A stretch of DNA of 64,000 nt, taken from positions 12,857 through 76,856 of the forward strand of contig JANMPU010000034.1 of assembly GCA_031369985.1 (NCBI GenBank), written 5' to 3'. Below, in pieces: positions 1-64,000 of the stretch. The position numbers and the translations under genes were made by a program. The stretch is from Sphingomonas sp. (lineage in GTDB: Bacteria > Pseudomonadota > Alphaproteobacteria > Sphingomonadales > Sphingomonadaceae). Each line of letters opens with the position of its first letter. Position 1 is the first letter of the stretch. Under the pieces are notes generated by a model. The model was not told where the DNA came from and did not search any database. It saw nothing but the letters and a program-made list of their open reading frames with translations.

Positions 1-386
1 CGAAGCAAGCCCGCGTGATGGGCCGCGATCCGGTCTGTCCGTACCTGATGCCGTGCCACCGCTCGCACTGCCACTGCTCGCGCCTCCACGGCCACTTCGA
101 CCTCTTCTTCGGCTTCAATGACCGCGTCGGCGCGACTGCCCATTTGCGCTTTACTATGCTCAAGCCACAGCTTCGCTTGCCCGCATGCCGGGTCCGCCAC
201 AAACATGCCGCGCGCTTCATCGACCAGCGCTTCCTGCCGCGCAAGCGCCTGCTGCGCCGTATCCAGCACCGAAGCTGCGGCCTCATGCGCCAATCGCGCG
301 TCCTCTGATGCGCGGGTCAAGCGCAACCCACGCACATGCGCCACCCGCGTAAGACGGATGATGCCCGTCTTATCCGCCATCATCAT
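1..386 (-). CDS. sctO: Probable T3SS stalk protein SctO (YscO/FliJ-like); 3' end lies outside the window
   Basis: Absent from the ORF track because it runs off the left edge. My minus-strand translation from ATG 386 reads MMMADKTGIIRLTRVAHVRGLRLTRASEDARLAHEAAASVLDTAQQALARQEALVDEARGMF... and stays open to position 1. It is Ala/Arg/Glu-rich and coiled-coil-like. The start overlaps the sctN 3' end, and the position after sctN matches usual synteny. Confidence 0.4.
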   Translation of the reverse strand, partial: MMMADKTGIIRLTRVAHVRGLRLTRASEDARLAHEAAASVLDTAQQALARQEALVDEARGMFVADPACGQAKLWLEHSKAQMGSRADAVIEAEEEVEVAVEARAVAVRAVARHQVRTDRIAAHHAGLL

Positions 387-1689
387 CTCCAAAGCTGCGC
401 AGCCGCGCGACGCTATGGCTGATCGGCGTCGTGTCGTCGTTTGCCTGCCGAAGGAAAGAATTCATCGCGTCGCGGTCATCGAGCGCACGGTCGGCGAGCG
501 CATCGCGCCCCGACTGATACTCGCCCATCTGGACAAGCAAGTCGATCTCGTCGAGCTTGGCCAGCATCGACCGGAACGATTCCGCAGCTCGCTGTTGTGG
601 TGCGCTGGCGAGCTTGGGGAACAAGCGCGACAGGCTGCCCAGCACGTCGATGGCGGGATAATGCCCTTTTGCGGCCAGTTTGCGCGACAAGTGGATATGC
701 CCGTCGAGCAGCGAACGGACTTCCTCGCCAATCGGGTCGCCTTCCTCTTCCTCAAGCAGAACAGTGTAAATGCCCGTAATTGCACCCTGCGCCGACGATC
801 CTGACCGTTCGAACAGACGCGGCAATTCGGCGAACACCGACGGCGGAAAGCCGCGCCGCACGGCTGGTTCGCCCGCTGCCAAGCCGATCTCGCGCAGGGC
901 ACGGGCAAAGCGCGTGACGCTGTCCATCAGGAGGAGGACATGCTTGCCTTCCTCGCGCAGCCCCTCCGCAATGGCAGTTGCGACATGTGCCGCACGGACA
1001 CGCTCCATTGCGGGGCGGTCCGATGTAGCGACGATCACGACCGAACGCGCAAGACCCTCTGGCCCCAATGTATCCTCGACAAACTCGCGCACTTCGCGGC
1101 CGCGCTCGCCGATCATAGCGATGACGATTGCATCGGCTTTCGACTGCCGGGCGAGGTTGGCAAGCAACGTGCTCTTGCCGCCGCCAGCACTCGCGAAAAT
1201 GCCGACGCGCTGGCCGATGCCAATGGTCATCAGGCCATCAATCGCGCGGATGCCGGTTTCCATCGCGGTATCGACGATGGCGCGTTCCATAGGGTTCGGC
1301 GCGTTTGCATGAATTGGGCGATCCGGCGTGCGGCGAACGGGACCGAGTTCATCAAGCGGTTGCAATCGCGCATCAAGGACGCGGCCGAGCATATGCATCC
1401 CAAACGGCGTCCGGTCCTCACCACTGCGCAGGATGACGTCGCTCGCTAGGCTGAGCCCGCGAATGTCGCCCAACGGTGTCAAGATCGCATCGCCGTCGGA
1501 TAAGCCAATGACTTCGGCCCACAAGCGAAAATCGCTTTCAGGATCGATAATCTCGCAATTCTCGCCGATCCGAGCGCGCACCCCCGTCACGCGCAATGTC
1601 GTACCCAGCGCGCCGACAATCCGCCCGCGCTGTTCAAACATCGGTGCGGCATCAAGCGCGCGGAGGAGCGAAAGGCTATCGGTCCGCAT
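370..1689 (-). CDS. sctN: T3SS ATPase SctN (YscN/HrcN/FliI family)
   Basis: 439 aa. Walker A GIFASAGGGKSTLL and Walker B-like HVLLLMDSVTRFA, with a typical FliI/YscN C-terminal region. Flanked by sctL and an sctO-like gene. Confidence 0.95.
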   Translation of the reverse strand: MRTDSLSLLRALDAAPMFEQRGRIVGALGTTLRVTGVRARIGENCEIIDPESDFRLWAEVIGLSDGDAILTPLGDIRGLSLASDVILRSGEDRTPFGMHMLGRVLDARLQPLDELGPVRRTPDRPIHANAPNPMERAIVDTAMETGIRAIDGLMTIGIGQRVGIFASAGGGKSTLLANLARQSKADAIVIAMIGERGREVREFVEDTLGPEGLARSVVIVATSDRPAMERVRAAHVATAIAEGLREEGKHVLLLMDSVTRFARALREIGLAAGEPAVRRGFPPSVFAELPRLFERSGSSAQGAITGIYTVLLEEEEGDPIGEEVRSLLDGHIHLSRKLAAKGHYPAIDVLGSLSRLFPKLASAPQQRAAESFRSMLAKLDEIDLLVQMGEYQSGRDALADRALDDRDAMNSFLRQANDDTTPISHSVARLRSFGDDDGG

Positions 1690-2275
1690 CGTTTAATCCC
1701 CAGCGCGTGGCGAGCGCATCAAATTGGACCGACAGGCTAGCGATAATCCGGCCCGAGGCGGTCATGATGTGGCAATCGGTCGGGCCAAGATCAGGGTTTT
1801 GGGTGATGCTCACATGAGTGAGTGCGGCGAGATGCGCGCGCAAATCACCGGCAAGTGCGGGCGCGACATCAATGGTCACGGGCGTTTCGGTATCAAGCCG
1901 AGCCAATGTGCGGTCAACAACGCGGCGCATTGTTTCGCTCTCTTCTAGTTCCCCAACAATCGCACGGGCGGCGGCGAAAGCTGCTTCGGCAATGTCGGAG
2001 CGACGCGTTTCGGCGTGCGCCTCAATGGCGGCGGCAAAATCGGCGAGACCCGCCGCAACGGCGTGGCGCGCTTCTGCTATTGCTTCGTCGAGACCTACGC
2101 GGTGACCGTTATCGCGGGCGATTTCGGCCTCGGCAAGAGCGCGGTCGCGGAGATGTTTTGTTTCGGCCAGCACTGCAACGGCATCAGCAAAGGCAGTTCG
2201 CTGATGCGCTTTAACGACGGGGCGGCTGCTGTCGAGTAAGGCACCGTCATCGGCGTAAGCGAGGTGGAAGCTCAC
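1676..2275 (-). CDS. sctL: T3SS stator SctL (YscL/HrpE/FliH-like)
   Basis: Start refined to GTG 2275 (GTGA overlap with the upstream stop), giving about 200 aa. Ala/Glu-rich N half and a FliH/YscL-like C terminus (TPVTIDVAPALAGDLRAHL...GPTDCHIMTASGRIIASLSVQFDAL). Lies immediately upstream of sctN. Confidence 0.7.
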   Translation of the reverse strand: MSFHLAYADDGALLDSSRPVVKAHQRTAFADAVAVLAETKHLRDRALAEAEIARDNGHRVGLDEAIAEARHAVAAGLADFAAAIEAHAETRRSDIAEAAFAAARAIVGELEESETMRRVVDRTLARLDTETPVTIDVAPALAGDLRAHLAALTHVSITQNPDLGPTDCHIMTASGRIIASLSVQFDALATRWGLNDADR

Positions 2276-2745
2276 GGGCGTTGCACCAGATCGAACGCGG
2301 TTTCGGCCAGCGTGCGGGCTTCGGTATCGTTGGCAGCATTGGGGAAGCGCATTGCGAACGGCGCGGGGAGGCCGCGATGCAGGATCGACCACCCTTCGGC
2401 AGCCAGCGTTTCGGGGGTGGGAAGCGCGTTGCATTCGTCCGCTTCGTGGACGGGCAAAGCCGCCACCGCATCAAACAAGTCTTCACCAACGACATCGGCC
2501 AGCGCCGCCAGCTTTTTCCCCGAAAGTTCGCGGTTGAGCGCACCTTTGTGCCGCAAAAGTCCCGCCGCCATCGCGACCGGAACCTGCGCATCATCAGCCA
2601 GCATCAGCCAACGCGGGACTGCGGCGAGGTCCGCGAAGTTTGGCCCTGCAACGCCTGCCATCCGGTTTGTAAACCGGCCTCCACGCGTGTCGGCCATGCC
2701 AAGCGCGTCGAGTTGCGCGGCACGGCGGGCAGTACGCTCGCTCAT
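2272..2745 (-). CDS. Putative T3SS sorting-platform protein SctK, assigned by position only
   Basis: 157 aa from ATG 2745 (ATGA overlap with the sctJ stop). No motif recognised. Occupies the sctJ-sctK-sctL slot seen in Ysc-type gene order. Confidence 0.4.
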   Translation of the reverse strand: MSERTARRAAQLDALGMADTRGGRFTNRMAGVAGPNFADLAAVPRWLMLADDAQVPVAMAAGLLRHKGALNRELSGKKLAALADVVGEDLFDAVAALPVHEADECNALPTPETLAAEGWSILHRGLPAPFAMRFPNAANDTEARTLAETAFDLVQRP

Positions 2746-3485
2746 CCCTTGGGTGTCAGCGATGCTGGTAAACCACTCCGCCGCCGCGCGCGCCACAGTG
2801 CTCGGCCTGCAATCAGCAGCAGCACTAGCGCGCCAATGCCCGCTGCGACGCGCGCCAACGTGCCCATCTCGATACTGCTCGATGCTGCGGCCGTCGCGGG
2901 CAATGCCTGCGCAGGCACCATGACGACCGAGACGCGGTCATAAGTCAGGCCATCAATACCATTCGTGACCAGCGCCTTGATCGCCCCTGTCTGGCTGCGC
3001 AGATCAAAGCCAGTGCGGTATTTGACGAATACCGACGCCGCTGATGGCTTGGCTTCGCGCGACAACGGATCGGCCTCGGGCATGGTCAGGTGGACGCGCG
3101 CCTGAACCACGCCATCAATCTCGCTGATTGTCCGGCTAAGCTCCTGACTGAGGCCGTAAATCAGCCGCGCGCGTTCCTCAAGCGGGGTCGACGTAAAGCC
3201 TTCTTTTTTGAACACCGTGCCGAGCGAGTCATAATTCTCGCTTGGCAAACCTTGCGCGCGCAGCGTTTCGACCGCGCGGGCAAAATCGTTAGAGTCGACG
3301 GCGATGCTCCAATTGTCTTTCTCGCCCGCGATTTTCGATGCTTTGATGCCGCTTTGCGACAGCACGGCAATCATCTCATTCGCGCTGGTCTCGGTCAGCT
3401 TGCCGTAAACTTCCTGCTGCCCACAGCCAGCGAGCAACAGCATAGCGGGCAAGGCCACCCAAGCGAGAACAGGCCGACCTATCAT
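2742..3485 (-). CDS. sctJ: T3SS inner-membrane ring lipoprotein SctJ (YscJ/HrcJ)
   Basis: Start refined to ATG 3485 (ATGA overlap with the sctI stop). Lipobox LLLAGCG, a YscJ-like EVYGKLTETSANEMIAVLSQSGIKASK segment, and a C-terminal TM helix (GIGALVLLLIAG). Confidence 0.9.
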   Translation of the reverse strand: MIGRPVLAWVALPAMLLLAGCGQQEVYGKLTETSANEMIAVLSQSGIKASKIAGEKDNWSIAVDSNDFARAVETLRAQGLPSENYDSLGTVFKKEGFTSTPLEERARLIYGLSQELSRTISEIDGVVQARVHLTMPEADPLSREAKPSAASVFVKYRTGFDLRSQTGAIKALVTNGIDGLTYDRVSVVMVPAQALPATAAASSSIEMGTLARVAAGIGALVLLLIAGRALWRARRRSGLPASLTPKG

Positions 3486-3895
3486 TGCTGCTTGAACAAT
3501 TGCTGGACGCCGTCCGAGCTGCGGTTGGCGATGTTCGAAGTCAGCTGCGCCTGAAACATGAATTCCTGGCATTTCATCGTCAGCTGGACGATCTCGCCGG
3601 GGGTTAGCTGCCCGCCGCTCGCTTCTGCCGTCGCTGCATATTCGGACACTGATTTGGCCTGAATATTGACCTGATCAAGCGCCCCGAACAGCCCTTTGAT
3701 TGGCGCCGGGACGCTACCCGTAGGCGTGAGAGCCTCAATCCCGCCGACGCGCGAAAGCGATTGGTGGAACCGTGCCTCAAGCTGTGGTGTGGGCGCGCCT
3801 GCACCACCTGCGGGGGCCAGTTCGACCACTCTTGCGCCCCCAATTTTGGCGCCCGACGATTGCGCGGCGACCGCGCTGACGGGATCGATTGCCAT
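3482..3895 (-). CDS. sctI: T3SS inner rod protein SctI (YscI/PrgJ-like)
   Basis: 137 aa. The C-terminal helix LTPGEIVQLTMKCQEFMFQAQLTSNIANRSSDGVQQLFK resembles the YscI/PrgJ C termini. Located between sctF and sctJ. Confidence 0.6.
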   Translation of the reverse strand: MAIDPVSAVAAQSSGAKIGGARVVELAPAGGAGAPTPQLEARFHQSLSRVGGIEALTPTGSVPAPIKGLFGALDQVNIQAKSVSEYAATAEASGGQLTPGEIVQLTMKCQEFMFQAQLTSNIANRSSDGVQQLFKQQ

Positions 3896-3897
3896 AT

Positions 3898-4200
3898 TCA
3901 GCCTTTCCGCGCCATTGTTTCAAGCGCTTTCGATACGCTGTCGAGCGAGGTGTGCGAGCTTTGCGAGAGGAAGCTCAGGCGCATTGATTCTGCGCTCAGC
4001 TTGGTAATGTCCGACGGTTTGTCGCCACCCTGTGACAGCTGCTCTGACTGTGTGACGATGACGTCGGCTTGCTTGTCGAGCGCTTTGCCCCACGCGCCGG
4101 CGAAGGCTTCGAACCAGTTTTTCGATTTGGTATCGAAATCGCCCATGCTCGGCGCGGCGGCGATGTTGCCCAGGGCGTTGTTTGAAATGGAATCGGTCAT
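3898..4200 (-). CDS. sctF: T3SS needle-family protein SctF (100 aa)
   Basis: Helix-loop-helix layout: helix WFEAFAGAWGKALDKQADVIV, loop GGDKPSD, then helix ...SLDSVSKALETMARKG. This resembles the MxiH/PrgI/YscF hairpin with its P-S/D-containing turn. Position is sctD-sctF-sctI. Confidence 0.6.
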   Translation of the reverse strand: MTDSISNNALGNIAAAPSMGDFDTKSKNWFEAFAGAWGKALDKQADVIVTQSEQLSQGGDKPSDITKLSAESMRLSFLSQSSHTSLDSVSKALETMARKG

Positions 4201-5435
4201 GAAGTCGTCCTTTCCTTAGTCTCACTGTTAATTGGTGTTGGTGATTGTGATGTCGTCGCGGGCGCCGGTGGGGTCGGTGCGCCCAGAACCAGTTCCTCGA
4301 CGCGTCCGTCGCGCTCGAAACTGGCACGGCCATTGCCGATGGCAATGATTTTGTGCCCCGTCGGCACTTGCGATCCAGCGAACCAGTGCGTGCCGTCGGC
4401 AGTCACAATGTAGCCGGGCGTGCCATCGACGAACGAGGCAAGGCCGAAGGCGGACCCTGAAAAGAAATATTGAAGGTCGCGGTCGCCGCGGCTGTTTTGC
4501 GTGGCGAACGCGACGCGGGTAATGCCGGGCAAGTCGCGACGGATGAGCTTGATTAACTCGTCCTGCCGGTCCGTGGGAAGGAATTCAGTCGTGACCAGCA
4601 AACTGTTGCCGCGCATCGGCTTGGCGTCGGCGTCGATCCCCTGTGCGCGCAACATGTCAGTTGCGGCGGCGGCCATGCCCTGCATCGTGTCGACGTCAAT
4701 GCTAGCGCCGCCAATGCGCGCGGCGACGAGGGTGCGGAGGCGGGCGAGTTCGGTGTCATCCTTGACCACGCCGGTGATGACTGGCCCTTGCCCCGTCGCG
4801 CCGTCGGATATGGTCAGGGCACCAAACCCTTGACCGGCGAGGATCGTTTTGTTGTTTTCAATGCCGTTAAACTGTCCGCCGATCCAGCGCGTCGCCGGGC
4901 CGCCAGCAATGGCGAGCAACAGGAGGCCACCCGCCAGCAAACCGTAGAGCGGCCAGTTATGATCACCTGCCATCGCCTCGCGCAACGGATACAGCCGAGT
5001 CGTCAGGCGTTCGACCAGCGCCGCTTGGGGCGCAGCAGCGGACAGTTCGGCCGAAGCAGGGGTAATCATTGTTGAAAGCCGCTCGACTTCGGCCCAACGA
5101 TCCGACTCGGCTTCTCCAATCGCAATTGTGAAGTTGCCAAGCGTCAACGGCACGAACGCGGGGAGGCTGGCTTCCTCGGCTGCCGCAACGGGCCGCCCCA
5201 ACAAGGCCACTTCGCCCGCGACAACGCGGATTGTCGCGATGTCGGCACCCAAATGAAGCTCAAGCGACAGCCCCCTTGTGGAGGCATCACGCAACACGAC
5301 ATCATGGTCGAACGCATGGCCGATGCGGATATATTTACCGAGGGGCAGGCGGTGTTCCGCGCCTTTCGACCGACCGGCCAGTACACGCAGGACCAAATGC
5401 CCGACCATCAGCGGTGACGGGAAGGGAGCGTTCAC
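4197..5435 (-). CDS. sctD: T3SS inner-membrane ring protein SctD (YscD/EscD-like, N-terminal FHA)
   Basis: 412 aa. FHA-like N terminus (LVLRVLAGRSKGAEHRLPLGKYIRIGHAFDHDVVLRD), a single TM helix (LYGLLAGGLLLLAIAGG), and a periplasmic C-terminal region. GTGA overlap with the sctC stop. Confidence 0.7.
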   Translation of the reverse strand: MNAPFPSPLMVGHLVLRVLAGRSKGAEHRLPLGKYIRIGHAFDHDVVLRDASTRGLSLELHLGADIATIRVVAGEVALLGRPVAAAEEASLPAFVPLTLGNFTIAIGEAESDRWAEVERLSTMITPASAELSAAAPQAALVERLTTRLYPLREAMAGDHNWPLYGLLAGGLLLLAIAGGPATRWIGGQFNGIENNKTILAGQGFGALTISDGATGQGPVITGVVKDDTELARLRTLVAARIGGASIDVDTMQGMAAAATDMLRAQGIDADAKPMRGNSLLVTTEFLPTDRQDELIKLIRRDLPGITRVAFATQNSRGDRDLQYFFSGSAFGLASFVDGTPGYIVTADGTHWFAGSQVPTGHKIIAIGNGRASFERDGRVEELVLGAPTPPAPATTSQSPTPINSETKERTTS

Positions 5436-7276
5436 CGCGAACCCCCCTCTTTATAGCGGCGGCTGCCGCCCCCCTGTAGCTGCTCGAGCGGGATGACCCG
5501 TGGCTGCTGTTGGGCGGATGTCGGTGTTGCGCTCTTGCCCTGTGAGAGAATGCGCGCCGTGATCAGGAACAGGCGTTCGAAATGCGATCCGCCTTTGCTC
5601 CGTTTCCGCGCCAGCTGGCCAATAACAGGAATGTCGCCCAGGACTGGCACTTTCGATTTATAGTCATATTCGGTGTCGATCGTCATGCCGCCAATCATCA
5701 GGCTTTCGCCCTGTTTGACGACGGCATTGGTGTTGATGCTCGATTGCTTCACTGCCGGGATGCCATCGACAATGAGACCGCTGGGGGAACCGTCCACGAT
5801 GTCGATGGCAAGACGTGTGCGCAGCTCTCCGCCGTCATAAAGCACCGACGGGTTGACGCGCATGATAAGGCCCGCCGTGATCGGGAACAGGTCCACCTGC
5901 CGGTCACCCGCGACGCGCGCATAATAAGTGACCTGATTGTTGAAAATGACCGGGATGTTGTTGAGCGTACTCATCCTCGGGCGCGAGATGACGCGTAACG
6001 CACCCGATTTCTCCAGCGCGGTGATCCGCACCGCAAACCCCGCAAGCGCACCCGTCAATATGTTCGCACCGATGTTGCCGGCCGAAAACCCTTGCGTCGG
6101 ATTGCTCTGTTGCCCACCGAATAGCGCATTGAGATCGCCGTTCTGAAGGCTGAAATTGATGCCGAGTTCCTTGAGTCGCGTGACATCAAGTTCAAGGATT
6201 GTCGCTTCAATTTCAATCCCGCGCGGTTCGACGTCGAGGCCGCGAATGATGTCTTCATAAACCGACATTGATTCAGGGCGGTCGCGGACAATGACGGCGT
6301 TGTTGGTTGAATCGACTTCAACACGCGGTCCATTCACGTCGCGGATGCTGACGGCGCGCGCTTGGGGGCTAGCGCCTCCCACCTGTGCATCGTCATAATC
6401 CTGTTGCGACGCATCCGGTGGCACCGATCCCAAGCCGCGTCCCAGCAGGCGAGGCAGCGATTGCCGCGCGATATCGAAATTGCCGCTGGTCGATACCGTT
6501 TCCGAAGGACGGCCATCGCCCATGATGCCGCGCAGGATAGAGCCAACGCCAGGCGTTACGTCGGTGCGGTCAAAGCTCTTTTGGATCGTGTCATCGGCGC
6601 GCGCGTAGCGGAGATAGAAGATACGGACTTCGTAAGGATTGCGCGAGCTGGCTTGCGCGATGACTTGCGAACGGACGGTTTGCAAAGCTGCCGGTCCGGC
6701 AAGCATCGGCGAAATGACAGTCGCTGACGCTGGCGTTGTATTGCGTACGACTGGCACGGTTGCAGTGACGACAGGCGGCGCATTGACTGCCGCCGTCCGG
6801 ACCGATCCCGCCAGTTTTTCAACGCGGTCGAGGAAGGTCGGAACCCCTGTTGCGCTTACAGATCCGGTCGATGCGACGAGGATGTTTGATGCATCGGCAA
6901 TCTGCATCCGCTTCGCATCATTCACGACGGTGGCGGGGGATGCGGTTGCGAAGCTGCGCGTCTGGATTTCGCTGGCGGCGTAAACGCGGACAACAGCGCC
7001 GTCATAATAGGCAACCAGATTGAAAGCGCGCGACAATTGCATCCAAATTTCGGCAGGGGTCGCTGTGAAGGTGCCGTTCATTTTGGCGTTGACGGCGGAG
7101 CTGACTTTGACGCGCAGGCCCGCTTGCCCAAACAAATCGTTCACGACGTTCGCCACCGACTGGCTGCGCGCAGTGATGGTGATCGTTTTAGCGGGGAAGG
7201 GCGGCGCAGCGGCCATCACCGCGACCGGCGCGAAAATCAAGACCGTACAAAAGAATAGGCGTACCAAACGGGTCAC
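5432..7276 (-). CDS. sctC: T3SS outer-membrane secretin SctC
   Basis: 614 aa with a signal peptide. C-terminal secretin domain (VPVLGDIPVIGQLARKRSKGGSHFERLFLITARIL) and N-domains typical of YscC/HrcC. Confidence 0.9.
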   Translation of the reverse strand: MTRLVRLFFCTVLIFAPVAVMAAAPPFPAKTITITARSQSVANVVNDLFGQAGLRVKVSSAVNAKMNGTFTATPAEIWMQLSRAFNLVAYYDGAVVRVYAASEIQTRSFATASPATVVNDAKRMQIADASNILVASTGSVSATGVPTFLDRVEKLAGSVRTAAVNAPPVVTATVPVVRNTTPASATVISPMLAGPAALQTVRSQVIAQASSRNPYEVRIFYLRYARADDTIQKSFDRTDVTPGVGSILRGIMGDGRPSETVSTSGNFDIARQSLPRLLGRGLGSVPPDASQQDYDDAQVGGASPQARAVSIRDVNGPRVEVDSTNNAVIVRDRPESMSVYEDIIRGLDVEPRGIEIEATILELDVTRLKELGINFSLQNGDLNALFGGQQSNPTQGFSAGNIGANILTGALAGFAVRITALEKSGALRVISRPRMSTLNNIPVIFNNQVTYYARVAGDRQVDLFPITAGLIMRVNPSVLYDGGELRTRLAIDIVDGSPSGLIVDGIPAVKQSSINTNAVVKQGESLMIGGMTIDTEYDYKSKVPVLGDIPVIGQLARKRSKGGSHFERLFLITARILSQGKSATPTSAQQQPRVIPLEQLQGGGSRRYKEGGSR

Positions 7277-9240
7277 TCGGCAAACTCCCTTTGCACCTGG
7301 TCGGTCAGGCTCTCGGGCGCGCTGTTAAGCTCGCCAACAATATCAAGCGGAACCGACGGGTTAAGTTCGTTGAAACTGATGACTGGGACGTCGAACAAGT
7401 CGGCGGCAATCAAAAGGCGAAGCGGACGACGCAAATCCTGCGCGGTCAAAATCGCGCGTGCGCCGCTAGCTTCGACTTCTTCGGACAGAAGCGCGATCAG
7501 CGCGCGCATCTGGTGCGGGTTGATGGCGAGGCGCATCTGTCCATCGACCGGGGTCAGGGTGTGGCGAATGATTTCTTCGAGATTGCTGCCGACCATCAAC
7601 ACGCGCAGGCGGCCATTTTCGCAAATCGGCGCGATCAAATGACGGCGCATCATGACGCGCGCACGTTCGGCCATCGGAATGGCTTCGCGTTCATACTGGC
7701 CAATGTCGCCAATTGCTTCGATGGCATCGCGGAAATTGCGCAAGGGCACTGATTCATCGACCAGCAGCCGCAGCGTTTCGGCGATTTTTCCCGTGGGCAC
7801 GGCACGCACAGCTTCTTTCACGACTTCGGGATGTGTTTCGCCCAGCGCGTTCAGCTGGTCAGTGACCTCTTGCAGGCCAAGGAAGAGCCCCAGGTTGCGA
7901 CCCAGAAGGTGCTCGACATAATTGGAAAGGCGCGTCGCAATATCGTCGCCTTCGATGACGCCACTGCCGATGGGCGCGTCATGCGCCAACAGGGACCATC
8001 CATTGGCAGGAATGTTACCCGTTTCGTCAGCAACAATGCGAAGCGCAGGGACGGCAACGCCACTGCGTTCCTGAAGAGATGCGATACCTTTGCGTACCTG
8101 TTCGGTCAGAGCGGCAAACTGTAGCGACGTCGCGGACATGCCGACCGTCAGGCGAATGGGATCGAGCGAGGGCAGGGCGGCCGACTGTATCGTTGTCTCG
8201 CCCGGAATTGCCGTCTGGTCAGCAACCGCAAAACCGGTTCTTTCGCGCACCCAGCGGCCCGATGTCGGATGGTTGATCACTCCGGCTCCGATCAGGACAG
8301 CAGCGATGGCGAGGAAAACGAATGTCGGAAAGCCCGGGACAAGGCCCAGCAGGACGGCGAGACCGCCAGCAATCATCAAAACGTGAGGCTTCCCGGAAAT
8401 CTGGCGTGCGATTGCCGGACCCAAATCGCGGTCGCGCGCTTCGTCGGTGGTGCGCGTGACAAGCAAGCCAGCAGCCATCGCAGAGAACAGCGCGGGGATT
8501 TGCGCGACCAGACCTTCGCCGATGGTCAAGATCGAAAAGGTTGCGGCCGCCTGACTAACCGACATGCCATGGTGCATCATCCCCGTCGCAAGACCGCCAA
8601 GCAGACAGATCAGGACGATGACGATGGACGCAATCGCATCGCCCTTCACAAACTTCATGGCCCCGTCGAGGCTGCCGTGGAGCTTGCTTTCCATTTCCAA
8701 AGTGTTGCGCTTTTCGCGGGCCTCGTCCTTGGTCAAGATACCCGAACGAAGGTCGCTGTCGATCGACAATTGCTTGCCGGGCATGGCGTCGAGGCTGAAG
8801 CGTGCGGCGACTTCCGCCACACGTTCAGCGCCTTTGGCGACCACAATGAACTGCACCACAGTGATGATCAGAAACACGACGAGGCCGACGACGATGTTGC
8901 CGCCTGCAACCATTTCACCAAATTGTTGGATGATCATGCCGCCCTCTGCGGTGCCGAGGATCATCCGCGTCGTCGATACGCTGATCGCGAGCCGGAACAG
9001 CGTGGAGATGAGCAGCACTGTGGGGAAAGTCGAGAAATCAAGCGGCTTCACAACGTAGACGGCACTGAGCAGCAGCAAGATGCCGATTGTCATGTTGATA
9101 GCGATCAACACGTCGAGCACGAACGGCGGCATCGGGATGATCATGAGCATGACCACTGCCACGATCACGCCGACCAGCATGACGTCGGCACCACGCACCG
9201 GCAGCGCGCGGAACTTTGCGAAGGGAAGCGTCCGTGCCAA
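7273..9240 (-). CDS. sctV: T3SS export gate protein SctV (LcrD/HrcV/FlhA family)
   Basis: 655 aa. Multi-TM N half with an FHIPEP-like segment (KGAERVAEVAARFSLDAMPGKQLSIDSDL) and a cytoplasmic C-terminal domain. Confidence 0.95.
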   Translation of the reverse strand: MARTLPFAKFRALPVRGADVMLVGVIVAVVMLMIIPMPPFVLDVLIAINMTIGILLLLSAVYVVKPLDFSTFPTVLLISTLFRLAISVSTTRMILGTAEGGMIIQQFGEMVAGGNIVVGLVVFLIITVVQFIVVAKGAERVAEVAARFSLDAMPGKQLSIDSDLRSGILTKDEAREKRNTLEMESKLHGSLDGAMKFVKGDAIASIVIVLICLLGGLATGMMHHGMSVSQAAATFSILTIGEGLVAQIPALFSAMAAGLLVTRTTDEARDRDLGPAIARQISGKPHVLMIAGGLAVLLGLVPGFPTFVFLAIAAVLIGAGVINHPTSGRWVRERTGFAVADQTAIPGETTIQSAALPSLDPIRLTVGMSATSLQFAALTEQVRKGIASLQERSGVAVPALRIVADETGNIPANGWSLLAHDAPIGSGVIEGDDIATRLSNYVEHLLGRNLGLFLGLQEVTDQLNALGETHPEVVKEAVRAVPTGKIAETLRLLVDESVPLRNFRDAIEAIGDIGQYEREAIPMAERARVMMRRHLIAPICENGRLRVLMVGSNLEEIIRHTLTPVDGQMRLAINPHQMRALIALLSEEVEASGARAILTAQDLRRPLRLLIAADLFDVPVISFNELNPSVPLDIVGELNSAPESLTDQVQREFAE

Positions 9241-9242
9241 AA

Positions 9243-10064
9243 TCAGCGGCCCGCCAGATTCTGTTCGGACAGCAAGCGCTGATAATTGCCCAGCACTTTC
9301 TGCACATATTGCTGCGTTTCGGCATAAGGCGGAATGCGGTTGCCATATTTTGCCACTGCGCCTTCGCCCGCGTTATAAGCGGCAAGTGCTAGCGGAAAAT
9401 CATTGTATCGCGCGTGCAGTCGCCGAAGCAGCCGCGCGCCGCCATCGACGTTGCTTTCCGGGTTTGCAATTGAAGCAGCGCCAATGCCGAGCATCCGTGC
9501 GGTCGCGGGCATCAATTGCATCAAACCGCGTGCCCCTGCGTGGCTGGTTGCCTGAACTTTGTAAGATGACTCTTGTTTGATGACCGCGTGCAGCAATAGT
9601 GGATCAATCCGGTGCCGTTCGGCGACACGCGCAATCATATCGTCATAAGGCGTCGAATAACTGATCGGGCGCATCGACAAGATGGCGCCCGAACCGGGAT
9701 CACCCGCTCCGCTTACCGCCTCTGAATAAGTGACTGGCACAAATTCTTGCGACTTGGGCACGATGCGAATGACGTTGCCGCCGTCGATCCCCGCCATGAT
9801 GCGCCGCGCCCGGGGCTCATCGTCGGGCGTGATGCGAATGTCGCGCGGTTCGGTGTAGTCGCGAACGCTTGCCGGGGCGACGATCACTTTGTCCGCCGTG
9901 CAGTTGTCCAGCATTTGAAAGCCCGCCAACGAACTCGATCCCGCCACTCGGAGCTGCCCTTCAATCGGGCAGGGCGGCATGGGAAATGGCTTGTCTTTGG
10001 CGCTCGCAGCTGCCGCATAGAAACTGGTAACGGCCAGCAGTCCGATCGTTACGCCACCCTTCAT
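9243..10064 (-). CDS. T3SS-associated lytic transglycosylase (SLT domain; IagB/IpgF/HpaH-like role)
   Basis: SLT motifs IKQESSYKVQATSHAGARGLMQLMPATA and AAYNAGEGAV. Likely start is ATG 10064, which gives the signal peptide MKGGVTIGLLAVTSFYAAAASA. It is the first gene of the minus operon. Confidence 0.85.
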   Translation of the reverse strand: MKGGVTIGLLAVTSFYAAAASAKDKPFPMPPCPIEGQLRVAGSSSLAGFQMLDNCTADKVIVAPASVRDYTEPRDIRITPDDEPRARRIMAGIDGGNVIRIVPKSQEFVPVTYSEAVSGAGDPGSGAILSMRPISYSTPYDDMIARVAERHRIDPLLLHAVIKQESSYKVQATSHAGARGLMQLMPATARMLGIGAASIANPESNVDGGARLLRRLHARYNDFPLALAAYNAGEGAVAKYGNRIPPYAETQQYVQKVLGNYQRLLSEQNLAGR

Positions 10065-10124
10065 CTGCACCGCTCCTGTTGCGCGCCGGAAAAATATCCG
10101 CCGCCCCCGAAATCGATGCCCCAC

Positions 10125-10636
10125 CCTGCGCCGACGGTCATGCTCGTTCCGTCATCGCAACATCAAAGGTGCAGGCGAAATGTTACAATTACAAGCTACT
10201 TGTGCGGACTATTTTTGTTAACTCTAATTTAACGCTGATTTTCACGAATTTACATCACGGCCATCCCTGTCGATTATCCTATTTACTTGAATGTAAGTTG
10301 CACGAATCGGTTCGATACTCTCGCGAATCGCCGTCCATCGTGAACCGGACCCTCAATCAAAAAAACCCAAAAAACGGCGTAATTACATGAGTGTAAGCAG
10401 CAACATCATGTCGGTTTCAATTGACTTGCTCCACAAAAAGTCCATCCTGTCTCCATCGATTCGATCCCACGCCCCACCGGGAGAGACGCGTTATAAATAC
10501 AACCGTCGCCCTTATTTGCGCCGGTAAGTAAAAGGACTGTCGTGGCCATGCTCGGGCTACCAGCAACTGTGCATCTATTGTTATCCAGACAATCGATGCG
10601 ATGTTGCGCGATACTGGGTAAGGACGCATGTAACGC
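10125..10636. promoter_or_regulatory. AT-rich divergent control region between the two T3SS operons
   Basis: About 0.5 kb of non-coding DNA, visibly AT-rich compared with the flanks. Contains CACGAAT repeats (10244, 10301) and a TTCGC-N16-TTCGT pair on the minus strand (10302-10327). Confidence 0.5.
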
Positions 10637-11803
10637 ATGGCCGACAAAAATGACGGTGCCGACAAGAGCGAGTTGCCGACGCCCAAAAAATTGCGTGATG
10701 CACGCAAAAAAGGCGATATTGCTAAATCAAAGGATCTTGGCGCGGGTCTGCTAACGGCGGCATGGCTTATTTTGTTTGCGTTTGTCGCCGGATTTGCTGC
10801 GACCGAATTGGCTCGGCTGGCGACTGATACGCTGGCAGTTGCAACGACGATGCCGTTTGAAAAGGCTGCTGCGACCATCGGCTGGGACGCACTCATCACG
10901 CTTATGCGTATTTCGCTGATGACGTTGGTGCCCGTCGCGGTCATTGCGACGTTTGCCGAATTTGTTCAGGTCGGCCCAATGTTCACGACCGAGAAAATGA
11001 AATTCGGTCTCGATAAGCTCAACCCGATGGAGGGGCTGAAGCGGATGTTTGGCAAAGACGGTTTGTTTGAACTGGTCAAGACGTTGGTCAAAGTCGGGTT
11101 GATCATGATCATTGCTTATTTTGTCATGCGTGCCGCGATCAGCGAGTCAGGGCAGCTTATCCGTCTTGCCAGCTGGTCGCCGGTTGCCGACACCGGCCCC
11201 GCAGCGGCGTCGGCTTCGCTCGATCTGACATATCGGCTGACGATCAAACTCTTTGCGATGGTGGTCGGCGTCTTCCTGTTTGTCGCAGTCGCGGACTGGG
11301 TTTATTCCAAACATAGTTTTATCAAGAAAATGATGATGAGCCGTCGCGACATCAAGCAAGAATATAAGGACGACGAAGGCGACCCGATGGTCAAATCGCA
11401 GCGCCGCGAAATGCACCAGGAATGGGCAAACCAGAATACGTTGGGCGCAACACGCGGATCGGCGGCATTGCTGGTCAACCCGACCCATATCGCGATCGCG
11501 CTTGATTATGACGAGGACAAAACGCCGGTGCCCGTGATCGCCGCGAAAGGCGCAGGCGAACTCGCCGCCGCCATGCGTGCCGAAGCGGTCGCGGCGGGTA
11601 TCCCGATCATCCGTAATATCGCGACCGCGCGGACATTGTGGGCGCGCGGCGAGATTGGCGAAATCGTGCCACAGGATATGTTCGACGCGATTGCTGCGAT
11701 CATATTATGGGCCAAAAAGGCACGGGGCGGTGACGCTCCGATGGATCATGATATGGATGCGGCGCGGCCGTTGCTGGCGCGTCTCGAAACGGCATCGACC
11801 TAA
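10637..11803 (+). CDS. sctU: T3SS export apparatus switch protein SctU (YscU/HrcU/FlhB family)
   Basis: 388 aa. N terminus KSELPTPKKLRDARKKGDIAKSKDL, four TM segments, and the NPTH autocleavage site (LLVNPTHIAIAL). Confidence 0.95.
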   Translation: MADKNDGADKSELPTPKKLRDARKKGDIAKSKDLGAGLLTAAWLILFAFVAGFAATELARLATDTLAVATTMPFEKAAATIGWDALITLMRISLMTLVPVAVIATFAEFVQVGPMFTTEKMKFGLDKLNPMEGLKRMFGKDGLFELVKTLVKVGLIMIIAYFVMRAAISESGQLIRLASWSPVADTGPAAASASLDLTYRLTIKLFAMVVGVFLFVAVADWVYSKHSFIKKMMMSRRDIKQEYKDDEGDPMVKSQRREMHQEWANQNTLGATRGSAALLVNPTHIAIALDYDEDKTPVPVIAAKGAGELAAAMRAEAVAAGIPIIRNIATARTLWARGEIGEIVPQDMFDAIAAIILWAKKARGGDAPMDHDMDAARPLLARLETAST

Positions 11804-11815
11804 CAGGGAAAATCT

Positions 11816-12136
11816 ATGGGTATCGGAACGGTCCTCTCCTCAATTCTGGCAGTGGTGATTGCGCTGGCCTTTGTGCTGGGGCTGGCTTGGGGCGTCATTT
11901 GGCTGCTCAAAAAATTGCAAGACCGGCAATTGGGGACAAGTGAAGCGGCAGCCGAGGGGCACAATATCCGCTTTGTCCGATCGATGCCGTTGGGCCAACG
12001 TGAGCGGGTCGCGATGATTGAAGTGGGCGGCGAAATAATGCTGCTCGGCGTGACGGCAGGAGCGATCACTTTGCTCGCGCGCTGGCCTGAAGGGCAGACA
12101 CCCGACTTCCCGCCGCGACCCGGCGCACCTGCATGA
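11816..12136 (+). CDS. FliO-like small membrane protein inside the injectisome export-gate operon
   Basis: 106 aa with an N-terminal TM helix (VLSSILAVVIALAFVLGLAWGVIWLL). The core IRFVRSMPLGQRERVAMIEVGGEIMLLGVTAGAITLL closely parallels my recollection of E. coli FliO (SLGARERVVVVDVEDARLVLGVTAGQINLL). ATGA overlap with sctQ. Confidence 0.7.
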   Translation: MGIGTVLSSILAVVIALAFVLGLAWGVIWLLKKLQDRQLGTSEAAAEGHNIRFVRSMPLGQRERVAMIEVGGEIMLLGVTAGAITLLARWPEGQTPDFPPRPGAPA

Positions 12137-13047
12137 ACGCGCATGTCGGCATTGATGGACTGACCGCATTGCGCCGGATTGATCCCGAGGACGCGGCGCT
12201 GGGCGCGGCAATTTGCGTGTTGCTGCGCGCGGGTGGGACGACGGTGCGATTGGTGGACGCGCCCGAGAATGGCTTGTTCATTACCGAAGGGGGCGTTGCG
12301 TTTGCGATCCAATCGATAAACGGGAATGCGCCAATCGTATCGACGGCCCGCGTGACCGAAGCGGCGGCGGCGCTTGATGCGATTGATCCCATGCTGGTCG
12401 ATATCGAAGCAGCGCTTGGCCTCTCGCTGGATGCGACGGGCATGGGCAGCGTAGGCTCTGCCGCGATTGGCATCAACGTGAGGCGCGAAGATTTTAGCCT
12501 GACTCTGGTCATTCCTCGTGATCACACCCGCCGCGCCGACTGGGTCGCATTAGCGGAAACCCTGCCGCCCTCAACGCCACACATGCCCGTCATTGTCGCG
12601 CTTTTAATGACCGGCCCACGCTTGACAGTGGCCGAAGCAAGCGACCTTTCGTCGGGTGATCTCCTGCTCGTTCCGCAATCCGCTATGGCAACGCTTCAGA
12701 CCGCGCATCTGCCCGCAATGACGGGTGCGTTCGACTTTTCCACCGGCCAGTTTTCGCTTGGCCAGACCGGAGACTTTATGCCCGACGATACGCTCGCCTC
12801 AGATTTCATGGTTCCGCTGACCATTAAGTTCCCCGACCGGATGACAAGCGCAGGCAGCCTGTCTGCGTTGGTGCCGGGGACGACGCTGCCACTGGGGCCG
12901 TTGACCGAAGGAATACCTGTCGAACTCCGCGTCGCGGATCGACTTTTGGCGTGCGGTGAACTCGTTCAATTGGGTGACCGCTTTGCGGTCCTGATCGAGG
13001 ATCGCGCTGATATCAGCGACCCAGTTACAACGGCGGAGGACGACTGA
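12133..13047 (+). CDS. sctQ: T3SS cytoplasmic ring/sorting platform protein SctQ (SpoA domain)
   Basis: 304 aa. C-terminal SpoA/FliN-like domain (VPLTIKFPDRMTSAGSLSALVPGTTLPLGP...PVELRVADRLLACGELVQLGDRFAVLI). Confidence 0.8.
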   Translation: MNAHVGIDGLTALRRIDPEDAALGAAICVLLRAGGTTVRLVDAPENGLFITEGGVAFAIQSINGNAPIVSTARVTEAAAALDAIDPMLVDIEAALGLSLDATGMGSVGSAAIGINVRREDFSLTLVIPRDHTRRADWVALAETLPPSTPHMPVIVALLMTGPRLTVAEASDLSSGDLLLVPQSAMATLQTAHLPAMTGAFDFSTGQFSLGQTGDFMPDDTLASDFMVPLTIKFPDRMTSAGSLSALVPGTTLPLGPLTEGIPVELRVADRLLACGELVQLGDRFAVLIEDRADISDPVTTAEDD

Positions 13048-13742
13048 TGGACCTCTCGCAATTCACCCCCGGTTCGGCGCTCATCACCGTCGTCCTGCTC
13101 GCGCTCGCGCCGTTCTTCGCCGTCATGGTCACCAGCTTTACCAAGATCGCGGTGGTGCTCAGCCTCGTCCGCAACGCGCTCGGCCTGCAACAAGTGCCGC
13201 CGAACATCGTGCTCAATGGCCTCGCACTCATCCTCTCGGTGTTTGTCATGTATCCGACCATCGAAAAGATGCAAGCCGCCGCCGCGATTGAGGGGCCATC
13301 GACCGCGACAATGGCGGGTGATGCACGGCCCGGCACAAATCCCCTGTCCAGTACCGGCGACATTTTCGGCACCGCTGACCGCGCGAAGGAGCCACTCCGC
13401 GCCTTTTTGATGAAGCATAGCGATCCCCGCGAACGCGCTTTCTTCCTCCGCACTCAAGCGCGCATCGGCGATCCGACAGCTGTCGCCAGCCTGAAGGAAA
13501 GCGACTTCGTCATCGTCATCCCCGCCTTCGTCGTGAAGGAATTGAAGATGGCGTTTCAGATCGGTTTTCTCATCTTTCTTCCCTTCCTCGTTATCGACAT
13601 GGTGATCTCGAACATATTGCTGGCGATGGGCATGATGATGCTCTCCCCGGTGACGATATCGTTGCCGTTCAAGATATTGTTGTTTGTTCTTGTCGACGGC
13701 TGGGTGAAGCTGACGCACGGGTTGGTACTCAGTTATGTCTAG
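13047..13742 (+). CDS. sctR: T3SS export apparatus protein SctR (FliP family)
   Basis: 231 aa. FliP-like TM pattern with IPAFVVKELKMAFQIGFLIFLPFLVIDMVISNILLAMGMMMLSP. Confidence 0.95.
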   Translation: MDLSQFTPGSALITVVLLALAPFFAVMVTSFTKIAVVLSLVRNALGLQQVPPNIVLNGLALILSVFVMYPTIEKMQAAAAIEGPSTATMAGDARPGTNPLSSTGDIFGTADRAKEPLRAFLMKHSDPRERAFFLRTQARIGDPTAVASLKESDFVIVIPAFVVKELKMAFQIGFLIFLPFLVIDMVISNILLAMGMMMLSPVTISLPFKILLFVLVDGWVKLTHGLVLSYV

Positions 13743-14001
13743 CGACCTTGTCGGCCTTACCACGCAGGCCTTGTGGCTTGTCCTGCTGCTGTCCGCGCCG
13801 CCGATCATTGCGGCGTCGGTTGTCGGTTTGCTGGTCGCGATCATTCAGGCCGCGACGCAGCTTCAGGAACAGACGCTGCAATATACGCTCAAATTCTTTG
13901 CCATTGTGGTCAGCATTTTCGTGACGTCCAGCTTGATGGCCGGCGCGCTCTATTCCTATACCGACGCAATTTTCTCCGGCTTTCCCGGGATGGTTAAATG
14001 A
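13735..14001 (+). CDS. sctS: T3SS export apparatus protein SctS (FliQ family)
   Basis: 88 aa with two TM helices. FliQ-like LLLSAPPIIAASVVGLLVAIIQAATQLQEQTL. Confidence 0.9.
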   Translation: MSSDLVGLTTQALWLVLLLSAPPIIAASVVGLLVAIIQAATQLQEQTLQYTLKFFAIVVSIFVTSSLMAGALYSYTDAIFSGFPGMVK

Positions 14002-14831
14002 ACGAAGTCGGGGGCGTGCCTTTGTTCGTTACGATCCCCTGGCTCGACCAGTTGCTGACCGTCGGCACCGCGTCGGCACGTTTTGCGTTCGCCTTTGTCT
14101 TTGTACCTTTGTTCTCGACCGAAGTCATGCCGCCGACGGTGCGCAACAGTATCATCGTGACCTTCGGCCTCGTCGCCCTATCGATGCAGCCCAATTTTGC
14201 GCCCGCCAATTTGTCCGCCATGGCATGGGCAACCATGCTGCTCAAGGAAGCGGCAGCTGGCGGCATCATTGGCTTGTTTTTTGGCACGATGCTCTGGGCA
14301 ATGGCGGCGGCGGGCGAGATCATTGACACCAAAGTCGGCGCGACGATTGGCCAGTTGGTCGATCCCTTGAGCGGCGTCACCACATCACTGACCGGCATCC
14401 TGCTCGGTCGGTTCGCGCAAGTGGTGTTCGTCAGTGCGGGCGGGCTGACATTGCTCGTCGGCGCAGTGATGGGAAGCTATGCGGTTTGGCCGATGGGACC
14501 GGGCGGGGTCACGCTCAACCTGCAAGCCGTGCAATATTTCGAAGGCGAGTTCGGGCGGCTGTTTACGCTCGCGTTCCTGTTTGCCGCGCCCGTCATCACA
14601 GTGCTTTATGTCATTGATGCGTCAATGGGTTTTCTCAATCGCTTTGCCCAGCAATTCAATGTGTTCGCGCTTGCGTTGCCGATCAAGTCGGTCGCTGCGG
14701 CGCTTATTTTGATCATGTGCCTGCCGCTGCTTGCCGATGCCGTAATCGGTGATCTGGGCAGCCGTGAGGGGATATCGGGCGGGATCCTAGATCGGGTCGG
14801 GACAGTGACACCCCCGGGTAGCCAGCCATGA
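13998..14831 (+). CDS. sctT: T3SS export apparatus protein SctT (FliR family)
   Basis: 277 aa, polytopic, in the FliR position after sctS. ATGA overlaps at both ends. Confidence 0.9.
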   Translation: MNEVGGVPLFVTIPWLDQLLTVGTASARFAFAFVFVPLFSTEVMPPTVRNSIIVTFGLVALSMQPNFAPANLSAMAWATMLLKEAAAGGIIGLFFGTMLWAMAAAGEIIDTKVGATIGQLVDPLSGVTTSLTGILLGRFAQVVFVSAGGLTLLVGAVMGSYAVWPMGPGGVTLNLQAVQYFEGEFGRLFTLAFLFAAPVITVLYVIDASMGFLNRFAQQFNVFALALPIKSVAAALILIMCLPLLADAVIGDLGSREGISGGILDRVGTVTPPGSQP

Positions 14832-15277
14832 GCGCGACCGACGATCCCCGGTTGTTTGGCCTCGCGACCGGCGCGACCACGGCGGCATCCACGCGCTCTG
14901 TGTCGCAACCGACCGGTGCGCTCCCCGGTGAAGGGGTCACCGATCCCGCCGAGCTCGCGCGCCTCGTCAATATGCTGCGCGCGTCCGAAGTGGCCAGCGC
15001 CCCGCAACGCCGCGATATCGTAATTGGCGAATTTAGCGTATCGGCGCCGCGTGTGCCTGATCATCACATCGAAACGCTCCAGCATTTGACGCGCAACGAA
15101 GCTGCGGTCCTTCGTTTCCTTGGTTGGGGACGGGCGAATGCGGACATAGCAACATTGCTCGACATGACCGAAGCGACCGTGCGCACGCACATGGCCAATG
15201 CGATCCGCAAACTGCAACTGGACGGCGTGCGCGAGTTGAACAGCCTTGCAGGGTTGCTGTTTATGTCAACGGACTAA
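14828..15277 (+). CDS. LuxR/GerE-type HTH transcriptional regulator, last gene of the sctU operon
   Basis: 149 aa. C-terminal GerE HTH (LTRNEAAVLRFLGWGRANADIATLLDMTEATVRTHMANAIRKLQL). No receiver or autoinducer domain was recognised in the N half. Confidence 0.8.
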   Translation: MSATDDPRLFGLATGATTAASTRSVSQPTGALPGEGVTDPAELARLVNMLRASEVASAPQRRDIVIGEFSVSAPRVPDHHIETLQHLTRNEAAVLRFLGWGRANADIATLLDMTEATVRTHMANAIRKLQLDGVRELNSLAGLLFMSTD

Positions 15278-15480
15278 CCTCGCCGTCCTATTGCTTTGCC
15301 GATGAGGAAAACTCCGCCGACGCCAACGCCACCGGCGGCGGCCATCAGGAGGTAGGGCGGGCTGTTGTCATTGGTCACGGGCGCGTTTCCCGTGTTGGCG
15401 CCGGCGAGCCGGGTATCGCCCTTGCCCGCCACGGCCCCCGTTTTCCGCGCAGGCACAAAGCCTTCGTCGGTGAGCGTCAT
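15274..15480 (-). repeat. Left arm of a 207-bp inverted repeat (202/207 identical to 18935-19141)
   Basis: My base-by-base comparison of the reverse complement with 18935-19141 found 5 mismatches. Identity drops sharply upstream of ATGACGCTCACC. Confidence 0.85.
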
Positions 15481-16281
15481 CGCATCGAGATCAAGACCCG
15501 ATGCCTTCGCACCTTTGCGTACCGCGGCTCCCAATTGCCGCATCATGTTGGGATCGTCTTTGTACACATCGACTGACGCGGAGATCAGCATCGCTTGCAC
15601 CATCATGGCTTCGGCCATTTCCTGTTTGGTGGCGTCGGTCGCGGCGGCGAATTCGGACGTAGCTGCAAGCGCGCTGGCCGATTGGCGTTTCACTGCTTGC
15701 ATCGTCGCGCGGCTTGGGTCGCTGGTATCGCCATTGGCGGCTTGCCACGCCTGAACCCAATAAACCGTGTAGGCATCAGCGACATTGTCCGTGCGCAGGC
15801 CATAGGGCTGGAGGTCGCGACCGAGCGCAACGATAGGGTCTGTCGATGCAAATAGCTGTGCCATCTGTGCCGAACCAGCGGGATCAGAGGCGCGCGATTT
15901 AGCAACGAAACTGGCGAGGTTAGCTTTTCGCAATATGAGCGAAGGCGCAAATTTTAGCCCACGTTCAGTTGCCGCGCTCGCCGCCATGCTTGGCCTTGTT
16001 GAGCTTGTGAATAACTGCGGCGCAAATTGTCGCATTGGCAGGGATGAGGCGGAACATTGCCCCGAAGCTTCGCGTCGAAGCAGTTCAGCCTTTTCCAGAT
16101 CGTTGCTATACGCGCGACCGCAGATTTGCGATCCGCCGCCACTCGCTTGCATGCCCATGGCCATCATACCCGGGCCATTCACGATGGCACCATTAAATGC
16201 TGGCATCATTGGCATTTGGGACGACGCCGGGATTGCTACCGTGAGAGCAGCGAGGAATGAGGTAGACTTAAGAATATGCAC
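15274..16281 (-). CDS. Signal-peptide protein with a C-terminal membrane anchor (paralogue A, unknown function)
   Basis: Start refined to GTG 16281 (GGAGG 5 nt upstream). Signal peptide HILKSTSFLAALTVAIPASS; core NVADAYTVYWVQAW...AVKRQSASALAAT; C-terminal [29 protein letters not shown]. Paralogue of 18218-19141. Confidence 0.7.
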   Translation of the reverse strand: MHILKSTSFLAALTVAIPASSQMPMMPAFNGAIVNGPGMMAMGMQASGGGSQICGRAYSNDLEKAELLRREASGQCSASSLPMRQFAPQLFTSSTRPSMAASAATERGLKFAPSLILRKANLASFVAKSRASDPAGSAQMAQLFASTDPIVALGRDLQPYGLRTDNVADAYTVYWVQAWQAANGDTSDPSRATMQAVKRQSASALAATSEFAAATDATKQEMAEAMMVQAMLISASVDVYKDDPNMMRQLGAAVRKGAKASGLDLDAMTLTDEGFVPARKTGAVAGKGDTRLAGANTGNAPVTNDNSPPYLLMAAAGGVGVGGVFLIGKAIGRRG

Positions 16282-16295
16282 TGTTGCCTCCAACG

Positions 16296-16325
16296 AAAAA
16301 GGAGCGCCCCTTGCGGGACGCTCCC
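16296..16325 (-). terminator. Rho-independent terminator after extended-SctF gene A
   Basis: Minus strand reads GGGAGCGTCCCGCAAGGGGCGCTCC followed by TTTTT. Confidence 0.6.
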
Positions 16326-16351
16326 ATAGTTTCTGCCAAATGGCAACTGCA

Positions 16352-17023
16352 TTAGCCTTTGCGGGCGATTGTTGACGATGCTTCGCCGATGGACTTGAGG
16401 GTATTGGCCAAGGCCTGTGAAACGATGCTCAATTCCTGACCAAGAGCCTGCATCTCGCCAGTCACCTTACCATATTTGGACTGACCTTCGGCGTTGAAAC
16501 TACCATCCTTTTTCAGTGCGCCATTCTCACCCAAATTGCCCAATTCGACGCCTTTTTTAGCCATCAAATTCATCTTATCGTCCATAATCTTGCCGAGAGC
16601 ACGAGCGATCTTCATCAGCACGCTGCCACCTTCATCGCCCTCAGCGTCCTCGGTAGAGCTACCCGCACGACGCATTTGCCCTTCAAGGATAGCCCGCATA
16701 CCGTCTCGAGCGGTGTCAACGGCGCGTGAGGCCTGACCCATCTGCGCTGGTGAGAAATTGAACGCACGTCCAAGCTGGTCAAGAGCAGCACGGCCCGTGT
16801 CGGGGCCACCAGCGCTGCCTGTTGCAGCCGAAAACGCTTCTTGCGCCATGCTAATAACTGCTGGAGGAAGTCCGAGTTTTTGACCAATCTGCATAATCAC
16901 CTCTTTGGCGACCGCAGTGAGAACCATCTTTGCAGCGATTGAAGCCCAACCAGCTGGTCCCATCGCGAGCTGCATCAGCGTGGCCGGGTTAATGAGTGAT
17001 TTGAACAATCCACCGATATTCAT
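16352..17023 (-). CDS. N-terminally extended SctF-family (needle/filament- or harpin-like) protein A; candidate T3SS substrate
   Basis: 223 aa, no Cys, Gly/Ala-rich centre, AAGGAG RBS. The C-terminal ~100 aa align by eye with the cluster's SctF (IARALGKIMDDKMNLM vs FAGAWGKALDKQADVI; TLKSIGEASSTIARKG vs SLDSVSKALETMARKG). The hydrophobic N domain is shared with paralogue B. Confidence 0.6.
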   Translation of the reverse strand: MNIGGLFKSLINPATLMQLAMGPAGWASIAAKMVLTAVAKEVIMQIGQKLGLPPAVISMAQEAFSAATGSAGGPDTGRAALDQLGRAFNFSPAQMGQASRAVDTARDGMRAILEGQMRRAGSSTEDAEGDEGGSVLMKIARALGKIMDDKMNLMAKKGVELGNLGENGALKKDGSFNAEGQSKYGKVTGEMQALGQELSIVSQALANTLKSIGEASSTIARKG

Positions 17024-17043
17024 GACTAATCTCCTTCGTCGAA

Positions 17044-17118
17044 AAACTGTCGGGGTGGCCGGAAGGACCGCCCTACATTCATTGTTCTGGCAGAAGGAAT
17101 TGAGTCGCGAACTCCACG
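17044..17118 (-). promoter_or_regulatory. Conserved promoter/leader block upstream of gene A
   Basis: In gene orientation: CGTGGAGTTCGCGACTCAA, then TTCTGcCAGAA, then AGGGCGGTCCTTCCGGCCACCCCGACAGTTT, ending 20 nt before the ATG. The same three blocks occur upstream of gene B. Confidence 0.5.
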
Positions 17119-17150
17119 AATCGTTTAGTTTACCTAAACGATTCGTTTAG
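17118..17150. promoter_or_regulatory. Palindromic operator-like element built from three TCGTTTAG half-sites
   Basis: GAATCGTTTAG-TTTAC-CTAAACGATTC is an 11-bp inverted repeat. It overlaps the 17-bp perfect palindrome CTAAACGATTCGTTTAG (17134-17150). A related GAATCGTTTA occurs at 17297 on the gene B side. Confidence 0.4.
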
Positions 17151-17159
17151 TTTTGTGCC

Positions 17160-17275
17160 GATCCGCGCTCAAATCGTCTTGCTGAACTCGTTTCAGCATC
17201 CATCGCGGCACGCAACCGACGGTGTTCGTTGGAAAATGGACCCTGAAACAAGTTCAGGGCGACGCTCCTAGTGTG
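17160..17275. repeat. REP/MITE-like intergenic element with two hairpins
   Basis: Hairpins TGCTGAA-ctcgt-TTCAGCA (17180-17198) and CCCTGAA-acaag-TTCAGGG (17241-17259). A further CCCTGAA-tcttcg-TTCAGGG hairpin lies at 46984-47003. Confidence 0.4.
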
Positions 17276-17321
17276 ACAGCAACGTCCTAAACTATTGAAT
17301 CGTTTATTCAAACCAAAGGCT

Positions 17322-17395
17322 CGTGGAGTTCGCGACTCAAGACCTTCTGTCAGAAAGATGTCCGAGGGCGGTCCTTCCGGCCACCCCGACAGTTT
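17322..17395 (+). promoter_or_regulatory. Conserved promoter/leader block upstream of gene B
   Basis: CGTGGAGTTCGCGACTCAA (17322-17340), TTCTGtCAGAA (17345-17355), and AGGGCGGTCCTTCCGGCCACCCCGACAGTTT (17365-17395), which ends 19 nt before the ATG. Confidence 0.5.
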
Positions 17396-17414
17396 CAATA
17401 GGAAGGAATGGATC

Positions 17415-25340: not shown

Positions 25341-26843
25341 ATGACCGACTGGACCGCCATCGAAGCGCTGCCCAAAACGCCGATCAAGGGTTTGTTTGCG
25401 GGCGAACCCGATCGTCTAGAGCGCTTTTCGCATACGCAATCGGGGATGTTGTTCGATTTTTCGAAGACGCATTTGTCGGCGGCGGCGCTGGCCATGTTTG
25501 AAACATTGGCCGGTGCGGCAGGGCTGGTGGCCAAACGTGACGACTTGTTCGCAGGGCGGATCGTCAACCCGAGCGAAGCCCGCGCTGCCGAACACACGGC
25601 CGAACGTGGTGAAGGAAGCCCAGAGAGTGTTGCAAGTGCGCGGGTGCTGCACAGCCGGATGCGCGCGCTGATCGACGCCATCGAAGCGGATGCCATGGGT
25701 CCAGTGCGCCATATCCTCCACGTCGGGATTGGTGGATCAGCGCTGGGGCCGGATTTGATTGTCGATGCGCTGGGCCGCGATGCAGGGCGTTATGACGTGA
25801 CGATTGTGTCGAATGTTGATGGGTGCGCGTTGGAGGAAGCGTTCGCGCGGTTTGATCCGTCGGCGACGTTGCTCGTCATTGCCTCAAAAACATTCACGAC
25901 GACCGAGACAATGCTCAACGCCGCTTCGGTTTTGCAGTGGATGGAAGAAGATGGTGTTGCCGACCCGATGGGTCACGTTATCGCGCTGACCGCCAATCCC
26001 GAGGCAGCGGTCGCATGGGGCGTTGATGAAACGCGGGTTCTCCCCTTTAATGAAGCAGTCGGTGGGCGTTATTCGCTTTGGTCCTCAATTGGCTTTCCGG
26101 CAGCGCTGGCGCTGGGGTGGGGTGACTTTGAGGAGTTGCTGGAGGGCGCAGCCGAGATGGACCGCCATTTCCGGCTTGCTGCTTTCCACGAAAACATGCC
26201 CGTCCTCGCAGCGTTTGTGGACCAGCTTTATGCACAACGCTGGGGCTGCGAAACGCGCGCGGTGTTTGCTTATGACGAGCGGTTGCGGCTGCTGCCCAGC
26301 TATTTGCAGCAACTTGAAATGGAATCGAATGGCAAATCGGTGACGCCGAACGGCACGCCGCTGGGTCGGCAAAGCGCGGCGATCACATGGGGCGGCGTGG
26401 GGACTGACGCGCAACATGCGGTGTTCCAGTTGCTGCATCAGGGGACCCGGATTGTGCCGGTCGAGTTCGTTGCGAGCATCGAAGCGGGCGACGTACTCGA
26501 CCCCGAACATCACCGCCAATTGCTATCGAACTGCTTTGCTCAAGGGGCAGCGTTAATGGCGGGGCGCGCGGCCGAGGATGGCAATCGCAACTATCCGGGG
26601 GATCGTCCGTCAACGACAATCCTGCTCGACGATCTCGACCCGCGCACAATGGGCGCGCTGATTGCTTTTTACGAGCATCGGACGTTTGTGAATGCGGTTC
26701 TGCTCGGCCTCAATCCGTTCGACCAATTCGGTGTCGAGCTGGGCAAGGATATGGCGAAGAAGCTGGACGACCCGGCGGCGCTTGCTGCCTTTGATCCGTC
26801 GACCCGCGCGCTGATGAAGAGGGCATTTGAACAGGGAGAGTGA
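25341..26843 (+). CDS. pgi: Glucose-6-phosphate isomerase
   Basis: 500 aa. Motifs GIGGSALGP, SKTFTTTET and LEMESNGK. Confidence 0.9.
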   Translation: MTDWTAIEALPKTPIKGLFAGEPDRLERFSHTQSGMLFDFSKTHLSAAALAMFETLAGAAGLVAKRDDLFAGRIVNPSEARAAEHTAERGEGSPESVASARVLHSRMRALIDAIEADAMGPVRHILHVGIGGSALGPDLIVDALGRDAGRYDVTIVSNVDGCALEEAFARFDPSATLLVIASKTFTTTETMLNAASVLQWMEEDGVADPMGHVIALTANPEAAVAWGVDETRVLPFNEAVGGRYSLWSSIGFPAALALGWGDFEELLEGAAEMDRHFRLAAFHENMPVLAAFVDQLYAQRWGCETRAVFAYDERLRLLPSYLQQLEMESNGKSVTPNGTPLGRQSAAITWGGVGTDAQHAVFQLLHQGTRIVPVEFVASIEAGDVLDPEHHRQLLSNCFAQGAALMAGRAAEDGNRNYPGDRPSTTILLDDLDPRTMGALIAFYEHRTFVNAVLLGLNPFDQFGVELGKDMAKKLDDPAALAAFDPSTRALMKRAFEQGE

Positions 26844-26844
26844 G

Positions 26845-28545
26845 ATGATCCGTCGACTTGGAATAGCCGGTGCAGTGGCGATGTTGCTGGCGAGCGCCGC
26901 GCCTGCTGCGGAGCCCGTTTATGATGTCATCATCAGCGGGGGCACGATTTACGACGGGTCGGGCGGCAAGCCTTATAACGGGTCAGTGGCGATCAAGGGC
27001 GGCAAAATCGTTGTCGTTGCGGGGCGGATTAAAGGCGGAGCGAAAACGACAGTCGATGCGACGGGGCTCGCGGTTGCGCCGGGCTTTATCAACATGCTCA
27101 GCTGGGCGACCGAATCGCTGATTGTTGATGGACGCAGCATGAGCGACATCAAACAGGGCGTGACAATGGAGGTGTTTGGCGAAGGCTGGTCGATGGGGCC
27201 GGTGACGCCGAAGATGAAGGCCGACGCGATCAAGGCGCAGAGCGACATTAAGTTCGATATCACTTGGACGACGCTCGGCGAATATCTCGACATGCTGACA
27301 GCGAAGGGCATTTCGCCGAACATCGCGAGCTATGTCGGCGCGACGACGGTGCGTATCCACGAACTTGGCGAAGGCGATATTGACCCGACGCCCGAGCAGT
27401 TGAAGCGAATGCAGGCGCTTGTGCGCGCGGCGATGAATGAAGGGGCGTTCGGGGTTGGGTCCAGCTTGATCTATGCACCCGCCAGCTTTGCCGAAACGCC
27501 CGAACTGATCGCGCTGACGAAGGCCGGGGCACCATGCGGCGGCGGCTATATTAGCCATATGCGGAGTGAGGGGGACCGCTTGGTCGAAGCGGTTGACGAG
27601 CTGATTGCGATTTCGCGGGCGTCGGGCGCGCGCGCCGAAATCTATCATCTGAAAGCGGCGGGCAAGGACAATTGGGGCAAGCTGCCGCTGGTGATTGAGC
27701 GCGTAGAGGCGGCGCGCAAGGCAGGGCTGAAGATCACCGCCAATATGTATACTTATACAGCCGGGGCGACGGGACTTGATGCCGCGATGCCGACTTGGGT
27801 TCAGGCAGGCGGCGATGAAGCGTGGTTCGCGCGGCTGAAGGATCCGGCGGTGCGCGCCAAAGTGATTGCCGAGATGAAGGTCAAGGGAAATGGCTGGGAG
27901 AATCTGTATTATAGCGCGGGCAGTCCCGAGAAATTGCTGTTCCTCTCGTTCAAAAACCCCAAGCTGAAGCCGCTGACGGGCAAGACGCTTGCCGAGGTGG
28001 CGGCGATGCGTGGCACATCGCCCGAAGATACGATCATTGATCTGGTGATCGAGGACGGCAGCCGCGTCGGCACGGCTTATTTCCTGATGGACGAAGCCAA
28101 TGTTGCCAAACAAACGGCGCTGCCGTGGATTAGCTTTGGGTCGGACGAAGCGAGCGAAGCGCCCGAAGGGGCGTTCCTGCTCTCCGCCTCGCACCCGCGG
28201 GCTTATGGGACGTTTGCGAGGTTCCTGGGCAAATATGCACGCGACGGGAAAACGGCGAACTTAGCAGAGGCGGTGCGTCGTTTGTCGGGGTTTCCGGCGA
28301 GCAATCTCGGCCTGAAGGATCGCGGGTTGTTGAAGGTGGGGTATCAGGCCGACCTCGCGATTTTTGACCCGGCCAAAATTGCCGACACCGCAACCTATGC
28401 GAACTCGAAAAGATATTCAGTTGGCATGCGACATGTGTTCGTGAACGGGGTTCAGGTGCTGAAGGATGGTGAGCATACCGGCGCGAAGCCGGGGCAAGTG
28501 GTGCGCGGGGCTGGGTGGAATAAGTGTCCGCCAATCGCCAAATGA
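26845..28545 (+). CDS. Secreted N-acyl-D-amino-acid deacylase (D-aminoacylase) family amidohydrolase
   Basis: Start refined to ATG 26845, giving a signal peptide. The N-terminal YDVIISGGTIYDGSG and overall amidohydrolase layout are typical of D-aminoacylases. Confidence 0.7.
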   Translation: MIRRLGIAGAVAMLLASAAPAAEPVYDVIISGGTIYDGSGGKPYNGSVAIKGGKIVVVAGRIKGGAKTTVDATGLAVAPGFINMLSWATESLIVDGRSMSDIKQGVTMEVFGEGWSMGPVTPKMKADAIKAQSDIKFDITWTTLGEYLDMLTAKGISPNIASYVGATTVRIHELGEGDIDPTPEQLKRMQALVRAAMNEGAFGVGSSLIYAPASFAETPELIALTKAGAPCGGGYISHMRSEGDRLVEAVDELIAISRASGARAEIYHLKAAGKDNWGKLPLVIERVEAARKAGLKITANMYTYTAGATGLDAAMPTWVQAGGDEAWFARLKDPAVRAKVIAEMKVKGNGWENLYYSAGSPEKLLFLSFKNPKLKPLTGKTLAEVAAMRGTSPEDTIIDLVIEDGSRVGTAYFLMDEANVAKQTALPWISFGSDEASEAPEGAFLLSASHPRAYGTFARFLGKYARDGKTANLAEAVRRLSGFPASNLGLKDRGLLKVGYQADLAIFDPAKIADTATYANSKRYSVGMRHVFVNGVQVLKDGEHTGAKPGQVVRGAGWNKCPPIAK

Positions 28546-28578
28546 CAACATGATGATGATTGCAATCCGGGGTGCCCA

Positions 28579-29925
28579 ATGACCAAATTTGACTATGACC
28601 TGTTCGTGATTGGTGCGGGGTCGGGCGGCGTGCGGGCGTCGCGCGTGTCGGCGGCGCATGGCGCGCGGGTGGCAATTGCGGAGGAGTACCGCGTTGGCGG
28701 CACCTGCGTCATCCGGGGCTGCGTGCCCAAAAAGCTGCTCGTTTATGGTGCGCATTTTGCCGAGGATTTGTCGGATGCGCGGCGTTTCGGCTGGAATGTG
28801 CCTGATTGCGATTTCGATTGGGCGACGTTGCGCGACAATGTTCTCGCCGAGGTTGACCGACTCGAGGGAATTTACGGCGAGACGCTGTCAAACCACAAAG
28901 TCGAAGTGGTCCGCGAACGCGCAGTGCTGACGGGACCGCATTCTGTGAAGCTGGCGAGCGGTCGTGAGGTAACAGCCGAGAAAATCCTGATCGCGACGGG
29001 CGGGTGGCCGGTGCGGTTGAACTTTCCGGGGGCGGAACATGCGATGACGTCGAATGAGGTTTTCCATCTGGAAAGCCTGCCCAAGCGCGTGTTGATTGCG
29101 GGCGGCGGCTATATCGCCAATGAATTTGCCGGGATTTTCAATAGCTTTGGGTCAAAGGTGACTATCGTCAATCGCGGGGATCAGATTCTGCGTGGTTATG
29201 ACGCGCAAATCCGGGATCGGCTGCTCCAGATTTCGATGACGAAAGGCATTGATTTCAAATTCAATGCGCCGTTTGAAAGCATCGAGAAGCAGGCGGAGGG
29301 CAGTTTGCTGGTGAAGTTGAAGGCGAATGACCCCTTTGTCGTTGATGCGGTCTTGTTCGCGGTCGGTCGGGTGCCGAACGTCAGTGGGCTTGGTTTGGAA
29401 GCGTTGGGCGTCGAGCAAACGGACAATGGCGCGGTGAAGGTGGATGCCGACAATCGTTCAAACGTGCAGAGCATCTTTGCCGTGGGTGATGTGACCGACC
29501 GCATTCAGCTGACCCCCGTGGCGATCCGCGAGGGGCAGGCCTTTGCCGACACGTTCTTTGGCGGGAAACCCACGCGGGTTGATTATGCCAATGTGCCGAC
29601 AGCCGTGTTCAGCCACCCGCCGATTGCCGCCGTTGGGATGACCGAAGCGGAAGCACGCAATAAGCTCGGGACGGTGCGGGCCTATACATCCGATTTCCGG
29701 CCGATGAAGAATGTGCTCGCCGGGCGGCATGAGCGGTCGCTTTACAAGATGGTGGTTGACGCCTCAAACGATGTCGTCGTTGGGCTGCACATGATCGGAC
29801 CGGATTCAGCAGAGATTTTGCAGGCCGCAGCGGTCGCAGTGAAAGCGGGTCTGACCAAGGCACAATTTGACGACACAGTGGCGCTGCACCCGTCGATGGC
29901 GGAGGAATTGGTGCTGCTCAAGTAA
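28579..29925 (+). CDS. gor: Glutathione-disulfide reductase
   Basis: FAD motif VIGAGSGGV, redox-active GGTCVIRGCVPKK, and a C-terminal dimerisation domain with HPSMAEEL. Confidence 0.9.
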   Translation: MTKFDYDLFVIGAGSGGVRASRVSAAHGARVAIAEEYRVGGTCVIRGCVPKKLLVYGAHFAEDLSDARRFGWNVPDCDFDWATLRDNVLAEVDRLEGIYGETLSNHKVEVVRERAVLTGPHSVKLASGREVTAEKILIATGGWPVRLNFPGAEHAMTSNEVFHLESLPKRVLIAGGGYIANEFAGIFNSFGSKVTIVNRGDQILRGYDAQIRDRLLQISMTKGIDFKFNAPFESIEKQAEGSLLVKLKANDPFVVDAVLFAVGRVPNVSGLGLEALGVEQTDNGAVKVDADNRSNVQSIFAVGDVTDRIQLTPVAIREGQAFADTFFGGKPTRVDYANVPTAVFSHPPIAAVGMTEAEARNKLGTVRAYTSDFRPMKNVLAGRHERSLYKMVVDASNDVVVGLHMIGPDSAEILQAAAVAVKAGLTKAQFDDTVALHPSMAEELVLLK

Positions 29926-29972
29926 GGCGCATCATTAAGCATTTATTGCGATTTTCCCGCTAATCCCGCGCA

Positions 29973-30365
29973 ATGCGGAAACGATCACCGCAGCGCGGTC
30001 GCGACCTGACGCCCGATCCGACGGAGCATTACACCCGGCTTGCCGATGAATTCGGTATGCCGCGTGGCGGGCGCTATACCGCCAGCGACGACGGTCGTCC
30101 AATGACCGGAGCGCGATTCTGGCTTCAACCCGTGACGCTGTTTATCCTCTCGCTGCTTGCACTTGTGGTCGTGGGTGGTGCGCAACTGTGGCGCATTGGC
30201 CTGTTCGATCCGATCTTTGGACCCAAGAGCGCGCAGACAGATAAGAGCTCAAAGCGCTGGATGGCCAATGGTCGGTCGGCGCGTCCGGCAGCGGATGTCG
30301 TCAACGTCGATGAGCCCGATATTGATCGCGGCCCGCCGCCCGAGGAAGACCCTACAGCTGAGTAG
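29973..30365 (+). CDS. Hypothetical single-pass membrane protein
   Basis: 130 aa with one TM helix (VTLFILSLLALVVVGG). No motif recognised. Confidence 0.4.
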   Translation: MRKRSPQRGRDLTPDPTEHYTRLADEFGMPRGGRYTASDDGRPMTGARFWLQPVTLFILSLLALVVVGGAQLWRIGLFDPIFGPKSAQTDKSSKRWMANGRSARPAADVVNVDEPDIDRGPPPEEDPTAE

Positions 30366-30367
30366 AG

Positions 30368-31579
30368 TCAGGCGCGTTCGATGATCGCGGCAATCCCCTG
30401 ACCCCCGCCAATGCACATTGTTTCGAGGCCGTAACGACCTTGTCTGCGGACAAGTTCATGCGTGAGGTTCGCCAAAATTCGACCCCCTGTCGCGCCAATG
30501 GGATGACCCAGCGAGATGCCCGATCCGTTGACGTTGAGGATGTCATGGCGGCTGTCATCCTCGCTCCAGCCCCAGCCTTTCAGGACAGCCAGCACTTGCG
30601 GGGCAAAGGCTTCATTGAGTTCGATCAGGTCAATGTCATTCCAGCCGAGACCGCTGCGCGCAAACAGGCGTTGGACAGCGGGAACGGGACCAATGCCCAT
30701 GCGCGATGGGTCGCAGCCCGCCGCTGCCCAGCTGTGGAACCAGGCAATGGGTTCGAGGCCGAGTTCATCCAGCTTGTCTTCCGCCACTATCAGGCAGGCG
30801 GCGGCGGCATCATTTTGCTGGCTCGCATTGCCTGCGGTTACAACGCCACCCTCGATGGGCGTGAGTGCGCCCAATGTTTCCATGCTGGCATCAGTCCGAT
30901 AGCCTTCGTCATGCGCGAACATCACCGGATCACCGCGCTTTTGTGGCACGGGAACGGGTACGATTTCGTCATCGAACAGTCCTTTTTCCCATGCGGCGGC
31001 AGCGCGTTGATGGCTCCGGACGGCATAGGCGTCGGCTTGTTCGCGGGTGATTGCATAGTCTCTGGCGAGGTTTTCCGCCGTCTCAATCATGCCGCTAATG
31101 ACCCCGAAGCGTTCGATGGGCTGCGACATGACGCGCCCGCGCGAGAGGCGGTCGTGGAGTGTCATCGATCCCATCTTCGTGCCGCGCCGGACGTCGGTTG
31201 TGTAATGCTCGACATTCGACATGCTCTCGACGCCACCCGCGATGACCACATCCGCTGCGCCGGTTTGCACCATCATCGCGGCGTCAATGATGGCTTGAAG
31301 GCCTGAACCGCATCGACGGTCGAGCTGGTAGCCCGGTACACTGATGGGCAGGCCCGCCGCCAGCAGCGACCAGCGGGCGATGCAAGGTGCCTCTCCATTC
31401 GAATAGCCTTGCGCGAAGACGACATCATCGATGCGTTCGGGGTCAATGCCGGTGCGATCAACGAGCGCGCGGATGATGACGGCACCGAGGTTGCCTGCGC
31501 TCATTGAGGCAAGCGAGCCCAAAAACTTGCCCACGGGCGTGCGGACGGGCGAAACAATGGCGGCGCGGCGCAGAGTCAT
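30368..31579 (-). CDS. Acetyl-CoA C-acetyltransferase (thiolase)
   Basis: Start refined to ATG 31579 (MTLRRAAIVSPVRTPVGKF), giving 403 aa. Thiolase motifs NEAFAPQ and CIGGGQGIA. The track ORF carries a 167-aa spurious 5' extension. Confidence 0.9.
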   Translation of the reverse strand: MTLRRAAIVSPVRTPVGKFLGSLASMSAGNLGAVIIRALVDRTGIDPERIDDVVFAQGYSNGEAPCIARWSLLAAGLPISVPGYQLDRRCGSGLQAIIDAAMMVQTGAADVVIAGGVESMSNVEHYTTDVRRGTKMGSMTLHDRLSRGRVMSQPIERFGVISGMIETAENLARDYAITREQADAYAVRSHQRAAAAWEKGLFDDEIVPVPVPQKRGDPVMFAHDEGYRTDASMETLGALTPIEGGVVTAGNASQQNDAAAACLIVAEDKLDELGLEPIAWFHSWAAAGCDPSRMGIGPVPAVQRLFARSGLGWNDIDLIELNEAFAPQVLAVLKGWGWSEDDSRHDILNVNGSGISLGHPIGATGGRILANLTHELVRRQGRYGLETMCIGGGQGIAAIIERA

Positions 31580-31662
31580 TCGGACGGTTCCTTTTCTGGT
31601 CAGGCGGATAGAAAGCAGGAGCCGCGCTGTCCATGCCTTCGCGCTTGACGAGGGGCGTGTAA

Positions 31663-31685
31663 ATTGTATGTCTAACGTACAAAAT
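31663..31685. promoter_or_regulatory. AT-rich operator-like palindrome (TTGTA-N9-TACAA), site 1 of 4
   Basis: ATTGTATGTCTAACGTACAAAAT in the thiolase/GST divergent intergenic region, 18 nt upstream of the GST start. Confidence 0.45.
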
Positions 31686-31702
31686 AATCGGAGAGCGGTG
31701 GC

Positions 31703-32515
31703 GTGGACGTGGTCCTCTATCATTGGGAACCCAATGCCAATTCGGGCAAGCCCATGCTCGCGCTCATGGAAAAGGGCGTGGTGTTCGAGAGCCGCTATCT
31801 CGACATGCTGCAATTCGACCAGCACAAGCCCGAATACCTCATGATCAATCCGCAAGGGACGATCCCGGCGATGACGCACGGAGATCAAATGCTCGTCGAG
31901 AGCACGGCGATCATGGAATATGTAAACGAGGCGTTTGCGGGGCCAGCGTTGATGCCTGAAAATGCGCGTGACCGCTGGCGCATCCGCTGGTGGATGAAGT
32001 TCATGGACCAGTGGCTGGCGCCGTCGTTTAGCATGTTCGGGTGGAAGTTTTTCGTGGGGCCAAATGCGCTGAAATCGCATGGCGAAGCGAAGTTGGAGGA
32101 AGCGATCAACCGCATCCCGCTGCCCGAACGGCAGATCGCGTGGCGCAAGGCGATCTATGGCTTGTTCACCGACGACGAGATGGCTGAAAGCGGGCGGCGG
32201 ATTGGCGTTGGTATCCAGATGCTCGAGGCCGAATTGAGCAAGCGCGAATGGCTGGCAAGCGATGGGTATTCACTGGCGGATGTGAACGGGTTCAATCTGG
32301 CTTATGCGATGCCCTTGTCGCAGCCGCATTTGGCGAATGATGACGTGACGCCGAACATCATGCGCTGGCTGCGCGCGATCTACCGGCGACCGGCGACGCG
32401 CGAATGCTGGAAGCTAGGGCGGACGCCAATGGCCGCTCGCGTCGAGATATTGGAACAGGATTACATTCCGCCACAGGATGAGTCCGAAGGCATCGCCAAG
32501 GGGATTTCGTCATGA
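31703..32515 (+). CDS. Glutathione S-transferase, LigE/LigF beta-etherase-like family
   Basis: GTG start after GGAGAG. N terminus LYHWEPNANSGKPMLALMEKGVVFE...INPQGTIPAM parallels my recollection of LigF (LYSFGPGANSLKPLATLYEKGLEFE...INPRGQVPAL). Confidence 0.65.
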   Translation: MDVVLYHWEPNANSGKPMLALMEKGVVFESRYLDMLQFDQHKPEYLMINPQGTIPAMTHGDQMLVESTAIMEYVNEAFAGPALMPENARDRWRIRWWMKFMDQWLAPSFSMFGWKFFVGPNALKSHGEAKLEEAINRIPLPERQIAWRKAIYGLFTDDEMAESGRRIGVGIQMLEAELSKREWLASDGYSLADVNGFNLAYAMPLSQPHLANDDVTPNIMRWLRAIYRRPATRECWKLGRTPMAARVEILEQDYIPPQDESEGIAKGISS

Positions 32516-33255
32516 TCCTGTATCATGGCGAGCCGAACGGGCCTTCGCTGGCCGTGCTAACGGCGTTGTTTGAATCAGGCGTTGAAGCCGAGTTGCGGCG
32601 GATTGATTTGGTGGCGGGGGACCGGCACGGGTTGCCGGGGCTGAGCGAGCCGGTGGCGCGCGACATGAGTGTCGAAGGCGAAGGGCCAGTTCTGGTTATC
32701 GATGGCGAGGCGATGACCGAAAGCGTGTTTATTGCCCAGTTTCTGGACGAAATTGGTTCGGGTGTGCTTCAACCAAAGGATGCCTATGCGCATTGGCAGA
32801 TGCTGATGTGGTGCCGACGCATTACCGAGCGTTGTGCGCCGGCGGCAGCGTATTTGGCGTGCAAGGCCTATGCGAAGATTGGTGAACTCCCAACGATTGT
32901 GAGTGAGGATTTGCGGGCGCGCTGGGCGCAGATTGCGGCGGGTGATTTTCCCGAGGCGGCGACGGCGGACAGCGAGACCAAGGTTCGCGATGCGGCGCAA
33001 CTGGTTGAGGATCAACTGGCCGATGGACGTGATTGGTTGATGGGTGATTTGAGCATCGCCGACTTTGAAACCTATGGCTGGTTGGCGGGGATGGTCGATG
33101 TGGTTCCCGATGCTTTTGCTGACCGGCCGAAGCTGGCGGCGTGGCTGGCGCGGGTGAAGGCGCGGCCCTCGGTTGCGCGTGCATTATCACTTGCGAGCGG
33201 GGGCGATCCGGCACAATCTTGGGCACCGGGACCGGAAATCAATCGCTGGGGATAA
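32512..33255 (+). CDS. Glutathione S-transferase family protein
   Basis: 247 aa. N terminus ILYHGEPNGPSLAVLTALFESGVEAE. ATGA overlap with the upstream GST. Confidence 0.6.
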   Translation: MILYHGEPNGPSLAVLTALFESGVEAELRRIDLVAGDRHGLPGLSEPVARDMSVEGEGPVLVIDGEAMTESVFIAQFLDEIGSGVLQPKDAYAHWQMLMWCRRITERCAPAAAYLACKAYAKIGELPTIVSEDLRARWAQIAAGDFPEAATADSETKVRDAAQLVEDQLADGRDWLMGDLSIADFETYGWLAGMVDVVPDAFADRPKLAAWLARVKARPSVARALSLASGGDPAQSWAPGPEINRWG

Positions 33256-33263
33256 CCGGCGGG

Positions 33264-35402
33264 ATGGAGAGTAAGATGCGGAAGTCATTGGGTGTCGCGC
33301 TGGGCGTATTGGCGTTGGTCAGCTGCAAACCGGCGATGGAAAGCGGTGGGATTGACGCGGCGGCGCTGCTGAACGCGGGCGCGAATACTGCAAACTGGAT
33401 CAGCTATGGCCGGACCTATGACGAACAACGCTTTTCGCCGCTGGATCAGGTCAATGCGGGCAATGTAAAAAATCTGGGCCTCGCTTGGTTTGCTGACATG
33501 GACACGGCGCGCGGGCAGGAAGCGACGCCGATTGTCATCGACGGTATGATCTATATCACGACGGCGTGGTCAAAGGTAAAGGCCTATGACGGCGCCACGG
33601 GCAAGCTGGCGTGGGAATATGACCCGAAGGTTCCGGGCGAAGCGGCAGTCAACGCGTGCTGTGATGTTGTCAACCGTGGCCTCGCGGCATGGGGCGATAG
33701 GTTGTTTTTCGGGACGCTTGACGGGCGGTTGATCGCGTTGGATCGTGCGACCGGCAAAGAAGTCTGGTCGAAAGTCACTGTCGACCAGTCGAAGCCCTAC
33801 ACAATCACCGGCGCACCGCGTGTGATTGATGGCAAAGTCATCATCGGCAACGGGGGCGCGGAACTGGGCGTGCGGGGCTATGTCACGGCGTATGACGCGG
33901 CGGATGGCAAGGAATTGTGGCGTTTCTACACGGTGCCCGACAAACCCGGCGCGAACGAAGCCAAGCATCTGAAAGCCGCCGAAGCCACGTGGAAAGGCGA
34001 ATATTGGTCGCAGGGCGGCGGCGGGACCGTGTGGGACGCGATGGCCTATGACCCCGAGCTTGACCTGCTTTACATCGGCGTCGGCAATGGGTCGCCGTGG
34101 AACCAAGCCTATCGCTCGCCGGGCGGGGGCGACAATCTATACATCTCGTCAATCGTCGCGATCCGGCCCAAGACGGGGGAATATGTCTGGCATTACCAGA
34201 CGACGCCGGGCGAGACTTGGGATTACACCGCGACGCAGCACATTATGCTTGCCGACCTCAACATCGACGGGAAGCCGCGCAAAGTGTTGATGCAGGCGCC
34301 GAAGAACGGGTTCTTCTATGTGCTCGACCGTGCGACCGGGAAGCTGATTTCGGCGAAGAATTTTGTGCCGGTCAATTGGGCGACCGGGATCGACATGAAG
34401 ACTGGTCGTCCCATCGAGAATCCGGCATCTCGATATGACAAGACCGGCGTCCCCTTTGTATCGATGCCGGGGCCGGCGGGCGGCCATAACTGGCACCCGA
34501 TGGCGTTCGATCCGAAAACCAGCCTTGTCTTCATACCAGCAATCGAAGCAGCGTTTCCCTACATCCCCGAAGCGAACTGGAAAAAGTCGGACGTCAGCTA
34601 CAACACGGGCGTTGATTTCGCGGCCGGTTCAATGCCGCCGGTTCCCGCTGTGCGGGCGGGTGCGATTGCGGGGACGAAAGGCGCGCTGATCGCGTGGGAT
34701 CCCATCGCACAGAAAGAACGCTGGCGGGTGCAGTATAAGGGGCCGAATAATGGCGGCGTCCTTGCTACTGGCGGCGGGTTGGTCTTTCAGGGGAGTGCCG
34801 TTGGTGATTTCGCGGCGTTCGACGCGGCGAACGGCACCAAGCTATGGTCCACGCCCGCGCAGACTGGTATTGTTGCGCCACCTGTGACTTACAGCATCAG
34901 GGGCGAGCAATATGTCGCGGTGCTTGCCGGATGGGGTGGGTCATGGGCCTTGTCACCCGCCGGGATGCTCGCCGAGATTTCGGGGCCAGTGCGCAACATA
35001 TCGCGCTTGCTGGTCTTCAAGATCGGCGGCACTGCGAAATTGCCGCCAATGCCTTCGCTTGCCAAAATGCCGCTCGATCCGCCGGTGGTGAAGGGCACGA
35101 CCGTTCAGATTGTCGAGGGCGGCAAACATTATGCGCGATATTGTGGCGTTTGCCACGGTGATGCCGCTTATGGCAGCACGGTGCTGCCCGATTTGCGGCG
35201 TAGCGGCGTGATTGCCGATGCAAAGAACTGGCAGATGATTGTCCATGACGGCGCGCTCAAAGCCAATGGGATGATTGGCTGGTCCAAAGTGCTGAACAGC
35301 GCGCAGATAGAGAGCATCCGCCATTATGTCATCAAGCGCGCGAACGAGGACAAAGCCCTCGAACTTGCTGCCGCGAAACCCATCAAAACCGCTAGCCGAT
35401 AA
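33264..35402 (+). CDS. PQQ-dependent quinohaemoprotein alcohol dehydrogenase
   Basis: Start refined to ATG 33264. Has a signal/lipoprotein-like leader, PQQ beta-propeller W-repeats, and a C-terminal cytochrome c domain with CGVCHG. Confidence 0.85.
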   Translation: MESKMRKSLGVALGVLALVSCKPAMESGGIDAAALLNAGANTANWISYGRTYDEQRFSPLDQVNAGNVKNLGLAWFADMDTARGQEATPIVIDGMIYITTAWSKVKAYDGATGKLAWEYDPKVPGEAAVNACCDVVNRGLAAWGDRLFFGTLDGRLIALDRATGKEVWSKVTVDQSKPYTITGAPRVIDGKVIIGNGGAELGVRGYVTAYDAADGKELWRFYTVPDKPGANEAKHLKAAEATWKGEYWSQGGGGTVWDAMAYDPELDLLYIGVGNGSPWNQAYRSPGGGDNLYISSIVAIRPKTGEYVWHYQTTPGETWDYTATQHIMLADLNIDGKPRKVLMQAPKNGFFYVLDRATGKLISAKNFVPVNWATGIDMKTGRPIENPASRYDKTGVPFVSMPGPAGGHNWHPMAFDPKTSLVFIPAIEAAFPYIPEANWKKSDVSYNTGVDFAAGSMPPVPAVRAGAIAGTKGALIAWDPIAQKERWRVQYKGPNNGGVLATGGGLVFQGSAVGDFAAFDAANGTKLWSTPAQTGIVAPPVTYSIRGEQYVAVLAGWGGSWALSPAGMLAEISGPVRNISRLLVFKIGGTAKLPPMPSLAKMPLDPPVVKGTTVQIVEGGKHYARYCGVCHGDAAYGSTVLPDLRRSGVIADAKNWQMIVHDGALKANGMIGWSKVLNSAQIESIRHYVIKRANEDKALELAAAKPIKTASR

Positions 35403-35421
35403 ACCCAAGAGGATTTTTCCG

Positions 35422-36933
35422 ATGAACGACATGACCCCGATCAAAATGCAGCAACTTCCTTACTCCGATGCCGCCAAATCGATGCTCGCGCGCAAGCCAA
35501 TGCTGTTCATCAATAACGAGTGGGTGGCGTCGTCGCATGACTCAACAATTGCCGTTGAGGATCCGTCGACCGGCAAGGAGATCACGCGGATTGCCGATGC
35601 ATCGGACAAGGATGTGGACCGCGCGGTTGCGGCGGCAAAGGCGGCGTTTGATGATGGCCGCTGGTCGGGGCTTTCGCCGATGCAGCGCGAGCGGACAATG
35701 ATCCGCTTGGCCGATCTGCTCGAAGCCCATGCCGACGAGTTGGCTGAGTTGGAGGCCATCGACAACGGCAAGCCGAAAGGGATGGCGGGTGCGGTCGATA
35801 TTCCCGGCGCGATCAGCCAGATTCGTTTCATGGCGGGCTGGGCATCGAAAGTGTCGGGCAACACGACGCAGCCTTACACGATGCCGAACCACACGGTTTT
35901 CAGTTACACTGTGAAAGAGCCAGTTGGCGTTTGCGCGCAGATTGTGCCGTGGAATTTCCCGCTTTTGATGGCGTGTTTGAAGATTGCGCCAGCGCTGGCG
36001 GCGGGATGCACAATTGTTTTGAAGCCTGCTGAACAGACGTCGTTGACGGCGTTGCGCTTGGCTGATTTGATTGCCGAAGCGGGGTTCCCGGCGGGCGTGG
36101 TCAATGTGATTACCGGCAATGGCCACACCGCGGGCGACCGGATGGTCAAGCATCCCGATGTCGACAAGGTCGCGTTCACCGGCTCGACCGAAGTCGGCAA
36201 GATCATCAATCGCAACGCGACCGACAGCATGAAGCGGGTCACGCTCGAACTGGGCGGCAAGTCGCCGGTCGTCATCATGCCCGATGTCAACGTCGCCGAA
36301 GTCGCGCCGGGCGCGGCGGGCGCGATCTTCTTTAATGCAGGGCAAGTCTGCGTCGCGGGGTCGCGGCTGTTTGCACACCGTTCGATTTTTGATCAGGTGA
36401 TCGAGGGGATGGCTGAAGCATCGGCATTCTGGGCGCCGCGTCCCTCGCTTGATCCCGAGGGCCATATGGGCGCAATCATCAGCAAGGAACAACATGACAA
36501 GGTTATGGGCTATATCGAAGCGGGCAAGCGCGATGGCGCGTCGGTTGCGGTTGGCGGCGATGCGCCGTCGGGCGATGGTTATTTTGTCAATCCGACAATC
36601 CTCGTGGATGTGAATGCACAGATGAGTGTGGTGCGTGAAGAGATTTTCGGACCTGTTTTGGTGGCGCAACGCTTTGATGATCTCGACGAAGTGGCGAAGG
36701 CGGCTAACGATACTTGCTATGGCTTAGGCGCAGGCATTTGGACGCGCGACGTCGCGACCATGCACAAGCTCGCGTCGAAGATTAAGTCGGGGACGGTGTG
36801 GGGCAATTGCCATGCGGTCATCGACACCGCGCTCCCCTTTGGCGGCTACAAGGAATCGGGCATCGGTCGCGAGCAGGGTCAGGCCGGAATTGAGGCCTAT
36901 CTCGAGACCAAAACGGTTATCATTCAGCTTTAG
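35422..36933 (+). CDS. NAD(P)-dependent aldehyde dehydrogenase
   Basis: Start refined to ATG 35422. ALDH motifs ELGGKSP and FFNAGQVCVAGSR. Confidence 0.85.
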   Translation: MNDMTPIKMQQLPYSDAAKSMLARKPMLFINNEWVASSHDSTIAVEDPSTGKEITRIADASDKDVDRAVAAAKAAFDDGRWSGLSPMQRERTMIRLADLLEAHADELAELEAIDNGKPKGMAGAVDIPGAISQIRFMAGWASKVSGNTTQPYTMPNHTVFSYTVKEPVGVCAQIVPWNFPLLMACLKIAPALAAGCTIVLKPAEQTSLTALRLADLIAEAGFPAGVVNVITGNGHTAGDRMVKHPDVDKVAFTGSTEVGKIINRNATDSMKRVTLELGGKSPVVIMPDVNVAEVAPGAAGAIFFNAGQVCVAGSRLFAHRSIFDQVIEGMAEASAFWAPRPSLDPEGHMGAIISKEQHDKVMGYIEAGKRDGASVAVGGDAPSGDGYFVNPTILVDVNAQMSVVREEIFGPVLVAQRFDDLDEVAKAANDTCYGLGAGIWTRDVATMHKLASKIKSGTVWGNCHAVIDTALPFGGYKESGIGREQGQAGIEAYLETKTVIIQL

Positions 36934-36941
36934 GACTTCGA

Positions 36942-37814
36942 ATGCCCATCAATCTTGACGCCATCAAGGCCATCGACGTGCATGTGCACGCCGAAGTGTC
37001 GTGCCACGACCCCGAAGACCCGGTCATGGGCAAGTTTTTCGATGCGGCCAGCGCCTATTTCAAAGCGCCACGCGAACGGCCGAAAATGCCCGAGATCATC
37101 GAGATTTACCGCGAGCAACAGATCGCGTTCTGCATGTTCACGGTCGATTGCGAAAGCGGGATCGGGGCCAAGCGTGTGTCCAATTACGAGATTGCCGAGA
37201 TCGCCGCGAAGAATGACGACATCTGCATCGCGTTTGCCTCAATCGATCCACACAAGGGCAAAATGGGAGCGCGCGAAGCCCGCGACCTGATCGAGAATTA
37301 CGGGGTCAAGGGGTTCAAGTTCCACGGAATCATGCAGGATATCCACCCCGCGGACCGCGTCGCCTATCCGATCTACGAAGTCATTTCCGAATATAAGCTG
37401 CCTGCGATTTTCCATACTGGCCATTCGGGGATGGGCACGGGGATGCGCGGCGGCGGCGGGGTGCGGCTGAAATGGGGTCAGCCGATGCTGATCGACGATG
37501 TTGCCGTCGACTTTCCCGATATGAAAATCATCCTCGCGCATCCCAGCTGGCCTTGGGTTGATGAAAGCCTGTCGATGGCGCTGCACAAGGATAATGTGTT
37601 CATCGATTTGAGCGGGTGGAGCCCCAAATATTTCGCGCCGCAGATCATTCAATATGCCAACGGGCAGCTGAAAAAGAAGATGATGTTCGGGAGCGATTTT
37701 CCGTTGATCCATCCGGCCAAATGGATCGAGGCGGCGAAGTCAGTGGGCTTCAAGGATGAAGTTATGCCGGGGATCATGAAGGACAATGCGGCGCGGGTGC
37801 TGGGGCTGGTGTGA
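36942..37814 (+). CDS. Amidohydrolase-2 (metal-dependent hydrolase/decarboxylase) family protein
   Basis: 290 aa. N-terminal IDVHVHAE metal motif and FGSDFP near the C terminus. Confidence 0.6.
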   Translation: MPINLDAIKAIDVHVHAEVSCHDPEDPVMGKFFDAASAYFKAPRERPKMPEIIEIYREQQIAFCMFTVDCESGIGAKRVSNYEIAEIAAKNDDICIAFASIDPHKGKMGAREARDLIENYGVKGFKFHGIMQDIHPADRVAYPIYEVISEYKLPAIFHTGHSGMGTGMRGGGGVRLKWGQPMLIDDVAVDFPDMKIILAHPSWPWVDESLSMALHKDNVFIDLSGWSPKYFAPQIIQYANGQLKKKMMFGSDFPLIHPAKWIEAAKSVGFKDEVMPGIMKDNAARVLGLV

Positions 37815-37867
37815 TCCGTCTATGGCAGGGGTGCAAGTAGGCCTATTCCTCTTTGAAGGACACGATT

Positions 37868-38632
37868 ATGACCCTAAAATACTATCACGCCGAGCCCGCC
37901 GCGAACTCGCTGAAGTCGGTGATTTGCCTAAAGGAAAAGGGTCTCGATTTCGAGAGCCATTATGTGAATCTGCACACGTTCGAGCAGCATTCGGAATGGT
38001 TCGTGAAGATCAATCCCGATGGGCAAGTGCCGGTGCTTGACCATGACGGTGTCATGATCACGCACACGACTGTCATCAATGAATATTTGGAGGACGCGTT
38101 TCCAGACGCGACACCGCTGCGCCCGTCCGACCCGGCGGGCAAGGCGCGGATGCGATATTGGAACAAGTTTGTTGACGAGCACGTCATGAACCATGTCTCG
38201 ATGCATGGCTGGCACCGGATGGTTGGCGTGATCGCGCGCGGGATCGAAGGGGGCGAATTCGAGAAGTTGATGGAGCGCATTCCACTGCCCGATCAGCGCA
38301 AGAAATGGATGACGGCGCGCTCGGGGTTCAGCGAGGCGGAGTTGCAGAATGCGACTGACAAGATTGTTTATGCGTGCGCAAAAATCGAAGCGCATCTGGC
38401 GGGCAATATGTGGCTGGCGGGCGATATGTTCACATCTGCCGACGCCAATTTCTATTCGATGTGCGGGATGATGGTCGAGCGGATGTTCCCCGAACTCGAA
38501 GTCGCGGCGAATTATCCCCGCCTGATCGACTGGCGTGAACGGATGGAAGCGCGGTCGGGGGTGCGGGCGGGCTTGCAGATGCCCGACCATACCAATCCGG
38601 CCTTGAGAACTTGGACCGGGGAAGTGCGTTAA
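37868..38632 (+). CDS. Glutathione S-transferase, LigF/LigE beta-etherase-like
   Basis: Start at ATG 37868 (AAGGA RBS). [57 protein letters not shown] closely follows the LigF N terminus as I recall it. Confidence 0.7.
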
Positions 38633-39489
38633 TCCCTAAACACCACCGTCTTGTTGCCACTTAAGAAAACGCGGTCCTGAAGATGCCAATGAACCGCTTG
38701 CGCGAGAACGCGGCGTTCGATGTCGCGGCCTTTGCGGACCAGATCGTCGGGGCTGTCGGCGTGGCTGATCAGTTCGACATCCTGATGGATGATCGGTCCT
38801 TCGTCGAGGTCGCCCGTGACATAATGCGCCGTCGCACCGATCATTTTGACGCCGCGGGCATGCGCCTGATGATAGGGCTTGGCACCCTTGAAACCGGGCA
38901 GGAAGCTATGGTGGATGTTGATGCAGCGGCCGGAGAGGAATGTGGCCATGTCGTCGGATAGGATTTGCATGTAGCGCGCCAAGACGACGAGTTCGGTTTC
39001 TGATTCATCGACAATTCGTTTGATGCGTTCTTCTTGTGCGGGTTTGGTGTCGGGCGCTACTGGCAGGTGGTGGAACGGAATGTCCCCGATCAGCGAAATC
39101 TTCAGCACCTCATGCGGGTGGTTGCAGATGATCCCCACGACATCCATCGCGAGTTCGCCTATGCGGTGGCGATAGAGAAGATCGCCGAGGCAATGATCGA
39201 ATTTCGAAACAAGCAGCAACACTTTGCGTCGTGCGCCGATGGGGCGGAGTGACCAGTCCATGGCATGGCCCATCGCGTAATCGCCGAATGCTGAAGACAA
39301 GGTGTCGGTCGATCCGCCGCCCAGCATTTCGAAGACGACGCGCATGAAGAAGCGGTCGCGTTCTTTGTCATTATACTGCTGTGAGTCGAGAATGTTGCCA
39401 CCATTTTCAGCGAGCAGATGCGCTACCCCCGCGACCAGCGCGGGTTGGTCTGGGCAAGCCAGCGTCATCACATAAGCGGAGCCAGGCAT
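38629..39489 (-). CDS. purU: Formyltetrahydrofolate deformylase
   Basis: 286 aa. ACT-like N domain plus a formyltransferase core with [19 protein letters not shown]. Confidence 0.9.
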
Positions 39490-39509
39490 CGCATGTCCTC
39501 GTTCAAATT

Positions 39510-39534
39510 ATTGTTTGTGTTACATACGAATTTT
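39510..39534. promoter_or_regulatory. AT-rich operator-like motif, site 2 of 4
   Basis: ATTGTTTGTGTTACATACGAATTTT in the purU/ligM divergent intergenic region. It matches site 3 at 21 of 25 positions. Confidence 0.5.
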
Positions 39535-39539
39535 GCTAG

Positions 39540-41840
<2,301 letters not shown>

Positions 41841-41860
<20 letters not shown>

Positions 41861-42239
41861 GTTCGAGCAAAACCCCGTTCGGGTCCATCGTAAATATTTG
41901 GCGGAGTCCGATGCTTTCAACCAGATTCAGTTGATAGTCTGCACTGCGCGCGTCCAATCGTGCCGCCATCCCATCATAGCCTTCGCATCGCAGCGCGATA
42001 TGGTGGATCGACCCCGTCGGCCCCGGCATCACGTCGCGGTCATAAGTGCGCGGGCAATCGAGGCTGTTGATATGAATGATCGCGCGGCCTTCGCCGTCAT
42101 ACATCCATTGGGCATTGACGGGCGTTAGAGGCGGCGGCCCATCGTGCCGTTCGAGGTTGAGCAGATCGGCATAGAAGCGGGCTGTTCCGTCGAGGTCAGC
42201 CGTAATGATGTTTATATGATCAAGCGCTTGGACTTTCAT
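41841..42239 (-). CDS. VOC/glyoxalase-family protein
   Basis: 132 aa. LDHINIITADLDGTARFY and HIALRCEGYD are typical of the vicinal oxygen chelate fold. Confidence 0.7.
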
Positions 42240-43138
42240 GTCGCCATTCTAGCCGCGTCGCGCGCCTCTTTATAGGCTTTGCGGCGGAACGCTTCGATGG
42301 TGACGCGCTGGTCGTAGCCGGGATCTTGTGGATAGTCGCGATAGTCGCCGAGGACTTCCTGAAAATACTCTGCCAATTCCTCGCGGTGGTCGGGCATCGG
42401 GAAGATATAGGCTTGGTTCTCGCGCATGCCCTGAAGGATGCGCGCGCCGATGACATCGGGTTCCATGCCGACATCGTGCATGCCCGCAAGGCGTTCGACA
42501 TTTTCGGTGTTGATGGGCTTGGCACCATCCATCAAAGCGGCGGGGCGGATGTCGTCGCTGGCGTAGATATAGCTTTTCACGAGCCCGGGGCAAACGCACG
42601 AAACGCCAATGCCATGTTTGGCGAGGCTGTAGCGCAGGCTTTCGCTCAGCCCGCGCACCGCGAATTTTGTGGTGTTATAGATGCCCGGCGATCCGCTCGC
42701 GAGCCAGCCTGCCATCGACGCGGTGTTGACGATATAACCGCCCTTGCCATGTGCGATCATCCTTGGCGCAAAGGTCATGCAGCCGTTGATCGGGCCATGC
42801 AGATTGACGCCTATCAGCCAGTCCCAATCGGACCAGCTCGACTCCTCTATTGGTTGAAACAGGTTCACCCCTGCATTGTTGAAGAGGAGCGTTACAGGGC
42901 CGAAATTGGCTTCGACCTTGTCAGCTGCGCCCGCCATTTCTTCGCGCGAGGCGACGTTGACTTGGACGCCCATAACCATCTGATTGTCGAGCGATTTGAG
43001 CGCGCGCTCGATATGATCCTCGCGGATGTCGGCAATGGCGACTTTGCAGCCCTCGGCGAGTAGTGCGCGGACAACGCCAATGCCGATGCCGTTTGCGCCG
43101 CCGGTGACAAAAGCAGTGCGGCCCGCGAATTCGATCAT
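42236..43138 (-). CDS. Short-chain dehydrogenase/reductase, LigD/L/N-like
   Basis: 300 aa. TGGANGIGIG cofactor motif, NNAG, and YNTTK catalytic motif. Confidence 0.7.
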   Translation of the reverse strand: MIEFAGRTAFVTGGANGIGIGVVRALLAEGCKVAIADIREDHIERALKSLDNQMVMGVQVNVASREEMAGAADKVEANFGPVTLLFNNAGVNLFQPIEESSWSDWDWLIGVNLHGPINGCMTFAPRMIAHGKGGYIVNTASMAGWLASGSPGIYNTTKFAVRGLSESLRYSLAKHGIGVSCVCPGLVKSYIYASDDIRPAALMDGAKPINTENVERLAGMHDVGMEPDVIGARILQGMRENQAYIFPMPDHREELAEYFQEVLGDYRDYPQDPGYDQRVTIEAFRRKAYKEARDAARMAT

Positions 43139-44052
43139 GGTTTCAGACCTTGTTGACGCGCAATTTCAGCGGCCCAGATCGGCGAGTTGAACAGCATGCC
43201 GAAGGTTGCCTTGTAATCGGGGTTTTCGGGCAGGTACGCGGGGACCGAGGCGATCATGGCATTCGCGCGGTCGGTGACGCCGCCCAGAAATTCGCTGTGC
43301 GTCAGGATATAGAGTTCGTCGTTGAGGATACCGCGCAGGACGCGTTCGCCGACTTCTTCTTTGGTCTGGTAAAGATGGAACAGGTTCCCGCCATTTTGGC
43401 GGCGCTTGTCCGCCTCGGCATAGCCCGAATCGGCCAGATCGGCGGGGCGGGTTTTTCCAGCTTCCGCAATGTTTGACTGGACAGCACCGGGGCAGAATGC
43501 CGAACAGATGACGCCGCGTGGTTCGAGTTCGGGGCGCATACATTCCATCATCGTGACAAGCGCGGCCTTGCCCGTCGAATAGATTGTCGTGCCACCGACG
43601 GGGACGAGCCCTGACATCGAACAGGTGTTGACGATGTGCCCGCCTTCGCCATGCGCAAGGATGCGCGGGAGGAGCGTGACGACGCCGTTGATTGCGCCAT
43701 TCACGTTGACGCCCATCACCCAGTCCCAATCGGCGAAGGTCGCAAGTTCGGTTGGGCCGACGACAGCGACGCCAGCATTGTTGATCAGGACGTGGACCTT
43801 GCCGAACTTTGCTTCGGCGGCATCGGCGGCGCGGGCGTAATCGGCGCGGTCGGTGACGTCGAGCTTGACGGCGAGCACGTGGTCGCCGCCGTTTAGTTCG
43901 GTGGTTGCCGCGCTCAGATGATCGTCGCGGATGTCGGCAATGACGACATTCATACCTGCGCTCAGCAACGCTTTTGCAATGCCAAGTCCGATCCCGCTTG
44001 CTCCGCCGGTGATGAAAGCTGTTTTACCATTCAGGTTTTGCACTTTTCGCAT
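43135..44052 (-). CDS. Short-chain dehydrogenase/reductase, LigD-like C-alpha-dehydrogenase candidate
   Basis: Start refined to ATG 44052. AFITGGASGIGLG, DWDWVMGVNVNGAINGV and YSTGKAA parallel my recollection of LigD (AFITGGASGAGFG, DFDWIIGVNLNGVINGM). Confidence 0.7.
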   Translation of the reverse strand: MRKVQNLNGKTAFITGGASGIGLGIAKALLSAGMNVVIADIRDDHLSAATTELNGGDHVLAVKLDVTDRADYARAADAAEAKFGKVHVLINNAGVAVVGPTELATFADWDWVMGVNVNGAINGVVTLLPRILAHGEGGHIVNTCSMSGLVPVGGTTIYSTGKAALVTMMECMRPELEPRGVICSAFCPGAVQSNIAEAGKTRPADLADSGYAEADKRRQNGGNLFHLYQTKEEVGERVLRGILNDELYILTHSEFLGGVTDRANAMIASVPAYLPENPDYKATFGMLFNSPIWAAEIARQQGLKP

Positions 44053-44092
44053 CCTCCCACCACAAAGCGCTGGACAAGTCCGCACAAAGCAG

Positions 44093-44116
44093 ATTGTATT
44101 TGTTACATACAAATTT
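44093..44116. promoter_or_regulatory. AT-rich operator-like palindrome, site 3 of 4
   Basis: ATTGTATTTGTTACATACAAATTT (TTGTA-N9-TACAA) in the SDR/MFS divergent intergenic region. Confidence 0.5.
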
Positions 44117-44152
44117 GCCCATGAAAAGAGCCGGGCGAAAAGGAGGACAGGG

Positions 44153-45541
44153 ATGGCCGGAGTGAGCGCCGTTTTACCCGATGCGCCGACTACAGCCGCG
44201 GGCGCCGCGCGGGTGTGGCCATCATCGGGTGCGGCTTATTGGGCGCTGTTTGCCATTGTGCTGGCGACCTTTATGTCGTTTTTTGATGCTGTCGTGTTCG
44301 GGATGCTGGCCGAAAGCATTAAGAAAGATTTCGGGCTGACCGATACGCAGCTGGGGTTCCTTGCTGGCCCCGCGACAATCATCTGCTATTTCTTCGTTGG
44401 CATTCCGCTGGGGCGGCTGGCGGACATTTATCCGCGCAAATTCGTGCTGGCGGCGAGTGCAGGGATTACCGGCGTGCTGATTGCGCTCAGTGGGGTTGCG
44501 CAGTCGTTCGGTCAATTTGTGGGGAGTCGCGTGTTTCTGGCGGCAGGCGGATCCGCGCACGCACCAGCATCCTATTCGCTGCTGGCCGATGCCTTTCCAC
44601 CGCAGAAACTCACGCGCGCGTTCGCGCTGTTGCAGTTCGGTTTCATCGGCGGGACAACGCTTGGCCCAATCCTCGGCGGGCGATTGGTGCGCGCATCGAC
44701 GGGGTGGGACCACAGCACGATTTTGGGTCTGACCGTTTACAACTGGCAATGGGTGATGATGTATCTGGCAATCCCGTCGCTGATTGCTTCGCTGCTGTTC
44801 TTGTCGGTGCGCGAACCGACCCGACTGGCACCGCGGCCTGACAGCGTGCACATTCCCACAGACGGCGGTTTGCTGCGCAAGGTCATCACCTTCATGGGGT
44901 TTGATGCGGCGCGGGCTATCCATGCAGGCGGCAGGGTTTATTACCCGATGTTCGGGGCGCTGGCCCTGAGTGCAGTTGAGGTGTTCGGCATTTTGTTCTG
45001 GCGGACCCCCTATCTGATGCGTGAATTCGGTTGGGATGCGGCGCAGATCGGCGATGTTGTCGGGACGACGGCGCTGTTTGCGTCACTTGCCGGATTGGTG
45101 GCGGGTGGCGTGTTCGTCGAATGGCTTGCCAAGCGCCATAGCGACGCAAACATCCGCGCCGCATTCTTCTGCTTCTGCGGCACGACGGCAGTGATCATTA
45201 TTGCATTGCTGGTGCGCGACCCATTCTGGTCCTGCGTCGCATTTGGTTGCGCAGCTTTTTTCGGGATTGCCGGTGCCGTCCCGCAAAATGCCGCGATCCA
45301 GCGGGTCGCGCCCAATGACATGCGGGGGCAGATTACGGCCTTTTATCTATTCATGTTCACGTTTTTCGGAGCCATGGGGAGCTGGTTCATCGGCGCTGTG
45401 TCGGACAAGGTGACGGGTGATTTGGGCAATGCGATCCTGATCACCGCTTGCACAATTTTGCCGATGGCCGCGTTTCTGATGTTCCGCGCGATCCGTCCGT
45501 ACCGGGACGAAGTCGCACGACTGGCGGCTGTCGGCTTATGA
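44153..45541 (+). CDS. MFS transporter
   Basis: Start refined to ATG 44153. Has about 12 predicted TM helices and the GIPLGRLADIYPRK loop motif. Confidence 0.8.
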   Translation: MAGVSAVLPDAPTTAAGAARVWPSSGAAYWALFAIVLATFMSFFDAVVFGMLAESIKKDFGLTDTQLGFLAGPATIICYFFVGIPLGRLADIYPRKFVLAASAGITGVLIALSGVAQSFGQFVGSRVFLAAGGSAHAPASYSLLADAFPPQKLTRAFALLQFGFIGGTTLGPILGGRLVRASTGWDHSTILGLTVYNWQWVMMYLAIPSLIASLLFLSVREPTRLAPRPDSVHIPTDGGLLRKVITFMGFDAARAIHAGGRVYYPMFGALALSAVEVFGILFWRTPYLMREFGWDAAQIGDVVGTTALFASLAGLVAGGVFVEWLAKRHSDANIRAAFFCFCGTTAVIIIALLVRDPFWSCVAFGCAAFFGIAGAVPQNAAIQRVAPNDMRGQITAFYLFMFTFFGAMGSWFIGAVSDKVTGDLGNAILITACTILPMAAFLMFRAIRPYRDEVARLAAVGL

Positions 45542-46968
45542 CGGACTATCCTGCGCTTCACATGATTATTGACGGCGAAAAGGTTTTTGCCGGGGATCGC
45601 CGGACGCACCAGGTTGTGAATCCGGCCACCGAGGACGTCATCGGTGAATTGCCGCTTGCTAATGCGGCGGACCTCGACCGGGCGCTTGAGACCGCAGCAA
45701 AGGGGTTTCGCATCTGGCGTGACTCGACGCCGCAGCAACGCGCCACCGTCCTGTCAGGGGCTGCACGCTTGATGGTCGAGCGGCAGGAGGACATCGCGCG
45801 CATCGCAACGATGGAGCAAGGCAAGACGCTCGCCGAAACGCGCATCGAAGTGATGATGAATGTCGGTCTGTTCAACTTCTACGCAGGCGAGGCGATGCGC
45901 GTTTACGGTCGGCAATTGGTGCGGCCGTCGGGCATGCGCTCGACGGTCACGTATGAGCCCGTCGGCCCGGTTGCGGCCTTTGCGCCGTGGAATTTCCCGA
46001 TCGGTAACCCCGGGCGTAAGCTGGGCGCGCCAATTGCGGCGGGATGTTCGGTGATCCTGAAAGCGGCGGAAGAAGCCCCTGCGAGTGCGTTGGCGGTGCT
46101 GCAATGTCTGCTCGATGCGGGATTGCCGAAGGAAGTGGCGCAGGCGGTGTTTGGTGCGCCTGATGAGGTTTCGCGGCACTTGCTGGGATCGCCCGTCATC
46201 CGCAAGCTGAGCTTCACCGGCTCAACGGTGGTCGGCAAGCACCTGATGAAACTCGCCGCCGAGGACATGAAGCGCACGACGATGGAGTTGGGCGGGCATG
46301 GCCCCGTGCTGGTGTTTGACGATGTCGATGTGGATCAGGTGCTCGACACGATGGTGCCCGCAAAGTTTCGCAATGCCGGCCAGGTTTGCGTTTCGCCGAC
46401 GCGTTTCATCGTGCAGGACGGCGTGTTCGACCGCTTCCGCGACGGCTTTGTCGCGCGCGCCAAGGCGCTAAAGGTTGGCAATGGTGCCGAAGATGGCGTG
46501 CAGATGGGACCGATGGCGAACCCGCGCCGCCCCGATGCGATGGAGCGGATGATCGGTGATGCTGTCTCGCGTGGCGGCAAGCTGCTGACCGGTGGCGAAC
46601 GGATCGGGAATCAGGGCTATTTTTATATGCCGTCGTTGCTGGCGGACGTGCCGCTGGAGGCTGAAATCATGAACGAGGAACCGTTCGGGCCAGTCGCGAT
46701 CCTCAATCCGTTTGCGCGCGAGGAAGATATGATCGCCGAAGCCAACCGGCTTCCTTATGGCCTTGCCGCTTATTCTTGGACCAATGACGCCAAGCGCCAG
46801 AAACGCCTCGCCCGTGAAATCGAAACAGGCATGTTCTGCGTCAACACGACGATGCTGGGCGGGCCGGATACGCCCTTCGGCGGGGTAAAATGGTCGGGGC
46901 ACGGGCATGAGGACGGGCCGGAGGGGGTGATGGCGTGCATGGTATTGAAGACGGTACATGAGGGGTAG
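45538..46968 (+). CDS. NAD(P)-dependent aldehyde dehydrogenase
   Basis: Start at ATG 45538 (ATGA overlap). Motifs ELGGHGP and NAGQVCVSPTR. Confidence 0.85.
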   Translation: MTDYPALHMIIDGEKVFAGDRRTHQVVNPATEDVIGELPLANAADLDRALETAAKGFRIWRDSTPQQRATVLSGAARLMVERQEDIARIATMEQGKTLAETRIEVMMNVGLFNFYAGEAMRVYGRQLVRPSGMRSTVTYEPVGPVAAFAPWNFPIGNPGRKLGAPIAAGCSVILKAAEEAPASALAVLQCLLDAGLPKEVAQAVFGAPDEVSRHLLGSPVIRKLSFTGSTVVGKHLMKLAAEDMKRTTMELGGHGPVLVFDDVDVDQVLDTMVPAKFRNAGQVCVSPTRFIVQDGVFDRFRDGFVARAKALKVGNGAEDGVQMGPMANPRRPDAMERMIGDAVSRGGKLLTGGERIGNQGYFYMPSLLADVPLEAEIMNEEPFGPVAILNPFAREEDMIAEANRLPYGLAAYSWTNDAKRQKRLAREIETGMFCVNTTMLGGPDTPFGGVKWSGHGHEDGPEGVMACMVLKTVHEG

Positions 46969-47013
46969 GGCGATCAAATCCTCCCCTGAATCTTCGTTCA
47001 GGGAAGAATTAGA

Positions 47014-48069
47014 GTGACCCACGACCTCAACACCGGCGGGGATCGCGGATACCTGCGTATCGCAACCGAGGAAGCGTTTGCGACGCGCGAGCAGATTGAT
47101 GTTTTCCTTCGCATGGTCCGCGACGGGACGGCGGATAAGGGCATGGTCTCGCTGTGGGGCTTTTACGCAACCAGTCCTTCCGAACGCGCAACGCAGATTA
47201 TTGATCGGCTGCTCGATCTGGGTGAGCAGCGGATCGCGCATATGGACCAAATGGGGATCGATAAAGCTGTTCTCGCGTTGACGTCGCCCGGCGTACAGCC
47301 GATGATTGATGTGGCGAAAGCCAAGGGCATTGCGTCGCGCGCCAATGATTATCTCGCCGAACGCTGCGCCGCCTATCCCGACCGTTTCATCGGGATGACA
47401 GCAGTGGCACCGCAGGATCCGTTATGGTCGGCGGACGAAATCCGGCGCGGCGCACGCGACCTTGGTTTCAAAGGCGTCCAGATCAACTCGCATACCCAAG
47501 GTGCTTATCTTGACGACGCACAGTTCGACCCCATTTTCCGTGCGCTCGCCGATTTAGGTCAGCCGCTTTACATTCATCCGGCGACGCTGCCCGACAGCAT
47601 GATGGGCGGGATGATTGACGCTGGCCTTGACGGCGCAGTGTTCGGGTTCGCGGTTGAGACCAGCTATCATCTGCTCCGCCTCGTCACGACCGGGATTTTT
47701 GACCGCTATCCCGATTTACAAATCATTGCGGGGCATGGGTGTGAAGCCTTGCCCTACTGGCTCTATCGCACTGATTTCATGCACAAGGCAGGCATCCGGT
47801 CGCAGCGTTATGAACGGTTGAGGCCGCTCAACCATGATCTGTTCCATTATATGCGCCACAATTTTCTGGGCACATGCAGTGGCCTGCCGTTCGAACCTGC
47901 AATCAAGCTGATGATCGACGTGATGGGCGAAGATCGGGTGATGTATGCAATGGATTATCCGTACGAATATGTCGCCGACGAAGTCCGCGCGATGGACAAT
48001 CTGGGCATCACGGACGCGCAGAAAAAGAAGTTTTTTCAGACCAATGCCGAACGCTGGTTCGGCCTGTGA
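47014..48069 (+). CDS. ligW: 5-carboxyvanillate decarboxylase-like (LigW; ACMSD/amidohydrolase-2 family)
   Basis: 351 aa. GYLRIATEEAFATREQIDVFLRMVRDGTADKGMVSLWGFY and DRVMYAMDYPYEYVADEVRAMD match SYK-6 LigW as I recall it. Confidence 0.75.
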   Translation: MTHDLNTGGDRGYLRIATEEAFATREQIDVFLRMVRDGTADKGMVSLWGFYATSPSERATQIIDRLLDLGEQRIAHMDQMGIDKAVLALTSPGVQPMIDVAKAKGIASRANDYLAERCAAYPDRFIGMTAVAPQDPLWSADEIRRGARDLGFKGVQINSHTQGAYLDDAQFDPIFRALADLGQPLYIHPATLPDSMMGGMIDAGLDGAVFGFAVETSYHLLRLVTTGIFDRYPDLQIIAGHGCEALPYWLYRTDFMHKAGIRSQRYERLRPLNHDLFHYMRHNFLGTCSGLPFEPAIKLMIDVMGEDRVMYAMDYPYEYVADEVRAMDNLGITDAQKKKFFQTNAERWFGL

Positions 48070-49619
48070 AGGGCGCGCGCTATGCCCTGCTGCTCGTTGC
48101 CCTGACCAATGCGATGAGCCTGCTCGACCGGCAAATTCTTGCGATTTTGGGACCGGCAATCAAAGCGGATTTGAAGATTGGCGATGCCGAAATGGGGCTG
48201 CTATTCGGGACCGTATTTGCGCTGTTCTATGCGCTCTTCTCGCTTCCGATCGGGCGGCTTGCCGATGGTTGGACGCGGACGAAGTTGCTGGCAATCAGCA
48301 TTGGCTTTTGGTCTGCAGCGACTGCTTTGGGCGGGCTGGCGTCGAGCTTTTCGATGCTGGCGCTGTCGCGGCTGGGGGTGGGCATTGGCGAAGCAGCGAC
48401 GCAGCCTGCCGGGACCAGCCTGATCTATGATTATTGGCCGAAGCAGCGGCGCGGCTTTGTCATGGCAGTCCTCGCGTCGGCAATTGCGGTTGGAATTGGT
48501 GGTTCGCTTATCCTCGGCGGGCTGACGGCGGATTGGTGGAACAGGGCTTACGCCAATGCGGGACTTCGCGGATGGCAGTTTGCGCTGCTCGTTGCGGCGG
48601 CACCGGGATTCATTCTTTCGGTCTTGCTTTGGTTCTTACGTGAACCCGAACGCGGTGCGATGGACGGCATTCCCACAGCCCCCGACCCCGCGCCGTTCCG
48701 GGCGAGTGCGCAAGTGCTGGGCGCGGTGTTGCCGGGATTCAATTGGCTGAGCCTTAGACGGTTCGGTGTGGCTGGCACCGTCTGGCGCGACAATCTGCTT
48801 TGGCTCTCCGGGATCGTCGCGGCGATGACCGTCCTCATTATGATCACTAAGCAAATCTCGCCGCGTCCGCCGCTCGATTTCGGTGCAGTCAAGGTCAGCC
48901 CGCACACGATGCAATGGCTGGTGATCGGCTTTGGTCTCTTCGTGCTGGTCAACTTCATCCAGAATATGAAAGTGACCGATGCCCAAGCGCATCGCGTCAT
49001 TATGAAGTCGCCGACGTTGTTGTTGGCCATGGCAGTCGGGACGCTGCAAAGCATCATCAATTACGGGATGATGGCGTTCAATCCCAGTTTCTTGATCAAG
49101 CAATATGGCCTTACGATGGCGGAGGCGGCGCTGCAATTCGGGTTGGTCGCGGCGACAATGGGGATACTCGGGCCTTTGTTGTGGGGGCCGTTGTCGGACC
49201 GGCTCAATCTGCGTTTCCCGGGGGCGGGGCGGGCGTGGGTCGCGCTTTTTGCGATGGGCGTTTCGCCGATCATGTCCTTCTGGGTTTATCATGCACCCGA
49301 TGCGGGCAGTTTCTATCTACGCTTTGTGTTTTACAGCTTTGTCCTGACCGGCTGGCTGCCGCCACTTTATGCGATCATGTATGACCAAGTGCTGCCGAGG
49401 ATGCGCGGGATTACAACCAGCACCTATTTGCTAGTGATGACGATCATCGGCCTTGGCTGCGGGCCGTATGTGGTCGGGATGATATCCGACGCGACCGGCG
49501 ATTTGCGCTTTGCGATGCTCTGCATCAACGCGGCTGCTATCCCGATTGTCGTGCTGATGTTGATCATCGCAATGCGGGCGCAGCAGGACGAGGATGCGTT
49601 GGCGGTGCGGGCGACCTAA
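48066..49619 (+). CDS. MFS transporter
   Basis: Start refined to GTG 48066 (GTGA overlap with ligW). Multi-TM, with the PIGRLADGWTRTK loop motif. Confidence 0.8.
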   Translation: MKGARYALLLVALTNAMSLLDRQILAILGPAIKADLKIGDAEMGLLFGTVFALFYALFSLPIGRLADGWTRTKLLAISIGFWSAATALGGLASSFSMLALSRLGVGIGEAATQPAGTSLIYDYWPKQRRGFVMAVLASAIAVGIGGSLILGGLTADWWNRAYANAGLRGWQFALLVAAAPGFILSVLLWFLREPERGAMDGIPTAPDPAPFRASAQVLGAVLPGFNWLSLRRFGVAGTVWRDNLLWLSGIVAAMTVLIMITKQISPRPPLDFGAVKVSPHTMQWLVIGFGLFVLVNFIQNMKVTDAQAHRVIMKSPTLLLAMAVGTLQSIINYGMMAFNPSFLIKQYGLTMAEAALQFGLVAATMGILGPLLWGPLSDRLNLRFPGAGRAWVALFAMGVSPIMSFWVYHAPDAGSFYLRFVFYSFVLTGWLPPLYAIMYDQVLPRMRGITTSTYLLVMTIIGLGCGPYVVGMISDATGDLRFAMLCINAAAIPIVVLMLIIAMRAQQDEDALAVRAT

Positions 49620-50164
49620 GTCACCCGCCACACCCAGAGCTTGATGCTCGACGCATAGCGCGCGCCCGAGCAGAGGAAGATGCTGCGGTTCATCCAGTCA
49701 TATTTGCCGACCGGCGCAATGAATTCGGGGACGGTGCGAAAGTAATAGTCTGCGGGGTCGACCGTTTCGCCCGCCGCCAATCGCTTCATGACGTCGGGCG
49801 GGCCGTGGCGCAGGCCGCGATTGCGGATCTGAATGATCGCGCCGTCGTCGGTTTTGATCGCATACATGGCGTCGACCACTGTGACGCCATCGTCACGGAT
49901 CAGCTGCCAATCGGCCGCATTGCCCATCAATTGCCCCTTGATCAGCGGCCCTTCGACCCGTCCGCCTTCGAAAATGGGGATGATGCGGCGCGCGCCGTCG
50001 GGAGTTTTGCCGATGGGCACGGGTGCGCCCAGATTGCCGACCGCTTCATAGACGAACTCAACGCCAGGTTTGATCATGGTTGATTTTGCTCCTTTGGCAG
50101 GACCGATGAGGGCGATGGCAGCGGTGCCAATAAGGCCGGTTAACGTGGTGCGACGGTCAATCAT
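49616..50164 (-). CDS. DUF3237-like protein with a twin-arginine-type leader
   Basis: 182 aa. Leader MIDRRTTLTGLIGTAAIALIGPAKG. The pattern GARRIIPIFEGGRVEGPLIKGQLMGNAADW is recalled from the DUF3237/UPF0311 family. Confidence 0.5.
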   Translation of the reverse strand: MIDRRTTLTGLIGTAAIALIGPAKGAKSTMIKPGVEFVYEAVGNLGAPVPIGKTPDGARRIIPIFEGGRVEGPLIKGQLMGNAADWQLIRDDGVTVVDAMYAIKTDDGAIIQIRNRGLRHGPPDVMKRLAAGETVDPADYYFRTVPEFIAPVGKYDWMNRSIFLCSGARYASSIKLWVWRVT

Positions 50165-51618
50165 GCCGCCAATCCAATATCAGCGGCGTCTGCCCAATTG
50201 CCGTGCAGGCCAAAGCGCATGCGGATGGGGATGTTGATCGTCGCAATCGGGCCTTTTTCGATTTCGAGCGCGTCGAACAGGAGGAGGTCGCTGCGATGCT
50301 CCTCCAACCGATTCGCGATTTGCACGATCCAGCCGTCACCTTCGGGCGCGGTTTTGGATCGCGGAATGAAGCAAGGTTCCTGAAGCGACGACACCGGCCC
50401 GCCCCACCAATGTTGCTCTGCGCCGGTCACGTGATCCTTCAGGAATAGGCAGTTCATGAGAAGTCCGCCCGCGCTGCCACCTCTCAGTTCAACCGGGCGG
50501 CGCATGTCCATTTCGAGCATCCAGCCGTAGCGATAGGGTTGTCCGGCGAACCGGTCATCGATGCGGGGAAACTCTGCCGCTGTGTCGGTCAGGCGCACTT
50601 CACTTTCGAACGCATCCGAATTGCTGGCCATATCGACGGTCCAGCGCGTGAGGTAACTCATTGCCTCCATTCCGTTAAACGGCGCGCCGTGAATGTCAGG
50701 GAAGAAGGGAAACATATTGTTCTTTGCGACCGGGATGTCGAAATGCACCTTCGAACCCTCCTGAAACGCGTTCATCACATGGCTGTTGAAGCTGTTGCCG
50801 GTCTTGAACCATCGAATGTCGCCGCTCTTTCGGGAGAGCACGCCGAGATAAACGGGCAGAGTAGTGTCGAACCCGAAATGCGGCAGCCCTTTTTCGAGGC
50901 GATCCCATGATCCGATCGACGGCATCACGTTGAACACTGCATAATCTTCAGTGATCGCAAAGTCATGCATCATGCAATAGTAGGGTGCTTTGAACCAGAA
51001 TTCGGTAAGCAGTTCGCCGTCGGGACTGATCTCGTAAAACGCAACATCGTCCGAACACAGCCCCGACGCGGCATAGCCGAACGCGATCATATTGCCGGTC
51101 TTCGAATCAACCTTCGGATGCGCCGTGAAGGTCTGGCCGCGCATCCGCCCCTGAAACCGGGTGAAGCCGTCGGTTTCCATGGTTGCCGGATCCATGAGCA
51201 ATGCGGGCGAATCTTCCTTTAGTGCCCACAACTTGCCGCCATACAGAAACGCATTTGTATTTGCGGTTCCGCGCACTTCGCCTTCGACCGCCGGATCATC
51301 AGTTAGCGGATTGCGATAGGCGCCGAACAGGGCTTTTCCCGCCTCGTTCTCCAGCTTCCACTTGTCGGTCTTCGCCCAGCGCTGGCGGAAATCGCATTGG
51401 CCGTCATGGATATGAAAACGCGTGATCATCCCGTCGCCGTTAAACGAAATATCATCGGCCTGGCGCGGCGGGAATTGCGGGTCAGGCTGGACGCGGAAAA
51501 AGGCACCGTTGAGTTCGGACGGGATCACGCCTTCATGCACAAGGTCGGCAATGTCCGCCTCAATCCGGCTCGGCGCATTGAAACCCGTGAAGTTGATCGT
51601 CTGTGGAAAATTCGCCAT
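50161..51618 (-). CDS. Carotenoid-cleavage-oxygenase family dioxygenase (lignostilbene-alpha,beta-dioxygenase-like)
   Basis: Start refined to ATG 51618, giving 485 aa. Motifs NGAFFRVQPDP, TAHPKVD, MMHDFAITE, SHVMNAF and RFGLHGNW are typical of LSD/CCO enzymes. Confidence 0.85.
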   Translation of the reverse strand: MANFPQTINFTGFNAPSRIEADIADLVHEGVIPSELNGAFFRVQPDPQFPPRQADDISFNGDGMITRFHIHDGQCDFRQRWAKTDKWKLENEAGKALFGAYRNPLTDDPAVEGEVRGTANTNAFLYGGKLWALKEDSPALLMDPATMETDGFTRFQGRMRGQTFTAHPKVDSKTGNMIAFGYAASGLCSDDVAFYEISPDGELLTEFWFKAPYYCMMHDFAITEDYAVFNVMPSIGSWDRLEKGLPHFGFDTTLPVYLGVLSRKSGDIRWFKTGNSFNSHVMNAFQEGSKVHFDIPVAKNNMFPFFPDIHGAPFNGMEAMSYLTRWTVDMASNSDAFESEVRLTDTAAEFPRIDDRFAGQPYRYGWMLEMDMRRPVELRGGSAGGLLMNCLFLKDHVTGAEQHWWGGPVSSLQEPCFIPRSKTAPEGDGWIVQIANRLEEHRSDLLLFDALEIEKGPIATINIPIRMRFGLHGNWADAADIGLAA

Positions 51619-51637
51619 GTCTGAGCCCTCGACGAAG

Positions 51638-51659
51638 ATTGTATGTGATGCTAACAATC
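51638..51659. promoter_or_regulatory. AT-rich operator-like motif, site 4 of 4
   Basis: ATTGTATGTGATGCTAACAATC, which includes GATTGT-N11-ACAATC, between the LSD gene and the marR-type gene. Confidence 0.45.
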
Positions 51660-51675
51660 GGGCCAAGGGGATCGG

Positions 51676-52149
51676 ATGACAAGACCAAAAGAAATATTGG
51701 TGCCAACGACGCCGCATGTCGATGGCGATGATGATATCGGCGAAATCCGCAACATCGTCGGTTTTCACATCCGTTTGGCGCATGGCGCGGTTTACAGGCA
51801 CTTCACCGAAAGTTTCACGCATCTCGACCTTACGCAGAAACAGGTGTCGGTCCTGTGGCTGATTGATGATCATCCCGACATTGCCCAGACCGATCTAGCG
51901 CAGCGGATGCGGATGGACCGCGCGACAACGATGGCCATCGTCAACCGGCTTGAGGAGCGCGACTATTTGAAGCGTGGCAAGTCAATGTCCGACGGGCGTA
52001 AGCAGACACTCAACCTGACGACGAAAGGGCAGAAGGCGCTGGTTGTCGCGAAACAGGCGATTTCAGACCATGAGAAATGGCTGAAGGCGCGGTTCACCGA
52101 CAAGGAAGTGGCGACGTTGATCGAAATGCTGACGCGTATTCACGATTAA
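51676..52149 (+). CDS. MarR-family transcriptional regulator
   Basis: 157 aa. Winged-helix segment LTQKQVSVLWLIDDHPDIAQTDLAQRMRMDRATTMAIVNRLEERDYLKR. Confidence 0.85.
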   Translation: MTRPKEILVPTTPHVDGDDDIGEIRNIVGFHIRLAHGAVYRHFTESFTHLDLTQKQVSVLWLIDDHPDIAQTDLAQRMRMDRATTMAIVNRLEERDYLKRGKSMSDGRKQTLNLTTKGQKALVVAKQAISDHEKWLKARFTDKEVATLIEMLTRIHD

Positions 52150-52164
52150 GCGCGGTAGGGGAGT

Positions 52165-53469
52165 GTGATGGGGCAAAGTCCAAAGGCGATTATCGACAAC
52201 AGCCCGATGGCGCCGTGGCAATGGTTGGTTGTCGCTATTACCGTTTGCCTCAACGCGCTTGATGGCTTTGACGTTTTGTCGATCAGCTTTGCTTCGCCCG
52301 GCATCGCAAAGGAATGGGGCTTCGGTCAATCCACACTCGGCTGGGTCTTGTCGATGGAGTTGATCGGCATGGCAGTCGGATCGGTATTTCTGGGCGGATT
52401 AGCCGACAAGATCGGGCGACGACCGACAATTCTTGGCTGCCTCGTCGCGATGGCGATTGGCATGTGGTTCGCGGGGCATGCGGATAGCCTAACTGAGTTG
52501 CTGGCGTGGCGGTTGCTGACGGGGCTCGGAATCGGCGGGATGCTGGCCGCGATCAATGCGGCAGCGGCCGAATTTTCAAATCTGCGCTGGCGCAATCTGG
52601 CCATGGCATTGATGGTGATCGGCTATCCGATTGGGGGCTTTTTCGGCGGGAAAGTCGTCCAAGTGCTGCTGGCCGATGGGACATGGCGCGATGTGTTTGC
52701 ATTCGGCGCGATTGCGACCGCGATTTTCATTCCTTTGGTGTTTTTTTTCGTGCCGGAATCAGTGGCGTTTCTGGAACGCAAACGGCCAGTGGGCGCGCTC
52801 GACAAGATCAACCGCACGTTGGCGCGGTTCGGGCACAATGTGGTTGAAGCGCTTCCGGTGTTCAGTGCCGAGGAAGCCAAGCAGGCGATTGGCGACATAT
52901 TCAAACCGGCGCTGATCGGGACGACATTGCTCATCACATTTGCTTACTTCGCGCACATCACGAGTTTCTATTACATCATCAAATGGGTGCCGAAGCTGGT
53001 GGTTGATATGGGCTTTGAGCCGCGTGCAGCGGCGGGGGTTCTGGCTTATGCGAACCTCGGTGGCGCGCTTGGCGGCGCTGTGTTCGGGCTGATTGCGCTC
53101 AGGGTCGGGCTAAAGCCACTGACGATGGTGATGATGGTCGTATCGTTCTGCGGGATTGTCTGGTTCGGCAGCGGATCGAGTGACCTGACGGCGTTGACGA
53201 TGGTTGTGGCGATCACAGGCTTTTTCACGAACGGCGCAATTGCGGGGCTTTACTTGCTGTTCGCAAAAGTCTTCCCAACGCATGTCCGCGCGACAGGGAC
53301 CGGCTTCGCGATTGGCGTCGGCCGTGGCGGCGCGGCATTGGCGCCTGTGCTGGCGGGCTATTTCCTGCAAGGCGGGATTGGCTTGCAAACTGTGTCGATC
53401 ATAATGGGCGCGGGGTCGGTGCTGGGTGCCTTTGCGCTCTGGTTCCTGAAGGAACGCGCGGCAGATTAG
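52165..53469 (+). CDS. MFS transporter, aromatic acid:H+ symporter-like
   Basis: 434 aa, 12 TM helices, GGLADKIGRRP loop motif. Located between the marR-type gene and fcs. Confidence 0.75.
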   Translation: MMGQSPKAIIDNSPMAPWQWLVVAITVCLNALDGFDVLSISFASPGIAKEWGFGQSTLGWVLSMELIGMAVGSVFLGGLADKIGRRPTILGCLVAMAIGMWFAGHADSLTELLAWRLLTGLGIGGMLAAINAAAAEFSNLRWRNLAMALMVIGYPIGGFFGGKVVQVLLADGTWRDVFAFGAIATAIFIPLVFFFVPESVAFLERKRPVGALDKINRTLARFGHNVVEALPVFSAEEAKQAIGDIFKPALIGTTLLITFAYFAHITSFYYIIKWVPKLVVDMGFEPRAAAGVLAYANLGGALGGAVFGLIALRVGLKPLTMVMMVVSFCGIVWFGSGSSDLTALTMVVAITGFFTNGAIAGLYLLFAKVFPTHVRATGTGFAIGVGRGGAALAPVLAGYFLQGGIGLQTVSIIMGAGSVLGAFALWFLKERAAD

Positions 53470-54968
53470 ACGCTTTCGAGTTCTTCGATTGCCCGCGCTT
53501 TTAATATGTGTTTCTGGACTTTGCCCGATCCAGTTCGCGGGATGGTATCGGTTATGACGGCGGTCTTGGGCACTTTGAATTTGGCAAGCCGCGCGGCGCA
53601 ATGGGCAATAATTTGGTTGGGTGAAATGCTGCTGCCCGCGACGGGAATGACATAGGCGCGGCCCACTTCGCCCCAGCGCTCATCGGGCACGCCGACGACG
53701 GCGCATTCGCCAATCTCTGGCAGTTCAGCGAGCGCGGCTTCGACTTCGGCCGGATAGACGTTTTCGCCGCCAGAAATATACATATCCTTCTTGCGGTCGA
53801 CGATGGTGAAATAGCCTTCGTCGTCCTGCATTGCGGCGTCGCCGGTGTGGAACCAGCCATCGGCAAAGGCTTTGGCGGTGAGTCCGGGTTGTTGCCAATA
53901 GCCGCCGGCGACACTGGGGCCGCGGACAAGGAGTTCGCCCTGCTCGCCGGTTGGGACTTCGTCGCCGTCATCGTCGATGATTTTGGTCTGAACCGTCATC
54001 AGCGGGAGGCCGCAACTGCCCGCTTTGCGCAGCATTTCATTGAGGTCGAAGGGAGGGATGGCAAAGTTACTCCCCGTCTCCGACATGCCGAACCCTTCGG
54101 AAATGTGGATGCCAGCGCCGATGAAACGTTCGCTTTGTGCTTTGGGATTGGGCGCGCCGCCGATGGCCCAGGCCACGATCTTCTGGAGTTTGGCAGGATC
54201 GAATTCGGGACGGTTCCAAAGCGTCGCCGCCATTTGCGGGACCGAGAAATAATGCGTCACACAAAGCGCGGGGTCGGTCATCCGTGCGAGTGTCAGTTCG
54301 GGGTCAAACCCTTCGGAGATCAACACCGTCCCGCCCGCCAGCAACGGCGTTCGCGTCGCTGCTGATAACCCCGCCGTGTGGAACAGCGGCATGTCACACA
54401 GGAATGTGCTTGTCGGATTGACGGCATTACCGTGGATAAGATTTGTGCAGCCCCAGAAGTTGTTCTCTTCCGACAGCATCACGCCTTTGGGCCGTCCGCT
54501 CGTGCCTGAGGTGTAGAGCAAGGTTGCGAGTGCATCGAACGGGCGACGGGCGGTCGGGGGCGGGGAAGCCCCTTCGCTGCCAAGGCGGAGCATCTCGGCG
54601 ATGTCGACAATGCGGTTCACATTTGAAGGCACCGTGAACCCGCTCTGTGCGAACAACAGGACCGGCGTCGCATCGGCAACCAGCGCTTCCAGTTCCGCCA
54701 CGGCCAGTCGCCAGTTGAGCGGCATAAAAACCGCCCCTGCGCGGATGGTCGCGAGTTGTAAGATGACCATTTCGGCATTGTTCTTTGACAGCGTGGCAAT
54801 CCGCTCGCCGCTCGCAGGTCCAAACTCGTCTACGATCCAAGCTGCCTGCCGGTCTGCCGCAACATGCAACGCACCATAGGTCCATCGCCGTTCACTCGCG
54901 AGATCAACCACCGCCAGATGATCGCGCATCGCCCGCGCATAAGTGGCGATCGGGTCGAGTTGCGTCAT
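53466..54968 (-). CDS. fcs: Feruloyl-CoA synthetase-type AMP-dependent ligase
   Basis: 500 aa. AMP-binding motif LLYTSGTSGRPKGV and TGD...GY. Coupled to the hydratase-lyase gene. Confidence 0.75.
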   Translation of the reverse strand: MTQLDPIATYARAMRDHLAVVDLASERRWTYGALHVAADRQAAWIVDEFGPASGERIATLSKNNAEMVILQLATIRAGAVFMPLNWRLAVAELEALVADATPVLLFAQSGFTVPSNVNRIVDIAEMLRLGSEGASPPPTARRPFDALATLLYTSGTSGRPKGVMLSEENNFWGCTNLIHGNAVNPTSTFLCDMPLFHTAGLSAATRTPLLAGGTVLISEGFDPELTLARMTDPALCVTHYFSVPQMAATLWNRPEFDPAKLQKIVAWAIGGAPNPKAQSERFIGAGIHISEGFGMSETGSNFAIPPFDLNEMLRKAGSCGLPLMTVQTKIIDDDGDEVPTGEQGELLVRGPSVAGGYWQQPGLTAKAFADGWFHTGDAAMQDDEGYFTIVDRKKDMYISGGENVYPAEVEAALAELPEIGECAVVGVPDERWGEVGRAYVIPVAGSSISPNQIIAHCAARLAKFKVPKTAVITDTIPRTGSGKVQKHILKARAIEELESV

Positions 54969-55810
54969 CGGTCGATCTTACCGGTATTGAAGGTGCCGAG
55001 GCCGGGTTTGAAGCTCTTTTCATCGAGGAACTGACGCGTTGCTTCCTTGCGCGCCTCGACGCCGCCAAAGCTGTGCAAGGCTTCCTGCGCGCGGATCAGG
55101 TAATCCTCGGCATTGTCATAGGTCATTTCGGTCATCCGTCGGATCGCCCATTTGGTCGCGCGGAGAGCATTGCCATCCTTCTTGAGCAACGCTTCGGCGA
55201 TGGCAGTGACGCGGGGGTGAAGCTGATCGGCGGGCACAGCTTCGGTGATGAGCCCTTGCGCTTCGGCCTGTTTGGCGGTCAAATTTTCGCCCATCATTGC
55301 GTGATACAGCGCCTTGCGCAGCGGCATCAGGTCAACCGCGACTTTCGATGCCCCGCCACCGGGTAAAATGCCCCAATTGATTTCGGAAAGGCCAAACTGC
55401 GCGTCCTCGGCGGCGACCGCAATGTCGCAGGCGAACAGCGGGCCATAGCCGCCGCCGAAACACCAGCCATTGACCATCGCGATTGTTGGCTTTTCATACC
55501 AGCGCAGCCGTTCCCACCAGCGATAGGCTTCGCGCTGTGCCTTGCGGATCGAGCCGAGGCCCTCAGCTTCGCTTTCACGGAAATACTCCTGCAAATCCAT
55601 GCCCGCGGACCATGCTTCACCTTCGCCCGAGAGGACGAGAACGCCGACATCGTCGCGATACTCGAGCTCCTCGATCACGCGCAGCATCTGGCGGTTGAGC
55701 TTGGGCGACATGCAGTTGCGCTTTTCGGGGCGGTTGAAACGGACCCAGGCAATGCGGTCGCGCACGTCCACGGCAACAGTGTCTTCTTCGGCGCGGTGCT
55801 GAGCGGCCAT
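54965..55810 (-). CDS. ech: Hydroxycinnamoyl-CoA hydratase-lyase (feruloyl-CoA hydratase/aldolase)
   Basis: Start refined to ATG 55810. NRPEKRNCMSP, GEGEAWSAGMDLQEYFRE and KPTIAMVNGWCFGGG match Pseudomonas HCHL as I recall it. Confidence 0.85.
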   Translation of the reverse strand: MAAQHRAEEDTVAVDVRDRIAWVRFNRPEKRNCMSPKLNRQMLRVIEELEYRDDVGVLVLSGEGEAWSAGMDLQEYFRESEAEGLGSIRKAQREAYRWWERLRWYEKPTIAMVNGWCFGGGYGPLFACDIAVAAEDAQFGLSEINWGILPGGGASKVAVDLMPLRKALYHAMMGENLTAKQAEAQGLITEAVPADQLHPRVTAIAEALLKKDGNALRATKWAIRRMTEMTYDNAEDYLIRAQEALHSFGGVEARKEATRQFLDEKSFKPGLGTFNTGKIDR

Positions 55811-55864
55811 GGTTTCTCCTTGTCGAAGCTCAGGCATATCGCAGTCGGCGGGGGCACTCAATAG

Positions 55865-55885
55865 AATGTAAGTATTGCTTACATT
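55865..55885. promoter_or_regulatory. Perfect 8-bp inverted repeat in the ech/fdsG divergent promoter region
   Basis: AATGTAAG-TATTG-CTTACATT. Confidence 0.4.
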
Positions 55886-55921
55886 TTATCACTGGTGCGG
55901 GTCGGGTGGTGACCTTAAGAC

Positions 55922-56356
55922 GTGAGCGTGAGCGACATAACGACCATCGCCGACATCGTGGCCGCACATGCTGGGCGCGAAGGGCCTTTGCTTCCGATAC
56001 TGCATGATGTGCAGGCGGCGTTCGGGCATGTGTCCGAAGTGGCGATTGTCGAGATTGCCCTCGCGCTGAACCTGACCCGCGCCGAAGTGCATGGGGTAGT
56101 CAGTTTTTATCACGATTTCCGCGATGTGCCGGCCGCGGTTCTGCCCGTAAAATTGTGCCGGGCAGAGGCTTGTCAGGCGCGGGGTGTGGAGGCGCTTTAC
56201 GAAGGGCTGTCCGCCGAGGTGAAAGGTCGGATTGAGACGGTTTATTGTCTCGGGCTGTGCAGCGTGGGTCCGGCGGCGTTGTTGCCCGATGGCTCGGTTA
56301 GAGCGCGGCTTGATGCTGATGCGTTGGTAGCGTTGGTAGCGTTGGTGGCGGCATGA
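55922..56356 (+). CDS. fdsG: NAD-dependent formate dehydrogenase gamma subunit (NuoE-like, 2Fe-2S)
   Basis: 144 aa, GTG start. NuoE-like LLPILHDVQAAFGHV, with Cys residues in CRAEAC...C...CLGLC. Confidence 0.8.
   Translation: MSVSDITTIADIVAAHAGREGPLLPILHDVQAAFGHVSEVAIVEIALALNLTRAEVHGVVSFYHDFRDVPAAVLPVKLCRAEACQARGVEALYEGLSAEVKGRIETVYCLGLCSVGPAALLPDGSVRARLDADALVALVALVAA
56320..56346 (+). repeat. 9-bp tandem repeat x3 at the fdsG 3' end
   Basis: GCGTTGGTA GCGTTGGTA GCGTTGGTG, encoding ALVALVALV. Confidence 0.8.
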
Positions 56357-57789
56357 AGGTTCGCATTTCCGATGATGTTTCGGCGTTGGCATGCGGGGCG
56401 GATGATGTGGTGGCGGCTTTTGCGGCGGCGGGCTGCACTGTTGAACGCGTGTCGAGTTGGGGGATGCACTGGCTCGAACCGTTGGCTGAGATGGAGGGGG
56501 TTGGGTTTGGGCCGCTGACGCCCGGCGATGTGGCCGATGTTTTGGCGGGGACGAGCGACAAGTCGATTGGTGCGATTGCCGAGCATCCCTTCATCAACAG
56601 TCAACAGCGGCTGACCTTTGCGCGTGCGGGGAAGACGCGACCGTTGAGCCTCGATGATTATGGTGATTGGGCCGGGTTGAACAAAGCGCGCGCGATTGGT
56701 GCCGCGGCGACCGTCGATGCCATCACAGCTTCTGGCCTTCGAGGGCGGGGCGGGGCGGGATTTCCGGCGGGGATCAAATCGAAGACCGTGGCCGACGCGC
56801 GGGGCGACCGGAAATATATCGTCTGTAATGCTGATGAGGGCGACAGCGGCACGTTTGCCGACCGCATGGTTATGGAAGGCGACCCTTTCATGCTCATTGA
56901 AGGCATCGCGATTGTAGGCTTCGCGGTGGGCGCGGGGAAGGGCTTTGTCTACATCCGCTCCGAATATCCGCATGCGATTGCAAAAATGGAGGCGGCGGTT
57001 CGGGCGGCGGCGCATTTGGTTGCGCCGTTCGATATTGAGGTCCGCGTCGGCGCGGGGGCCTATGTTTGCGGCGAGGAAACGTCGTTGCTCAACAGCATCG
57101 AAGGAAAGCGTGGCGAAGTGCGCGCCAAGCCGCCATTGCCCGCACATGAAGGATTGTTCGGGCAACCAACCGTCATCAACAATGTCCTTACGCTCGCTGC
57201 AGTGCCCTGGATCATGGCCAATGGGGCGGAAGGCTATGCGGCGTTCGGCATAGGACGGTCGAAAGGGACGATGCCGATCCAGTTGGCGGGCAATATCAAG
57301 CATGGCGGGCTTTATGAGACGGCGTTCGGAATCAGTCTGCGCGAACTGGTATACGACATTGGCGGCGGGACCGCGTCGGGGCGTCCGGTGAAAGCGGTTC
57401 AGGTTGGTGGGCCGTTGGGTGCCTATATTCACCCCGACCAGTTTGATTTGCCGTTCGATTACGAAGCCTATGCCGCTGCCGACGGGCTGATCGGCCATGG
57501 CGGAATCGTGGTATTCGACGACAGCGCAGATATGGCAAAACAGGCGCGTTTTGCGTTCGAATTTTGTGCAGCGGAGAGTTGCGGCAAGTGCACGCCGTGT
57601 CGAATTGGCAGTGTGCGCGGGGTTGAGGTGATGGATCGTGTGATTGGCGGAGAAAAATCGGATGATCATTTCTCACTGATCGACGACCTTTGCGAAACGA
57701 TGAAATTTGGGTCGTTGTGTGCATTGGGCGGCTTCACGCCTTATCCGGTGCTTTCTGCGATCAAGCATTGGCCGGAGGATTTCCGGTGA
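56353..57789 (+). CDS. fdsB: NAD-dependent formate dehydrogenase beta subunit (NuoF-like)
   Basis: 478 aa. Motifs LRGRGGAGFPAGIKS (FMN/NADH site) and ESCGKCTPCR (4Fe-4S). Confidence 0.9.
   Translation: MKVRISDDVSALACGADDVVAAFAAAGCTVERVSSWGMHWLEPLAEMEGVGFGPLTPGDVADVLAGTSDKSIGAIAEHPFINSQQRLTFARAGKTRPLSLDDYGDWAGLNKARAIGAAATVDAITASGLRGRGGAGFPAGIKSKTVADARGDRKYIVCNADEGDSGTFADRMVMEGDPFMLIEGIAIVGFAVGAGKGFVYIRSEYPHAIAKMEAAVRAAAHLVAPFDIEVRVGAGAYVCGEETSLLNSIEGKRGEVRAKPPLPAHEGLFGQPTVINNVLTLAAVPWIMANGAEGYAAFGIGRSKGTMPIQLAGNIKHGGLYETAFGISLRELVYDIGGGTASGRPVKAVQVGGPLGAYIHPDQFDLPFDYEAYAAADGLIGHGGIVVFDDSADMAKQARFAFEFCAAESCGKCTPCRIGSVRGVEVMDRVIGGEKSDDHFSLIDDLCETMKFGSLCALGGFTPYPVLSAIKHWPEDFR

Positions 57790-64000: not shown

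Follow-up and report, generated by a model that had tools for sequence, protein, structure and literature searches.

A FliO-family protein as a standing component of a secretin-bearing type III secretion system family of Sphingomonas and related bacteria

The secretion cluster and its FliO homologue

The window, that is, the whole 64,000-nucleotide stretch of Sphingomonas sp. [quoted passage not shown] The genes are arranged in two divergent operons. The one on the minus strand comprises sctN, sctL, a gene in the sctK position, sctJ, two genes in the needle/rod position, an sctD-like gene, sctC, sctV and a lytic transglycosylase gene (SLT), and the one on the plus strand consists of sctU, fliO, sctQ, sctR, sctS, sctT and the gene of a LuxR-type regulator. 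The individual features and their best matches are the following:

370..2796, minus strand: sctK-position gene (174 aa), sctL (FliH family, FliH E = 7.7e-6) and the sctN ATPase (PF00006, T3SS_ATPase_C)
2742..3572, minus strand: sctJ, lipoprotein ring (PF01514, E = 4e-32)
3482..4200, minus strand: pair of small genes (100 and 137 aa) at the needle/inner-rod position (weak T3SS_basalb_I match, E = 0.0024)
4197..5435, minus strand: sctD-like inner-membrane ring protein (weak matches to Yop-YscD_cpl, E = 1e-5, and Y4YQ_C, E = 9e-5)
5432..7276, minus strand: sctC secretin (PF00263, PF03958; TIGR02516 type_III_yscC, 318 bits, cut-off 238)
7273..9240, minus strand: sctV (PF00771, 566 bits; TIGR01399 hrcV 605 bits vs FlhA 495 bits)
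9243..10124, minus strand: lytic transglycosylase (SLT), first gene of the divergent operon (PF01464, E = 2.6e-26)
10637..11803, plus strand: sctU, FlhB/YscU family switch protein and upstream neighbour of fliO (PF01312, E = 3.6e-97; TIGR01404 SctU 343 bits vs FlhB 286 bits)
11816..12136, plus strand: fliO, FliO-family protein of 106 aa (PF04347, 59.5 bits; TIGR03500, 67.9 bits)
12133..13047, plus strand: sctQ with a FliN-like C-terminal domain (PF01052, E = 3.6e-10; TIGR02551 SctQ)
13047..13742, plus strand: sctR, FliP family pore subunit (PF00813, 234 bits; TIGR01102 yscR 238.5 bits vs fliP 193 bits)
13735..14001, plus strand: sctS (PF01313; TIGR01403 93.4 bits vs fliQ 74.5 bits)
13998..14831, plus strand: sctT (PF01311; TIGR01401 204.6 bits vs fliR 109.6 bits)
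14828..15277, plus strand: LuxR/GerE-type regulator, its start overlapping the sctT stop (PF00196, E = 3e-10)
15274..19141: module of two genes (DUF6683 protein and a 223/284-aa protein; PF20388), present as two inverted copies

The presence of the sctC secretin marks the system as a secretin-bearing non-flagellar T3SS, and SctV, U, R, S, T, N, L, Q and J, which with SctC make up the core set of such systems, all gave significant HMM matches. For each of SctR, S, T, U and V the injectisome model outscored its flagellar counterpart, while the match of SctJ is limited to the shared YscJ_FliF family. No flagellar Pfam families (FliG, rod, hook, Mot) appeared among the ORFs scanned in the 64-kb window, and housekeeping and catabolic genes were seen between 19 and 64 kb, with no flagellar genes. 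The genomic context of fliO is therefore not flagellar, with SctC, SctD and SctJ in the same cluster, and such a context no longer defines FliO since the survey of Andrianova et al. (2025; PMC12403147). An earlier note on this DNA had claimed that a FliO homologue is embedded in an injectisome export-gate operon, and a cluster with SctC, SctD, SctJ, SctV, SctN and SctL bears this out. Regarding the minor genes, the true start of sctJ is probably internal (~247 aa; the gene is called as 247 aa in the related locus L053), and the orthologues of the genes in the needle/inner-rod position have a weak precomputed match to T3SS_needle_F.

The fliO ORF starts with an ATG at 11816 and ends with a TGA at 12134-12136, encoding 106 aa. 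The identification of this ORF as a FliO homologue, made by eye in the earlier note together with the suggestion of a search with the Pfam FliO model, was confirmed by scores above the curated cut-offs of two models: PF04347 at E = 3.4e-16 (59.5 bits, gathering score 22) and the NCBIfam equivalog TIGR03500 at E = 6e-19 (67.9 bits, cut-off 55.25). BLASTP also reproduced the by-eye alignment of the core with FliO of E. coli K-12 (b1947), in which LGQRERVAMIEVGGEIMLLGVTAGAITLL, residues 59-87 of the window protein, pairs with LGARERVVVVDVEDARLVLGVTAGQINLL; identity was 37% over 63 residues, with a pairwise E = 2e-4. The protein has one hydrophobic segment, ILAVVIALAFVLGLAWGVIWLL, followed by KK..R, and from this positively charged cluster and the positive-inside rule alone the C-terminus is predicted to be cytoplasmic. 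An AlphaFold2 model built on 46 family sequences (mean pLDDT 87) has a single long N-terminal helix at residues 3-38 (pLDDT >90), in agreement with the one N-terminal transmembrane (TM) helix noted before, and four strands at residues 51-58, 64-70, 73-79 and 84-91. The predicted fold matches the conserved FliO core as described in section 8 of PMC12403147, namely one TM helix and a small cytoplasmic antiparallel beta-sheet. Searches of the PDB by sequence and by fold for a solved FliO returned noise only.

The flagellar FliO of Salmonella and E. coli shares with the window protein its HMM family, its bitopic layout with a cytoplasmic beta domain and its location in an operon with the FliP/Q/R homologues. 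It differs in that the window protein is encoded in an injectisome operon and that no N-terminal extension precedes its TM helix. The genes also follow another order, sctU-fliO-sctQ-sctR in the window as opposed to fliN-fliO-fliP in flagellar operons. The AMIN-FliO of C. jejuni has the FliO core in common with the window protein and sets a precedent for a FliO that acts on the FlhB/SctU homologue rather than on FliP, in keeping with the conserved sctU-fliO pair described below. However, it is flagellar and possesses a periplasmic AMIN domain, needed for the effect on FlhB, that the window FliO does not have.

The junctions around the gene are tight. The stop of fliO and the start of sctQ share an ATGA overlap at 12133-12136, and the genes fliO-sctQ-sctR-sctS-sctT follow one another with overlapping stop and start codons, so that fliO is one gene away from sctR, with sctQ in between, and does not directly adjoin it. 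Upstream, between sctU and fliO, there are 12 nt that contain a Shine-Dalgarno-like motif, AGGGAA. Thus the ATGA coupling that had been proposed for the whole sctU-X-sctQRST arrangement holds at the fliO/sctQ junction and fails at the sctU/fliO one. In 28 of 28 loci the stop of fliO either overlaps the start of sctQ or directly adjoins it, as ATGA or TGATG, and the start codon, the Shine-Dalgarno-like motif and the coupled stop/start of fliO are conserved among them.

Conservation of fliO and its neighbourhood

Orthologues were scanned using one genome per species. This gave 26 Sphingomonas loci with a fliO orthologue, among them those of S. trueperi, S. pokkalii, S. azotifigens, S. pituitosa, S. 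xinjiangensis and S. deserti, and the cluster layout was the same in all 26. Across these loci FliO is 70-81% identical, compared with 42-58% for SctQ, and is at least as well conserved as SctC and SctD. Comparison of the window copy with 27 orthologues gave dN/dS values of 0.06-0.2, with dS saturated, and the median over all pairs was 0.21; fliO is under purifying selection in the related Sphingomonadales loci examined. In the alignment of 46 FliO-family sequences 19 columns are invariant and 24 nearly so. Residues I68 and L87 of the window protein, each at least 90% conserved in the family, align with what we take to be V72 and L91 of Salmonella FliO. The V72G and L91R mutants of Salmonella FliO are non-functional (PMC5542435).

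In order to look beyond Sphingomonas, the family profile was searched against 1.84 billion representative proteins, yielding 5012 FliO-family matches at E <= 1e-3 and 146 at E <= 1e-10. The genomic context was then checked for 12 of the nearest non-redundant and progressively more distant relatives (profile E ~1e-49 to 1e-15), coming from Sphingorhabdus arenilitoris, an Erythrobacter MAG, S. agrestis, an alphaproteobacterial MAG, Pacificimonas pallii, Azohydromonas aeria, a Rhizobacter MAG and five metagenomic contigs. All 12 lay in the same type of T3SS cluster, with SLT-sctV-sctC-sctD(Y4YQ_C) divergent from sctU-fliO, and usually with sctQRST, the LuxR gene and the DUF6683 genes as well. The closest relatives belong to the Sphingomonadales (Sphingomonas, Sphingorhabdus, Erythrobacter, Pacificimonas) and the Burkholderiales (Azohydromonas, Rhizobacter).

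None of the related loci has lost the sctU-fliO pair, and its two members show an overlap or a tight coupling in L044, L046, L047, L050, L051 and L052. The pair is retained even where sctQRST does not adjoin it, as in L046 (Azohydromonas aeria), L049 (Rhizobacter MAG), L051 and L052. In these four loci sctU-fliO is followed by needle-like and DUF6683 genes instead of sctQRST, and either the export-gate genes must be located elsewhere or the systems must be incomplete. The sole exception in orientation is Pacificimonas pallii (L048 7790-11390), where fliO is inverted relative to sctU. There the 3' end of fliO overlaps that of sctU by ~68 nt, phospholipase-like and ankyrin-repeat genes precede fliO on the same strand, and sctQRST is found 3 kb away on the other strand.

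Since the 12 context checks and the 26 Sphingomonas loci all agree, FliO is a standing component of one T3SS family of Alpha- and Betaproteobacteria, which comprises Sphingomonadales, an unclassified alphaproteobacterial MAG and some Burkholderiales. FliO has long been cited as the single export-apparatus protein that separates flagella from injectisomes, and the earlier view of the field was that it is absent from the latter (PMC5542435). Its presence in an injectisome family bears on the nucleation of the SctR5T1 core and on the evolution of injectisomes from flagella, a point that was published in 2025. Andrianova et al. (PNAS, August 2025, PMC12403147) reported FliO homologues within non-flagellar T3SS operons, naming Myxococcota, Sphingomonadales, Caulobacterales, Burkholderiales and Xanthomonadales, with M. 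xanthus WP_020477618.1 and Luteimonas WP_024891899.1 among the examples. The FliO in the injectisome operon of the window is thus real and already known for the same order, because that paper names the Sphingomonadales; both cases concern a Pfam FliO encoded within a non-flagellar T3SS operon of this order. The novelty that had been attached to a FliO in an injectisome does not survive, the gene being routine in the family (26 of 26 Sphingomonas loci and 12 of 12 distant ones) as well as published.

Some differences can be pointed out. In the accessible portion of its main text PMC12403147 lists occurrences and does not deal with cluster architecture, sctU-fliO pairing or phylogenetic position; some of the Myxococcota FliOs carry LysM or AMIN domains, whereas the window FliO is a bare core. 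Our literature searches on the T3SS family of Sphingomonas turned up no specific account of its architecture or its phylogenetic position. The residual interest of the locus is modest and lies in the FliO-bearing clusters being one coherent family with a fixed sctU-fliO pair. The window adds a clean and complete example of a FliO-bearing injectisome, and FliO is fixed in one syntenic T3SS family of culturable, plant-associated Sphingomonas species. These carriers offer a tractable system in which to ask if FliO is required by a virulence-type export gate and, if so, on which subunit it acts.

Place of the system among injectisomes and origin of its FliO

As references we used nine injectisome loci: Ysc, Mxi-Spa, LEE, Hrp1, Hrp2, Rhc, Mycetohabitans, Burkholderia SPI-1-like and a Paracoccus plasmid T3SS. 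The Vibrio aquimaris plasmid locus, which provided a SctV match only, was left out. BLASTP of the window FliO against the reference-locus ORFs gave no match beyond the family at E <= 1e-3, a search that was too insensitive, given that BLASTP with this query missed even E. coli FliO. We therefore used an HMM of the window's FliO family, which recovers the flagellar FliO of E. coli at E = 1e-12, and over the nine sampled reference loci it detected no significant FliO. The classical injectisomes (Ysc, Inv-Mxi-Spa, Ssa-Esc (LEE), Hrp1, Hrp2 and Rhc) have in common with the window the core SctC, D, J, V, U, R, S, T, N, L and Q, but differ from it in the SLT-sctV-sctC-sctD layout, the LuxR regulator and the DUF6683 proteins.

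The core proteins of the window are distant from all references. SctV is just 37-44% identical to any plasmid-borne SctV, and concatenated SctN, V, U, R, S and T share 34-39% identity with every injectisome family and 32-34% with flagellar systems. A first neighbour-joining (NJ) tree placed the family on a single long branch without resolution. A second one, with six divergent family members added, three flagellar outgroups and clades counted directly over 200 bootstraps, recovered the window's family as monophyletic in 200/200 and the non-flagellar systems as monophyletic against the three flagellar outgroups, also in 200/200; the family was sister to the nine other injectisomes, i.e. basal, in 108/200 (54%). 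We also regrafted the family by maximum likelihood (ML) on the fixed NJ backbone with our own script (BLOSUM62-derived exchangeabilities, four-category gamma with alpha 1.34), using 18 taxa and 1512 columns with Myxococcota and Chlamydiae left out. Four attachment points were indistinguishable (delta lnL <= 1.6): sister to Hrp2+Mycetohabitans+Paracoccus+Rhc, sister to the Hrp2 group, basal, and sister to the SPI-1/LEE/Ysc/Hrp1 group. The basal attachment below all sampled injectisomes obtained a RELL of 0.23. Attachment inside any sampled classical family costs at least 29 lnL units, and any flagellar branch is at least 76 lnL units worse (RELL 0). The T3SS of the window is thus outside all sampled classical families and constitutes a separate family on the deep injectisome backbone. 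The "deep-branching" lineage suggested in the earlier note would correspond to the basal attachment, which fits as well as the three others and no better. The suggestion that the system might mark a "flagellum-proximal" lineage is not supported, given that the export proteins favour the injectisome HMMs and the cost of any flagellar branch is this high.

How FliO came to be part of this family can be read in more than one way. It might be a secondary acquisition from a proteobacterial flagellar operon into an injectisome that had no FliO, and not an ancestral retention or the marker of a deep lineage. In the profile search no clear gap in score separates the T3SS-type FliOs from typical, flagellar-looking beta- and gammaproteobacterial FliOs with N-terminal extensions, and the ML analysis permits a position as sister to the FliO-less Hrp2/Rhc-type systems, which has the best lnL and a combined RELL of ~0.5. 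Yet the order fliO-sctQ-sctR is not the flagellar fliN-fliO-fliP, and SctR is of the injectisome type, which means that no fliOP block was captured. Besides, no member of the clade lacks FliO, at a divergence of its core proteins down to 45-50% identity, and FliO is found also in the T3SSs of Myxococcota, which are basal in PMC3459982. Because these basal systems carry FliO too, retention is at least as parsimonious as re-acquisition, and we give the acquisition a minority chance. The boldest reading takes the FliO-bearing clusters as one coherent injectisome family, as yet without a separate description, that would be basal to all secretin-bearing injectisomes, with FliO ancestral together with that of the Myxococcota and lost once on the classical stem, and with SctU rather than SctR as its conserved partner; we consider it doubtful as a whole.

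Possible role of FliO and neighbouring genes

[quoted passage not shown] By its family, predicted fold, operon position, conservation, selection and restriction to this T3SS family, the window FliO is a fixed, co-translated component of the T3SS. It probably acts as a transient scaffold or chaperone, an activity that, like its most likely client SctR (possibly along with SctU), we infer by analogy. The idea of the earlier note, a lineage that kept FliO-assisted SctR assembly, is a reasonable one in this light. In such a model the inner-membrane FliO, behaving like its flagellar counterpart, would protect a newly inserted export-gate subunit from proteolysis, would promote the assembly of the SctR5-SctT core and would then leave the finished machine. 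The Salmonella precedent would make SctR the most likely client, with SctU possibly served as well. The choice of SctR is a guess from that precedent, because the client of FliO differs between species, being FliP in Salmonella, FlhA in H. pylori and FlhB in C. jejuni (PMC12403147, section 10). Counting against SctR are the position of sctQ between fliO and sctR and the several loci in which sctQRST is not adjacent while sctU always adjoins fliO. In addition, FliO may be dispensable or otherwise employed in this T3SS, since classical injectisomes assemble SctR5T1 without it.

SctU is a serious alternative client because the sctU-fliO pair is invariant and often overlapping. FliO would then mainly stabilise or position SctU, the FlhB homologue, and not SctR. 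Besides the invariance of the pair in the family, this is favoured by the overlap or tight coupling of the two genes in the six loci listed above and by the persistence of the pair in the Azohydromonas, Rhizobacter, L051 and L052 loci without adjacent sctQRST, and it has a parallel in C. jejuni, where the loss of FliO cuts FlhB by ~40% and leaves FliP and FlhA unchanged (PMC12403147, section 10). However, the effect in C. jejuni, as described there, requires the periplasmic AMIN domain, absent from the 106-aa window protein; the adjacency may reflect inherited operon order alone, and fliO of Pacificimonas is inverted relative to sctU. We regard SctU as the main client as rather unlikely. A quite different reading would make the ORF a decaying or functionless FliO-like remnant, along the lines that the protein is short and that classical injectisomes work without FliO (PMC5542435). 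The low dN/dS (0.06-0.2, at saturated dS), the 19 invariant and 24 nearly invariant columns across 46 sequences, the conserved start codon, Shine-Dalgarno-like motif and coupled stop/start, and the presence of fliO in all loci examined leave this reading effectively refuted and extremely improbable.

Several observations concern the neighbouring genes. The SLT gene (9243-10124) is directly upstream of sctV (7273-9240); an SLT-flhA adjacency is seen also in alphaproteobacterial flagellar clusters, on plasmids of Sulfitobacter and Azospirillum (L040 19076-21959; L041 19022-21956), and the best NCBIfam match of the SLT is a flagellar-assembly lytic transglycosylase, at a score under the cut-off. 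The Y4YQ_C domain is named for a protein of the Rhizobium NGR234 T3SS cluster. Its match in the SctD-like protein, weak here and stronger in the orthologues, may point to a relation with Rhc-type systems, on which the core-protein tree is neutral. The LuxR/GerE-type gene at 14828-15277 keeps its place in nearly every related cluster and probably encodes a transcription factor dedicated to the cluster.

The T3SS cluster ends at ~19.2 kb. Beyond it, between 19200 and 30000, there are ordinary chromosomal genes that resemble nth, dapB, sirtuin, era, rnc, lepB, pgi, D-aminoacylase and glutathione reductase. The G+C content is 54-63% in the cluster and 57-61% outside, and this comparison gave no compositional sign of a recent transfer of the T3SS cluster.

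On the other side, contigs with an identical SctN (L053) indicate that the cluster extends to the left beyond position 1 of the window. In L053 (5301-11444) a 149-aa and a 173-aa gene occupy the SctO and SctP positions downstream of sctN, followed by genes for DUF1521, pentapeptide-repeat and phospholipase-like/Lipase_3 proteins. The DUF1521, pentapeptide-repeat and phospholipase-like proteins are plausible candidates for T3SS effectors. DUF1521 occurs also in the rhizobial effector NopE1.

The inverted modules at 15274-19141 encode DUF6683 paralogues of 339 and 312 aa and partner proteins of 223 and 284 aa, with identities of 68% between the former and 37% between the latter. An alignment of the 100-aa needle-position protein with the C-terminus of the 223-aa protein, made to examine a shared end, revealed no similarity. 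The module adjoins the T3SS in nearly all related loci, and because it accompanies the system so regularly its proteins may be secreted or translocon-type components. The last ~38 residues of the two DUF6683 paralogues (NAPVT...GRRG) are identical and the final ~70 have just three differences, a near-identity that suggests gene conversion.
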